Assembly: GCF_006345805.1 (NCBI RefSeq)
Contig: NC_043005.1
Location: forward strand, 98,828,001-98,892,000
Length of the DNA stretch: 64,000 nt
DNA from: Octopus sinensis
Lineage: Eukaryota
Direction of reading: 5' to 3'
Part shown: positions 1-64,000 of the stretch, one piece after another
Numbering within the stretch: position 1 is the first letter of the stretch
How the letters are laid out: the number at the start of each line of letters is the position of its first letter
Position numbers and translations under genes: made by a program
The notes under the pieces: model-generated
What the model saw: the letters and a program-made list of their open reading frames with translations, nothing else
What the model was told of the DNA's origin: nothing
Database searches by the model: none

Positions 1-16
1 TGTGTGTGTGTGTATA

Positions 17-55
<39 letters not shown>

Positions 56-57
<2 letters not shown>

Positions 58-300
58 TCATCATCGTTGTTTAACGTTTGCTTTCCATGCTAGCATGGGT
101 TGGACGATTTTGACTGAGGGCTGGCGAGTCTGATGGCTGCACCAGGCTCCAATCTTGATTTGACAGAGTTTCTACAGCTGGATGCCCTTCCTAACGCCAA
201 CCACTCCGAGAGTGTAGTGGATGCTTTTTACATGTCACTGACATGGGAGCCAGTCAGGCGGTACTGGCAATAACCTCGCTCGAATCTTTTTACACGTGCC
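56..300 (-). mobile_element. SINE family A, RTE-type tail with (GAT)n end
   Basis: catcatc..tttaacgt..tttccatgctagcatgggttggacg...ctacagctggatgcccttcctaacgccaacc, repeated many times in the window. Confidence 0.82.
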
Positions 301-938
301 ATGTCATCATCATCATCATCATCATCATTTAATGCCTGTCTTCTATGCTGGCATGGTTTTCAGTTTGACAGGGTTTGATGAGTTGAGGACCCATGCTCCA
401 GTTTCTACTTCATGTAGTTTCTATACCTAGATATCCTTCCAAATGCTAACCACTTTACAGTGTGTACTGGGTGCTTTTTTTCTTTTTCATGACATCAGCA
501 CATGTGAGGTTGTCATGTAACTTGCAAGACTGAGATCCTCATTGACTGAGTGTAATTGTATTAGAGAGGGAGGTGGCTTTGTGCTACATGTTTATCGAAA
601 AGCAGGGGCAAAAACAATACATGACTACTTTGTATTATATAAGGGTAGATGTGAATTGTCAGGGTAGAGCTGGAGAAATAAAAGTGGTGATTACAAGGTG
701 TTAGGATGAGCCCTCAATGTATAAGATGATGAACAGAAAAGAGATTAGGGACAAGAACAAGAAGATTGAAGGATGATAGGTTTGAAGAGTGTAGGGATAG
801 AGATGGTTAGAAATGGAGTGGGAGTGAGGGGGAATATAGTGAATGGTGAACAAGAGTGGTGGGATGGTTGAAGAGAATAGGGAACATGGTTGGCAGGAGT
901 GGAAGGGTGAAGAGCAGCAGAATGTTATTAATTCAGTA

Positions 939-1745
939 GGCATAGGAGTGGCTGTGTGGTAAGTAGCTTGCTTACCAACCACATGGTTCCGGGTTCAGTC
1001 CCACTGTGTGGTTCTTTGGCAAGTGTCTTCTACTATAGCCTCGGGCCGACCAAAGCCTTGTGAGTAGATTTGGTAGACAGAAACTGAAAGAATCCTGCCG
1101 TATATATATATATATATGTATATATATATGTATATATGTGTGTGTGTGTGTGTGTGTGGAGGCGCAATGGCCCTGTGGTTAGGGCAGCGGACTTGCAGTC
1201 ATAGGATCGCGGTTTCGATTCCCAGATCGGGCGTTGTGAGTGTTTATTGAGCGAAAACACCTCAAGCTCCACAAAGCTCCGGCAGGGGGTGGTGATCCCT
1301 GCTGTACTCTTTCGCCACAACTTGCTCTCACTCTTTCTTCTGTTGGCCTGCTCGCTTAGCCAGTGGGGTGGCGTCATTTGAAGACTAAAACAATGTGAAG
1401 CGCATTCTGACCAGCAATGTGTAGCAACGTCTGATCGCCTGGTCAGTCACAGTGATATATATATATATATATCATCATCATCATCATCAAAGCGGACGTT
1501 AAATGATGATGATGATGATATATATATATATATGTGTGTGTTTGTGTATCTGTTTTTGTCCCCCCAACATCGCTTGACAACCAATGCTAGTGTGTTTACG
1601 TCCCCGTAACTTAGCAGTTCAGCAAAATGAGACTGATAGAATAAGTACTAGGCTTAGAAAGAATAAGTCCTGGGGTCGATTTGCTCGACTAAAGGCGGTG
1701 CACCAGCATGGCCGCAGTCAAATGACTGAAACAAGTAAAAGAGAG
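939..1745 (+). mobile_element. tRNA-derived CORE-like SINE (family B) with nested insertions in its internal (TA)/(TG) tract
   Basis: A/B boxes (tggctgtgtggt, gggttcagtcc), CORE-like ttggcaagtgtc, 3' end ...gactgaaacaagtaaaagag. Family is repeated in the window. Confidence 0.85.
1158..1455 (+). mobile_element. tRNA-derived SINE (family D) nested in family B copy
   Basis: ggcgcaatggccctgtggttagg A-box and ggtttcgattccc B-box. Tail shared with the 39881 and 40179 copies. Confidence 0.8.
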
Positions 1746-2297
1746 AGAGTAAGGGAAGGATGAAAGAAAGGGAGATGACTTGTGAATGGTGAGTTGTGAG
1801 AGTGTGAGGAGAGCAAGAGTTGTTTGGTGATAGAGGGTGAGGAACCATGGAAAGTGTGTGTCAGTGATGTCATTATTGCCTGGTTTGAAATTATCAACAA
1901 ATGTTATTCTATCAAGTATTGCATTGGTTGATGGGTGTTGTAATGACCCCTTGTTGTAGATGCATAATCAACTTATGACAAAGTGATACAGGTTTGTCAC
2001 AATTAGATGTAAATGTTACAACTATTATTCTTGTATAACAGTTTGTGAATTAATAGCCCATCTGAAATTTATTCAGTGGCTTGTTTTCATTAAGACTTCA
2101 GACTTTTGCAATCTTGTAATATATTGCAATTACCAGTTTGGGCGTAACATGCTTTTCTTTTCTGTTCAAATTCATGTGGGTACTTTTTCCAACATGTTCA
2201 ACCATCTATATATGATGGTTTTTTTTTTTGATATTCTTGTGAAATTTAGTGCAGACTGGTTCAGTTCTATCTGATACTGGTAACACAACTACCTTTT

Positions 2298-2528
2298 AGG
2301 CAGCGAGCTGGCAGAACCATTTGCATGCCGGGCGAAATGCTTAGCCGTATTTTGTCTGCCGTTACGTTCTGAGTTCAAATTGTGCCAAGGTCGACTTTGC
2401 TTTTCATCCTTTTGGGGTCGATAAATCAAGTACCAGTTACGCACTGGGGTCAATGTAATCGACTTAATTCGTTTGTCTGTCCTTGTTTGTCCCTTCTATG
2501 TTTAAGCCCCGTGTGGGTAATGAAAAAT
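2298..2528 (+). mobile_element. SINE family C (MetaSINE-like core)
   Basis: ggcagcgagctggcagaa...gagttcaaatt...tttcatcctttggggtcgataaa...gtaccag. Confidence 0.82.
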
Positions 2529-3835
2529 ATTAAAGATCATTCATTGAAGCTATATTTGTTACAAAATATATGGCAAGACTTAATAATATAGAGCAGACCT
2601 AGTAACAAACTTAGACCATTCACTATGATGAAGATAGACCCTTGTAATAAAGATCAACTGCCATTTCCTCCTTGCTGACATCTGATATTTTCAAGTTCAG
2701 CACTCACAGCATTATTATGAAAATCTATTAACTACTTTGACAAGATTGCAAAAGTTTAGCTATGCTGATTAAGCTTTGAACATTATTGTTGCCAATATAA
2801 AGGGCTTCAAGAGGAATATACACAATCCTTAATAGAGATAAATCAGGAGCACAGTTGCGTTTTTAAAAATATACACTCACTTCATATAAACATTATCTGT
2901 ACTAACATGTGTGCATACGCGTACATACTCACTCTCTGTCTTTCACTCTCTCTCTCTCTCTCACACACATGCTCAGGCATATGTACACTGATGTACTGAG
3001 ACACTCACATACATACACATACTCACTCTCAATTAAATTGTTATTCATTTTAAGTCTTAAAATCATTTCTGTTATTGAATTTGCGAAATGTTCAGTTCAA
3101 TGTCTGTGACACAAATTGGTGAAAAAAGAAGTAGAACAGAGGATTTTTGGAAGCTTACTAAGTAATGTCTTCCTTTAATCTTTTGCTTTCTTAGACAACT
3201 TCTCTTTGATCTTTCTAGTACAACGCTGCATTCAGGATGAAATAATTAAGCTGCACTTTATTATTATTATTAAGTAGTCTTACTTTTAATGCATGCTTTC
3301 ACTTCACTACCGACCTCAGTTCTGTGTACCTTGGGTATGTGCAGTGTTTCGTTTTGTTGTTTCTATTATATTGAAAGTACTGAACGTAACATCTGTATGT
3401 TGCCTTTTGGTGCTATGTTGTGTATATTTGTGAATACTAGCATTTTGGTTATGCATTTATCTGCTTGTTTTTTTCAATCATTTCCAAGACCCACCTTATT
3501 ATAGAGCTGGTTTCTCTTTCTAACATTCCATTATCTCAAATTTCAGATCGTTATATTTGGATCATTTCTCCAGTTCTTTTAGAGATACAGTATATAGCAT
3601 GTTTGGGGCTGATACTTTAATTAAGAGGCGCTCCCTTTACTGATGATCCATGACAACAATATCTGGCCAATTAGCTTTCACTTCCCTCTATATGTATATT
3701 GGAATGTGCCAAAATTATCATAATCCAACATCTGTTTACCATGTTGGCATGAGTTGAATGGTTCAACAGAAAGTAGTGAACCAGAAGACTGCGCCAAGCT
3801 CTAATGTTTGTTTTGGCATGGTTTCTATGGTTTCA

Positions 3836-5380
3836 TGGTCTGTTATCGTGCATTTATAAATTACGTTTTGGACCGAACAAATGCGCAATAATGACTTCAA
3901 ATAACAACTATCTTTATTTCGGTTGTTTGGTAGATTTTAAAAAACGTCTAAACAATCATTTTTCCTCTTTTAGTCTCAAACATAAGGCAGGTTGCACTAC
4001 ATTATCTGGTAAAATTTGGGAACTAAAAACGAATAATATAGAATTCAACCTAAAATGGGATATAGTTAGAAGAGCGCAACCTTATAGGAATAGTAGGGAT
4101 GGTTGTCAACTTTGTTCTATGGAAACTTATGAAATTTTGAAACATCAGGGTAATACAAATCTGTTGAATAACCGTTTGGAGCTGGGAGAATCTTGTATAC
4201 ATCGTACAACCAGAACGTTTAAATACTTTAAATAATAATTTTGTGAATATTCCTATATTTTTCAAATTTTAATTCTTTATAACCAAATAAGAAGGAATAT
4301 ACCACACTAGCTTTCAATTTAACATTTATAGATGACTAAAATAACTTCACTGCAAACTTAAAATTAAATTCTTCTTTTTTCTAAAATTAAACTGTATGAA
4401 TCTAAATAGTTGGAACCCTAAATAGTATGAATCCCAAATAGTAGGAATACTAAATAGTATGAATCCTATGTCCCTAAAGAAACTATTCAGTTCACCTTGA
4501 TTATCTCACTTCCATTTCTTAATATATAATTAGTCTAAGATATCTTTACAAAATATATTTAACCAAATAGGAACAAATATACCATACTGGTTTTATTTTA
4601 ACACCCATAAATGATTAAAAAACTTCATTGCAAACTTAGAATTAAATTCTTCTTTTTTATAATGTTCTCCAATACTAAGTAGCATTAATCCTATGTCCCT
4701 GGGGAAACTATTTGGCTAATCTTGATTATCTCACTCCCATTTCTTAATATATAATTAACCTAGTCTCTTTCTCCAAATTTGAATAAATTTTAGATTTATA
4801 TTTTTCCTTTATTCTAACGTGTCAAAGTACTTGGAACTTATAGACCAACTGTTGTGTTGATATGCATAGGGTTTGTAAGGTCTCTGCATTCTCTGTGAAT
4901 GTTATTGTGACCATTTGACTTTGACCTAGTTTCTCCTAATGCTGAATCTGTTCATCAAATAGTAGTAATTGGCATTTAGTTGTGACAATGCTGTCTTCTA
5001 CATAAATTCCTTATATGGAGCTATGACATCCTCTTTACCCCATTTCTATAATTAGAAAATCTTTATTGTCTCTTTTCATTTGTTCTTCCCTCTCAGAACA
5101 TTACAGTGGTCTGGAACAACTGAATCTTAGTCAGTCAGTTGATGGGCTCCACTACCTCAAATGTTCTTAAAATTTAAATCCACATCTTTGTCTGTATCTA
5201 CCTTCTCTATAATGTTGCCACTTGATATGAAAATTTTTGTATTAATGGGAAACCTCTATAATTGGCTGATGAGTGCTCAGCATTTTAAAACTGTTGTAAT
5301 ACTTACAACATTTAATAAAATGATGTAGTATGAAACGATCGTACCAAATTACCGGAGTCATTCTTGTTGCTTATTTTGAT
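3836..5380 (+). mobile_element. 5'-truncated Penelope-like retroelement: GIY-YIG endonuclease C-terminus, 3' region and pLTR with hammerhead
   Basis: ORF to 4235 has PLE endonuclease motifs (IYK..YFG..FKKRLNNH.SSF..TTLSGKIWELK..W..PY..CQLC..E..LLNNR.EL...C.H). Ends in an HHR-containing tail abutting (TA)n at about 5380. Confidence 0.8.
5262..5347 (+). ncRNA. Type I hammerhead ribozyme (PLE pLTR), intact core
   Basis: ttgg-CTGATGA(5266-72)-[gtgct...long hairpin...agtat]-GAAA(5332-35)-c gatc g-TA-ccaa. Stems I, II and III all pair. Predicted cleavage after GUA at 5343. Confidence 0.8.
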
Positions 5381-5473
5381 ATATATATATATATATATAT
5401 ATAGATAGATAGATGGATAGATGGACATATATAGATAGATAAAACTTACTTGGAATTAGATGTGTGGCATTCA

Positions 5474-5533
<60 letters not shown>

Positions 5534-7952
5534 ACATATATAGATAATATATATATATATATACATATATATATAGATAGACATACTGACATATACATGT
5601 ATATACATATGCATATATGGGCACAGAATGTCACAGAACATAAACAACATGGAATACGAACTTTTTTTGCAAACAAAGAAACAAGACAAAGCAACAAAAG
5701 AATGACCCTTCATCAGTTGCTGGTTGTTTTTCTTACACACACACACACACACACTATTCTTAACCAAGCCAACCTTACAACTTGTCACCTCACACCTCAC
5801 TTCATCACTCCCACTGCACTCTATCCCATGATGCCTTTATTGCCACCTTTACTTCACTGTTCACTCTCATACCTCTTGCTGTACCTACCCAGTATGTCTT
5901 TCACATCCCTAATTCCATCCTTCTTCTCCAGTGCCTTCCCCATCCATGATGCCTTCACAGTATTCTTGCACTCTGCTCTTTCTCCTCTTCCTACTTCTGT
6001 GGTACCTTTCAGTGTCTACATATCACTCACCTCTCCTCTATCCCCTTTTCTCTCACAGCCCTCTCCTGCACAGCATCTCTGCTTCCTTCCTTAACACTCT
6101 TCCTCGACTTGTCCCCTCTGACCTACAGGCATGACCCCCTCCACCACTTCCTTCAATGACTCACTCAGGATTCTTTTCCACCATAGTTTATTGTTTCCTT
6201 TCTATCCCCCTTTCCCTCACGCTTTCTGTCTGTATGCACTCCTTGAAATGTTGTAGGGGCCCTAGACCTTCCCATCCCAATACAACCCATTTTACCACAT
6301 TTTCAACCTTCTCTTCTTTTTAATCATGTCACCAATCCTTTTCTTCTGCCCTGTTCCTTGCCATACTCTCCTAGTCTCCCCTTTAAATTAACTTTCCTTC
6401 ATCCTACTGCCTAGGATAATTTCCCCACTATCTCTTTTCTTCTCTCTCAGTTATAGGGAGCCACTTTCAGGCCTTAGCCTTTCAAATTATGAGGCAATCG
6501 TCACAAGTATACCTTGTACTTGTGATGATTGGCATTATGAAGGGCATCCAGTGATAGAAACCATTTCAAAGAAGACATTTGTGCATGAGGCAGTCCTCTT
6601 GTCAGACCATCTCAAACCATCCAATCCATACCAACATGGAAGCTGGGTCTTAAATGATGAGGATAATATTATTATTATTATTATTATTATTGTTACTACT
6701 ACTGCTACTACTACAGTTGTTATTATTCCTTTGCTCTAGAAAACTACTTTGAGATAATTTACCAAAGGAAATTCTATTATAGAATTTTTGATTTAAGTGG
6801 TTTTATTCATATTCCTCTCTACTCCTTCCCACTCATTCCTGAATAACATGAAAGGAACCGAATTTGCGCTAACACAAGGACCTACTTTCAGTTTCACTCA
6901 TGCTAATGACTAATCACTCTCTGCTTCTGCTACCTGTGACGCTGTGCCTGTAAGTGTGTACCAGTGTGTTGTACGCTAAACTATTTCTCTGTCTGTCTCA
7001 ATGAAGTGCTGCTATTTTGTGCACTGCCTTATTGTTTCTATCTAAATTTTGTTCCTGCATTTTGCTTTCTTTGTTGAATTCAGTCAAGTTATCATCCACC
7101 AGAATCTTCTGTTATAATTAGTTTGTAGCTGTAAATTGCAGAGCAACTGTAGTTCTTTGACCTACTTCAACTGCTTGGAGCTGTATATCATAAGGTTTCT
7201 TTCAGATGATGTATTTATTGAAAAGAACTTCGTAAATTACTTTAGAATATGCTAAGTGTGTACACATACACACACACACACACATTTTTTGCATCAGTTT
7301 TTATTGTGAATATCTCTGAGTGTGTGTGTATATATATGAGAAATATGTACATATATAGACTTGTATATTTATGTGATTGTGAGTTTGTATCTGCATATAC
7401 TATGCATGTATTTGTGTGTTTATACACACACACAACCACAAGATTCATCTTTTTCACAGACTTGATTATTATGATTAGCTAATTGGTTTATCCTTTTTTT
7501 CTTCTCTCTTCAGTTCTACTTTTTGCCTCCATGATATTGTCTGTAAACAATTGAGAGAGAGTTTTAAAATACTTTTATCGTTATTATTCAATCTATTCAT
7601 TTTTTTTTCATCATTATAATCTTTGTTACCATTTTTATTATCAGCATTAATAATCAATTTCTTTCATTAATTATTTATTTTTCTTATCAATATTGGTAAT
7701 GAACACCTAATTGTGCCACACATTTCCACATACACAGGCTCAGGTGTTTACCTGTGCATAAACATACAGTTTGACTCTCTCTCTCTCTCACATTTTCACA
7801 TCTGTATACACACACAGACAATTACACATGTGCACATACACACGTACACACACATGACCTAATACAAAAACTTGTGCAGAGATTAATATATGAACAGATT
7901 TAAGCTCATATGCACCTACAAGTACAAAGATAAACACACACTCACACACTCA

Positions 7953-8000
<48 letters not shown>

Positions 8001-8091
8001 AAACCATAGGTTGTGTGTAGCTTGCTTAGTTGAATAGCAGTAACTTTTTCAGTATGCATATGAAAGACCACACATTCTCATCTGTTGTAAT

Positions 8092-8387
8092 CTGTTCTTC
8101 ACTCCTGCTCCGGAGCGTCGGCTGCGGGGTCATTCCGAAAAGCTCTACCTGCGACGATTTCATCTCAATCGAAGGAGAGGAGCTTTCTCCGTCCGGGTTG
8201 CGGATCCGTGGAACAAGCTGCCAGACGAGATGGTGAAGATGCCGACGACCGCTTTGTTCAAAGCCTCCCTGGACCTCAAGTGGCCTGAACTCTTTACATG
8301 AACACCACCCTGTACTTAACTCCATGTCCCCCTACATGGCCTTGCTATTTGCTTTTGAGCCAAATTAACTAACTAACTAACTAACTA
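8092..8387 (+). mobile_element. CR1-clade LINE 3' end with (TAAC)n tail
   Basis: Frame LRGHSEKLYLRRFHLNRRRGAFSVRVADPWNKLPDEMVK...FKASLD matches the CR1 ORF2 C-terminal motif. Short 3'UTR and tandem tail. Confidence 0.85.
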
Positions 8388-8580
8388 AATGATGGGGAAA
8401 CTTTTCAGAAGAATTTGTATTGTTATATTGTTGTCAGATGCTGACAGTTTGTGATTTATGATAAACCTTTCTTGTTCAGTAAATTGTGTGTCACCTGAAT
8501 TGACCAGAAACTGTACCAACTGAAATAGAATGTAAATGAAAAGGTGATATAGTTAATAAAGTCAATCAGTCTGTATATAT

Positions 8581-8987
8581 AGGCATAGGACTGGCTGTGT
8601 AAAAGTAGCCTGCTTATGAACCACATGGTTCTGGGTTCAGTCCCACTGCATGGCACCTTGTGCAAGTGTCTTCTTCTACTATAGCCTCTAGCTGACTAAA
8701 GCTTTGTGAGTGGATTTGGTAGACGGAAACTGAAAAAGGCCCGTTGTATATATATATATATGTATGTGTGTGTTTGTGTGTCTGTGTTTGTCTCCCCAAC
8801 ATCGCTTGACAACTGATGCTGTTGTGTTTACGTCCCCGTAACTTAGCAGTTCAGCAAAAGAGACCAAAAGAATAAGTACTAGGCTTACAAAGAATAAGTC
8901 CTGGGGTCGATTTGCTCGACTAAAGGTGGTGTTCCAGCATGGCTACAGTCAAATGACTGAAACAAGTAAAAGAGTAAAGAGAGTAAA
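8581..8987 (+). mobile_element. SINE family B, full length
   Basis: Collinear with 939-1745 and 25145-25517. Confidence 0.85.
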
Positions 8988-9749
8988 GTGTATACCTCAA
9001 CATGAATGCAAAAATATAATTGTACCTGTAACACCTTCACTCTGTTTCTCTCATTCCCCTTCCTCCCTTTGTTTCACTCTCTAGATTATGTTGCTTTGAA
9101 TATACAAAGACCCCATAGAGTAGTGGAAACTTGGGGCACAAGGCAACCCAATAATGCTGGTGCTGTGATAGAATGCTCCTCCCAGTATACTTGGTAAGGG
9201 ATTAATGATTGAGCTAAGAAGACATCAAGGTGATAGGACCCTTTAGCCTACACGAAGACGTGATAGCTTCCATAGTGCTAGTGCCAATAAAATTCCTCCT
9301 GTATGTTCCAGAAAGTGGATGATGTTAGAAGGGGCATCTAACTATAAGCATTAAACCACAAATGGAATGTTTTGTGCAAGATTGAGTAATAATAAATTGA
9401 CCTTACAATGACTTGGTCCAGTGTAGAAGATTCATTGATTGTTGAAGCTGAAATGGTTTGGCTTTGTGTTCAAAAGCCTGTGTACTTAACCAAAGCTTAT
9501 ATGGCATCAGAGCTCTCCAAGAACTCCTGTAAGTAGATGAGCTGTTTCTTAAGCAGAATCTGTAAACTTGGAGAAGAAATTTCCAACATGGATGACAAAT
9601 CAAAAATCAAGAGGCCTCAAAGTAATCTTATTAGAAGCTAAAGTTTTAGTGAGTAGAAAAGAAGACAGCTGAAAAGGAGTAGCTAGAAATTCCATTTAGT
9701 GTACTCAAGGTAAACAGTGGATATATGATGTGATTTCATAGGCAACTTG

Positions 9750-10840
9750 ACAGAAATGGTGGACTTCATATATGGTAGATACACAAAAGTAGTTAGCAGT
9801 AAGAATACCGACAAAATAAATTCCTTCAAGTGTTTGGTTGGTTCATTAGAAGTAGTTAATAGCTTCTGCTCTGTAGATGACTTACTTAGTAGTGGAGGAG
9901 GATGTAGCAAATGCACACTAGCCAGAGTTGAAATAGGATGGAAAAGATCAGGGAGCTATTAACTCTGCTGGTAACAAAAAAAGTTTCTCTCTACAAGTTA
10001 AAGGAAGTTTGTATGATGCTTATATACCAAATGGAATACAGCACAGTGGTGAGACTTGGGCTTCCATTGTAGAAGATATGTGATAACTATCTTCAGGAAA
10101 ATGGCCTGAAAATGCAGAAAAGGAGTAGGTATAAATACCATATTCTGTACACTATGTTGGCTACAGACACAAAAGAAATGTAGTGGAATCACACGCAGAC
10201 CATCAAGGAATGTAAGCTTCATCTGTGATAGATACACTGGAGCAGTACATACATGTTGTGAATGCACCAGAAATAGACTCCCTTAAATGCCCAGATGTCT
10301 CACTGGAAGTACTTGATAGTTTTTTGTTACCTAAGTGATGTAGTTAGCAAGGAATGTGGTTATTCTGAAAGTATAGTAGCCAGAGTAAGAATGGATTGCA
10401 GAAAGTTCAGGGAGCTACTGTCACTGCTGAAAACAAAGGTCTTTTACCTTCAGATTGTAGGGCAGATTTTATGGTGCTTGTGTTAGAACTGCAATGCTGT
10501 TTGGTATTGAGACATGAATTTTGAGTGCAGAGGTTTTGAGAAGACTAGAAAGGAATGAAAAAAACATGCTGTGTCAGATGTGCAATGTGAGTGTGCATGA
10601 AAGACACAGTACAATGGTGCTGAGACAAAAGCTGGGTATAAGAGGAATCAGATGTAGTGTGCAAGAAAGAAGGCCGCACTTGTATGGACATGTGATGATG
10701 AAAACAGCTGTTTAAAGAAGTGCTAATCACTTAGGTGAAACTTGAGAAGAGGGAGACCAAGGAAAACATGAGACAGTGGTGAAGGTTGATCTCAGGACCT
10801 TGAACCTGATGGAGGTAATTAGAAAGAACCAGGATGACTA
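9750..10840 (+). mobile_element. Decayed RTE LINE fragments (RT C-terminal part, present twice)
   Basis: LEVVNSFC...GGGCS...ARV.IGW; FCYLSD...SESIVARVR...KFRELL; LRRLERNE..ML..MCNV; LYGHV. Confidence 0.75.
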
Positions 10841-10919
10841 CTCACTAGTAGTATGCAGTTCTCATGAAGACCTACTCACCTTGGAGAAGCTGAGTTCTGG
10901 TAGTGCCATGTGTGTGTGT

Positions 10920-10967
<48 letters not shown>

Positions 10968-11015
10968 AAACAAGTCGAAATAGAAAATGCTAAAATAATT
11001 TTATAAAGAACATTT

Positions 11016-11053
11016 CAGTACCAGTTTTGGTCATTTTGAGACCTTTTCAACTG
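11016..11053 (-). ncRNA. Decayed minimal hammerhead in the pLTR of the Neptune-type PLE
   Basis: Minus strand: cag-TTGAAAA-ggtc tcaaaat gacc-AAAA-ctgg-TA-ctg. Stems I and II are intact but the core is mutated from CTGANGA/GAAA. Confidence 0.55.
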
Positions 11054-11586
11054 TAACGATTAAATAATTAAATTTAGAAAAATTAAAAGAAAAGTTTTTT
11101 TAAAGGAATATTTGTATAGTGTTCAAATATAAGTGGCATTCTGCCTTTCTCTGTCTCCCTTGTTTGCACTTGTGTGTTCGAGGCCGTTGTGAATTCTTGG
11201 TAGGGTAGAAGAAAATTTGGGAGTGCCTTGATGGTCGTATTTTGAATGGTCAGTGGCGGCTAGCAGTTGCAGTTCAATTCAGGAGAATATTTCTATTGAA
11301 AGGTTTGTTTATGGAATTAGTGATAAAGTTAAGAGGTAGAAGGTGGAGAAGAAGAAGAAGAAGAAGATGACGATGATGGTGACGACGATGATGATGATAA
11401 TGATGATGATGAAGAAGAAGAAGAAAAAAGAGAAGGGAGAATATGAATGGGTGAAAGTAGTGAGGTGTTGTATGACTTGAAGTTGGCACGTTATGGATTA
11501 TAGCTGTGATTGGGGCTGATTTGTAATGGATTCTTTGGAATGTAATATTTGTGTGTGTATTTCTTTTATTCTAAAGTTGAGGTATA

Positions 11587-13155
11587 TTAATCATTTGTCG
11601 TAGACCCGTTAAGAAGTGGCCTGTATTTTGTAATAAAGAGAGTTTCTTTACTTATTCGTTATCTCGAGGTTGTATCGTCCCTAAATTGGTAGAGGGGGAA
11701 AATCCTGAAGCCTGGTGTTTTGTTGTTGGCGCAAGTATCTATGTGTTGGCTGAAAGCTATTTTTCTGTTTTGGGGAATTTTTATCTGGGATCTGTGCAGG
11801 GCCATTCTTTTACGCAAACTATTTTTTGTTTGGCCTATGTACTGCTCTTGACACCCGGAGCAGGTTAGTGAGTATATTAGGTTCTCCGAAGCACATGTGA
11901 AGTTGCTTTTCACTGTAAACCGTTGTCCCTGTTTGAAGGAGAACTCTGATCCCTCAATTAGATAATCGCATATCCCACAATTGGGTCTTCCACATTTTTT
12001 TACTGTCGGCTTCTGTGTTGAAGAGCGTATTCGGGCTTGTGTTAGGAGACTTTTCATAGATTTAGGCTGTCTCTTGCTTTTTATGATCGTGTGTGTTTGG
12101 AGGATTGTGTTCATTCTGTGGTCTTTTTTTAGGAGGGGTATGTTGTGGAGGATGGTGCCGAAGGCTTCATTATTGAGAGGGTTGTGTGTGGAGATGTATG
12201 GTAAGGCTTTTGGTCGTAAGTTTTTCTTTGATTTGGGATGTCTCAGTTCCTTGATGTTAAGTTGAAGGGCACGTTGAATGCACATGTCAATAAGTGAAGG
12301 TAGGTAGTTCCTGGTGATAAGGGTATCTTTTAGTTCTTGTAGTCGTGTGTCTCTGGTGTTTGCATTAGAAACTATAGTGCATATCCTTTTTGCTAGATTG
12401 AAGGGGATATTCATCCTGGTGTGTCTGGGGTGGCATGAATTGAATGGAAGATATTGCTTAGAATCTGTAGGCTTATAATATATGTCTGTTTCTATTACAT
12501 TATTAGCTTTCTTAATGAGGATATCGAGGAAGGGGAGTTGTTGCTGGCTATATTCCATCGTGAATTGGATGTTTACGTCCAGTCCGTTTAAAATTGCTTG
12601 GAATTCTTTGAGTTTCTCTATATTTTCATGCCAAAGAATGAAACAGTCATCTAGATATCTCTTCCAGTTGTTTTCTATGTAGATGGAGAAAGGGCTGCCA
12701 TATCTTTCTAGAACCTTACAATACAGACTGATCTCTAGATATCCTATGACTAGGTTGGCAAAGGAGGGGGGCCATTCGCATACCCATGGCAGTCCCCGAT
12801 TTTTGTCGGTAGAAGTTGTCTTTGAATGCGAAGTAGTTATTTTCCAGGATCAATTTAACCCCTTCTATCACGAATTCTTTTTTGATGCGATGTGGTAGTT
12901 CGTTGGCGTGATTCTCTAGCCAGAATTGGATTGCCTCTAGTCCTAGGTTCTGGGGGATATTGGAGTAGAGGTTGACTACATCGAAGGGTACCAGTATAGT
13001 GTTTTTGTTTATAGTATTCGGTAGGTGATTGAGCATATCCAAGTCGTCCCTTATATAGCTTTTGACATGTTTGAGGAGTGGTTTTAACAGGGTGTCTAAA
13101 AAGTTACTGAGGCGGTGGGTTTCGCATGCGGGACCTGCTATTATGGGTCTCAAAT
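11587..13155 (-). pseudogene. Disrupted PLE RT + GIY-YIG polyprotein
   Basis: ORF-track pieces 12716-13237 and 11659-12558 are separated by a frameshift or stop. A premature TAA at 11659 is followed in frame by RISKETLFITKYRPLLN (conserved E..FI...P.LN). Confidence 0.88.
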
Positions 13156-13311
13156 ATATATATATACCGGAGTAAGCTTCATATATACCGGAGTAAGCTT
13201 CATAAATGTGAAACAAGGTGGAAAAAAGAGTACTCAAATACCAGAGTTTGAGTAATATGCCTTATTTAATATTAAACAGCTTTTGTTATATTTCTGCTGC
13301 TTTTAAATAAG

Positions 13312-13342
<31 letters not shown>

Positions 13343-14349
13343 GGGCCTTTCACCCAATTTCCTTCCCCACTTTAGATACCCCTACCACTCATCATCTCCC
13401 TAACTGTAGCTCTGTCTTGATACCACTCTTTTTACTATGCAGAACCATTTCACTTGTTATCCGCTTTTCATTCATTGATACTCTTCTCTCCACTCACTTT
13501 TTCATTGATCACCTCCACCCTTTGAGCCACCAATTGTCCTTCCTCTCTCTCCCACCACACATCTCCCAATTTCCTCATACACTATGTCTGCTTCTGTTTC
13601 TTCTCCATCTATTGCAACCTATTGGAAATCAATTATCCTCCTCTCACCCTCCTCCTGTTTCATCATCATTGTTTTGCTGCTCTCACTGTCAGGTATCTTC
13701 TACTTTATCCCTCTCATTTTGACCCATCTTGTGTCTTGATGGCCCATCCTGACACCTCATCATCATTATTTTCTTTTATTGCTTCCCAGCTCCACTTGAT
13801 AACACCCACCCTCTTATCTAAAATGTGAGTTGTCATGTGACTCTCCCACTGCAAGAAACCTGTTCTGCTCTGGTTCCTCTTATATTTTTACACTTCATCT
13901 CCTAACATAAAGTTTCCCCCTTGGAGTTTGTAGTCTTCTAAACTTCATGGAGGCCTCACTAGTGCAGGTAGCACAAAAAATATTCTGGACATGCTGTTAA
14001 ATGGTTAGCATAAGGAAGGGCATCTAGCTGTACAAACTATACCAAAATAGACGTCTTGCAGTCCTTGAATCCATTTGATTCTGTCAAACTGTCTAACCCA
14101 TGCCATCATGGAACATGGATGTTAAAAGATGATGAGAATGATGATATCCACCCATCCACACACGCACACATTGCATTGTGTATAGGTAGCCAGAATTGAG
14201 TTGTGCATATTCACTAGATTTATGGCTAGTAATACATATTTATTTGTAGAAGTAGATAGAATATTTATATCCTATGTTTGATATCTTGAGATGTTCTATC
14301 AATTGCAAAGTTATATATATATATATATATATAATATATATATATATAT

Positions 14350-14383
<34 letters not shown>

Positions 14384-15272
14384 ATATATTCATTCATTTA
14401 AATGTTTCTTCCTGTAACAAAAAACATTCAGTCAAGAGGTAATTTAGATATTGTACATAAAAATACTTTAGACATGAAGTAGCTTTGAAAGTTTCTGAAA
14501 GATAAATGAGTTAGTTGAAGGTTTTGATAGGTTTGGATTGTGAGAAAAAAACCCCCAAAAAAACTAAAATCAGAAATAGTAATAACTTATGAGGTTGAAG
14601 ACATTAGATCCATCCAATCCACAAGTTAAAAAAGCAAAAATATCTGTGAAAATGTCAAAGCTGCTGATAGTGAAGATGCTGTTGTCAATCTTTGAAGTTT
14701 GTTTTGATGTCCTCTTCTTGGAGAATTATCATATTGGTTTAACCCATTCATAACAGTATAAGTTAGTTTGTTGCCCAAATTACAAGATTTATCAGTTTTC
14801 AAGATATCTGATCTTAATATATACACACCAAAATCTTAGCAGTTTTTGAAACTTTTCATAAATTTTGTCCAATCTTCAAGGCAGTTTTGAAACTAATATT
14901 TCTTGTGGTCTTTACCCTTGAAAAATTTCTTGAAGGATTGAACTGTACCAGAAATTATATTTGCTGATTTTTATATAGTTTTATACATGCCACCTTGTGA
15001 TATCTTCTTAACTTTAAGACATCTTTACAATGTGGTTGTTTTTGTTATGAATTTGTTGTAATAACAGTGATGATGATGCTACTAATATTAATATTATCAT
15101 TAATGTGTTCTATAAAAGAAGCAAAAGCCATTTTATATTTGGTTAAACTTATAAAATTTCAAAGTTATCTTAATTTTCTTCTTAGTTTAAGTTGCCAAAT
15201 TTGTGCATTGTAGTGACAATATTAATGAAAAAAAATATTGAATTTTATAATTTTTATTTAATCATTGTTTAA

Positions 15273-15494
15273 CCCTTTTATTACCAACCCGACTGAAACC
15301 AGCTCTGGCTCTGTAGTACAAATGTCTTGTTTTCATAAATTTTGAATTAAAATCTTCCACTAAACCTTAGTCACAATTAATGGTCTCTGATACTAGCTTA
15401 ATGATAACTAAGTTATTTTACTAAATTCTTTGTTATATATAAAATAATTGAGAAAAACACAGAGCATCTCAAAATAAATACAGTAACGAAAGGG
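15273..15494. mobile_element. piggyBac-type MITE (222 bp)
   Basis: TTAA-cccttttattac ... gtaacgaaaggg-TTAA. Confidence 0.8.
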
Positions 15495-15778
15495 TTAAAG
15501 ATCATCATCATCATCATCATCATCATTATATGTTCTTCACATAAACAGATCAATTTTTTAAAATAGTTGAAAGAATTAACCAACTTAATCTACTTTTCCT
15601 ACTGCATTCACATTTTAGTGGTTAGTATTAGAAAAGTGCAAAGGTAGCCATGGGTTAACAAGGAGCTTCAAAGCTAAGAGATAAATTATTTCGAGCCAAG
15701 ACTAGAAAGAATTTGTGTTTCTACATAGATGCCATTGTACTTCTCTTATTGAAGTACTGCATGCAATATTTGATGCAG

Positions 15779-15977
15779 AGGTGGTGAGCTGGCAGAGTCA
15801 TTAGCATGCTGGTCAAAATTTTTACTGGCATTTCATCCATCTTTACATTCTGAGTTCAAATTCCATGAAGGTTGACTTTGTCTTTCATCCTTTTGGGGTC
15901 GATAAAATAAGTACCAGTTGAGGGCACTGGTACCCCTTCCCTCGAAATCGCTGTCCTTGTGCCAAAATTTGAAACCA
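15779..15977 (+). mobile_element. SINE family C variant (inverted relatives at about 20355-20540, 20560-20748, 53101-53313)
   Basis: Same head and core, alternative tail ...ccttgtgccaaaatttgaaacc. Confidence 0.75.
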
Positions 15978-17397
15978 GTATTTGGTGCATGGGAGAGAAA
16001 TAGTGTGAGTGACAAATCTGGTAAGAAGTAGTGAGGCAAATAGATAAGAACCAGGGTATTTAGCCTTGCTTGAAGAATTTCTTTTTTCCCAGTTAGAGGC
16101 ATTTCTTTTGCCTAATCACTCCATGTGGAATCTGTTTTCATTGAGTTTAACAGTATCCAATAGAGTTATGTAGCTTATTAGCAATATATTCCAGTTGTTT
16201 ACAGTAGAGTGTTTAGCATAGTTTGCGTAGAACATGGTGTTGTGTTGGTATTGAACTCTTTATGCTGTGAGTTGTAGACTGTTTCAGATCTGAATTTCTT
16301 GATCAAATGCAAACTAAACATTTTCAGATTCATCCAACCAAAGAAAACTCTTCTGTATGCTTGATGCATTTTTTTCTTTCAGTTCTTATTTTTTATTATG
16401 ATTGAGGTTTAATTTTCTAACTTTGACATCTTTAATGGGCCTGGCAAATGTTAGTGAAAGATTTCAATTGTGGACTTTGAGAATTTTTTTCTTGAACAGT
16501 GTAAGTAGATAAGAAAAGTCTTACAGGAAAGATTTTAATCTTGTGCCTTCTGCGTTAGTTAACTTCATCCTATTGTGACCCTGTTTCTTACAAGATTCAA
16601 CAAATTTCCAAAATGATACAAAGAAACAAAAAAAAAAAACAAAACAAAACAAAACATTATATTGAGTTTAACAAAAGACAAGATATTTACCTCCTCATAT
16701 CTTATATTATCATTCATGAAATTTTGATGGAAATATTAATTCAAATATGAATATTTTAATGCCGGCAATGTTAGATATGATATTATTCAAAATGTTAACT
16801 TCCCTGTTATTGTGCTATTGACCAGATGAACTCCCTTTTCTCACTTTCTGAACTATTATCACTTTCTTTCAGATGCCAAATTTTATAATTTTTTTTTTTT
16901 TTTCAACTTTATTTTTCTGTTGTTACAAAATTTCCTTTCACAACTTTCTCCTTTCTGGTTATCAATGAAATCTATTGATAGAAGCCTATTGTGCATAATC
17001 ACATTTAAAATCTTTTGATACGCAGTTTATATTTGTATTCAAATAGTGGTGATTGTATGATTAAAAAAAAATAAAGAGGGTGATTCTTGTTACCTTTTTT
17101 TTTTTTTTTTGTAACAAAGATTTTGTGTATTTCAAGGTTTTATTAATTTCAGAAATTATTAAGAGGTATATCTATCAATTTATATCAGTATCTTTACAGT
17201 TTTGAGGGTTTATTTCCCACCAAAATATTGTTTATTTTACTGATTATTATAACTGTTGTTGTTGTTGTATATTTTATACTAATCAGTCATAATCTAACAT
17301 ACATGCATGTGCAACACGAAAACACATTTCATACACACACGCACACATACACCTGTGTTTATATATATATATATATACATATGTGTGTGTGTGTATA

Positions 17398-17720
17398 TGA
17401 AGAGGTGTAACTTAGTGGTTAGGGTATTTAGCTCATGATCATAAAGTTATGAGTTCGATTCCCAATGGCGTGTTGTGTCCTTGAACAAGACGCTTTTATT
17501 TCATGTTGCTTCAGTCCACTCAGCTGGTAAAACGATTAATACCTGCGTTTCAAAGGGCCAGCCTTGTCGCATTCTGTGTCATGCTAAATCTCCCTGAGAA
17601 CTACATTAAGGGTACGCATGTCTGTGCTCAGCCACTTGCAAGTTAATTTCAGGAACAAGCAGGCTTTTCCATCAATCAAATCAACTGGGACCCTTATCGT
17701 CACAACCAACGAAGTGCCAG
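17398..17720 (+). mobile_element. tRNA-derived SINE (family D-related, different tail)
   Basis: A-box ttagtggttagg, B-box gagttcgattcc, CORE-like ttgtgtccttgaacaag. Confidence 0.7.
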
Positions 17721-17743
17721 CAGCATATATATGCATATACACA

Positions 17744-17804
<61 letters not shown>

Positions 17805-18050
17805 TGCACAGGTGTTCCTCTGTGATTAAGAAGTTCACTTCCCAAGCCAGAATTCTGTTGTCCAATGTGTCTTATTTCAAGACAGTATGGTAGGATGTGA
17901 TGTAGCTTGGCTGCTGTTTCTTGCAGGTTTTATGGGAATAAGAGAGAAAGGTATATAAAAAAAGGGTTTTATGTAAATGAAATGAAATAGTTCCTCATTG
18001 TTGATTTGGGTGAATTAGCCACCTGATGTTACATGATATTAAATGAGTAG

Positions 18051-18270
18051 CTCTTTAGAATTCAGGTTACTGTGTCAAATGTAAAGCTTTCTTATTCAAA
18101 TTGTTCTGAATTAACGAAGCATGATCGCATAGCTTTGAGATTTTGATGATGTGATTGTTTATTTTTAGAATGACAGTGTAGGTTAGATGTGGGAGGCCAG
18201 ATCTGGCCAATTTGAACATAAAACAGGTAGAATATTTGGGCTGGATATCACCTGTTTAAATTCTAAAGGG
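18051..18270 (+). mobile_element. Second piggyBac-type MITE family (partial copies also at about 40737-40883 and 61784-61870)
   Basis: Shared sequence ...ggtagaatatttgggctggat...taaagggtt. The 40883 copy ends in aaaggg-TTAA and the 61784 copy starts TTAA-cctttt. Confidence 0.65.
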
Positions 18271-18800
18271 TTGGATGTTTTGCAACAATTATGTTATACT
18301 ACACATCAGCTGATATATTGTTGTGTTTCTAGTCATGCTGTTAATGTTTTAGATTAAATATTAGCATAGTATTAGATTAAATATTATTAAAGAATACTAT
18401 GGTTTTAAATCCACTTAGTTTCTTCAAACTGGTTACAGTTGAATCACATGATCTGTCAGTTAGGTTTATCTGCCTTTATAACCATTCTGTTAATTACAGA
18501 ATGTGGTGTGTTGATGAATGGCAATCAAGCTTTGTACGATCACAATTGTACATGCTGACTTCACATTCACTACATGACTATGGTAACAAAGCTGAAATGT
18601 CAATTGACTAAAGCACTGCATGTTCTTGTAGAGCTGAATTCAGGAAATTGGCAGTAAATCACTTATTTTTCCTTGAAATTCCATTTGAAGACAATGTTTT
18701 CAATGGGGCCCTACAAGTCACTGAATAGTTTAATGGTTTTATTACATTGTGTAATGAGAAAATGTAATGAATGTGTCTATGTGGTATGTATATATATATA

Positions 18801-18842
<42 letters not shown>

Positions 18843-21800
18843 ATGTATGTATATCATGTTGGGGGTTAAGTTAAGGAAGTTAATAATTTAAGGAGAATTT
18901 ATTGTTGTTTAATCCTGATTCAGTAGAAGTATGTCCAAAGGTATTCCAGTCATGATCAAGCTGTTTTCTTTTTTTTTATTATCAGAAAATACAGTGTCAG
19001 TTGTATCTTTTACCTAAGATAGTAAAATGTGATTTGAGGAAGATTTGACTACTATTTCTCACAACTGTAGCGACCATGTAATTTCATTTAATGGCTTGAT
19101 AGAGAGCCTGTGAATTAGATGGACGAGGGATCCTCTGGGCTATCCTTTTAAATTAAGGTGATCAAAATAGGTACACTCTTAGAGATAGGTGGGACATATT
19201 CCATGATCTGATGTTGTGTAATGTAAAGATTTAATGTTGATTCTACACTAATGTAGTTTTTGGTTTTCAAAAGAAAATTACGACTCTTTGGAGTATTTAT
19301 ATTCCCAATGTTGGGAATACAAAACATTCAAGAAGTGAGGTGTTAGTGGTCACTGAAGTATGTGAAAGGGTTTTTTTAAGTAGGTTCTTGTCCATAAATT
19401 TGGAGTTCTTTGTGTGTGTGTGTGTGTGTGTTGTCTGTGCATTGAAACACATCTTTATCAAGATCAGTAATATTTGTTTGAACTTACAATGATAGCTCAG
19501 TGGCTCAGCCATTTGTGTATGGTTATATGTATCAAGAGTCCAAATATTGGCTTCCATATCACATTATATCCATTGAGTAAGTTCATACCACCTTTTACCT
19601 AAAAGTAGGAACAACCAGCTTATACTTGAACCTCGTGATGAGAGTTTAGATAGATGGATGTTCTCTGTTTGTGTAACATTATAGTATAGACTTGTAAAGT
19701 TTAGTTATGTTTCTACATTAACTAGTTTTCTACCAAGCTGTGCTCTTTGGGATTAGTATTTCCCAGTTGGAAGCACTTCCTTTATATTATTTTATTCATA
19801 GGCATCATACATACATTTAACCCATAACCAACTTAACTTACCATTGGTTAAAGATTCCACTAGACATTGTCATTAATCTACCACTACTAATAAAATATTT
19901 TGCTTTTCATTAATGAGTTAGTTTTAAAATACATACCATACATTATGTTGACCGATACTTGCATCAAATAACGTGACACAATTCAAAGTAAAATGCTTTT
20001 CTGTAATGAACTATTTTTAATATAAATACCACAATTCAAAGCTAAACTGAAAGTGGTAGAGATAAAGGAATTCAAAGTTTTTTTTTTTTTTTAAATATTG
20101 AAATTTTAAAATGATTTGAATTTTATGAATCCTAATAGCAAAGAGCTGCACATTTTGTGTTTGCAATCTGGATGTATTTCTCAATAGCAGAAGTGAAAGT
20201 GGGCAATATTGATAAATTTAATGCATGTAAATGTATTTGATAAATTAAGGTATATTTTGACTCATATTGATTGGAAGTGCAGGAAATTGATGCAAAAATG
20301 CAAATCTGAGGAATATATTTTGACATATATATTTACAAATATTTAAATTCATGGCCCAAGATCATTAGTTTTGAGGGGAGGGGGAAATTAATTACATTAA
20401 CCCCAGTGCTCAGTTGGTACTTATTAAAGAATGAAAGGCAAAGTCAACCTCAGCAACATTTGAACTTGGAATGTAAAACCTGATGAATTACTGCTAAATA
20501 TTTTGTCCTACTCAATGACAATTTTGTTAGCCTGCCGCTTTTATTTACACACAAATATTCATTCTACTCTGGGCACAAGGCCCCTGAAATTTTCGAGTGT
20601 GATGCTGCATTGGTACTTATTTCATCGACCCTTAAATGACGAAAGGTGAATTCAGTCTTGGTGGAATTTGAACTCAGAATATATAGATGGGTGAAATGCC
20701 GCTAAGCATTTTGGTCAACATGCTAACAACTCTGCCAGCTTGCTGCCTTTATTTGCACAGAAATATAACAATACTTTGATACGCTTTTTAATTAATGAAT
20801 CTTTATTATGATAGTGTCATAAGTTACTTGATGTGAGATTAAAACATTTGAATGTCTAGTATATGAATAGATGAAGAGTTTAAAAATCATTAGGATTGCA
20901 GAACTGGAGTTATGTAACATCCACAGTGTCTTGTGGTCAACTGACCAGTATTAACTTGAATCAGTCAACCATTTTTTTTTTCTTTAAGAACTATAACAAA
21001 GCATCAATATTTCTTCAGAAACAACTCAGTCAATTATTTCTTTAAAAAATTGTATAATTGAATATTTGCTTTAAAAAACTCCAAAAAACATCCAACTAAT
21101 TAGCCAGCAGTTCTTCACAATTAGATGATTTTTTAAAAATTAGATGTTTCGCTTTTGAACATTATTGCTCATTAGGAGGTTACTGGAACAGCCTCATATT
21201 TTGTGTGAAAATAATTCACTCCTTAGGCAAACCAAAATATGATATTAAGGAATGATTACGGATGTCTTCTGCATGTCAAATATGCAGTTAAGTGCATACT
21301 TAACTAAATATACTTGAGGTGGTGAACCAAAGTCTGTTTGCAATTTACTCAGAACTAATTATTCAATTAATGAAGTGTTTGTTGTTGAGATTTGATAGAA
21401 ATTAACTAAGACCCAGCAAGACTACAATTGTTGGCAGAATCTGTCTTTCTCTGTTACCACCAGGAACTACTTCCTCTTCTACTGCGGCAACATTGAGTGG
21501 AAAACCCAATCCACAGTCTGGTTTAACATTGCCACTTGTCTCTTTAGTGTCTGCAGTAAAGTGCATATTACAGCAAGTAATCAGATCAAACCTGAGAGTT
21601 ATTTCTGCCTTTCTAGCATCTATTAATTCATAAAATATTTTTTTTTAATTAAAAAAGCAAAAAAACCCCAACAAAAATAAAAAAAAAAACTCATCAACCA
21701 CCTGACCCTATCTCTATAAGACAGTATGTGATCATTAAGTTCTACACAACTGTACAAACTATATTATACTTGTGATAGTGGTTCTTAGGTGATTATGCTC

Positions 21801-22179
21801 ATGCTTATTGTCATTATAATGATAGATAGATAAAAAAAAACCCCAGAAAATAGTTAGCTTGCATTGTATTTATTTAGTTATTGTTTGTTCTTAGAATGTA
21901 AATACAGAAATAAGACTGGTAGGGAAATTCTGTCATATCAAAGTTATTCCTTTAATTTCAACTTTTTCTTTTTGTTGCTATTTCGTCCCATGGTTACCGT
22001 CGGCAGCTTCTTCTGTATCACTGTTATTCATCCTTGTTACTGAGGCGTTGTCATTTAGCTTCAGCTTTTGACAGTTCCTAATTAGATGAGTTCTAACGAG
22101 GAGGCATTCGGCAGTATTGTTATACTAGATAAATTATGCAAAAGAAACCATACATACATACCTATATATATATATATAT

Positions 22180-22218
<39 letters not shown>

Positions 22219-23384
22219 ACATTTAACAATAGAAAAGTTTTGATAATTTTCAGTTCTATGCTTTTAAGAATATTTTTTTGTAAATTTAGGAAACCATTTT
22301 TTGTTGTAGTTACTTGTTCTATTTCTAATTTTGTTTTATTATTTTCTGCAGTATTTTCCATATTTTTGTTGTGTGCATGCGTGTGTACATGTGTGTGCGC
22401 GCGCGTGTGTGTGTGTGTGTGAGAGAGAGAGAAATTCTGTTTTTTGACATTACTAATATTGCAATGTCTCCAAATATCAGACTTTATTGGAAATTGCTTT
22501 TCTTGTCTTTTGCTCCATTTTCTTCAACCCCACCCATTATTTCTAACGTAAACTGGAATTATCTATCAATACACATGAGCACACACATACACACACACAC
22601 ACACAAGTGCTTGCGCACATACACACACACATGCTCCCACACACTTGCATATGCACACTTAGCAAAAATTAGATGAGAAAAAAAAAAGATTTCTATTAGA
22701 AGTGAGTGAAGTGATTAGTCAGTTTTGCTTCCATCCAATTGTATTATCAGTTCGGTTCAGAGATTAAGATATTGTCTTTAGGCATCTCAGTATTTCTTCT
22801 ATTTTTATTCTTTTGTATAAAGAAAATGTATGTAATGTAATGTGTATATGTGTCAAACTCATATGCAAATGTCACTTAGTTTCTTGTGTGTATGTGTATA
22901 TAATATATATATATATACACACACACACATAAACACACATATATATATAAATTTGATTCATTTACATCTGATTTTCTGTACTAGCCTGGCTTAAATAAGC
23001 ATATTATTATGGCATTGTTTTCAAGTCAGACGTCCTTCCTTCGCTAATTCTTACTGGTTTTCTAGGTGAGGAACTTCTTATTTGACACATCTTCAAAAAT
23101 GCAAAGCCAGACTGTTATTTATTTAAACAAGAAATGGCAGTAATATCCTTGTTTGTAGCTCATGACTTTTTGGGAAGTGCAAGTGTAAACACACACACTC
23201 TCCATCCCTCCTCTTTCTCCTCCTCTCTCATGCTGAGCTTCTTTTAGTTTCCTTCTACCAAATCCATATACAAAGCTTCCAGAGCTATATGGAAGATATT
23301 TGCTCCAGGTGCTGTGCAATAGATTGAACCTGAAATCATGCAGTTGGGAAGTAAACTTCTTAACTAATATATATATATATATAT

Positions 23385-24095
23385 CACCTTGACCGACCAG
23401 TCCGTCGAGCGTCCATTTGACACCACTGGTCACAGCACGCTGTCCACTCCTCTCTGGATCATGCCTTCCTCATCCATGTGGTCCCAAACGCCCTCCTAAA
23501 ATTGTAACTCCACTATTGTGGAGGCCTTCCGAGTGGTTGTTTCCGCTCGCGTGGGTACCACTCGACTACTGAATGGGTCCACCAATTATTGATGAGCCTA
23601 GTGACGTGTCCAGCCCACCTAAACTGGACTTCTGTCTGATGGCCTTGCTACTGATGTGCTCTCTCAGCAAGATTCCAGGCATTGACCTCTTCATGGCTCT
23701 TTGAGCCGTTACCAGTCTCTGCTCTTCTCTCTTTCTTGTAGCCCATGTTTCATTACCATATAACATTGCAGGTAGAACTGTTCTATTGATGAGGTTGGCG
23801 TGGGTGGTTCTGTCCAACCTTCCCTTGAGCACATCCCTTTTGCCATTAAATGCCTTCCATGTGGCCCTTACTCTCTGTGAGATCTCTTTTTCGATGTCTT
23901 GGCACAGATTCACTTCCTGTTCAAGGTAGACATATTCCTTTACCTCCTCTATTTCATCACTGCCAACCACCATTCGACCTGTTGGTACATTGTTGGACCA
24001 CATGAATGTTTTCATGCGGTTTATCTTGAGACCCACTGCAGAGCTTTTGATGTTGAGCTCCGTCTGCATGGTCTGAAGCTGATCTGTGGTTTCAG
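23385..24095 (-). mobile_element. RTE LINE 3' fragment
   Basis: VGLKIN..KT..M, EYVYL, EI..RVRA.WKAF, VLPAMLYG.ETW and QRAM.RSM motifs. Confidence 0.85.
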
Positions 24096-24187
24096 CAAAA
24101 TTTAGATTCAGATGAATATGGTACTTAAGTTAAAGGCACCAGAATTTTGTATGGTATTATCCATATAAATCAAATTGGGTGATTATA

Positions 24188-24487
24188 ATCAAAATAAGCA
24201 ACATGTATATCCAAGGTAGAGTAGTACAGTTGTTTCATGCTACTTCATTTTATTAAACACTGTAAGTATTATATCAGTTTTAAAATGTCGAGCAATCTTC
24301 AGCCACATATAGAATTTTCCAATCAAACGCACAATGCACATTGTCTGTTTGATTGGAAAATTCTATAAGTGGCTGAAGATTGCTCGACATTTTAAAACTG
24401 ATGTAATACTTACAGTGTTTAATAAAATGAAGTAGCATGAAACAATTGTACTACTCTACCTTGGATATACATGTTGCTTATTTTGAT
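24188..24487. mobile_element. 300-bp near-perfect palindrome made of two inverted PLE pLTR copies
   Basis: Arms are reverse-complementary about a centre at 24337/24338 (acaatg-ca-cattgt). The right arm is homologous to the pLTR at 5250-5380. Confidence 0.88.
24368..24455 (+). ncRNA. Type I hammerhead ribozyme (mirror copy on - strand at 24220-24307)
   Basis: agtgg-CTGAAGA-[t tgct...agca t]-GAAA-c aatt g-TA-ctact. Confidence 0.75.
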
Positions 24488-25144
24488 ATATATAGTTCAC
24501 GGATGAGATCCCAAGATTCTCTGTATACAAGACACTTAGTTAGTGCTCAGAAGATTCAAACTTAGACTCCGAAGTCTTTATGGGGCATCATTCCGCAAGG
24601 TAAAGAAAGGCTATAAGAGGGATCAAGTTGAGCAGGTATAGAGGCAATTATGTAGATAAACAGATTAGATTATAGAGGCTCGTCTCATTCTATATTAAAT
24701 GCATCCATATGGCTGCATATTGTGATGAACTAAATCCACCAACAGTATTATGAATCACTGAGCCCCCAGAAACGGCTGTTGGGTTTATAACACCTTTCTT
24801 CCTTCTCTTTTATTTTCTCTGTCATTGGACTCTGTGTAATTTGGAACTATTAATATAAATATCTCTATATTTATACATAAAAATTCATCATCTGAAAGCT
24901 TTCACCTTTTATTTTCTTGTGTTTTGCATGTATATATATATAGATTCATGTTTTCTATTTGATGTATTTAATATATGTAATATATTTGATATGTCTGATT
25001 TGTTTATCTGCATAATTGCTTATGTGTGTGTGTGCATGCGTGCATGCGTGCATATATATATGAATATATACACATTGTATGTATATGTACATATCTATAT
25101 ATATTTGTGTGTGTGTATATATATATTTATTTATAAGTATATAT

Positions 25145-25517
25145 GCGTAGGAGCGGCTGTGTGGTAAGTAGCTTGCTTACGAACCACATGGTTCCGGGTT
25201 CAGTCCCACTGCATGGCACCTTGGGCAAGTGTCTTCTACTATAGCCTTGGGCCAACCAAAGCCTTGTGGGTGGATTTGATGGACGGAAACTGATATATAT
25301 GTTTGTGTGTCTGTCCCCTTCCCCCAATATTGCTTGACAATCGATGCTGGTGTGTTTATGTCCCCGTAACTTAGTGGTTTGGCAAAAAAGACTGATAGAA
25401 TAAGTACTAGGCTTACAAAGAATAAGTCCTGGAGTCGATTTGCTCGACTAAAGGTGGTGCTCCAGCATGCCCACAGTCAAATGACTGAAACAAGTAAAAG
25501 AGTAAAAGAGAGTAAGA
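25145..25517 (+). mobile_element. SINE family B, full length
   Basis: Same head, core and tail as 8581-8987. Confidence 0.85.
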
Positions 25518-25608
25518 GTATATATATGTGTGTATATAGATATGTATATATGTATATAGATATATGTATGTATATAGATATATATGTATATAGATATATG
25601 TATGTATG

Positions 25609-25664
<56 letters not shown>

Positions 25665-25667
25665 TGT

Positions 25668-26245
25668 ACTTCATGTATTTAGGACGAATAATAAATTTGG
25701 AAGGCCTCTGTCTAGCAGTTACTCAAAGAATAAATAAGGCTAAAACTGCATTTATAATAATGGAAGTGATCTTCACCTCAGAAAGCATAACACTGCACCA
25801 AATATTGATGCCAATAAACTGTTGTGCTCTTCAAAATGTTTTCTTTGAGGCAGAAACTAGGATAATGTATAGAGCAACGGAAAAGAAGACAGACACCTTT
25901 GAAATATGGATCTTTCATAGATTGGGCTGAATACTCTGGAAGGACAGGGCAAATGCTACAGTACTAGAAATGCTGGAAGTTCAAAGACACTGTTAAGAAT
26001 TAAGTTCACAAAGTTAGAACATTTCAGACATAGAATGTGTCATGAGTCATTGTTGAAGACCATCCTGACTGGAAGTGTGGAAGGGAAGAGAATGGGAGAC
26101 TGTCAGAGATGTTTGTGAACTGACAGCACCATAGAATGGACCGGGAACAGAAACCTGGCTGATTGTATGCATGCAACACAACACAGAGGGAACTGGGGTC
26201 TTTGCAGGCTGACCCCTGGGCACAAGGGAGACACCTGGCTAATGA
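25668..26245 (+). mobile_element. Decayed RTE LINE 3' fragment
   Basis: FMYLG.II, QRINKAKTAF and FEIWIFHRL motifs. Confidence 0.7.
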
Positions 26246-27154
26246 TGGCTCAGAATTACCAGTTTCATGCTTGGACTCAGGTGGTTGTTTAATCTTACGT
26301 TAACTGATGTTGGAATATATTTTGAATATTATACAAAATCTATTGAGAAAATGCTTACCTCTGTCTATAAAACTTCTATTCTATTTTGTTTCTGGCTCTC
26401 ATGGGAAACACCCGATGTGTCTCTCTCTTTTTTTTATTTTCTATTTATGACTGCATTGAATTTAAACCCCCTACTAGGGAGATCACTTCAAGAGTTATCC
26501 TTCTCTTAGGACACATACACACATTCATGCATGCATGCTTCAGACATTTTGTTGTCTAGGATTTGCTCCCACTCAATAAACACTGTTGGATGATATCTTC
26601 TACAATAGCTGTAAGTTAACCAATGTCTTTCAAAAGTAATTTTGTACATGGAAACTGGATGAAGCCCATCATGTTTGTGTATGTATATGCATTCGCTTTG
26701 TCATTGTGTATTGATGGTATTTGACTATAGAAAATATTTGTCTCAGCAAGTCTTACCTGACTCATGCAAACAAGAAAAAAGTGGATGCTTAAACCGTGAT
26801 GATACTATGCATATGTAGGTGCCTATGTGTGTAAACGTATGTATGTATGTATGTATGTATGTATGTATGTATGTATGTATGTATGTATGTATCTATATAT
26901 ATATATATATATAATATATATATATATATATGGGTGAGAGCAAACTTGTGTCTGTACTTATGTGTAATATAGGTTACATACATTACATACATAATCTTGT
27001 CTTTATATAGCATTAGTTTTGATATGCTATTTTTAAAAAAAGATTTATTTTAATACCATATTGTTTTCTCTTGTTACTTTGTTTCTATGGAAGATACAAT
27101 TGAATGTCGAGTCTAGGAAACGATATACACAACCTCAAAAAAAAAAGGAACTTC

Positions 27155-27435
27155 AACTTTAACACTAAATATATGCAACCTTAACAGTAAATATACTCTG
27201 CCATGATAATAAATATACACGGCCTCAGCAGCAACTGCATACAGCCTTAACAGTGATTATAATCTGCTTTAACAGTAAATCTTTCTAACCTTAACAGTAA
27301 ATAAGTGCAGCATTCGTAATAAATGTATGCAGCAGCCTTAGCAGTAAATAGACGGTTTCAGTAATAGATATACATTTACACTGCCTTAACAATGACTATA
27401 TATAGCCTTAGTATATACACAGCCTTAACAGTATA
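27155..27435. repeat. Degenerate minisatellite, unit of about 22 bp (CAGCCTTAACAGTAAATATACA-like)
   Basis: Recurrent ccttaacagtaaat motifs at roughly regular spacing. Confidence 0.65.
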
Positions 27436-27453
27436 TATATATATACATACAAC

Positions 27454-27665
27454 GTGGCGAGATGGCAGAAATATTAGCATGTCGGGTGAAATGCGTAGCC
27501 TTTACGCTCTGAGTTCAAATTCTGCTGAGGTCGACTTTGCCTTTCATCCTTTCAGGGTCGATAAATTAAGTACCAGTTACACACTAGGGTCGATGTAATC
27601 AACTTAATCCATTTGTCTGTCCTTGTTTGTTCCCTCTGTGTTTAGCCCCCTTGTGGGCAATAAAG

Positions 27666-27668
<3 letters not shown>
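27454..27668 (+). mobile_element. SINE family C
   Basis: Collinear with 2298-2528. Confidence 0.82.
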
Positions 27669-27714
<46 letters not shown>

Positions 27715-28712
27715 CCTTGACATCCTTCCGACTCACACACACACACACTGCCTTAACAATGAATATACTTACTCTTAAGTGTGTTTCAGATGATATTTTG
27801 CAGTGTGTACCATAGTTTGTGTAGCAGTTAAGTGTCAGCTAAATTTATCCCAGCCATGATTCAATCCTTGGTTTCAATTCTTTTTTTTATTTACATCTCC
27901 ATTGAAGGTGGGACCAGAAGTGAAATTACATTTTCCCTTGTCCACTTTTTGTCCCTATCAAATATTATGTCCCCCTTCCTCACATCACCACCATCATCAT
28001 CATCATTTAATGGCCACTTTTCCATTCTTACTTGGGTCAGATGGAATCTGTTAAGGCAGATTGCCCCATGACCAGACATGGTTTTCATGGAGGATTGGAA
28101 ATGAATGACACAGCTTATATGACAGTGGCACTCTTTTGCAACTATCGCATGATGTCAAAACAAGGAGATGCCTCTCTCACACCTTCACACACATGTTCGC
28201 ATATGTGCGCAGGTACACACTCACACACATGTGATGGACTATTTTCAGTTTCCATCTAGCAAATCCATTCACAAGGCTTTGGTTTTCACAAATAATAATT
28301 TTGTTGCTTTAGATGGTGATTGAACCTTCCCAAAAGAAAATTTATAGGCAGAGTGTAAACATTTTACCTTTGGCGATAATGTATACAATGAGTTCAGAGG
28401 TTTATCTAAAACATGGATAGGTAACACTGACCTGTATTCTATATGAATCCACATTAATCTTTCCATGTAAGAAATCACTTTAACACCATATCTAGGGGTG
28501 AGAAACCTTAGGAAATAAGACATCTTGGCCTGCAGCAGTGCTGAAAATATGCAAAACTTAGCTGAATAATTGATGTCTTTCTCTGGTTTAAACTGTTCCT
28601 TAAGCTTTTGTCAATTTTTGTGAAGCAACGATGACCACCTTCTGTGCTAGGATCTATGTTGTTTTTATTACTTCTCTTGTCAATGTCTTTTCTTTTTTCT
28701 TTTTATCGCCAG

Positions 28713-28799
28713 GATTGTTTAGCCAGTGGCAGATTACAAACTGCAGCATCCTATTTGATCATTTTACAAAACTTGGAGAAGCCATCTGTCTCACGTCAG
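28713..28799 (+). CDS. RIC1: RIC1 (RAB6A-GEF complex partner 1) internal coding exon A, phase 0-0, DCLASGRLQTAASYLIILQNLEKPSVSRQ
   Basis: Polypyrimidine tract and AG at 28711-28712, donor cag|GTGAGT at 28800, 87 nt. The peptide matches the recalled RIC1 domain motif 'TAASYLIILQN.E.P.VSRQ'. Confidence 0.93.
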
Positions 28800-29759
28800 G
28801 TGAGTTCTATTTTCCTTTTCCCTTTTTAAATTCTTCTTTTATATTCTTCTCTTCTCTGAAATGCAGATGATTATGATATCCCTGATAGAACTCAACAGCA
28901 ACATGTTTGAATTTTATTTCCTTTAAATTCCTGACATTTATTTCTCTAATTTTTTCTAAATTGACTGCACTGTTTATTTTTTATATTTTCCTTTTTACCT
29001 TCCTTTTTTTTTACCCAAAGATTTATTTTAACTGCTATTATTATTGGTTGTTTATGCTTTCTGTAATTTTTAAGCAGACTTGATGAAGTTTATTCTTTCT
29101 TGGATAGGATGCTAGTCTATTGCAGATTAACTTCCTCTGACTGATGAACTAGTTTTAATATTTACCAAACAAATTAACCTCCTGTAAAAGATGGAAGACA
29201 AATACCTGCTATTACTTATAGTGTTATATTCTATAGGATACTGGATTATCAACAGTCATACCTTCATGTCTTCCAGTAAAACTTCACAAAATAAGATATA
29301 AATGGACTTTCGCTACAGAACACTAGTCTATCGTTGGATTAACCTTTGAACATGAACCAATAGTATTGAATTCTACCAATCATCGTTGGGAGGCCATTTA
29401 CATACATTATGCAAGAAGATGTATGAGAAACATATCAAAGCAACAAGTCTTCCTAATTCTAAATCTGTACCAGTTTGAAACTTCATGTGAAATTGTTAAA
29501 TCAGTCAATCAATATTTGAGAATAATCTTGGAAAATTTTGAGAGAACAATAAATCTGCGACATCAGTGGAAACAAGGAGACAGCTACAGGCTGTGTTTCT
29601 CAGTTGTGAAAAACAATAAAGTTGGTGCTGATTCTCCAACAAGATCTATTGTATGTAATATTATTGGATATAATGTAACAGCTGGACAATATTGAATAGC
29701 TAATGAGTTTAAGGTGTCGGAATACTTACATGGTTAGGAGTTCAATCTTTACCGCAGAT

Positions 29760-30032
29760 GGCCGATGCCAGTGCCGCCCTGGCTGGCTTCCATGCCAGTG
29801 GCACGTAAAAAGCACCAACTGATCGTGGCCGTTGCCAGCCTCGCCTGGCACGTAAAAAGCACCCTCTGCACTCATGGAGTGGTTGGCGTTAGGAAGGGCA
29901 TCCAGCTGTAGAGACACTGCCAGATCAGACTGGAGCCTGGTGCAGCCTCCTGGCTTCCCAGACCCTGGTCGAACCGTCCAACCCATGCTAGCATGGAAAA
30001 CGGATGTTAAACGATGATGATGATGATGATGA
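29760..30032 (+). mobile_element. SINE family A (other + copies at about 33900-34140, 34365-34540, 53460-53642, 54365-54518, 56183-56356)
   Basis: gttggcgttaggaagggcatccagctgtaga...ccaacccatgctagcatggaaa..gttaaacgatgatgat. Confidence 0.85.
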
Positions 30033-30344
30033 TTATATTGTGCTCTTGAGCAAGTTACACTACTTAGCACATTCTGATTGATTTACATTAAGAAAGTTAA
30101 AGAATGACCCCACAGTTTAAAATTTACATTTGAGTAAAAGATGACCCCTTTTACATGAATATACTTACAAGGAAACCATATGGAAATCTTCATTAGTAGG
30201 TTTTTCAGTATAATATGTTGGTACAATTTCTTGTTTAAGAATGCAATACATTTCTAGCACCTTGTGTCACTCATCATCTACCTTGTATTTCTTATGGTAT
30301 TCACCTTCCTTCCTCTTGGACCCACATCACGCATTCTATTCTTT

Positions 30345-30709
30345 TTTATTCTTTTTTTGTTTCAGTCATTTGACTGTGGCCATGCTGGAGCACCGCCTTT
30401 AGTCGAACAAATCGACCCTAGTACTTATTCTATCGGTCCCTTTTGCCGAACCGCTAAGTTATGGGGATGTGAACACACCAATATCGATTGTCAAGCGATG
30501 GTAAGGGGACAAACACAGACACACAAACACACACACACACACATACGGCAGGCTTCTTTCAGTTTCTGTCTACCAAATCCACTCACAGGGCTTTGGTTGG
30601 CCCGAGGCTATAGTTGAAGACACTTGCCCAAGGTGCCACGCAGTGGGACTGAACTCAGAACCATGTGGTTGATAAGCAAGCTATTTACCACACAGCCACT
30701 CCTGCACCT
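30345..30709 (-). mobile_element. SINE family B, inverted (partial copies also at about 55690-55890 -, 57072-57213 -, 61995-62152 +)
   Basis: Reverse complement of the family B sequence. Confidence 0.85.
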
Positions 30710-33700
30710 ATAGCTATTTGTCGACTTCCTTTGTCACAAAATCAGGTATACTTAAAACTAATCCACATACTACTGAAGAAGGACTTGATATATTTCTCAT
30801 CAGTGTGTGATCTGTTTCGAGCATGCTTTTGGATTTCCTGCAGCATTGAAGAAGCATGTCTTCTAGAGGACATTGACATGCATGATCAAACAAGTGATGA
30901 CACTGGTTTCTTGATAGAAATAACAGTGGCTTCACGAAACAATGTCGTTAGAGTTTATAGATCTACACCTGGTTAATAAAAGAAACTCACAATATTCTTC
31001 TCATTTATCAGTTATCAACAGCAAACAGTGCTGGTTCTCATCTTTTAGGGATCAGATCTCTCAGCCGTAGTGAAGAATGGAGTCTGCCAGTGTTTAGAAT
31101 GCTTGCATCTTTATATGACATTTGAGCACACTTTGAGTTTATAATCAGAGTTCAGAAGATGACACAAGCTGTCTCTTTATTGGGCTGGCCAGTTAGTTGG
31201 TAAGGAAGGTCTCTTGCACCACTTACACTTTGAATGTCAGCTGATGGGACTTTGAATCTGACTGCATTCTCTTTCTCTGCTTGATTCAATTCAATGTCTC
31301 CCCCTTTATATCCGGTATGATCTGGTGATCAATCGTGAATGGACTCAGTAGAGCAACATTGTTAATATCTGTGTTTGCTTCAATGGATTCTCAGAACACT
31401 AGTAATTAATTACATAATTAATGAGGAGTGACAAAGATACTCAATCCTGCTGGACACAAGTTTTTAGCACAGATATTTGTCTCTCCTTTCTATTTGATCT
31501 GACTTTGGTTAGTTGGCTGGAATAATAAAGACTTTATCAGGTTGAATAGTTTCAGTGGTAAACCTATTTGCTCTCATGATATTGTACAGTGACTAACAGT
31601 GCATGCAGTAGAATGTAATTACACAGTCTATAAAGGCAATGACTGTTGTAAAGATCATTTCTATTCCTATAACCATCAATGCATGAACATTCTGATTCAT
31701 TCATCCATGAAAATGAAACATACATTAATGATACCTTTAAATACATTAATTAAAACATGTTAAACTAATATTTTAACATGACCCTATTGAGCAAAAGCAC
31801 TTGCTGTTTACTGTAGGTGGTAATGAAAGTAGTTGGTAGGGGGTGCATCTCTGCCCTCCCTTTCTTTATTTCTACTTCGATGTAAATCATTGCTTCAGGA
31901 ATAGTTAAACAAACGGTCTGCTGGTATTTCTAGTTCTGGTCATTTATAACAGAACAGACTTTGCAACATGTTCTTCCAATTTTAAGAATTTTATGGAATT
32001 TAGCTGCTACATTAAAAAAGGGTCAAACAATGTTGTAAGTTCCTTTACTATAGCTGTGTATGTGTAGTTGGATATGTATGTACGTATGTACGTACATATG
32101 TAGTTGGATGTGTGTAGATGACTGTGTATCAAAAAATGGATGAATGGATTGTATGTGTAAGTTCCTTTACTGGTTTAAGATTATACACAATTTTGTGAAT
32201 GTATGTATTTCTGTGATTGTGTGTGTATATATGTTTGCATTTATATGTAGTTAGGCATGTAGTGTGTGTATTGATATCTAGCTGAGCATCTAGTACCTCT
32301 GTTTGTATTTCTGCATGTAGTGTGTATGTCTTTACAGCTGAACATATTAGTGTGTTTAGAAGGTTGAATATATGGATGTAAAATTGTAATTTTACTCTGT
32401 ATATGTGACTGTATATATGTTAGAAATATTTGGGGTCTTGTTTGCATATATATGCATAATGTGTGCATAATTGTGCATTGGTATGCTTTTGTGTATACCT
32501 TTTTACATGTACATAGTTTTATGTGCATTTGCATATCTGTGCCTGATACACATCTTTGTATGGATGGGTATAATATCTATGTTTGCTTGTATGGGATTCC
32601 GTTGTATGTCTTTCTTTCTCTGTGTGTTAGGGCTTATATCTATGTGTAAATATTGTGAATTATTATTTTTTTTAATTACATTTATGCCAAACATACACAG
32701 ATAACATTTCTATAAGTTAATCCTCACCAGTTCCAACAAACAATCAACTTTGGTCACTTCTTTCTAGAGAATCAGTATTTTCCTTTTATTTTTCATTTCT
32801 TGCCAAACATTTCTGTCTATTGATGGAACATCATCATCATCTCTCTCTCTCTCTTTCTCTCTCACACATACACAAACACACACATGTATGCACATGCACA
32901 CACTCCCCCCTCTCTCTCTTCTTGATACAAGAGAACTGTGTTCAAAGTTTGGTTTATTTTAAAATCAAATCCAATATAGTCTAAAAAATACAAAATCTAT
33001 ATCTATAAATATTACATTTCATAATTTTTTTTTGTTTTATTGTTTCATTGAGGTTTTGAAAAATCAATTTTTATTTTTTTAATTCTTTGATATATTCTCT
33101 TTTTAGTTCTTTTGTCTATTCACTTTGTTTACAAAATCATATTAATTATAAAATTATAGAATTGGCTTGATAATGGAAGTGATGGTAGGGGAAGCTGTAG
33201 AATTGTAAAATTGAATCTATTACCATTGTAAAAAGTTTTTTTTTAGGTAAGATAAAATTTGCATAATAATGATGATGATGGTGATGATCAATTGATTATC
33301 ATTATGATGATAAGAATGATATTGATGTTAAGGGTGTTTATGAAAATAATACTGGTGTTGATGATTATACTGGTGGCACTGATGATGATGATGATGAGGT
33401 TGATCGTGCACTGACTTGATCAGCACCATCTGTCATGTTTCTGTTCAGCCTCTGAGCCTCACAGCAGAGCTTGACTCAATGTGGTGTCATCATTCGTGAC
33501 TATCTGTGCATTGGTGTATTCCAGAGGCAGCCTCCAGATCCACTGTGAATTCTTTCAGCTTCCACCCATTGTCGTGCCATTATAGTGCTCACCACTTTAC
33601 ATGCCATGTTGCCCTTAATTAAATCATAAAGCATAGCCTAGATTCTGCGGGCTTCCCTTTCCAGCTTGAGCCAGCAGGGCTAGTCTAAGTGGATGGTAAA

Positions 33701-34155
33701 AGGCCTGAGGGTATGACAGTTTTCCTGTTCTGTGGCTGTAGGCCCCTCATCTGGGATGCTACATGCTGTAACACCTTCTCCAGTGGCAACTTGGTGTGTT
33801 CAGCTAGCTACCAGTCCAAGCTCTGCTGCTCATCAGGCTAAGAAAGGCAAACTTTGAAAGTATCTGTCACTTTCTGACATGTTTATAGTTGAGTCACTCT
33901 GACTGGCTCCTGTGTCGGTGGCACATAAAAGGCTGATGCCAGTGCCGCCTGATTGACTCCTGTGCCGGTGGCACGTAAGAAGCACCCACTACACTCTCAG
34001 AGTGGTTGGTGTTAGGAAGGGCATCCAGCTGTAGAAACATTACCAGATCAGATTGGAGCCTGGTGTGGCCTCCTGGCCTGCCAGTCCCCAGTCAAACCCT
34101 TCAACCCATGCCAGCATGGAAAATGGACATTAAATGATGGTGATTTTTTATATAT

Positions 34156-34236
<81 letters not shown>

Positions 34237-36532
34237 CTATATATATATATATATATATAGCTACATATATAGATACACATACACACACACATATATATCC
34301 CAAAAGTCACCACACACACACACACATATATATGTTAGTCTTGGAAGTTACTTGCCAACTTTACTAGTGCTGGTGACACACACAAAACAAAGCACCCAAT
34401 ACACACTGCAGGTTGGCATTAGGAAGGACATCCAGCCATGGAAACCATATCAAAGCTGACATGGAACACAAGGTAGCGCTGTGGCTCATCAGATTCTGTC
34501 AAACCATCCAGCATGGAAAACGGATGTTAGATAATGGTGATACAGAGTAGCTTCAGCTTTCTGAATTGTTACTCTGAGTTTCATGCTTCTTCTTATTTGA
34601 AAAATAAAAATTAGAATAGCAAAGTAGAGCCATATGTCAACAAAAAGTACTTGAAAATATGCCAATATATGATTGGCCACCAATATAATACCAGAAATAC
34701 ACTACAATTCAACATATATAATTGAGAGTGCAGTGACAGGGATGGAGAAGCAGCTCCAGAAAAATGACATCTTAAAATCAATAATATATTATAAAAATTA
34801 AATATATCAAAATATTTGAAATAAAAAAAAAAATGGAAGAAATTTTCCAGGGTATTGTGAATCCAATGAACGGGGAAAAGACCTGCTAGCCTGTAGAAAA
34901 CTGAAGCTTTAATAAATAACAACGACAATGATGATGAACAACGGAACTGTCTGCAGCAATGAATTCGGATTTTCTGCTCAAAATTGCAAGATTGCAATAA
35001 AATGTCATATTTCTCACAAATGCATCAATCACAACTTCTGGAACATTAGACATTGCTAATATTGCTGGTAAGCTGGGAAATGCTATTTAGCTGCCAGTGG
35101 GTCTGATCCAGAATAAATATCATCAAAGGCATTCCAGCTTTATCATTGTTTTTTAGTCAAGTATATTGTATTTCCTCATCTTAAGATAGGAGAATGTGGT
35201 TTGAGGGAGATATGACTGTTATTTATTGCAGGATCAATGAATAACTATGAGGTGGTGTCAAAAAGTTCCCAGACTTGTTCTGTAGTGTGCCAACAAATGG
35301 CAGCACACAGTTGTATGCACAATGAGAGCTAGCAGTGACCTTCATGAGGCAGTGTGCTGAGTGACATCACTGTGTTTATTTGGCAAGTTGTGAAATTGGT
35401 GTCTTTGTGATCACATGTTTGCTGTTGTCTGCAATTTTGTCATGGATGGGAAATTGGAACAAAGAGCCAACGTGAAATTTCTGTTAAACATGGGAAGTCT
35501 ACTATAGAGACTTTGAACATGCTTCAGCAAGCTTATGACAATGAGGCAATAGGTTGTATGCAATGTTTTGAGTGGCATAGGCACTTGAAAAATAGAAGAC
35601 TGTCCCTGGAAGTTGATGAGCAATCTGGAAGACCTGCCATGAGCATCACCTGTGGAAATGGGGAGAAAATTCATCAGCTTGTGCATGAAGATTGTCGAAG
35701 GACAATCAACAATATTGCTGATGTTGTCGGTCTGTCATATGGGTCCATGCTGGCAATCCTAACGCCTGAATTGAACATGCACTGTGTCTCTGCCAAGTTT
35801 GTCCCCTGCCAGCTGACCACTGAGCAGAAAGAATATCATGTCAAAGTCTGTCAAGATCTCTGTCAGAGTGCCACTGATGACCAATCCTTCATGATCATCA
35901 CTGGTGACGAGAATTGAGTCTACAGGTACAGCCCTGAGATGAAGCAGTCATCCCAATAGAAGAGCCTTTCATCTCCATGACCGAAGAAGGCATGACAGAG
36001 CTACAGGTCAATTGAGAGCATGCTCATCATTTTTTTCAAAATCCATGGTATTGTGCATCAAGAGTTCATCTCCCAGGGTCAGACTGTTAATTGAGAGTTC
36101 TACTGTGACATTTTGAAGTGTTTGAGGGAGGACATTCGGTGAAAGCAACTGGATCTGTAGAGCGCAAAGAATCGAATTCTTCATGACAACAATGCACCCT
36201 GTTACTGAGCTCGCCTCACTCATGAATTTCTCACCAAAAACAACATGGTATTGCTTCTTCACCTGCCCTATTCACCAGATTTAGCACCTGTGAACTTCCA
36301 TCTCTTCCCCAAGATGAAAAGGCAGCTCAAAGTTCACCATTTTAGCACCCTTGTCAGGATCCAGAGTGAATTGCAGAAGGTTCTTGACTTGCTTATGGAA
36401 AATGACTTCCAGGATGGATTCCAAAAGTGGCAGGAACGCTGGGACCAGTATATTGCTTTGCAAGGTGACTATTTCAAAGGAGATGATGTTAAAACTTTGG
36501 TAAATAAGCTACTTTGTATTAAGCATAACTAG

Positions 36533-37022
36533 GAGTAAAGATTTTTGCCAACATAACATGGCAGTCCTGATTTAGGATGAATGTTGCTGTCATTTAGCCC
36601 CAGGAGACATCGTCTCCAGCTGGCTATACGACATGATCTGTATCCTTATATTTTCGAACAAGGGAACCTAGCACCCCCACTCAGCTCAAAACAATATCTG
36701 TGTATCGCGATTTCCAGGTTATTTCTCTTCATCAGCACAGAATAATGGATCAGCTAGAGGTAGCGCTGACAAAGGGAAATAACCCGGAAATTGTGATACA
36801 CAGATATTGCTTTGAGCTGAGTGGGGGTGCTAGATTCCCTTGTTTGAAAATATAAGGACACAGATCATGTCGTATAGCCAGCTGGTGACGATGTCTCCTG
36901 GGGCTAAATTACAGCAACATTCATTCTAAACCAGGACTGCCATGTTATGTTGGCAAAAATCTTTACTCCAAAGTACTGTTGCTGAATATCTCTCATTGTG
37001 AGATTTAAAAATAGTAATTTTC
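36533..37022. mobile_element. Fold-back pLTR element with two hammerhead cores, inserted into a mariner, 13-bp TSD
   Basis: Inverted repeat 36532-36969 with arms of about 205 bp. Flanked by taagcataactag (36520-32) and taaacataactag (37023-35). Confidence 0.85.
36697..36741 (-). ncRNA. Type I hammerhead ribozyme (decayed mirror copy on + strand at about 36763-36804)
   Basis: Minus strand: tctgtg-CTGATGA-a gag aaataa cct g-GAAA-tcgcga-TA-cacaga. 6-bp stem I and palindromic stem III. The + copy has a better stem II (ggg aaataa ccc) but CTGACAA in the core. Confidence 0.72.
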
Positions 37023-37843
37023 TAAACATAACTAGTCTGGGAACTTTTTGGTACTGCCTCATATGTAGAAGTTACCGAGCTGGGTTTAGTAGGTGCTACC
37101 ATGAGTCTGTTTATTTGGAGCTGATGTCGTCATTGTTGTAATGTCAGAGTACTTATGTATGAGGGGACGGAGGGAGAAGTAGTTAACTGGGATCTAAAGC
37201 AGTAGGATGAGATGACAGAGGTTTGAGACATACAGACAAATGCTGTATGCCTGAAAAGCTTCCAAGCTCTGTTGATAACCAGGTGAAACATTAAATAATG
37301 CAGATTATGAGAAATATAAACAACTGGTTCAAACAGAGAATACTTCTATCTGCCTCTTGTCTTTCCTTTACTTTTCTGTTGCTATTTTGTGTAACTATCA
37401 TATATAGATATCTGTGGAAAAGCTGAGAGAGATTGTTGTTTTGCAACACAGTAATGTCCAAGGTAATTTCCATTGGCTTAAGTTGGATGACACTTCTCAC
37501 TTTCAAGCTTTTTCATCATATTCTTACATCAATAACAAAAACTGTTTTTCAATAATAAGCAAAGAAATTCTTGACCAACTGGCATTATTGGGAGGAATGT
37601 GGTAGACTAGAGGACCCAGTCACAGTTAGCAGACTTTAAATATAAAAGGAAAAAAGACATATAGTATATGTGACTTGATATTTAGAGGGAGTATAAATAG
37701 TATGTGTGACTATGAACATCTTTAGAGTATGTAATTACGGACTGATATATGTATATTGGTGTGTGTGTGTGTGTGTGTGTGTATACATATATATAGCACG
37801 GAAAACGGACGTTAAACAATGGTGATGATAATATATATATAAA

Positions 37844-38073
37844 AGGCGGCGAGCTAGCAGAACCGTTAGCACGCCGGGCGAAATGCGTAGCCGTATTTTG
37901 TCTGCCGTTACGTTCTGAGTTCAAATTCCACCGAGGTCGACTTTGCCTTTCATCATTTCGGGGTCAATAAATTAAGTACCAGTTACACACTGGGGTCGAT
38001 GTAATTGACTTAATCCGTTTGTCTGTCCTTGTTTGTCCGCTCTATGTTTAGCCCCTTGTGGGTAGTAAAGAAA
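37844..38073 (+). mobile_element. SINE family C
   Basis: Collinear with 2298-2528. Confidence 0.85.
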
Positions 38074-39880
38074 CAGATATATATATATCATTGACTCATA
38101 TGTTTATAATTGGTGTAGTAGACTATTCTTCAAATAAAAAAACCACTGTGTTTTAATGTCTCAAATATGCTTAAGCTGCCTTATAAGTTTGCTGCGCACA
38201 CTGTGGAATAGTATGTCTGGTTTAAAACCATCAGTAAACTCTTAGAAAAACGGAAAATAATAGCAAAGTATAGGAAAATTCTAGCAATGGTGCAAGTTGA
38301 AACCAAAGTAAATTGAATTTAAAGAAAAGCTGTTGAAGTTATTTACAATCTTTTTGTACGTTCATTTTTGTTTTGTTTTTATTTTTGTGTCCTTCAAATC
38401 CCTGAAATGACAAAAAAAAAAAAAAAATTAACAAAATAAATAAAAATAAAACAAAACAAAAAAAATTATTTATTGCTTTTTAGTTTTATTTTTCTGTGAG
38501 GATTTATTCTTTTATTTTCTGATAAATTATTGTCTGCTTAAAAATAGTGGAAAATGTGATTTATAGCCAAATTATTAAGACGTCAAATTGCCTGGAAATG
38601 ATGGGGAGAAAAGTCAGGTGATTCTATCTGCACTCACTGAAGTTAAAGCATTTTCAATTCGTTTATTCTCTGTAGCTTTCTGGCTGGATGGCTTTTCTTT
38701 TAGCTGTGTTGGGGTATTAGGACACTGCTGCATAAGATATTACTCTGATGTCGTTAGGTCTGTAGCCAAAAGAGTAAATAGTTTGCATAAATCTCTTCCA
38801 CATCACACTTGTCTGACACATCAAAATAACATTAGTTTCCCCTTATTTAGTTTTTCTTCCATTATTTTTTATCTTTTCCTTTTTTGTGAGCATTAAATTA
38901 TTTGTAAGACACAAATATATGAAAATAAAAATACACTTGCAGTTTTATATTGATTTCTCTTTGGCTCAGCTAAGAACCCCTCTTTTTTTTTTTTTGTTTT
39001 TTTCTATGCGAAGTGTTATAGTTGAGATAATTGCTTGGTTGTTAAATATTTTATCAACCCTTAGAGGGAGATTTAACCCCAGCATAGTTGAACCTAAAAA
39101 AAATTACAGCATCAAACACTGTAAATAATAAAAAAAATATCTAATTTTTCTGTCTGTCTGTTAGCCATTATTGCTGCTATGGTGAGTTAATAATGATGTG
39201 GGGTACAGAATATGTGAAAATGCATCAATAAATGACAAAGATCGGATACTTTTAGAATGACTTGACATTCCATTGTTACTTTGCCATTCTTACATTCCAT
39301 TGTCAGCTGTGTTTTCCTGAAACTCCTCTATTTCTCTTTACTTCACATCTGCTGTTGATATTATTATTAGTATAACCGTTCTGTGACACGAATCACAGAA
39401 AGGCATGAAAGCATCGGTGTCTTTGCAAGCAGATAATTAATGATCATCAACAAACATACTCCACTGCAAAAAGAAAAAAAATCTCCAGGACTCTCGTATT
39501 ACTTATGTTAGCAAGAGCAACTGAGATGCGCTAACATGCTACCAAAATTCACGATATACTAAGACCGTTTGCATAAAAACTTTCTCTAAAAATACACACT
39601 CAAATACAGAGGAGCAGAATTTCTTCAGAAAGTAAGTTGAAGAAATGGATTTCTCTTAGTTTACCCCATCACCCATTCTATCACTTCCCTTTCTATCGCA
39701 CTTCATAGATTGATTTATCCTGACATAAAGACTTTGATGTTGCTTGAATTTCAACATAAAATGTGAAACCATTGTGTCATCAGTAACTATTACTGCTGTT
39801 CTCAAGCCTTTGCTGCTTCTTCTTCTTCTTCTTCTTCACCACCACGTGTGTGTGTGTATGTATATATATATATATATATT

Positions 39881-40453
39881 GTGAAGGTGTGTGGCCTAGT
39901 GGTTAGGCTCTTGCACTCACGATTGCTAGATTGTGGTTTCATTTCCCTGACTGGAGGGTACATTGTGTTCTTGAGCAAAAGAAAAAAACATTTCATTTCA
40001 CATTGCTCCAGTCCCCCTTTCGATCAAGGGGGGATATTGGTCAGCTTGCCTTGCCAGCAGAGTGGTGTCTTATCTGAAGGCTAAAACAATACAAAAAACA
40101 TTGTGGCCAGAGATATGTAACAATATCTGATAGTCTGGTTGGTCATGTGAGTGTGCGATATATATATATATATATATTGTGAAGGTGTGTGGCCTAGTGG
40201 TTAGGCTCTTGCACTCACGATTGCTAGATTGTGGTTTCATTTCCCTGACTGGAGGGTACATTGTGTTCTTGAGCAAAAGAAAAAAACATTTCATTTCACA
40301 TTGCTCCAGTCCCCCTTTCGATCAAGGGGGGATATTGGTCAGCTTGCCTTGCCAGCAGAGTGGTGTCTTATCTGAAGGCTAAAACAATACAAAAAACATT
40401 GTGGCCAGAGATATGTAACAATATCTGATAGTCTGGTTGGTCATGTGAGTGTG

Positions 40454-40456
<3 letters not shown>
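39881..40456 (+). repeat. Tandem duplication of a SINE (two identical 278-bp units, period 298)
   Basis: 39881-40158 equals 40179-40456, joined by (TA)n. Confidence 0.92.
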
Positions 40457-40495
<39 letters not shown>

Positions 40496-40539
40496 TGCAT
40501 TTATGCATATATATCTATGAATATATATATATATATTTC

Positions 40540-40738
40540 AATATGTGACTGTGTGCGTATCGTTGGCGATTTTCTTTCTCCATCTTCCCTTCGTTGGACC
40601 TTTCCTTTTTCTGTGTTTCTAATGAAGAGCTCTGCTCGAAATGTTAAATCCTTCTTTCTTTCCTTTCCTGAGCGTCCAGTAACACTATACTTGTTCCATG
40701 TCCTTGCATTGTTGTGTTTTCTCTTTGTTCATGTTTTG
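40540..40738 (+). mobile_element. Solo PLE pLTR-like fragment with a minimal, decayed hammerhead at about 40615-40650
   Basis: gttt-CTAATGA-a-gagc tct gctc-GAAA-tgt-ta-aat, adjacent to (TA)n. Confidence 0.6.
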
Positions 40739-41215
40739 AATTAATCATGCATTGAGATTTTGGTGATGTGATTGTATGCTTTTCGAATGATATTTTAGGG
40801 TAGATGTGAGAAGCCAGATCTTACTAGTTTGACAAGCAGGTAGAATATTTGGGCTGGATGTGTGTGGTTTAAATGCTAAAGGGTTAATAGGTTGTCTGAC
40901 TGATTGACAAAGTCTCATTCATCAATGCATTACAGTTTCTGATGTAAATGTGTTGTGTCCTCTCTACTTTCCTATTCTACCACTGCTGCAACAGCCTCTG
41001 CTTCTCTGAACTAGTTGCATATCACCTCCTCCCAATTTATTTTTCTTGGGGGTCACTCCTGCTGTATCTCACCTATTAATCACCACACTAACCATTTCAT
41101 TTAATCCCCTCTCCCCTGAATATCACGCCTCTGGAATTCTATCCTACTTTAGTTTTCTTCTTGATATCAGTTTATAGGTGTTCCATCTGAATACCAATTA
41201 TATTGACCTTTCTAA

Positions 41216-41444
41216 GGCGGCAAGCTAGCAGACATGTTAGCGCGCCGGGCGAAATGCTTAGCGGTATTTCGTCTGCTGCTACGTTCTGAGTTCAAATTCC
41301 GCCGAGGTCGACTTTGCCTTTCATCCTTTCAGGGTCAATTAAATAAGTACCAGTTATGCACTGGGGTCAATGTAATCAACTTAATCCCTTTGTCTGTCCT
41401 TGTTTGTCCCCTCTATGTTTAGCCCCTTGTGGGCAATAAAGAAA
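41216..41444 (+). mobile_element. SINE family C with target-site duplication
   Basis: Family sequence flanked by tatattgacctttc on both sides (about 41199-41212 and 41447-41460). Confidence 0.87.
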
Positions 41445-43096
41445 TATATATTGACCTTTCCAGTCTCAGAGGTTATTCAAAGGTCATGAGTGCTGCTCCT
41501 CTTCCAGTTGGAGTTATAATAAAATGTATTGTCTGTACAAAGAAGTTTGAAGACAGAATGTTGAGTCTTTCGAGTGGTTAATGTTAAAATGGCTGTCATT
41601 GTGATGCTCCCTGGGTCCACCCCATATCACACAAAACATCTAAACTGTTCCTCTACATATTCCATATATCCTCTGTAAATCTGATGTGGTTTCATCATGA
41701 TGTGTAATGACAAATCAGATATTGTTGTACTTGACTGTGTCTACGTTGTCAAACACCTACTACAATAAATCAGGATATTCTGAATTTGAAGACCCATTCA
41801 ACCCATAGTAACAATAAAAATTTGGTTCAAAAATGAAAATTTAAAAGAAAATTGCTACAAGGAATCGAATATCAGGTTTCACTGAATTGAAGCATTCCTA
41901 GAATCAAAAGAATTTACTGGAACCAAAGAAAACATGTGTGGATTTTTTTTTTCTGTCACAAGGACATGGTGATTGAATAACTCTCCACATTTTATTTTGT
42001 TTGATTTTTTATTGGAATCACATCTCAGATGCTTCATTTTCTCTTCTCCAATACTTGATTACCGTACTTCAAAAATCACATAAAGGCACCTGTCTCCTAG
42101 CAGAAATGTCAAAGAGTCTTATTTTTGCTGTGAGACATCCATAATTCTGTTTTGTAAAAAAAAAAATTTTTTTTCCCTCCTTTTAAGTCTCTTTCATTTA
42201 ACTTTGCCTTTGAAGATTTAACATGATAGAGAACTGCATTTTTCAAGTTTCATTCTTCAGAAAACATTTCCAACATATCTAAACTACATAATTTTCATTT
42301 CACAACAACATTTGTTTGTTGTTTGATTACATTGACAATTTAGAAAATTGATGTTTCCAAAGTATTTTTTTTCCATTTTATAACAGTAACAAGGTGTCTG
42401 ATATGTTGTCAGTAACTTTTGTTGATATGTGATCAGATAACATCACACTATTATAATTGACCATTTATTATTAGAGCTAAGCTCTATAAGTATGAGTAAC
42501 ACATGGACTTTAATTAATTACTCCACTGTCTAAACTGATCAAGTGCTTGTCTAATCATAAATAATCCATATCTTTTACTAAGACTGATGGGAAATATTCA
42601 GGATGATTGCCATGTACTAGATTGATGCTGACCAAATTGCCAGCTTTTGTATGATTCAATATCTTCTGTATATGCATTTGTCTGTCTGTCTGTCTGTTTG
42701 CCTCTCCATCTCATATGCACGCTACCCCTCCCCTCATTGTCTTTTGTGTGTATGTATGCACCTGTAAACTACCTCTTACGCACACATACAACCACACACA
42801 CATGCATCCATCTGCTAGGTCAGTTCGAGAAGGATGTGTAAAGCTTCAGCATCTCTTTCGTTTTGCTATTCTCAAACCTGTATTTGGAAGTCTTTAAAAA
42901 TGTGAATTCCATCAAATAAAGTTTTCTGGTTGGTGGATGCCTCTGAGAAGAAATATTGTTTGTAAATGTGAACCTGCTTCCTTAGCTGTTATCACATCAC
43001 TGGAGTTTGGAATATATTGAGAAAGTAGACTGCAAAACAAAGTGACCACATCTGTCTACCACTTTCCTTCTGACTCTGTCACTTATTGCATTATAT

Positions 43097-43545
43097 CATC
43101 ATCATCATCATCATTGTCATTTAACGTCCGCTTTCCATGCTAGCATGGGTTGGACAATTTGACTGAGATCTGGCGAACCAGAATCCAATCAGATCTGGCA
43201 GAGTTTCTACAGCTGGATGCCCTTCCTAATGCCAACCACTCCGAGAGTGTAGTGGGTGCTTTCATGTGCCACCGGCCCAAGGGCCAGTCAGGTGGTACTG
43301 GTAACGGCCATGCTCAAATGGTGCTTTTTATGTGCCACCTGCGCAGTAGCCAGTCCAGCAGCACTGGCAACGACCTTGCTCAAATGTTTTTTCACGTACC
43401 ACCAACACAAGTGCTAGTAGGTGATGATCACGCTCGGAATGGTGTTTTTAACGTGCCATCGACCCAGAGGCCAGCTTGTTGCTCTGGCCTCGATGTCTCT
43501 CGTATGGTTCTCTCAGTGCTCCACTAGTACAGATGCCAGTCATCA
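43097..43545 (-). mobile_element. SINE family A, long copy with internal subrepeats (another - copy at 56875-57068)
   Basis: Family A 3' end plus repeated tttt(c/a)(c/t)gtgccacc modules. Confidence 0.8.
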
Positions 43546-45348
43546 AATTTGACTATAGAGCATTTGATTTATTTAGAAAATATTAAATGCTGGTGTAGCT
43601 AGGTTTCTAGGTTTGTCTATATGTTACTCATAACCTTTTGATTGGTGACATCCAAAGTAGGCAGGCTCTCCCCAGACACAATAAAATACATATTTAATGT
43701 TATCTTAAAACTATTTGGAGAATAATAGAGGAATATGTAAGTCAGATCATCAAAGTTTGATGTCTTTCAGGTGCAATGTGCATTCAAAACTGCATGCTTG
43801 GAATTAGATCTCCTACAGCATAAAAACAGCCTCAGTCATCTGCTGTAAAATTGACTATAGGGGGGTGAGAAAAATTATATAACATATCGTTTGGTATATA
43901 TATATATGCATGTGAGTGTGTGTAGTAGACTTGTTCACAGGTCTGTTATTCTGGCGTTTCTATAGCAATCTTCTGTTTCTTTCGATTAGTGAAAATGTGT
44001 CCAGACCACTAGACTAGCTTAAATATATTACAGTACTCTGCTGAGTGCTTCATCTTTGGATCATTACTTGACAAATACATACACACAATAAGAATATATG
44101 TTTTGTATAAGTTGTGTCTGAATTAAAAAAAGAAGAAACAAAACAGAAGTAAATGTGTTGGGAAGGTTGTATGAATATTTTCTCTCCTATTATTACGTTT
44201 AATACAGATGTTTACAACTATTCAGTATCATACTGAATCTGATGTTTACAGGAAATTTAGGATTGGGTGAAATTGGTGCAGTTCAGTATTTTGGTGATTC
44301 TTGAGAAAAGTGAATCCTGCCGGATAACCAAGATAGGGCCAATATGTACATTGATATTCCATGTGTTTGTATATACGTACCTGTATTTGTCTCTGTTAAT
44401 ACTAACTTGTCTATTGTTTTTACAGTTATCATCACTGAAGTATTTAATCTCTGAACAATTCTATTTCTTTGCACAAATAAATATATATTTATTTAATAAG
44501 TAATTTAGTAAGGTCAATAACTGTGAAAGTTATGTCCAGTGAGGGTATCCATTTTTTGTCTCCCTTATTTTCCTTCCTCATCTCTTTCCTCTTCTCCCTC
44601 ACATACCTCTCTCCCTCCTATCTCTTCTTTGTCTTTTTCTGTTCCACTTGTATCGCATCTTTGGTCACTCTATTGATTCTCTCATCCCTTCCTCCTATCT
44701 CTGTTCCTCCCCATCTTTCTTTTCTCATTTTCTATTCTATATTATTTCCTTATTTTTCACATTTTCTTCCCCATCTCTCTTTTACATTTCTCCCATTTCA
44801 ACCACCACCACCACCACTACATTTCATCTAATACCCCAGCATGTCTATCACTTCCACCACATTCTAACAGTTCCACCCTTATTGTTCTTGAACATGAAAA
44901 GTGTTTTCACTTCTGACTTCATGAAATTTCCCTAATGTCTTCCTCTGTGATCAATTATGAGGTGAAACTGGTTTACAATCAATCTTATTGATAAGTCCCT
45001 CTGTATTAGTGATTCAAAGACTAAGATGTATGGCATTGTCCTTTCATTCCAAGACCACCCAATCTTGATTCATGATGCTTGAATAATTGGCAATATGAAC
45101 TAACTTAAATGTTATGTTGCAGCCAGTGCATCTAGTTTGGAATATTCTTTCAGTTGCCAGTTGGTGCATATCAAAGGCTTTTTTTTTTGTCTTCTGCTCT
45201 CTCCTTTTCACTACTTTATCCCCATCTGTCTTTCGTGGGTTGGATTGTTCAACAGAATTCAATAAATTGGAGGATTATGCCATATTCCAATGTCAATTTT
45301 GGCATGTTTTGTGTATATGAATACCCTTCCTTTTTTTTTTCTTTTTTT

Positions 45349-45575
45349 CTTTACTGCCCACAAGGGGCTACACACAGAGGGGACAAACAAAGACAGACAA
45401 ACGGATTAAGTCAATTATATCGACCCCAGTGCGTAACTGGTACTTATTTAATTGACCCCGAAAGGATGAAAGGCAAAGTCGACCTCGGCGGAATTTGAAC
45501 TCAGAACATAGTGGCAGATGAAATACTACTAAGAATTTCGCCCGGCTTGCTAACGTTTCTGCCAGCTCGCTGCCT
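45349..45575 (-). mobile_element. SINE family C, inverted, with TSD
   Basis: Reverse complement of family C, tatgaatacccttcct repeated on both flanks. Confidence 0.87.
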
Positions 45576-46669
45576 TATGAATACCCTTCCTAACACCAAC
45601 CACATTACAAAGTTTGCTGGGTGTTTTTTTTTGTGACACTAGCACTAGAGGGGTCACCTTGTAACTTGTACAAAACTAAGGGCTTAAACTGGCTTCTATA
45701 GCAGAAGAGAGTGTGGTGATTTTTAGTGGGGTAATGAGGGAGTTTGGTGATGAGAGGACCAGGTTTAAGGTTGAATGAGTAATAAAGCAGGCACTATTAG
45801 AGGAGATGATTATGGAAGGGTTAAATAAGGGATTAGTGTCAAAAGTTAATGAGATGGGGAGGGATACAATTTCAAAAATGATTGTGGGTTGTGTAGGGTG
45901 GCTCTAGGGCAATCCTACATTATAAGAGCAAATATAGTTGGGAGATGTGAGGGGAAAGGAGATCAAGAAAGGGAAGTTGATGAGGGTGGCAAAGAATATT
46001 GAAGGAAAGAGAGCTGTGGAGATCATGGGTAGAGAGATGAGAGGGTATTATGGGGGGAGGCAAGAAGAAGCAGAGAAGCTAGGAGAGTGAAATGGGGAAG
46101 AGGACAAGGAAGCAGTGGTGTGTGTGGGGGTGGTGGTGGTGGTGGGAGAGTGCTGTGAGAGTAGTGAAGGAAACAGAGGTTGAAGGGTACTGTGGAGGTA
46201 GTGATGGGGGTGGGGTAGAAGAGAGGGTGACTACAGACAAAGTTGGGGAGATTGTGTTGGGATAATTACAAATATTGGTACGGGGGGGGGTATGGGTGAA
46301 TACAATGAGAGCACCCTAGAAGTTTAAGGGCAGTTAGTGAGGTGTTGGATGGCAATAGAAGTGACCCATATATATGTGTGTGTAGGTGTGAGTGTGTGTG
46401 TGCATGCGTGATGTCTGCCGTGTGTCTTCTATTTCTTGCTGTTGGCTTAAATCCATTCTCACCTCTTTCTTTCTCTCTCTCTCTCCCCTTCCACTATCTC
46501 TCTCTCTCTCCCTCTCCCTTCCACTATCTCTCTCTCTCTCCCCTTTTTCTCCTTTCCCTCCAATACATATCTTGGTTTATTCTCCTGGAGTAAAGGTAGC
46601 TTTGTAGGAGAATGTGGAGTGGGGGTGATTTCGTAGAGTGAAGGTGTATACTTTCAAGTTCCATGTTTA

Positions 46670-46850
46670 ATTATTATTGTCATCATTATCATAACCACCT
46701 TCATCAACATTATCACTGCCTTCATCATCATCATCATCATCATCATCAGCAGCAGCACAATCATCATCACTACCACCACCATTATCCTCTTCCTTATTAC
46801 TACCATCATCACCATCATTGTCAACAGCACCCCTATCACCAGTGCCATCT
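46670..46850. repeat. (CAT/CAC)n low-complexity tract just upstream of RIC1 exon B
   Basis: Directly visible. Explains the poly-His and poly-Asp ORFs. Confidence 0.9.
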
Positions 46851-46881
46851 TTCATACCCTTATTCTTCTTCCTTCTCACAG

Positions 46882-46966
46882 CATGCCACACTCCTTCTGG
46901 ATGCTGCCCTCGAGAAGAGCCAGTGGGATGTTGCCAGAGATTTGATTCGCTTCTTGAAAGCAATAG
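46882..46966 (+). CDS. RIC1: RIC1 coding exon B, phase 0-1, HATLLLDAALEKSQWDVARDLIRFLKAI
   Basis: Acceptor ttccttctcacAG at 46880-46881, donor ataG|GTGAGA at 46967. Continues in frame from exon A and matches the RIC1 motif 'HATLL...AL....W......IRFLKAI'. Confidence 0.93.
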
Positions 46967-47679
46967 GTGAGATTTATTACTTTTTTTTCTTTCTTGCTTT
47001 TATTTTCCCATTAAAAAGGAAAAAGAAAAAAAAAAATGAACAGACTTTCTTAACCAGTTTTAATTAAAATAAAGCGATGAGATGGTGTAAACTGGGATTG
47101 CATAGACCAGTTCACATCTCTTAGGTCCATCACATACCTGTGTAATTAGCCCTGCTGCTTTCTGTTTTCTATCTTTCCCATTTGTGTTGGTCAATAACTA
47201 TGAAAGCACCAACACTGATTTGAAAGTTCAAGTTGATGGACGTTGGTCAGCTTTCTTTGTTGTCATTTCTGTAAATCAATATTATTTCCAAGTCTGTGAG
47301 TTGTTAAAATGGAAGTCTGCTGTTGGAATTATGGCAAAAGTTAAGTAGGCTAAATTGCTATTGACAGCTCAGTATAAGCATATTATGAGTACATTATGTT
47401 TTCATGTACATATATTGGACAAATATGTGTTTATATGCAAAAACATGCATGTATATACATGTGTGTGTGTGTATTCACACACACACACACATGTGCATGC
47501 ATATCTACATACATGTTTATATATATGTACTTGTTGGGTATAGTGTATATTTAATATCTGCTTTCAAAGAAAAATTTTTGGTGACTTGTTCAATCTAGTT
47601 CTTGTCCGGCAGCCATCTCAAGTTGTGGAGATGGAAGATGTTGAGATGATGTTCTTGTCTCGAATAGATACTTGGATAT

Positions 47680-48265
47680 TACTGCTGTAAAGCAGTGTGC
47701 TGAGAACACAAGCCCTGTAGAGTGAAGCCGCGGTTCTTCCAGACTCTTTTAGTCTGCCTGACTAATATTGAGGCCACTTTTCCAATATGTCTATTGATAT
47801 CAGACTCTAGAGAGAGGTCATCTATAATGCTAGAGCCTGGGTATGTGAACTCATGGGCTACCTCCAGCTTGTGATTGTTGATGATATTGGTAGGGGAGGG
47901 TTCAATACGTTGGTCTAATCCTTTCATCTTCTTCATACTGATGGCCAAGCCAAAACCATGACAAGCTCTTTTGAGTTGATAAGGTGTTGTAGTTGTTCTT
48001 TGAGTGTGTTGTAAGTAGCACATCATCTGTATCTTGTATATCTCTGACGAATACTTTGCTTACTTTGAATTTTGCCCTCAAGTAGGGCAGATGGAGTGGT
48101 TTCCCATCTTGTATGGAAGAAAGTACCATCAACAGAATGGGGACAAGCATATGGCCAGGTTTCACTTTACAGATGCTGAAGCCTTCTAAGGATGTGTCAT
48201 AAAACTGAATGACACCTTTCATGTCTGTGTGGTATGACTGAACAATCCTGAATAATCTTGGAGGG
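47680..48265 (-). mobile_element. Decayed RTE/BovB-like LINE fragment
   Basis: FGLAISMKK, LEVAHEFTYPGS.I...LSLESDINRHIGK and RVWKNR motifs. Confidence 0.75.
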
Positions 48266-48659
48266 TACCTAATTGTGACATTGATTTTGATCATACCATC
48301 TCCACTTCTTTAAGGGGACTGATAGGCTATTTGAGCACCATTACTTTTTTAAGGGTTGTTGAATGCACAAATTTTATCATTTACCTTAGACTGTATGGGT
48401 TCTGTTACATATCTTAGAGGCATATTGACTATATGTGGTATACTACTTAAGGGACTGGTAGACTGTATGAGGCATGTCATTTATCTAAGAGGACAGATAG
48501 CTTGCATGAGGCCTATTGCTCTTGCAGTAGCATGGACTATATGAGGATTACCATGAAGAAGATTAATTAATTGTATGTGGTTTTCTTCTTAGGGAACAGA
48601 TGGACAATATGAGGCTTACTATGTTGGGGATAGATATATTGTAGGGTGTCTGTTATATA

Positions 48660-49557
48660 TGAGATGTATTCAAAAAGTATTCTGCTGAATCGAATGCCAC
48701 ATGGGCAAAATCCTGTGGGTCAGAGGTGACACCATCCTCTCTGCACATGCGTGAAAAGTTTCGTACTGGTAGACCTTGTTAGCTTCCAGCTGTTATAGAA
48801 TACAGACATGTTGTATGCACTTGCCAGATTTTTGATTTCATGCATGATGGTGGAATGCACTGAGCAGAGATATTGCATCAAGTTTTGCCAAAAGTTTGGT
48901 AATACTCATACTCAAACCCTCCAGAAGATTCAGCAGACCTTTGGTGATGATGCCATGGGCAAAACTCAGATCAAAGAGTGGCACAACCACTGTACCTCAG
49001 TGGAGAGTGAAGCATGCTTGGACAAGCTTCCTAAAAGTGAAAATGGGGAACTAATTGAGAAGGTTCGGCAAATCGTGATTATTGAAGAATGTCATGTAAT
49101 AATCCAGGAAAGTGGCAATAAGTACAGGATCAGTGCATTCCATTTTAACTGAGGATTGGTGCATGCAGAGAGTGTCAGCAAAAAAGTGAAGTCATATACT
49201 TTTTGAAAGCACCTCATAATCCAACTTTCTCAGTGAAGAACAGCACATCACATGTTTGAGAGGCTCCCTACTCTCCCGACTTGGCACCGTGTGACTTCTG
49301 GCTCTTCCTCAAACTGTAAACCATGATGAAAGGGAAGTGATTTGAGTCGTGAGAGGAAATTATGAGAAAAGTGAGGGTGGAGCTCTATAGCATTCCAGAG
49401 AAGGTTGTCCAGAGGTGTTACCAGCCATGGCAGAACTACGAGAAGTGTATGAACTCTCTAGGAGAGTATTTTGAAGGCGATTAACTAAAATTCTTGAAAT
49501 GTACAAAGTTGCTTTTTCCCTATGTCCAAAGGTCAGATACTTTTTGAATGCACCTCA
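48660..49557 (+). mobile_element. Mariner, internally deleted, with an extra internal TIR
   Basis: TIRs tgagatgtattcaaaaagtat / atactttttgaatgcacctca with TA flanks. Remnants EQRYCIKFCQKFG and PYSPDLAPCDFWLF. Confidence 0.9.
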
Positions 49558-50262
49558 TACTGTATGAGCTCTAGTATGTAGGCAACTGACCAGCTGTATG
49601 GCTACTCTGTAGGGGACGGATATACTCATATGAGGACTGGTACTTATTTTAGATACACTCATATCATCAAGTGTTTAATGCTTTTCTCAATGACTAAAAT
49701 GTGTAAATAGACTCAAGAAAAGAGGGTACACCTTTTGTTATAGTGTACATGGACAGTAATAGAGTTGAACCAATATACTCTACACTGAATCCTTCCAATA
49801 ACATTCTGAACTTTGTCTTAATATTGCTTTCTCTGTCCCTTATCAACAATGGTTTGTCTTGCTATTGTCCCCCCAACCAACTGTGTCTCAGTTATCTCTG
49901 TATAATGAAGAGCTGATTTTTTTGGTTTTTCTTTTGTTTTCAAGAGGGATTTTCTTTTTTTGTTTTGTTTTGCATTGGGATTTTTTTTTTAATCAAATAT
50001 AAAGTCTTTTGATTCGTGAGTTGTTTGTGTTTTTGTATTTTCTATGTATTCTTTATTTTTGTGTGTGTGTGTAGTAAAGGGAAATATAATTTAATAAGAC
50101 ACAAAAGAAAAATACCAAGTTTTGGTTCCCTTGTTGTTTTCCCTGTGAAAGTTATGTTGTTACTCATTAAATTTTCAAATCTTTCATGTGAAATGTCTTC
50201 TTTTCTTTTTTTGTGTCTAATGTTTTACTTCCTTCTTAATGTTGCATTCTTGGCCTCTTGCC

Positions 50263-50263
50263 A

Positions 50264-50309
<46 letters not shown>

Positions 50310-50334
50310 CATTATTATTATTATCATTATTATT

Positions 50335-50369
<35 letters not shown>

Positions 50370-50421
50370 TGTCATTATTATTATTATTGTCATTATTATT
50401 ATTATTTTTATTATTATCATC

Positions 50422-50453
<32 letters not shown>

Positions 50454-50486
50454 CATATTATTATTATTATTTTTATTATTATTATT
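50263..50486. repeat. (ATT/ATC)n microsatellite
   Basis: Directly visible. Explains the poly-Y/I/L ORFs. Confidence 0.95.
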
Positions 50487-51329
50487 TGCTACCCCCATTT
50501 TTGTTTTTCAGGATCCTATTTTTTTCTCTAATTTATTTTCTGATTGTTGTATCTTTTTGTTTTAGCTGTTGTTGTTGATGTTGTAATCATCGGTCTTGTT
50601 GGTATCATCACCATTGTCATTGTTCTGACAGTGATAAAAAAATAAAGATCATTAATATTTAGTGAAAATTACAAATTTCTTCACTTGAATATTACAGAAT
50701 TACAATTAAGTGACCCAACCAGCTGAGGGTGGTGGTGGTGTAGAGAGAGAGAGAGAGGTTTCCTTTATGTATTTGTCCGTGTATGTATGTATGTGGCATT
50801 AATATATGACTGAGTACTTCAGACAGAGAGGAAAAAACAAGGAAAGTTATTAGTGTCGTTTCTTAAGTTAATTAGAAAAGACGGGGTAAGTGTTGATGAT
50901 GTCTGCAGTATTCTCAGGAACATTTGTGTATCAATGTCTGCACGAAAGCCACTGGACAGGAATGAATTATCCTCCATGGATGTCTGGTGTTGACCAACTG
51001 GCTGCCTGCTTGTAGATTCATGCTGAAAAGCTGACATCACATGTTGCTCAGTCTATTGTTTGATTATCTTCAAAGCTGTGAGACATTCAAGGCAAATTCT
51101 GAATATTGGTGGCATGTCTGTTCAGTTTTTTTTTTTTCATTGAAATCTTTTAATTTGCCTTTCTTGAAAGTAAAATTAGATAGAAATGTGAAGCAGTGGG
51201 ACATGTTTTCTAAAATAAGTTTGTGTGTGTGTGTGAGGATTAATGGATATCAATAGTTCAAGTCAGTGATGTTACCTAAGTTTTAGTGAAAAGAAACCAA
51301 AGGGGTCATTTTGTTAGCATTCAAGGTTT

Positions 51330-51760
51330 CAGCAATGACTGGTATAACAATATAATTGTCAGCTACAAGTTCACAAGAAATGCTCTAGGGAGAATGGCAA
51401 CTACAAACGTTTCAAATTAATGATCTTTCTTATGAAAGTTACTGAAGGTATTATAGCACAACACATTAAGAAAAGAATTCGCCTAGACAAGTTGCTGTTT
51501 GGCATTGTGCCAGAAAGGGTTACTACTAAGGCCGTCTTTTGTAAGACAAAAGAAATACTAAACTAGAGTGATCCCCTATACCTAAAATTTATTGAGCTGG
51601 AGCAAGCCCTTTGGCAATGTTCCACACTCTGTAGTTCAGTAATCTCTAACTGGTGGTCACTCTGATGAATGTCCTTTAAGGGCAAAGTGAGAGTCAGTAG
51701 CAGTGATTTTTATAGCTGAATTTGGTTTAGAGAAGAAATTGCAGACAAGGTATCTTCTTT
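51330..51760 (+). mobile_element. Highly decayed RTE RT fragment
   Basis: Residual frame RIRLDKLLFGIVPERVTTKAVF...PLYL.FI.LEQA. Confidence 0.5.
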
Positions 51761-52366
51761 AGTGTTTGTGCCATGATAAATTCCACTCAGTCTACTCTAT
51801 AAAGTGGTTTGCAAAGGAAAAGATACAAAGTAAGGTGAAAAGACTTGTTTAATCTTGCAACAGTGGCTATTTCTCCCTTTCGAAACTGATTGTTCTAATA
51901 ATCCATTATTTGATAACTCTCATTCTTATAACAGCAAATAGCTGGTTGCTTTTTGTGATGGTAACCCTTACCTGTTTCTCAAGTAAGGAATCTTATAGAT
52001 ACCACATGCCGTTGATGTTGCAAAGCCAGTAGATGATTTCTTAACAAAGGAAATGACAACAATGTCTCTACTTGTAACTCAGTGACTTTCAGAGAACAAA
52101 CATAAACCAACTCACAGGTATGCATATGAATGCATGCATCACATACAAATGTCCCTCCCCACTACAGCTTCTTTCAGTTTCTTTTTTACCACATCTACTT
52201 ACAAAGACGTTAGTCTGGGCTGTTGGAGAAGAGGTTGCCCAAGGTGCTGTGTAGAGGGACTGTGTTTAAGAAATGAACTGTTACTGGGTGTGGGTATATA
52301 AATATTTTATTTTATATGGATATATATATATAAATAAAAATGTATAAAAATAAAAATGTGCGTGTG

Positions 52367-52987
<621 letters not shown>

Positions 52988-53853
52988 TTATCAAAAACCC
53001 AATGAACACTGAAACCGTGAACATGCTTTACCAGCAAACCACCAGGAGTATACCATGTAACTTATTTACTGACAACAACAACAACAACAATAATAATAAT
53101 CCTTTCTACTGGAGGCACTAGGCCTCGAATTTGTGGGGAGGGGACTAGACAATTACATCAACCTCAGTGATCCACTGGCACTTAATTTATCAACCCTGAA
53201 AGAATGAAAGGCAAAGTTGACTTCAGCAGAATTTGAACTCAGAATGTAGCAGCAGATGAAATACCACTAAGTATTTCACCTGGCATGGTAACCATTCACC
53301 ACCTCACTGCCTTAACAATAATATATATGTGTGTGTTTGTAGCTGTGCTTGTTCCCCTATTATACATTAACTTTTCAACACCTGGCATAAAGCCACTCAC
53401 CTCCACCTTCGTCTCTTAAATTTTTCCCTCTTTGTATTAAGAGCCTTTCCCTTTTCTGTCTGGCACAAAGGAAGCACCCACTACACCCTGTGAAGTGGTT
53501 GGCATTAGGAAAGGCATCTAGCCACAGAAACCAGACCAAAGCTGATGTTGGAGCTCAATGCTGCCTTGTGGCTTGCCAGATCCTATCAAACCTTCCAACC
53601 CATGCCAGCATGGAAAATAGATGTTAAATGATGATGATGATGCTGTTTGATATTAGTGCGAGTGCACTCATATACACACAAGAATTTATGTATTAAAGTT
53701 TGTTCCATTTGATATTCAATATTGGTTTTCTATTTAGGGAATTTAATATTTAAAATCCTCACTATTAGAAAACATGGGAAATTTCATATGAATTACACTT
53801 CAATTTAATTGTGTGTTCAGGTTAACTGTTGTACATGTCTCCACTCCTCTTTC

Positions 53854-53888
<35 letters not shown>

Positions 53889-56357
53889 TTGTCTGTATGT
53901 ATATTTGTGTGTGTGTGTGTGTGTGTGTGTGTAAAGCTTTCATAAAATACTGCAGTCACTAAAAGATGGAGAAATGAACCGGCTGTATTTGCTATGCAGC
54001 ATATTTCTGTACATTTGCTTTCAGTTAATACACAGCTTTTAATACTGCACATGCCATTCCAATATTTACCTGCTCTGCCATTTGCAAATATTAATTAGTT
54101 AGATCATAAATTCTGATTGAACTGGTATCTCACTGGTAATATGTGTTTATGGTGATATAGAGAAGTTCTTTAATATGAAATTACAACAGTGTTTCTGTTG
54201 AAGATAAACAAGATAATGATGTTAGATACTGGATGTTGTTAATTTCCATCACTTGGACTGATGAATTCCCAGTGTTTAATTAGAACAACTTCATTCTGCC
54301 TGAAAAGAACTTATATTTTCCTTGAGAAATGTCCTGTTATTTCTTCGTATCATTTGTCTCTACTATTGGCATTAGGAAGGGCATCCAGCTGTAGAAACTC
54401 TGCCAGAATCTGGAGTCTGGAGATTGGAGTCTGGTGCAGCCATCTGGCTCGCCAGACCTCAGTCAAATCGTCCAACCCATGCTAGCATGGAAAGCGGACG
54501 TTAAACGATGATGATGATTGCAACTATCAGTCTTTCAAAAAAAAGCTGATGTTCTTTAATATCCCAGCCATTTTCCAAAAACAGGCTACCTTGCAAGGTG
54601 ACACTAGACATCCAACTGGCTCAGCTCATCTCTCTCCAACCTCCACAGATCTTTCACATTCAGTTTTTCACTGTCAGTATCATGTAGTTGATGATGAGGA
54701 GGATTGTGTTAGCAATGGAGGAGGTCTTCATCATGATCTGTGTCAACATAAAAACAATTCCTCCACATTCCTTAGAACTAGTATTAGTCAATAAACTGTT
54801 GTGGTGGGGGGTAAGGTGTTAATTCACACAATAATCTCTTGGAATGTACTTTATTAAAATCCCAGGTGAAAGTCAATTTAGTTGAGCAAGATTTGAACTT
54901 TAGTCCATCATTTGACCTTTGGCTTTACTTGCCAACATTTTATCCTGTCTTTGTTGTAAATAGTACAGCTTTGGTGGAATTAACATTTTGTATATTAGCA
55001 TTTTGGAAGAGCTCTTGATAAGAAACTGAAAAGCCACATTTGGCTGACTTCAATAACAGCATGAACAATGATGGTGAGGAGAGGGAGAAGGAAATTTCAT
55101 TCTTGGTTGAAAATTAGTTCCATTCTGTGCCAAGTGACTAATTGTTATTTTCATAAGTAATTTCGATATTTAGTCTTAAGTACACTTATCAGTAGTGCCC
55201 CCTGTTGTGGCTTCTGATAATGTATTTCTAGTTTTGTCTGTATCAGTCCATCTGTCTGTTTTTCTTTGTGTGTGTGAGAGAGAGAAGAGAGAGAGAGAGA
55301 GAAAGATTACCAGAGCTGTCAGCTACCTGTCAGTTTAATAACTATTCAAGGTCTCTTCACAGCAGTTTCAAACCAAGGATTGTCTTGCTTAATTGATCAC
55401 TGGAATTCCAGCCAAATTAATAGATGTGTTGTTTGGGAAATTCTGTACACCGGATCTCTAACTGGTTTTCTCTGTTGTATTTCATGGTTTCCAGGCAAGC
55501 AGTTCTTTGCATGGAACCAATGGATATTTTAAGAAAGTGTGTCTTTTCCCAGATGTATTATTAATCCCTAAAGCACACACATTTTCTTGATGATGCTATT
55601 GCTTTTGTTCTTCCCACATTATCGATCTTTTTATCTCCTTAGCACACATATCCATGGATAATACTCAATTGTATCTATACCCCACAATGTCTTTTATTGA
55701 CTGTGGCCATGCTGAAGCACCACCTTGGAGAATTTTAGTCAAAGAAATCAACCCCAGTACTTATATATATATTTTTTTAGGCTGGTGCTTATTCTATTGG
55801 TCTCTTTTGCTGAACTACTAAGTTGTAGGGACATAAACACATCAACACCTGTTGTCAAGCAGGGAGGGGGAGACAAACACAGACACACATTGGCGTTGGG
55901 TGGGGGGCAGAAAGATGGAGTATTTCTAATGCAGCACTCAACCCAAGCTTTAGGTTGTCTACACTCTTGGATTAAAATCTTAAGATTGAATTTCTTCAGG
56001 TGTAGAAAATCCAGGTGTCACAACAGTAAAACCAATGTATGGGTCAAGTGAAAAGTAAAATATAATCCAAATATGAAGACAAAGAAAGAGTTTATTGCAT
56101 CTTTGGTGACCAGTTGCTGTTGTTTCTCTACCAGTTTGTGCAAGTGTTCCATGTGAAAATTTACATAATATTTGCTTGTGCCATGTAAAAAGCACTCAGT
56201 CTACTCTGCTGGGTGGTTGGTGTTAGGAAGGGCATCCAGCTGTAAAAACCCTGTCAAAACAGACACAGAAGTCTGATGCATGCTCCTTTCTGGTCAGCTC
56301 CTGTCAAACCATCCAACCCATGCCAGCATGGAAGATGGCTGTTAAATGATGATGATA

Positions 56358-56590
56358 CAGGCATATGGCATAGTGATTAAGAGCGTGGGCTACTAACCCC
56401 AAGATTCTGAGTTCAATTCTAGGCAGTGCCCTGGATAATAATAATAATAACAACATTGAAAAATACCTTAGGAATGAGAACCCAGTTCCAAATTTCCCCA
56501 AGACACCTGATGAAGGCTGGGGAATATATCAACCGAAATGTGTTAACAAACAAGATGAGGACAAATATCCGTCAAATGTAAATAATGTAA
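56358..56590 (+). mobile_element. tRNA-derived SINE head fused via (AAT)n to a hammerhead-bearing pLTR-like tail
   Basis: A-box tggcatagtgat (56366-77), B-box gttcaattc (56411-19), then acac-CTGATGA-a ggctg...caacc-GAAA-t-gtgt (56503-56543). Confidence 0.68.
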
Positions 56591-58951
56591 ATGATGATGA
56601 TGATGATTTACAGTTTGAGACATAAGAGTCGCACTTTTATTTTCATTTTTATCTTTCTTTATATTTTTTGTCCCTTTTCGATACAAGCAAAACACAAAGC
56701 CTAGCAGATACACAAACTTAGAGAGCACCCTTGATGTAGGTCTGAAGAAGTGCTACTCTGACGTTTGAAACTGCAAATATTACATAAATTTTCCTCTGAA
56801 ACTTCTGTATGAAATGGTATTGAAAACAGAGTTGGTCATTAAAGATGTGATAAACTTGATCTTGTTTAGATTATATCATCATCATCATCATCATTGTTTA
56901 ACGTCCGTTTTCCATGCTAGCATGGGTTGGACGGTTTGACTGGGGTCTGGGAAGCCAGGAGGCTGCACCAGGCCCCAGTCTGATCTGGCAGTGTTTCTAC
57001 AGCTGGATGCCCTTCCTAACGCCAACCACTTCACGAGTGTAGTGGGTGCCTTTTACGTGCCACCGGCGGGCATTTTTCAGTTTTCATCTACCAAATCCAC
57101 TCACAAGGCTTTGGTTGGCCTGAGGCTATAGTAGAAGACACTTGCCCAAGGTGCCACTCAGGGGGACTGACCCAGGAACCATATAGTTGGGAAGCAAACT
57201 TTTTACCACACCAACTCTGCTTGCAAACGTTAAAGATCAGTGTGTAATGAATTGACGAATCCAGACACAATCTTAACCACATTGTTGTATTCTCTGTTTC
57301 TTTTGGTATATTTTTATCTTTTGCTATATTCCTCTTCCTCATTATCATCATTTAATGTTTGCTTTTTGTTGCCTGCATGGGTCAGACAGAATTTTCTACA
57401 GCCTGATACACTTCTGGTTGCCTACCCTCACCTGTATCTGAGCAAGGAGGATGATCATTAACAACCGTCATGTGATGCATCGATGACTTAAATATTGCTA
57501 TAGTTACTAGATTAAAAGAAATACTGAAAATACAATATCCATATATTAGGTAGCATGTTTACCCAGTGAATAGTTGTGCAGTTCAGTCCTAGACAAGGGC
57601 CAACAACACACTTCTTTCAAATTGGTTTGTTTATGGTGTGCTTTTCTTTCAACTTACATCTGTTTGTTTAAGTTCATAGATGAGATGTCTTTATGGGTAG
57701 CATTTCTTTATTCTACCCTGATAACATTCACACAACATCTAATAGTGAAATGGGTCTAGCGTTTACTTTACAGCATAGGACACTGAGATTAACAAAATAG
57801 TTTGTTTTGTCTAGAAGTTCAACTTTAATGAGTGTAATTAGTAGTGTGTGAACCTATAGTCTGGTGGTAGAAATGAGATAGCTAAGTATACTTAACCTCA
57901 TATCAGCCTCTGTAGTCATAGCTGGTCTAACTATCAGTAGTTGTGCTTTTAGTCTGGTGTACGCCAGGCTACTATGTATTAAGCTCATCATGAATGGGTT
58001 AAAGGAAAGTTAAATATAAACTGTAGAATATAAGGCGGTGAATGCTAGTTTGTTTTGGTTGGAATTGATGCAGTGAAGGTAAACAATACAGTATATTAAC
58101 TAAAAGAGAGAAGAAAGTAATTTTGGTAAGAACCCTTTGTGAGAAAATAAGATTCACCTTCTAATTCTCAGCTCCTGACTGGTAAAACTAGTTATGTGAA
58201 TGACTTTATGATACATGGCAGAGCATTGATTGATGACACTAAAGCATATAAGCTTGCAGTTCACTGAGAGGGAATGCTGATACGTTAGGGATGGAGGCTT
58301 GGGATATTATCAGAGCCTATGTAAAGAAAGAACGAGATGGCACATCATTTACAATCTCTGAAGATAGAGCACATGTTCAGTGTCTTTGAGATTGCTTTGT
58401 TCAGCAATCTTTGAGATTGCTTTGTTCTTTTATTATAATTGCCAGTTGATTGTGTTTCCTGATAACACTTTTACAGCTTCTGATCTTCAACGCTGATGAT
58501 ATCATGGTGATAATTTAGTAACTTAGACACATCACACACACACACACACACGCACACACTCTTTCTGATCAAATACCAAAAATGCTGTTAAGAACCAGCC
58601 TCTGTCACCTACTTCAGATATACTTTACCTAAAGCATATATCTAAATCATAAAAGACTATCTCTGTGATGTTTATCCACAAGAGGAAGGAGGAATGCAAA
58701 GCTAATCTATCAGAATCCTAGCCTATAGCATCATCTGCATAGAAATAGAATTGACAGTCAATAACCAATTGCACAACTACCTGTGAAAATTGAGTCAGGG
58801 ATCAGTTCAGATATGAGTAAGGTGGTAGCCTGTAGCCTTCTGTTGCTGGAAAGGTTTCTGTTTGGTTGGAAGTTAATAGCAACTCCTTCCCTATTTTCCA
58901 TCCTTCTGTGTAATTATGTTGTCACACAAACAAGGATTATATTAAATAGTG

Positions 58952-59457
58952 CCGTAAATCCTCGAGTATAATCTGCATTTTTTCCCCAAAATTTAAAGGT
59001 CAAAATCCGTAGTGCGTATTATACATGAGGTTAAAAATGAAAAATATTTTCTAAGCAATGTCCGAGTCTCTATTTGCTGTCCGGCAATATTTATTCAGAC
59101 ACATTTTGTGATGTCGGGCATGAAAATACCTTAAGCTAAGCCTGAAAGCAATGAAGTCATAAAAGAATCATCCATAACTTGCAGTAAGCAACATTTATTA
59201 AATGTTATTTCTGTTATTTTCTGCAAACAAAATGCACAAAAAAGCTACACGTTTGCATTATGTTATATATATACAATAATAATAAAGGACATTACCGTAT
59301 ACAGTTTTACAAACCATGGACGTTATATAGACCTCCTTGACTCAAGTTAGAGAAGGAGTGCATAATATACACAAGGTTTAGGTTTTTCAGAGGTACAACC
59401 TCCTAAAAATCCCCTGCATATTATACTCAAGGACGGACTATACTCAAGGATTTACGG
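58952..59457. mobile_element. Non-autonomous pogo/Tc2-like MITE
   Basis: TIRs ccgtaaatcctcgagtata / tatactcaaggatttacgg, TA on the right flank and TG on the left, no ORF. Confidence 0.8.
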
Positions 59458-59523
59458 TACACAGCCTTACCTGACCCTTGTTTTAACATTGAAGGATTCA
59501 GATTTTTGCCTTTCTATAATTAA

Positions 59524-60415
59524 CCCTTTGTTACTATATTTGTGACCAAAATACACCCCTCATGAGTTTCAATTAAATTCTAAAATAATCATGAATCTAG
59601 GCTTGTTTCATTACATAACTGTAACTTTTTTACTTATCGACATATTAATGTGATATTTGGAACATAATTAAAGAAAGGGTTCTTAATCAATTCTATTGCA
59701 TAACTTTTGTCTCAAAGTGACTTTAATTACAGGTAAATCCAGGTAAATTGAGCAAAAGGTAAAAATATAAAAATTTTGTTTAAACATCACCATAGAAAAT
59801 AAATCATCAGCTAATATTCAATTGGGTATGCAACAAAATTTTGATAAAGAATTGTGCACATCACTATATCATCAGTTGAATTTAATGCACAACAGGTGTA
59901 CCATAAAGGTGGAATAAACTGAAATATTGGAATCCACCGTAAGTTTGACCGAACTAAAGAAATCGGTCAAAAAATAATATACGGCCCTGGTTATGGTATG
60001 GAAGTGATAAATTCCAGATCACATCGTTCCCTAGGCCATGCTGACTAACATTATTTTCCCTGTATAAAAACTAAATCCACAACAGTACCCAGTATTTGTT
60101 TCACAAATTTTCCAATTCGGAATCAATGCTTGATAACATGAAACTCCTATCCATTTTCAAAGTTGAAGAAAAATCGATGGCGAAAAAAATGTGGAAAAAA
60201 ATCTCCCAAAATTCAGGGAATTAAAATTACACGTCGATTGTTGTACAAAACTGTCGATGAACTGTTTACGAAGCATAATCACGTGTTTTCACGAATGTAC
60301 TAAAGAGATTTGCTCTGATATTCTCATTTAAATATGAATAGGTAAATTCGAGTGGGTTTGGGCGGTTTGGTCACATTAACCAAAATTTTTTTCAGGCAGT
60401 TTGGTATCGAAAGGG
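59524..60415. mobile_element. Non-autonomous piggyBac-type element
   Basis: TTAA-CCCTTT ... AAAGGG-TTAA ends. Confidence 0.8.
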
Positions 60416-60642
60416 TTAAGGCCATAATTTCGATGTCACATTCTCTGAAGAGGTTCATAAATTTGTGTAGGCAACCAAACTTCCTCAGAACATCTTTATT
60501 TATTGTTTACAGTTTCGAAAGCCGTTGAGAAACTATGAAATGTGTGTTTGCGCTTGTGTTTCTATATATCTGTCTGTTCATCCAGTCATTCACACACACA
60601 CACAGCCAGCATGCAACCCATGCCAAAAATGATGTTGATGAT

Positions 60643-60681
<39 letters not shown>

Positions 60682-61466
60682 AACTTCCTTTGGTAAAAAA
60701 CAAAGCTTTAGAGATGAGTGTGTTTATCGAGTAAGGAAATTCCTGTGATAAGTATTGCTGTGTAAAGCAACTGTGTGTTGAACTTTCTGGGTTAGAAACC
60801 TTATATCCAGATAGCACGCTCAGCTGGCACCATCATGTAAGAATAAGCAAATGCAGATTTTGGTAGGTAAAACACAAACTCTTAGATTAAGTCAATATTA
60901 TCTTGAAGAAGAGTAATTAGGATTGAAATGAGACAACAGGTGTGTGTGTGTATGTGTGTGTGTGCATGTATGTGTTGGTGTGTTAGTGAAGCATAACTGA
61001 AAATACAATGTTGTGTAAAATGAGACCCATTAAATTAATAATCTCCCAAACCAGAATATGTTTTAGGAATCCCTTGTTATGATTGTTTAGCCCTAGGTCA
61101 GTTTTAATCGAACCTATCTATGATCAAAGCTTTCCAGTCATGACCATACCATCTTATTTTTAAACAATGTACTCAGAACTACATTTTTTGTTCGAACTTT
61201 TTAAAGTTGTGGTTGGGGGAATTTAGCTACCATATAGAGATTTTTTTCCGTTTGTATGTATCCTGTGTGCTTTGGGAAGTCCCATTAAGGACTTCAAGCT
61301 ATATCACTGAATATCTAGCCTATCTCCCAAAATGCTGTTAAATTGTTTGTTCTAATAATTTTTCTTTAATTATAAAAAATATTTTGATAAGTTACCCTAA
61401 TTTATTATATTTTCAAATTTTGTTTTTTATTTATTTTTTGTCTTGTATTTTTTATTTTTTTACCAG

Positions 61467-61713
61467 ATCCCAGTGAAGTTGATTCATTACCTCCCGGTGG
61501 TGTGTTGACTCGCATGTCAAGTAACCCAATGTACAGTTCATCTTATCACAGTCCCCCTATTACCACAGAAAAGCCAGCCTACCCCATCCCTCATGTTCAA
61601 AGGAGTGCCAGTTTCTCTAGTTCTGAACTCTCAGCCACTGAAACAAACCGACTCAATGACAACACCAAAGTAACAAATAATCCTCAAGACTCCTCTTCTC
61701 TAACAAGCAAAAG
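61467..61713 (+). CDS. RIC1: Probable RIC1 coding exon C, phase 1-2, Ser/Pro/Thr-rich (DPSEVDSLPPGGVLTRMSSNPMY...SSSLTSK)
   Basis: Long T-rich tract and ccAG at 61465-61466, donor aag|GTAAAC at 61714. Open frame and phase-compatible with exon B (G|AT = Asp). RIC1 has a low-complexity S/P-rich segment at this position. Confidence 0.8.
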
Positions 61714-62370
61714 GTAAACCATCTTCCTGCAATTTAGTTTTCTACTCATTATTCTATTTTCTTTTCTTTTGTTTCTTTTAATTAACCTTTTAACATTCAG
61801 TTCACTCTGTCACATATAATGCTTATTTATTCGCATTGTTTTGAATTAATCATGCATTTTCTTGTAGCTTCAAACAAATCTTTCTTTCAGAGTTACTAAA
61901 CTCTAGCATTATTCTGGACTTGAATACAATCCACTCTAACCTTACTCTTCAAAAATGTTATCCTAGAGACTAAAAATATTAGCTCTGAGGTTTAGGTATG
62001 GCTGCACAGGTAAGCAGCTGATTTCATAGCCACTTGGTCTCAGGTGCAGTCTCACTGCATGGCACTTCAGGGAAATATTTCTAATATTGCCTTTAGCTAA
62101 CTAATGTCTTAGGTGTTAAATTGAAACAGGAAAACTGCATGGAAGCCCGTCATGTATATATATGTATGAGTTTATGTGTGTCTGTGTATATATATAGTAT
62201 GTGTGTATATATGCATGTGTGTATGTATGTGTGTCTATATATATATATATAAGAGGGATGATATTATTAAAATACCATCATAAGTGGCAAGTGAGTATCA
62301 GCCATACAGGCAAATTAATAAAATACATGCATACAATATAAGACATGTACTTTATATATATATATATATA

Positions 62371-62937
62371 TATAAACAACTTATAAATAAGGGCAAACGA
62401 AAAAATTTCTAATGCCAAATATGCCGAAATAAGACACATTGTCCATAACCATATAATTTACCACAATACACATGCTACTCGATAAAATTTTTACAGAAAT
62501 TTTTTTTTTTTTTTTTTTTTCCGAAAAAATTTTATCCTATATTAAATATAAATTTAATAGTGTTCCCTTCCAGACTCCCTTACTCTGTGAGAGTTTCAGT
62601 TCGAATCGTACATGTCTTGAATGGGTTGGTGAATTTCTATTTTGGATATATTTGGGGTACTTAGTTGTGCTCATGACTTAGTGTTTGCTTCTTCCATGGG
62701 TATGAGTAAGTATTTCATATATTTCTTTTGCCGCATTTATCACTGACGAAGGGAGGGTTCTTACGAACTAACCTTGAAATCGGTCCGATATGGTAATAAC
62801 GGAATTTTTTTAGAAATTTCTGTCGACCTTTTTCAAGTAGCATGCGTATTGTGGTAAATTATACGGTTATGGACAATGTTTCTTATTTGGCATTAGAAAT
62901 TCTTTCGTTTGCCCTTATTTATTATAAGTTGTTTATA
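62371..62937 (+). mobile_element. PLE pLTR with a partial inverted copy at its 5' side
   Basis: 62371-62523 is the reverse complement of 62800-62937, with an HHR between the arms. Starts in (TA)n and truncates the adjacent maT element. Confidence 0.8.
62737..62796 (+). ncRNA. Type I hammerhead ribozyme, intact
   Basis: ttatca-CTGACGA-[aggg ag ggttc ttac gaact aa cctt]-GAAA-tcg gtc cga-TA-tggtaa. 6-bp stem I, extended stem II, 4-bp stem III. Predicted cleavage after 62790. Confidence 0.87.
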
Positions 62938-62939
62938 AA

Positions 62940-64000
62940 TTTAACCTTCTGGACAGTCTCCTTGTTTAAGTTGGTGAATGCTGCCATAGTCCTTACCTTC
63001 AGTTCATCTTTAGTATTACAAGCAGTTTTGTTGGTCTCTCACTCAACTGTACCCCATGCATAATAATCAAGGGGGTTGCGGTCTGGGGAGTTAGGTGACC
63101 AGATGTTAGGGGTGATGTGGTTGCAAAGATTGCCTGACAGCCATGACTGGGTTCTCCTGCTCGTGTGGCATGGTGCACAGTCCTGTTGCCAGACATAGGG
63201 TCTTCTAGCACCTACCCTCTTGACTTGGGGCAACTCTACCTCCTCCAGTCATTTGATGTAGGCCTCCATGTTGTGTCTGAGGCTGTGTGGAAAGATGAAT
63301 GGAGGCATAACATTGCCGTCACTAGTGATCACTCCAAACACCATGATGTTGACTGGATGTTTGATTTTTATCACTTTTGGTACATGTTTTGGAGACATGG
63401 CAAGCCAATGGTTGTTCTGTGTGTTTACCATCTGATCCTGGCAGAAATTTTTCCTGTCTGAAAAAAACCAAAGCATGCTCAGTTGGAGGGGATGCTAGAA
63501 TTTGTTCAAAAGGTCTGTAGCATGGTCTTTGCTCTTGTTCTGGATAGCTTGGGATAAAAACTGGCCCTTTCACATCTTGTATGAGGAATACTGTATGTCT
63601 TTATGCACTACCTTCCTGATAAGAAACTCAGACACTCCCATGTCCCTGGTGATGGACCTGATTGACTTGGAGGGATCATTGACAATCATGACCAGGATCT
63701 CACCAACAAATTCAGGAGTTCTTTTCTTATCAGAACAATCAGAATGAGTTTTCTGAGTTGCTGTACCTTAGTAATCACCATTAGACTCATCTAACTCTTT
63801 CTGAATCCTCTGCACTTTCGTCAAATTGACACCCAAACACCCTGAAATATTCATATTGGAGCTTCCAGCATGAATGCTGAGCAGTACAGCATGTTGTTCC
63901 CAAATTTCTGGCAGAGTGGATTGCTTCATTGTGCTGTTTTTCTCACAGATGGTGCCCGACTGACCCTACTAATACTGTGTAGTCGTCTAGCAACAGGAAC
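62940..64000 (-). mobile_element. maT (DD37D-type) Tc1/mariner-superfamily element, decayed and 3'-truncated
   Basis: Frames give FFSD.KNF, IMVFGVITSDG, WQQDCAPCHTS and IWSPNSPDRNPLDYYAWG. ATG near 63929. Confidence 0.85.

Follow-up and report, generated by a model that had tools for sequence, protein, structure and literature searches.

The window, the 64-kb stretch of DNA that was analysed as a whole, contains within an intron of RIC1 a decayed mariner interrupted by a hairpin-shaped insert of 490 bases with two decayed hammerhead-ribozyme motifs. The insertion is real, and its most probable reading, to which we assign a probability of about 0.7, is that a single insertion event united, head-to-head, two 5'-truncated ends from a high-copy repeat family that bears a hammerhead, only one of them with a tail; the enzymes responsible were likely the reverse transcriptase (RT) and endonuclease of a Penelope-like element (PLE). 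A PLE-type origin in itself is very probable, and given such an origin, priming at two nicks is the route that we favour with some reservation; membership of the PLEs is a purely structural assignment and is treated here as putative. The insert is likely an ordinary PLE end-fragment, of a pattern already described for that class, and was likely dead on arrival, unable to move again. What a first-pass annotation of the sequence had implied to be unusual appears, by this comparison, to be the documented PLE insertion unit.

Coordinates of the insert, its host mariner and the surrounding intron (positions in the window)
Feature	Position	Strand	Details
RIC1 intron, host of mariner and insert	28800..46881	+	GT..AG borders, 18 kb; bordering exons consecutive in homologous proteins
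Decayed mariner	35246..37063	+	TA-flanked at 35246-47 and 37062-63
Mariner left terminal inverted repeat (TIR)	35248..35275	+	28 nt, 24/28 identity to right TIR
Mariner transposase frame, broken	35442..36532	+	8 in-frame stops and a frameshift near the start
Left target-site duplication (TSD) copy	36520..36532	+	13-mer; single copy in uninterrupted mariner relatives
Left element end, inverted, tail-less, 5'-truncated	36533..36764	-	Arm and 28-nt spacer
Left minimal type I hammerhead motif	36697..36741	-	C3 at 36735, G12 at 36714, predicted cleavage after 36703
Head-to-head inversion junction	36762..36767	.	On a 6-nt palindrome; both copies start GCT
Right element end, 5'-truncated, up to inner family 3' end	36765..36969	+	
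Right hammerhead motif, broken	36766..36804	+	G8 to A, two loop-3 CpG decays, stem I 5' strand missing
One-sided tail, right only	36970..37022	+	53 nt, unpaired; between two family 3' ends
Right TSD copy	37023..37035	+	13-mer
Mariner right TIR	37034..37061	-	Intact; 2-nt overlap with right 13-mer

The host element is 1311 nt long after subtraction of the 503-nt net insertion, and it combines a TA target, TIRs of about 28 bp, a length of about 1.3 kb and a Mos1-like transposase. The transposase remnant matches Mos1 with an E value of 2.2e-29 and Pfam Transposase_1 with 2.3e-07, and its stop codon (36530-32) falls within the left 13-mer, the insert being placed between this codon and the right TIR of the dead mariner. 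The intron was located by tblastn, and three RIC1 exons were seen on the + strand (28704-28799, 46882-46971 and about 61460-61672), separated by introns of about 18 and 14 kb; a Pfam scan gave no matches in the 99 frames of the + strand that it covered, out of 113 picked from a total of 553. A second mariner fragment is present at 48799-49149 (Pfam HTH_48, E 5.7e-06), and the window also contains a near-perfect (98.8%) 330-nt tandem duplication at 39849-40475.

The insert is built from two inverted arms of 205 nt each (36532-36736 and 36765-36969), 93% alike and separated by a 28-nt spacer. The 14 mismatches between them comprise 12 transitions and 2 transversions, six in CpG context, and amount to a divergence of 6.8%. 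The spacer is element sequence from upstream of the hammerhead, and contigs of the family extend across it, reaching a depth of 71,087 at 36747 in run X1. Six-frame translation found no reading frame that stays open in the arms. The whole insert has a folding energy of about -363 kcal/mol on either strand, and the tail folds into a stem-loop (z -2.3; 7 of 200 shuffles equally good), the 96-nt stretch that contains it giving a z of -1.4. A repeat scan thus confirmed the first-pass description of 205-nt arms, a tail on the right only (53 nt) and flanking 13-mers inside the mariner.

The two 13-mers agree at 12 of 13 positions and no third site occurs in the window on either strand at up to one mismatch; the chance that a random 13-mer matches within one mismatch in a random 100-nt stretch is 0.0014. 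Data on the empty site and on the family come from contigs of four public runs (X1, X2, X5 and X11) aligned to 36000-37500 at 80% likeness. Loose-end contigs pass from 36532 directly into the mariner right TIR in three of the four runs (70 contigs in X2, 43 in X5 and 75 in X11, from the best 24 of 4161 loose-end rows), and joints jumping from about 36500 to 37023 were found in all four runs among the rows listed. Since these uninterrupted mariners have one 13-mer, the duplication arrived with the insert, and a TSD at this site is documented by empty sites in mariner relatives in three of the four runs. The pre-insertion site, which had been claimed to be reconstructable, therefore exists in sequenced copies. 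The duplication itself holds, and its 13 nt are best read as a maximum: the element may own 1 nt at the left junction and, at the right one, as many as 3 nt (TAA). The longest mariner pieces listed differ from the copy at 35246..37063 by about 15-19%, in a selection biased to diverged pieces. No contig bridging the insert junction by 31 letters on both sides was listed, an X2 contig extending 24 nt into the tail, and the X11 contigs do not cover the flank beyond 37121. That the mariner is older than the insert, as had been supposed, follows from nesting alone.

The sequence of the insert belongs to a high-copy family. Unique flank depth is 62 in X1, 52 in X2 and 9 in X5, and most arm bins exceed it by a factor in the thousands, although summed depth is not a copy number. 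The family has two discrete 3' ends, each recovered in all four runs among the rows listed: an inner one, with loose ends behind 36957 in 88, 117, 72 and 81 contigs and a consensus that tracks the window as far as about 36972 before agreement is lost, and an outer one, with loose ends behind 37025 in 123, 131, 79 and 100 contigs, past which the sequence is AT-rich (agreement 0.41-0.42) and contigs run into unrelated sequence. These two points, about 53 nt apart, are where the left and the right arm of the insert stop, and they bound the one-sided tail, which exceeds the published length. Towards the other side, mirrored summed depth drops 4.5 to 9-fold from the 3' end to the hammerhead in all four runs, which is what 5' truncation predicts, and the point of truncation varies among copies. 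At loose ends before 36593 (28-45 contigs in three runs, among the rows listed) the arm sequence has diverged further, which suggests a second subfamily.

Copies lying head-to-head with an adjacent inverted 5'-truncated copy recur in the family, and their junctions vary. Seven other fold-back joints, drawn from the best 15 of 1014 joints and the best 12 of 424 between-letter rows, have arm lengths of 96/113, 110/122, 133/121, 215/124, 228/143, 97/64 and 162/0, compared with 233/205 in the insert; joints at 80% likeness could stem from related repeats. No two of the seven share a position, and several have additional letters where the arms meet (among the rows listed). In one of the junctions observed, from 36693 to 36970, an inverted arm meets an arm that consists of the tail only; this junction was found on one contig at depths of 258, 630 and 30 in three of the four runs, about 4, 12 and 3 times unique flank.

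No description of the family was found in the publications searched. SINE motifs may point to a cephalopod-like host. The accessible portion of PMC13282606 reports 190 Penelope-like families in an octopus, with ribozymes unmentioned in that portion of its main text, and two 19-nt family motifs were absent from one of its supplement files (5 kb, methods and tables). An exact 22-nt arm pattern had 0 matches in metagenome, viral and prokaryote collections. Five loci in metagenomes that matched the hammerhead pattern were rejected as chance, showing no similarity beyond the 15-16 nt pattern.

The better-kept hammerhead motif, on the left, retains CUGAUGA, GAAA, the loop-3 palindrome AUCGCGAU, a 6-bp stem I and an AUA site, and its helix II is altered or weakened. 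It fits the min-HHR consensus in the supplement of PMC4209133, as far as that was available, except that helix II has 3 bp and that GAAA is preceded by an additional G; for a mismatch at the helix II base, the part of PMC7229834 consulted offers a precedent. A strict hammerhead descriptor, composed after the motif had been seen, matches twice in the window and in 0 of 100 dinucleotide shuffles, and the loop-3 palindrome has a self-duplex energy of -10.1 kcal/mol. Core letters are retained across the family, whose putative pLTR carries a minimal type I hammerhead core, stem I and a palindromic loop 3. At 36771 the family letter is G in 92-97% of depth in all four runs, so the earlier reading of the lesions as CpG decay is correct; their proposed distribution, one per copy, is not, as the right-hand copy (+ strand) contains both CTGACAA and TTGTGA.

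General models do not recognise the motif. Rfam gave 0 hammerhead matches at gathering over the whole window; relaxing the threshold to E values of 10 brought in only generic models for hairpins and snoRNAs, with no hammerhead family; its best match to the insert is a miRNA model below the gathering score. Unconstrained folding of four short stretches placed the hammerhead fold no better than shuffles (z -0.36 to 0.35), a failure that is expected for minimal motifs and gives no support. A cluster of loose ends at the predicted cleavage site is absent from the best 24 of 4161 rows. The arms reach 62 and 34 nt beyond the predicted hammerhead cut, and the template was therefore uncleaved there. 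In RIC1 pre-mRNA the insert is predicted to make a 205-bp duplex that would bury both motifs; with both motifs buried and the better-kept of the two antisense, cleavage is predicted not to occur. An intronic 205-bp duplex of this kind would be a candidate ADAR or small-RNA substrate.

These features correspond closely to the insertion unit of EN+ PLEs (Penelope/Poseidon, Neptune and Nematis; for example Pen2a_Av of Adineta vaga), for which the consulted parts of PMC3846280 and PMC8557442 describe a head-to-head inverted 5'-truncated copy, a tail at one end, a TSD, a junction palindrome and secondary insertion into another transposon. The one-sided tail beside the inverted 5'-truncated copy is given as 30-40 bp in PMC8557442, and is described likewise in the accessible part of PMC8969392, and inverted pLTRs have 8-10 bp TSDs and junction palindromes in PMC3846280. 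The insert differs in that it has no ORF between the repeats and in its dimensions (a tail of 53 nt against 30-40, a TSD of up to 13 nt against 8-10), and the latter count against a PLE origin. So does the lack of a partner in the metagenome, viral and prokaryote collections searched, in which no autonomous copy of the family ties the insert sequence to an RT/GIY-YIG ORF, and a further point on this side is that the arms contain no continuously open frame. The hammerheads resemble the minimal type I ribozymes of metazoan PLEs in their CUGANGAH core, G10.1 and GAAA-palindrome-UH, in their U-rich 5' and AU-rich 3' flanks and in their pairing on opposite strands 100-700 bp apart (PMC4209133, in the portion seen); they differ in the 3-bp helix II, in the extra G between C11.1 and G12 and in a longer stem I (6 bp), and the helix II, the extra G and the want of Rfam recognition are further points against PLE origin.

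The closest biochemical parallel is PAc, a Poseidon of Anolis carolinensis studied in vitro (PMC11167929, in the parts available), which shares two discrete 3' ends that bound the tail, an AT-rich target, a template that extends beyond the hammerhead cut and a stem-loop located where reverse transcription starts. The PAc ORF begins within the region of the pLTR and tail, which overlap it, whereas no open frame is evident in the insert. The same source reports that both strands are cleaved and extended in PLE retrotransposition, that the tail is bounded by two RT starts, that uncleaved RNA is the main template, and that two fixed 3' ends are unique to PLEs.

The anatomy of the insert is observed; the steps that may have produced it are modelled on the PAc biochemistry (PMC11167929, consulted in part). 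A PLE RT/GIY-YIG protein would nick each strand of the AT-rich target, at positions separated by 13 nt at most, and each nick would prime cDNA synthesis on element RNA, from the outer start with the tail included at the right nick and from the inner start without the tail at the left. Both cDNAs would halt early, 62 and 34 nt beyond the predicted hammerhead cut, and join through the 3 nt microhomology of the junction palindrome, with fill-in duplicating the target. The arms would then have decayed independently to their present 6.8% divergence. The stem-loop of the tail is a weak hint that it might position the RT starts.

Unlikely, in our estimate, is the other route within a PLE origin, self-priming, in which one cDNA snaps back at the junction palindrome and is then copied. 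It is the published proposal (PMC3846280, Discussion) and is favoured there for such junctions in the Penelope elements of Adineta, in the portion consulted, and both the position of the junction on a 6-nt palindrome and the arm lengths, which lie within 33 nt of each other in 5 of the 8 junctions seen among the rows listed, agree with it. A simple snap-back nevertheless fits less well because the tail is located on the arm with the shorter 5' reach. It would also need an extra template switch, since neither strand templates both spacer and tail: judging from the sequence, a strand that starts from the tail and ends at 36765 has no template for the 28-nt spacer, and one begun on the left has none for the tail. 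A different use of PLE machinery, very unlikely in our view, would turn the insert or a similar fold-back into a non-autonomous master, whose transcript is put back into the genome whole. The junction from 36693 to 36970, found on one contig with about 3-12 times the depth of the flank in three of four runs, speaks for this, but it differs from the insert's own junction, could also have become multi-copy when host DNA or a different transposon was duplicated, and stands beside junctions listed mostly at about 1-2 times flank depth; the arms of the insert, moreover, are 6.8% apart with independent CpG decay.

Sources outside the PLEs fare worse. Non-LTR retrozymes are also non-coding, hammerhead-bearing units of about 300 nt that are related to PLEs (PMC7229834; 10.64898/2026.07.22.740005, both in part), and their monomers are dispersed according to the latter. 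A source of this kind would be a tandem retrozyme, or a SINE, inserted through ordinary-LINE twin priming, and the lack of an open frame in the element agrees with it. Retrozymes are head-to-tail tandems, however, while the insert is a head-to-head inversion with tail and TSD; at this locus there is no head-to-tail hammerhead tandem, no poly(A) and no simple-repeat 3' end, and two fixed 3' ends are described as confined to PLEs in the available part of PMC11167929. We regard this source as highly improbable, and a retrozyme moved by a PLE protein would fall under the PLE explanation. Most improbable of all is a DNA transposon, either a MITE with fixed ends or a foldback element, whose likeness to a hammerhead would be fortuitous. 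MITEs are short, non-coding, high-copy elements with inverted repeats. The insert family is likewise short, non-coding, inverted-repeat and high-copy, with long arms, and yet neither its ends nor its interior are fixed, its inverted repeats stop short of the right end, leaving the 53-nt unpaired tail, and its TSD is long. A MITE identity was rejected, as neither fixed length and interior nor terminal inverted repeats were found; variable junctions and the 5' depth gradient of the family also oppose it, as do the retained core letters and the motif's occurrence in 0 of 100 shuffles. The first-pass preference for retrotransposition over a MITE is accordingly supported by variable inversion points, two family 3' ends and the depth gradient, and its proposed comparison of variable inversion points with fixed ends came out for the former, the seven other fold-back junctions all differing among the rows listed.

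The window also contains PLE RT/GIY-YIG remnants of other families. A 5'-truncated PLE ORF with a frameshift lies on the - strand at 11659-13261 (Pfam RVT_1, E 0.017; GIY-YIG, E 0.0009); it has no DNA similarity to the insert, and a search for its relatives in viral contigs gave 3 pattern matches, 0 of them confirmed. Downstream of it, near 11055-11015, a degenerate hammerhead-like motif was spotted by eye. The + strand frame at 3780-4235 has a weak GIY-YIG match (E 0.0029) and is likely another PLE 3' fragment. A second head-to-head fold-back (24184-24492) has 149-nt arms, 97% alike, a 2-nt spacer and one hammerhead motif per arm, and a single motif at 5266 (+) is related to these. A third fold-back, at 62365-62943, has arms of very unequal size and, at 62743 (+), a hammerhead motif whose loop 3 is nearly palindromic, and an older one (52453-52991; about 79% overall) has no hammerhead motif. 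No convincing duplication was found in a TSD search at these three fold-backs. An isolated hammerhead-like core on the + strand at 56507-56545 was matched by a loose pattern only.

As a single locus the insert is of minor weight, a clean case of a PLE insertion whose pattern is known and whose empty site can be proved. Such hairpins may be taken for MITEs or for miRNA precursors, the best Rfam match being a miRNA model below gathering. The available parts of PMC8557442 and PMC11167929 describe the origin of PLE inversions and tails as unresolved. A broader reading, which we hold to be distinctly doubtful, is that the insert family is a genome-scale record of PLE inversion formation, in which the tail stem-loop would set two RT starts, a PLE dimer would prime both nicks together, and some hairpins would serve as non-autonomous masters, a MITE-like, dsRNA-forming class derived from the ends of retrotransposons. 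Arms of matching length, differing by at most 33 nt in five of the eight junctions, are as expected if a PLE dimer primes both nicks together, and at least one multi-copy fold-back junction means that some hairpins may be masters that move as units. Two-nick priming and self-priming could be told apart by counts in a family of this kind, which combines a high copy number and numerous junctions with two sharp 3' ends.

Follow-up and report, generated by a model that had tools for sequence, protein, structure and literature searches.

A tRNA-headed hammerhead repeat of Octopus sinensis is a solo pLTR of a coding Penelope-like element, its head likely a Pol III promoter

Introduction

One locus in the genome of Octopus sinensis, lying in a stretch of 64,000 nucleotides that was analysed as a whole (hereafter the window), raises the question of how a tRNA-like head with A and B boxes comes to be joined to a hammerhead ribozyme. 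Schistosoma SM-alpha and the octopus repeats OK, OR1 and OR2 are tRNA-derived SINEs, and a preliminary description of the locus took it for a candidate ribozyme SINE that had borrowed the terminal repeat (pLTR) of a Penelope-like element (PLE) and was mobilised by it. At the level of transcription, the mobile elements for which Pol III promoters have been described, SINEs and TRIMp3, are short and code for no protein, and the enzyme is considered too poorly processive to serve autonomous elements (PMC10886601, cited in part). The reading favoured here, with a probability of about 0.7, is that the unit is a solo pLTR of a 2.7-kb coding PLE and that its tRNA-like head is likely a Pol III promoter setting the start of the RNA. 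If true, a coding PLE driven by a tRNA promoter breaks the rule just mentioned, and how its uncapped RNA gets translated becomes a question in its own right.

The window copy

The A and B boxes, the (AAT)n linker and the hammerhead first reported from the sequence are all present, within 56357-56588. The parts of this copy are listed below; the length of the TSD is inexact because the target site is an (ATG)n microsatellite.

56344-56356, + strand: left TSD, 13 bp, within the (ATG)n tail of another repeat; the identical 13 letters stand at 56589-56601
56357-56588, + strand: decayed solo pLTR insertion, between 13-bp direct repeats
56357-56433, + strand: tRNA-like head, the 5' part of the pLTR, with a 2-nt leader and tRNA position 1 at 56359 (family alignment)
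56366-56376, + strand: A box, 11-mer, its final G altered in this copy (sequence)
56411-56420, + strand: B box, 10-mer, CpG-decayed in this copy (sequence)
about 56435-56454, + strand: (AAT)n linker, of differing length between family copies
56474-56588, + strand: start of the PLE ORF within the pLTR, ATG at 56474 (frames in L130 and L127)
56502-56544, + strand: minimal type I hammerhead, helix III deleted, predicted inactive (motif and family alignment)
56545-56588, + strand: 3' part of the pLTR, stopping at the first (tail-less) family end point
56589-56601, + strand: right TSD, a 13-letter match to the left repeat

Counted from 56359 as position 1, the boxes stand at positions 8 and 53, a tRNA-like spacing, and both deviate from the family majority. 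It is on these boxes and their spacing that the tRNA likeness of the head rests: ARAGORN made no tRNA call in the window or in 60 family loci, and the Rfam tRNA model gave the window head 16 bits (E 1.2), below its cut-off of 29. In the hammerhead, helix I (GACAC at 56502-56506 with GTGTT at 56540-56544) is followed inwards by the core CTGATGA (56507-56513), an extra A, helix II (GGCTG/CAACC) and GAAA (56535-56538). Helix III, the absence of which had been noticed from the beginning, was lost through a 3-nt deletion together with CpG decay relative to the family. The ORF start is frameshifted by a 1-nt deletion near 56485, and the copy has neither a tail nor an inverted arm. It is an ordinary dead solo pLTR.

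A fixed and old family

A search of the genome for the head and tail as one unit gave 4,957 candidate matches, and all 40 that were scored ran full length from head to tail, at 87-90% identity except for the window itself. With the head alone as query, the tail sequence was found within 260 nt in 28 of 30 loci, the window counted. Exact motifs occurred 5,275 times for the head and 13,456 times for the tail, while their reversed controls occurred 0 times and once. Head and tail, the co-occurrence of which was the first check proposed for this locus, are thus paired beyond chance as a fixed unit, and the first two of these results refute the idea that a tRNA-like repeat and a hammerhead repeat came to lie side by side at this one locus, an explanation that retains practically no probability. 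The family is old, its copies standing 8-9% from the majority sequence.

For the counts given below, a position-ordered sample was drawn from the first 61 head matches listed for contig C1; with one inverted pair taken once it comprised 60 loci, of which 57 are independent copies. Identical insertions in duplicated segments or uncollapsed haplotypes (L199, L200, L202 and L203 on C1, and L092-L094 with L096) were tallied once.

The unit belongs to a coding Penelope-like element

The upstream flank shared by four loci (L011, L016, L033 and L053) translates to reverse transcriptase (RT) and endonuclease motifs and ends just before the head. It was from these common flanks that the PLE partner was found, and not from a search for GIY-YIG (PF01541) loci, the 30 loci of which were mostly Neptune-like and in no case matched the tail. 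Of 30 loci retrieved with the ORF-end stretch as query, 26 have the unit downstream of the ORF end, three of these being duplicates of one insertion. At the opposite end the pLTR tail continues in frame into the ORF, so that a PLE sharing the tail, which had been suggested as a target of search, does exist; natural frames that start inside the pLTR and pass through the tail into the ORF reach 391 codons in L130 and 401 in L127, and L244 is a complete copy running from head to second head. The majority repeat unit measures 2,693 nt and holds a single ORF of ~840 aa, made up of a 780-codon open frame and the pLTR part; a one-base frame slip is present near the tail in the second majority, and the 780-codon frame was used for tests.

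At the protein level, the ORF matches the RVT_1 profile (E 6.5e-9), and a C-terminal block, YxIPC..YxGET..EEH..H, is conserved and aligns with homologs; PF01541 gave no match on the tested C-terminal stretch of L103. Among 314 homologs of the ORF, one (P0075) is named a GIY-YIG endonuclease; of those with a name, the nearest to the linked protein comes from Octopus sinensis, with 73% identity across 55% of the query. Proteins of sister families are 60-69% identical. An intact full-length ORF was not seen, the longest stop-free match being 551 aa; the N-terminal part is open in natural copies. What looked like a conserved stop near codon 159, to which an early test spanning only 164 codons was tied, arose from aligning to a reference with a deletion, and the frame of natural copies is open at this point.

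That the window unit is the pLTR of an autonomous 2.7-kb coding PLE is as good as certain; its ORF has an RT and a putative GIY-YIG-type endonuclease, and the arrangement that defines a PLE, with pLTRs on both sides of the ORF and partial tandems, is present. Domain order, the start of the ORF in the pLTR and sequence motifs place it tentatively in the Penelope/Poseidon clade. As regards the features of a SINE2, A and B boxes at tRNA spacing are found, though neither ARAGORN nor the Rfam cut-off is reached. A SINE2 head is absent from the autonomous partner and has a non-coding lineage of its own, whereas here the head lies within the pLTR of the coding element; and the 3' end, which in a SINE2 is LINE-derived or a simple-repeat tail, falls here at either of two fixed positions within the PLE ORF.

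Marks of insertion

Inverted arms, a one-sided tail and TSDs are marks of PLE insertion (PMC8557442, cited in part). Counted by hand, an inverted arm is present in 30 of the 57 copies of the position-ordered sample and in 42 of the 57 loci of two similarity-ranked sets. The tail is confined to one arm in 22 of 22 pairs with two readable 3' ends, 8 inverted loci having been left out for want of them. Direct repeats of at least 10 nt flank 25 of the 57 sampled copies, as against 4.3% of mismatched flank pairs. The 3' ends of the family fall at two points about 25-30 nt apart, and the 5' edge of the pLTR bears a 5-bp palindrome. PLE machinery inserts the unit. In this respect the preliminary description was right, as it was about a fixed unit and a hammerhead, here of the minimal PLE type; what is not supported is a SINE that borrowed a pLTR, as the coding element has the head in its own pLTRs on either side of the ORF and subfamilies are shared between solo and ORF-linked copies.

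The hammerhead probably does not set the ends

In the family alignment the hammerhead reads GAAAC-GTT-GTGTT with a palindromic helix III, in agreement with the GAAACGT-like core that had been expected of the consensus. Within the position-ordered sample, 6 of 57 hammerheads are fully intact by pattern and 4 carry the 3-nt deletion seen in the window. The family hammerhead is of the minimal type of metazoan PLE pLTRs and a normal part of a PLE, with cleavage as a prediction. It resembles the minimal PLE hammerheads (PMC4209133, cited in part) in being of type I, in the extra nucleotide between 9 and 10.1, in G10.1-C11.1, in the palindromic 15.2-16.2 and in its predicted need for a dimer; it differs from them in nothing of kind, the window copy alone being without helix III.

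Rfam hammerhead models did not match the unit, the fold of the window hammerhead was no better than that of shuffles (z -0.09), none of the folds of the head, the hammerhead and one tail stretch exceeded shuffles, and the active hammerhead fold was absent from minimum-energy dimers. Starts near the predicted ribozyme cut show a weak excess (~6 loci at 76-79 among 33 starts at 55-101). The hammerhead probably does not set the element ends, which lie at the head and at the tail points. Tandem units cut to length by the hammerhead, the hallmark of a retrozyme, were not found, nor were long tandem arrays seen.

Other hammerhead-like sequences were observed. A fold-back unit at window 36532-36969 has 205-bp arms (93%) with outward-facing minimal hammerheads of another family, a TCGCGA palindromic helix III lying on the minus-strand arm, and is likely an inverted pLTR pair. 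At window ~62380-62930 a hammerhead-like core, CTGACGA, stands at 62743 between inverted arms of unrelated sequence. A young Neptune-like PLE family in the genome (781-aa ORF, a 370-aa frame before it in L154, many equal-scoring copies, intact ORFs in L154 and L155) bears a hammerhead-like motif (L068 ~2370-2420, L067, L077) in which U and A replace the usual C3 and G8; its helix III is palindromic.

Probable ends of the template RNA

Exact motif counts along the element run from 90 at the ORF start and 934 at the ORF end to 5,275 at the head and 13,456 at the tail, the last inflated by inverted arms; the ORF-end motif lies 75 nt upstream of the head motif. Of the 57 copies of the position-ordered sample, 46 have their start between -22 and +20 relative to the head, 31 of them between -8 and +6, and copy 5' ends are 8-fold denser at the head than upstream (0.033 against 0.004 per nt), while 11 copies extend upstream past the head. 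From the side of the ORF, 80 of the 90 exact ORF-start matches were fetched, giving 79 independent loci; the 5' head is reached by 11 of these, 8 of which stop there and 3 run into an upstream ORF end (four further 'head' rows among these loci are downstream joins and were not counted). Judged from these copy ends, the RNA very probably starts at the head, ~6 nt before the tRNA-like sequence.

The other end was approached through the joins. After 4 near-duplicates had been dropped, 76 ORF-start loci were surveyed, of which 33 continue into the ORF, 24 break 42-126 nt past the tail and are joined head to tail with another pLTR piece, 13 were classed as running out into flanking DNA (L354 at least is actually a join) and 6 show deletions, inversions or a gap. 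The break points cluster near +72..82 and +112..127 past the tail. When 20 loci (19 joins and L354) were extended, the ORF resumed past the break in none, by which secondary insertion was rejected as the origin of the tandem joins. A direct repeat of at least 10 nt surrounds the entire compound in 9 of the 20, and in 5 the next piece begins, without fold-back, 5-7 nt before tRNA position 1. Because the extra letters at one join (L359/L423) copy the target site, such letters are not proof of RNA tailing. No T run lies near the +120 end point, and the +74 point lies just before three T only. The template RNA likely ends ~6 nt before the head on one side and ~75 or ~120 nt past the tail on the other. 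We infer that RT left one template at its 5' end or at a point of truncation and resumed on a short RNA at the 3' end of the latter, or that it went round a circular RNA. A compound insertion was also seen at L437 117-1138, with the short unit (head to tail +120) on both inverted and direct arms.

Solo copies end at the two RT start points, without the 75-120 nt beyond the tail that the putative short templates carry, and the ORF sequence of these templates exists only in the 5' pLTR of a coding copy. In vitro, RT of the anole Poseidon element starts internally at +111-118, RNA is needed to +172 of the ORF, and hammerhead cleavage is dispensable (PMC11167929). By analogy with this need for RNA extending far past the point where RT starts, the solos would be products rather than sources. 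This bears on the idea of a separate tRNA-headed SINE family with a borrowed PLE end that spreads from its own short copies. Such a family would account for the ~4:1 excess of solo over ORF-linked copies (46 to 11) in the position-ordered sample, and the solos do keep both boxes and both RT start points, so that tailed ones could be re-transcribed. Even so, the idea is quite improbable: the head sits in the autonomous element's own pLTRs, the short templates seem to reach into ORF sequence that is absent from solos, and the demand of the anole element for RNA well past its RT start points the same way (PMC11167929, cited in part).

Subfamilies speak against it as well. Two linked alleles divide the position-ordered sample into 25 G, 11 A and 1 other among solos and 6 G, 1 A and 1 other among ORF-linked copies, both alleles thus occurring in both classes. 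In a pooled larger sample one allele was commoner among ORF-linked copies, at 18 of 31, than among solos, at 14 of 95, the ORF searches having been seeded with that same subfamily; with the search bias removed, no solo-only subfamily was found. Among 95 solo and 31 ORF-linked pLTRs, the A-box pattern is present in 61 and 21, respectively, and the B-box pattern in 72 and 15.

Which polymerase

A Pol III unit is expected to lack oligo-T terminators in its transcribed strand, and none is found. The majority sense strand (2,693 nt at 22% T) has 0 runs of four or more T (T4+) and 30 runs of four A; base shuffling predicts 4.9 T4+ runs (P 0.0056), and synonymous shuffling of the 780 codons predicts 2.6 against the observed 0 (P 0.039). 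Earlier versions of the test gave P 0.005-0.053, the 632-codon version P 0.053. Degenerate T-rich hexamers number 0 in sense and 46 in antisense. Natural decayed copies (n=27), which are not independent of one another, hold 18 T4+ runs against 84 expected. By comparison, 80 related PLE loci from metagenomes hold 401 against 340 expected, and Neptune-like ORFs of the same genome have 9-10. Low phenylalanine was rejected as a cause, the RT region having 4.1% against 3.5-4.1% in 120 homologs. The strength of this test is moderate, and it rests on one family: when a second family of the same clade was sought in the octopus genome as a control, 30 of 30 matches belonged to the same family.

Within the matched stretch, 7 of the 80 related PLE ORF stretches also have no T4 run. 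Two such stretches on metagenome contigs, L283 3001-4575 and L268 3001-4627 (7.6 and 2.9 runs expected), show no tRNA head, and no A/B-box pattern was found downstream of the 80 metagenome loci; from L283 and L268, a second cause of T-run avoidance may exist.

T4-free ORFs without a tRNA head fit the main competing account, in which Pol II transcribes the element, beginning upstream of it or within tandem arrays, the head is what is left of a SINE or tRNA that was captured, and starts arise from palindrome fold-back or an RNase P-like cut near the tRNA-like 5' end. Fold-back could be brought about by the 5-bp palindrome itself, palindromes at inverted junctions being known in PLE pLTRs (PMC3846280, cited in part); 3 of the 11 copies traced from the ORF start, and 11 of the 57 in the position-ordered sample, extend upstream past the head; and autonomous partners of TRIMs with Pol III promoters are expected to use Pol II (PMC10886601, cited in part). 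This account is nevertheless unlikely. Copies without an inverted arm start at the head too, and the five fold-back-free tandem joins begin 5-7 nt upstream of tRNA position 1, unlike a cut at position 1. Moreover, T runs do occur in L268 and L283 once the matched ORF stretch is left, whereas the octopus unit is without T4 throughout, its UTR included.

The inferred start, a purine 13 nt before the A box, suits Pol III. That Pol III makes the short RNAs is probable; that it also makes the coding RNA is possible, at slightly less than an even chance. In the fullest scheme, RNA would start ~6 nt before the tRNA-like sequence and most transcripts would end early, ~75 or 120 nt past the tail, at 345-390 nt in all. 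RT of the element would initiate internally at the two tail points and copy back to the RNA start, giving SINE-sized solo pLTRs, fold-back arms and, through template jumping, tandems. Rare read-through over the T-run-free ORF would yield the coding RNA. Tentatively, then, and with the odds leaning a little against it, the whole 2.7-kb coding RNA may be made by Pol III from a tRNA-derived pLTR promoter, with an ORF purged of T-run terminators and with abortive 345-390-nt transcripts as a built-in SINE-like by-product that builds tandems by template jumping or circularisation. Pol III RNAs have neither cap nor poly(A), and translation would then need explaining.

Relation to known systems

The octopus element has much in common with Poseidon of Anolis (PMC11167929) and Pen2a of Adineta (PMC3846280; both cited in part): a single ORF with RT and, putatively in the octopus, a C-terminal endonuclease, which opens in the pLTR, a hammerhead at the ORF start, two 3' end points defining a tail, an inverted 5'-truncated arm, partial tandems, TSDs and a palindrome at the pLTR edge. 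It differs from them in that its pLTR opens with tRNA A and B boxes where theirs have TATA/Inr-like motifs, its sense strand is T4-free, head-starting solos are very abundant, and fossil joins imply short RNAs with fixed ends. A small-RNA-derived promoter of Pol III type in a terminal repeat is shared with the TRIMp3 elements Cassandra, Helenus and Ajax, for which an origin of the promoter from a SINE insertion has been proposed; unlike the 2.7-kb coding PLE, those are non-coding LTR elements of 0.3-1.3 kb (PMC10886601, cited in part).

Non-autonomous PLE derivatives with hammerheads have been described (bioRxiv 10.64898/2026.07.22.740005; PMC7761336; both cited in part). Non-LTR retrozymes (the same preprint) and MRC1 (PMC8557442, cited in part) are likewise short units, hammerhead-bearing or pLTR-derived, moved by PLE enzymes; the octopus unit differs in that no long tandem arrays were seen, in ends that are probably not set by the ribozyme cut and in being the pLTR of an autonomous element. 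A 2026 repeat annotation of Octopus vulgaris lists 190 PLE families, and hammerheads are unmentioned in the part of it cited here (PMC13282606). The main text of the paper on shark Zenon mentions neither tRNA nor Pol III (PMC13343379, cited in part). Among the full-text papers searched no report of a tRNA-headed pLTR was found; Repbase, subscription papers or bioRxiv supplements could hold one.

With the tRNA-derived SINEs (SM-alpha, OK/OR1/OR2) the unit shares a tRNA-like head with A and B boxes, short length and thousands of copies. It is set apart by the want of a LINE-derived or repeat tail, by its PLE marks and by a head held in common with a coding element, the separation from OK/OR1/OR2 being by class description only. 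The family shows a retrotransposon shedding thousands of SINE look-alikes that annotation would misfile. The tRNA head is a candidate promoter for a PLE, and the tandem joins form a genomic record of template RNA ends, so that pLTR and tandem formation could be tested in the in vitro Poseidon assay.

Other repeats

Near-perfect inverted arms were also observed at window 24188-24487 (149 bp, 97%) and 52521-52925 (164 bp, 87%). At window 39861-40475 a 298-bp unit with a SINE-like head is duplicated exactly in tandem, either as a recent duplication or as an assembly artefact. Finally, under relaxed ARAGORN settings, L269 6662-7429 holds a tandem array of six tRNA-like units spaced 135 nt apart, and a PLE ORF lies ~2 kb upstream of it.
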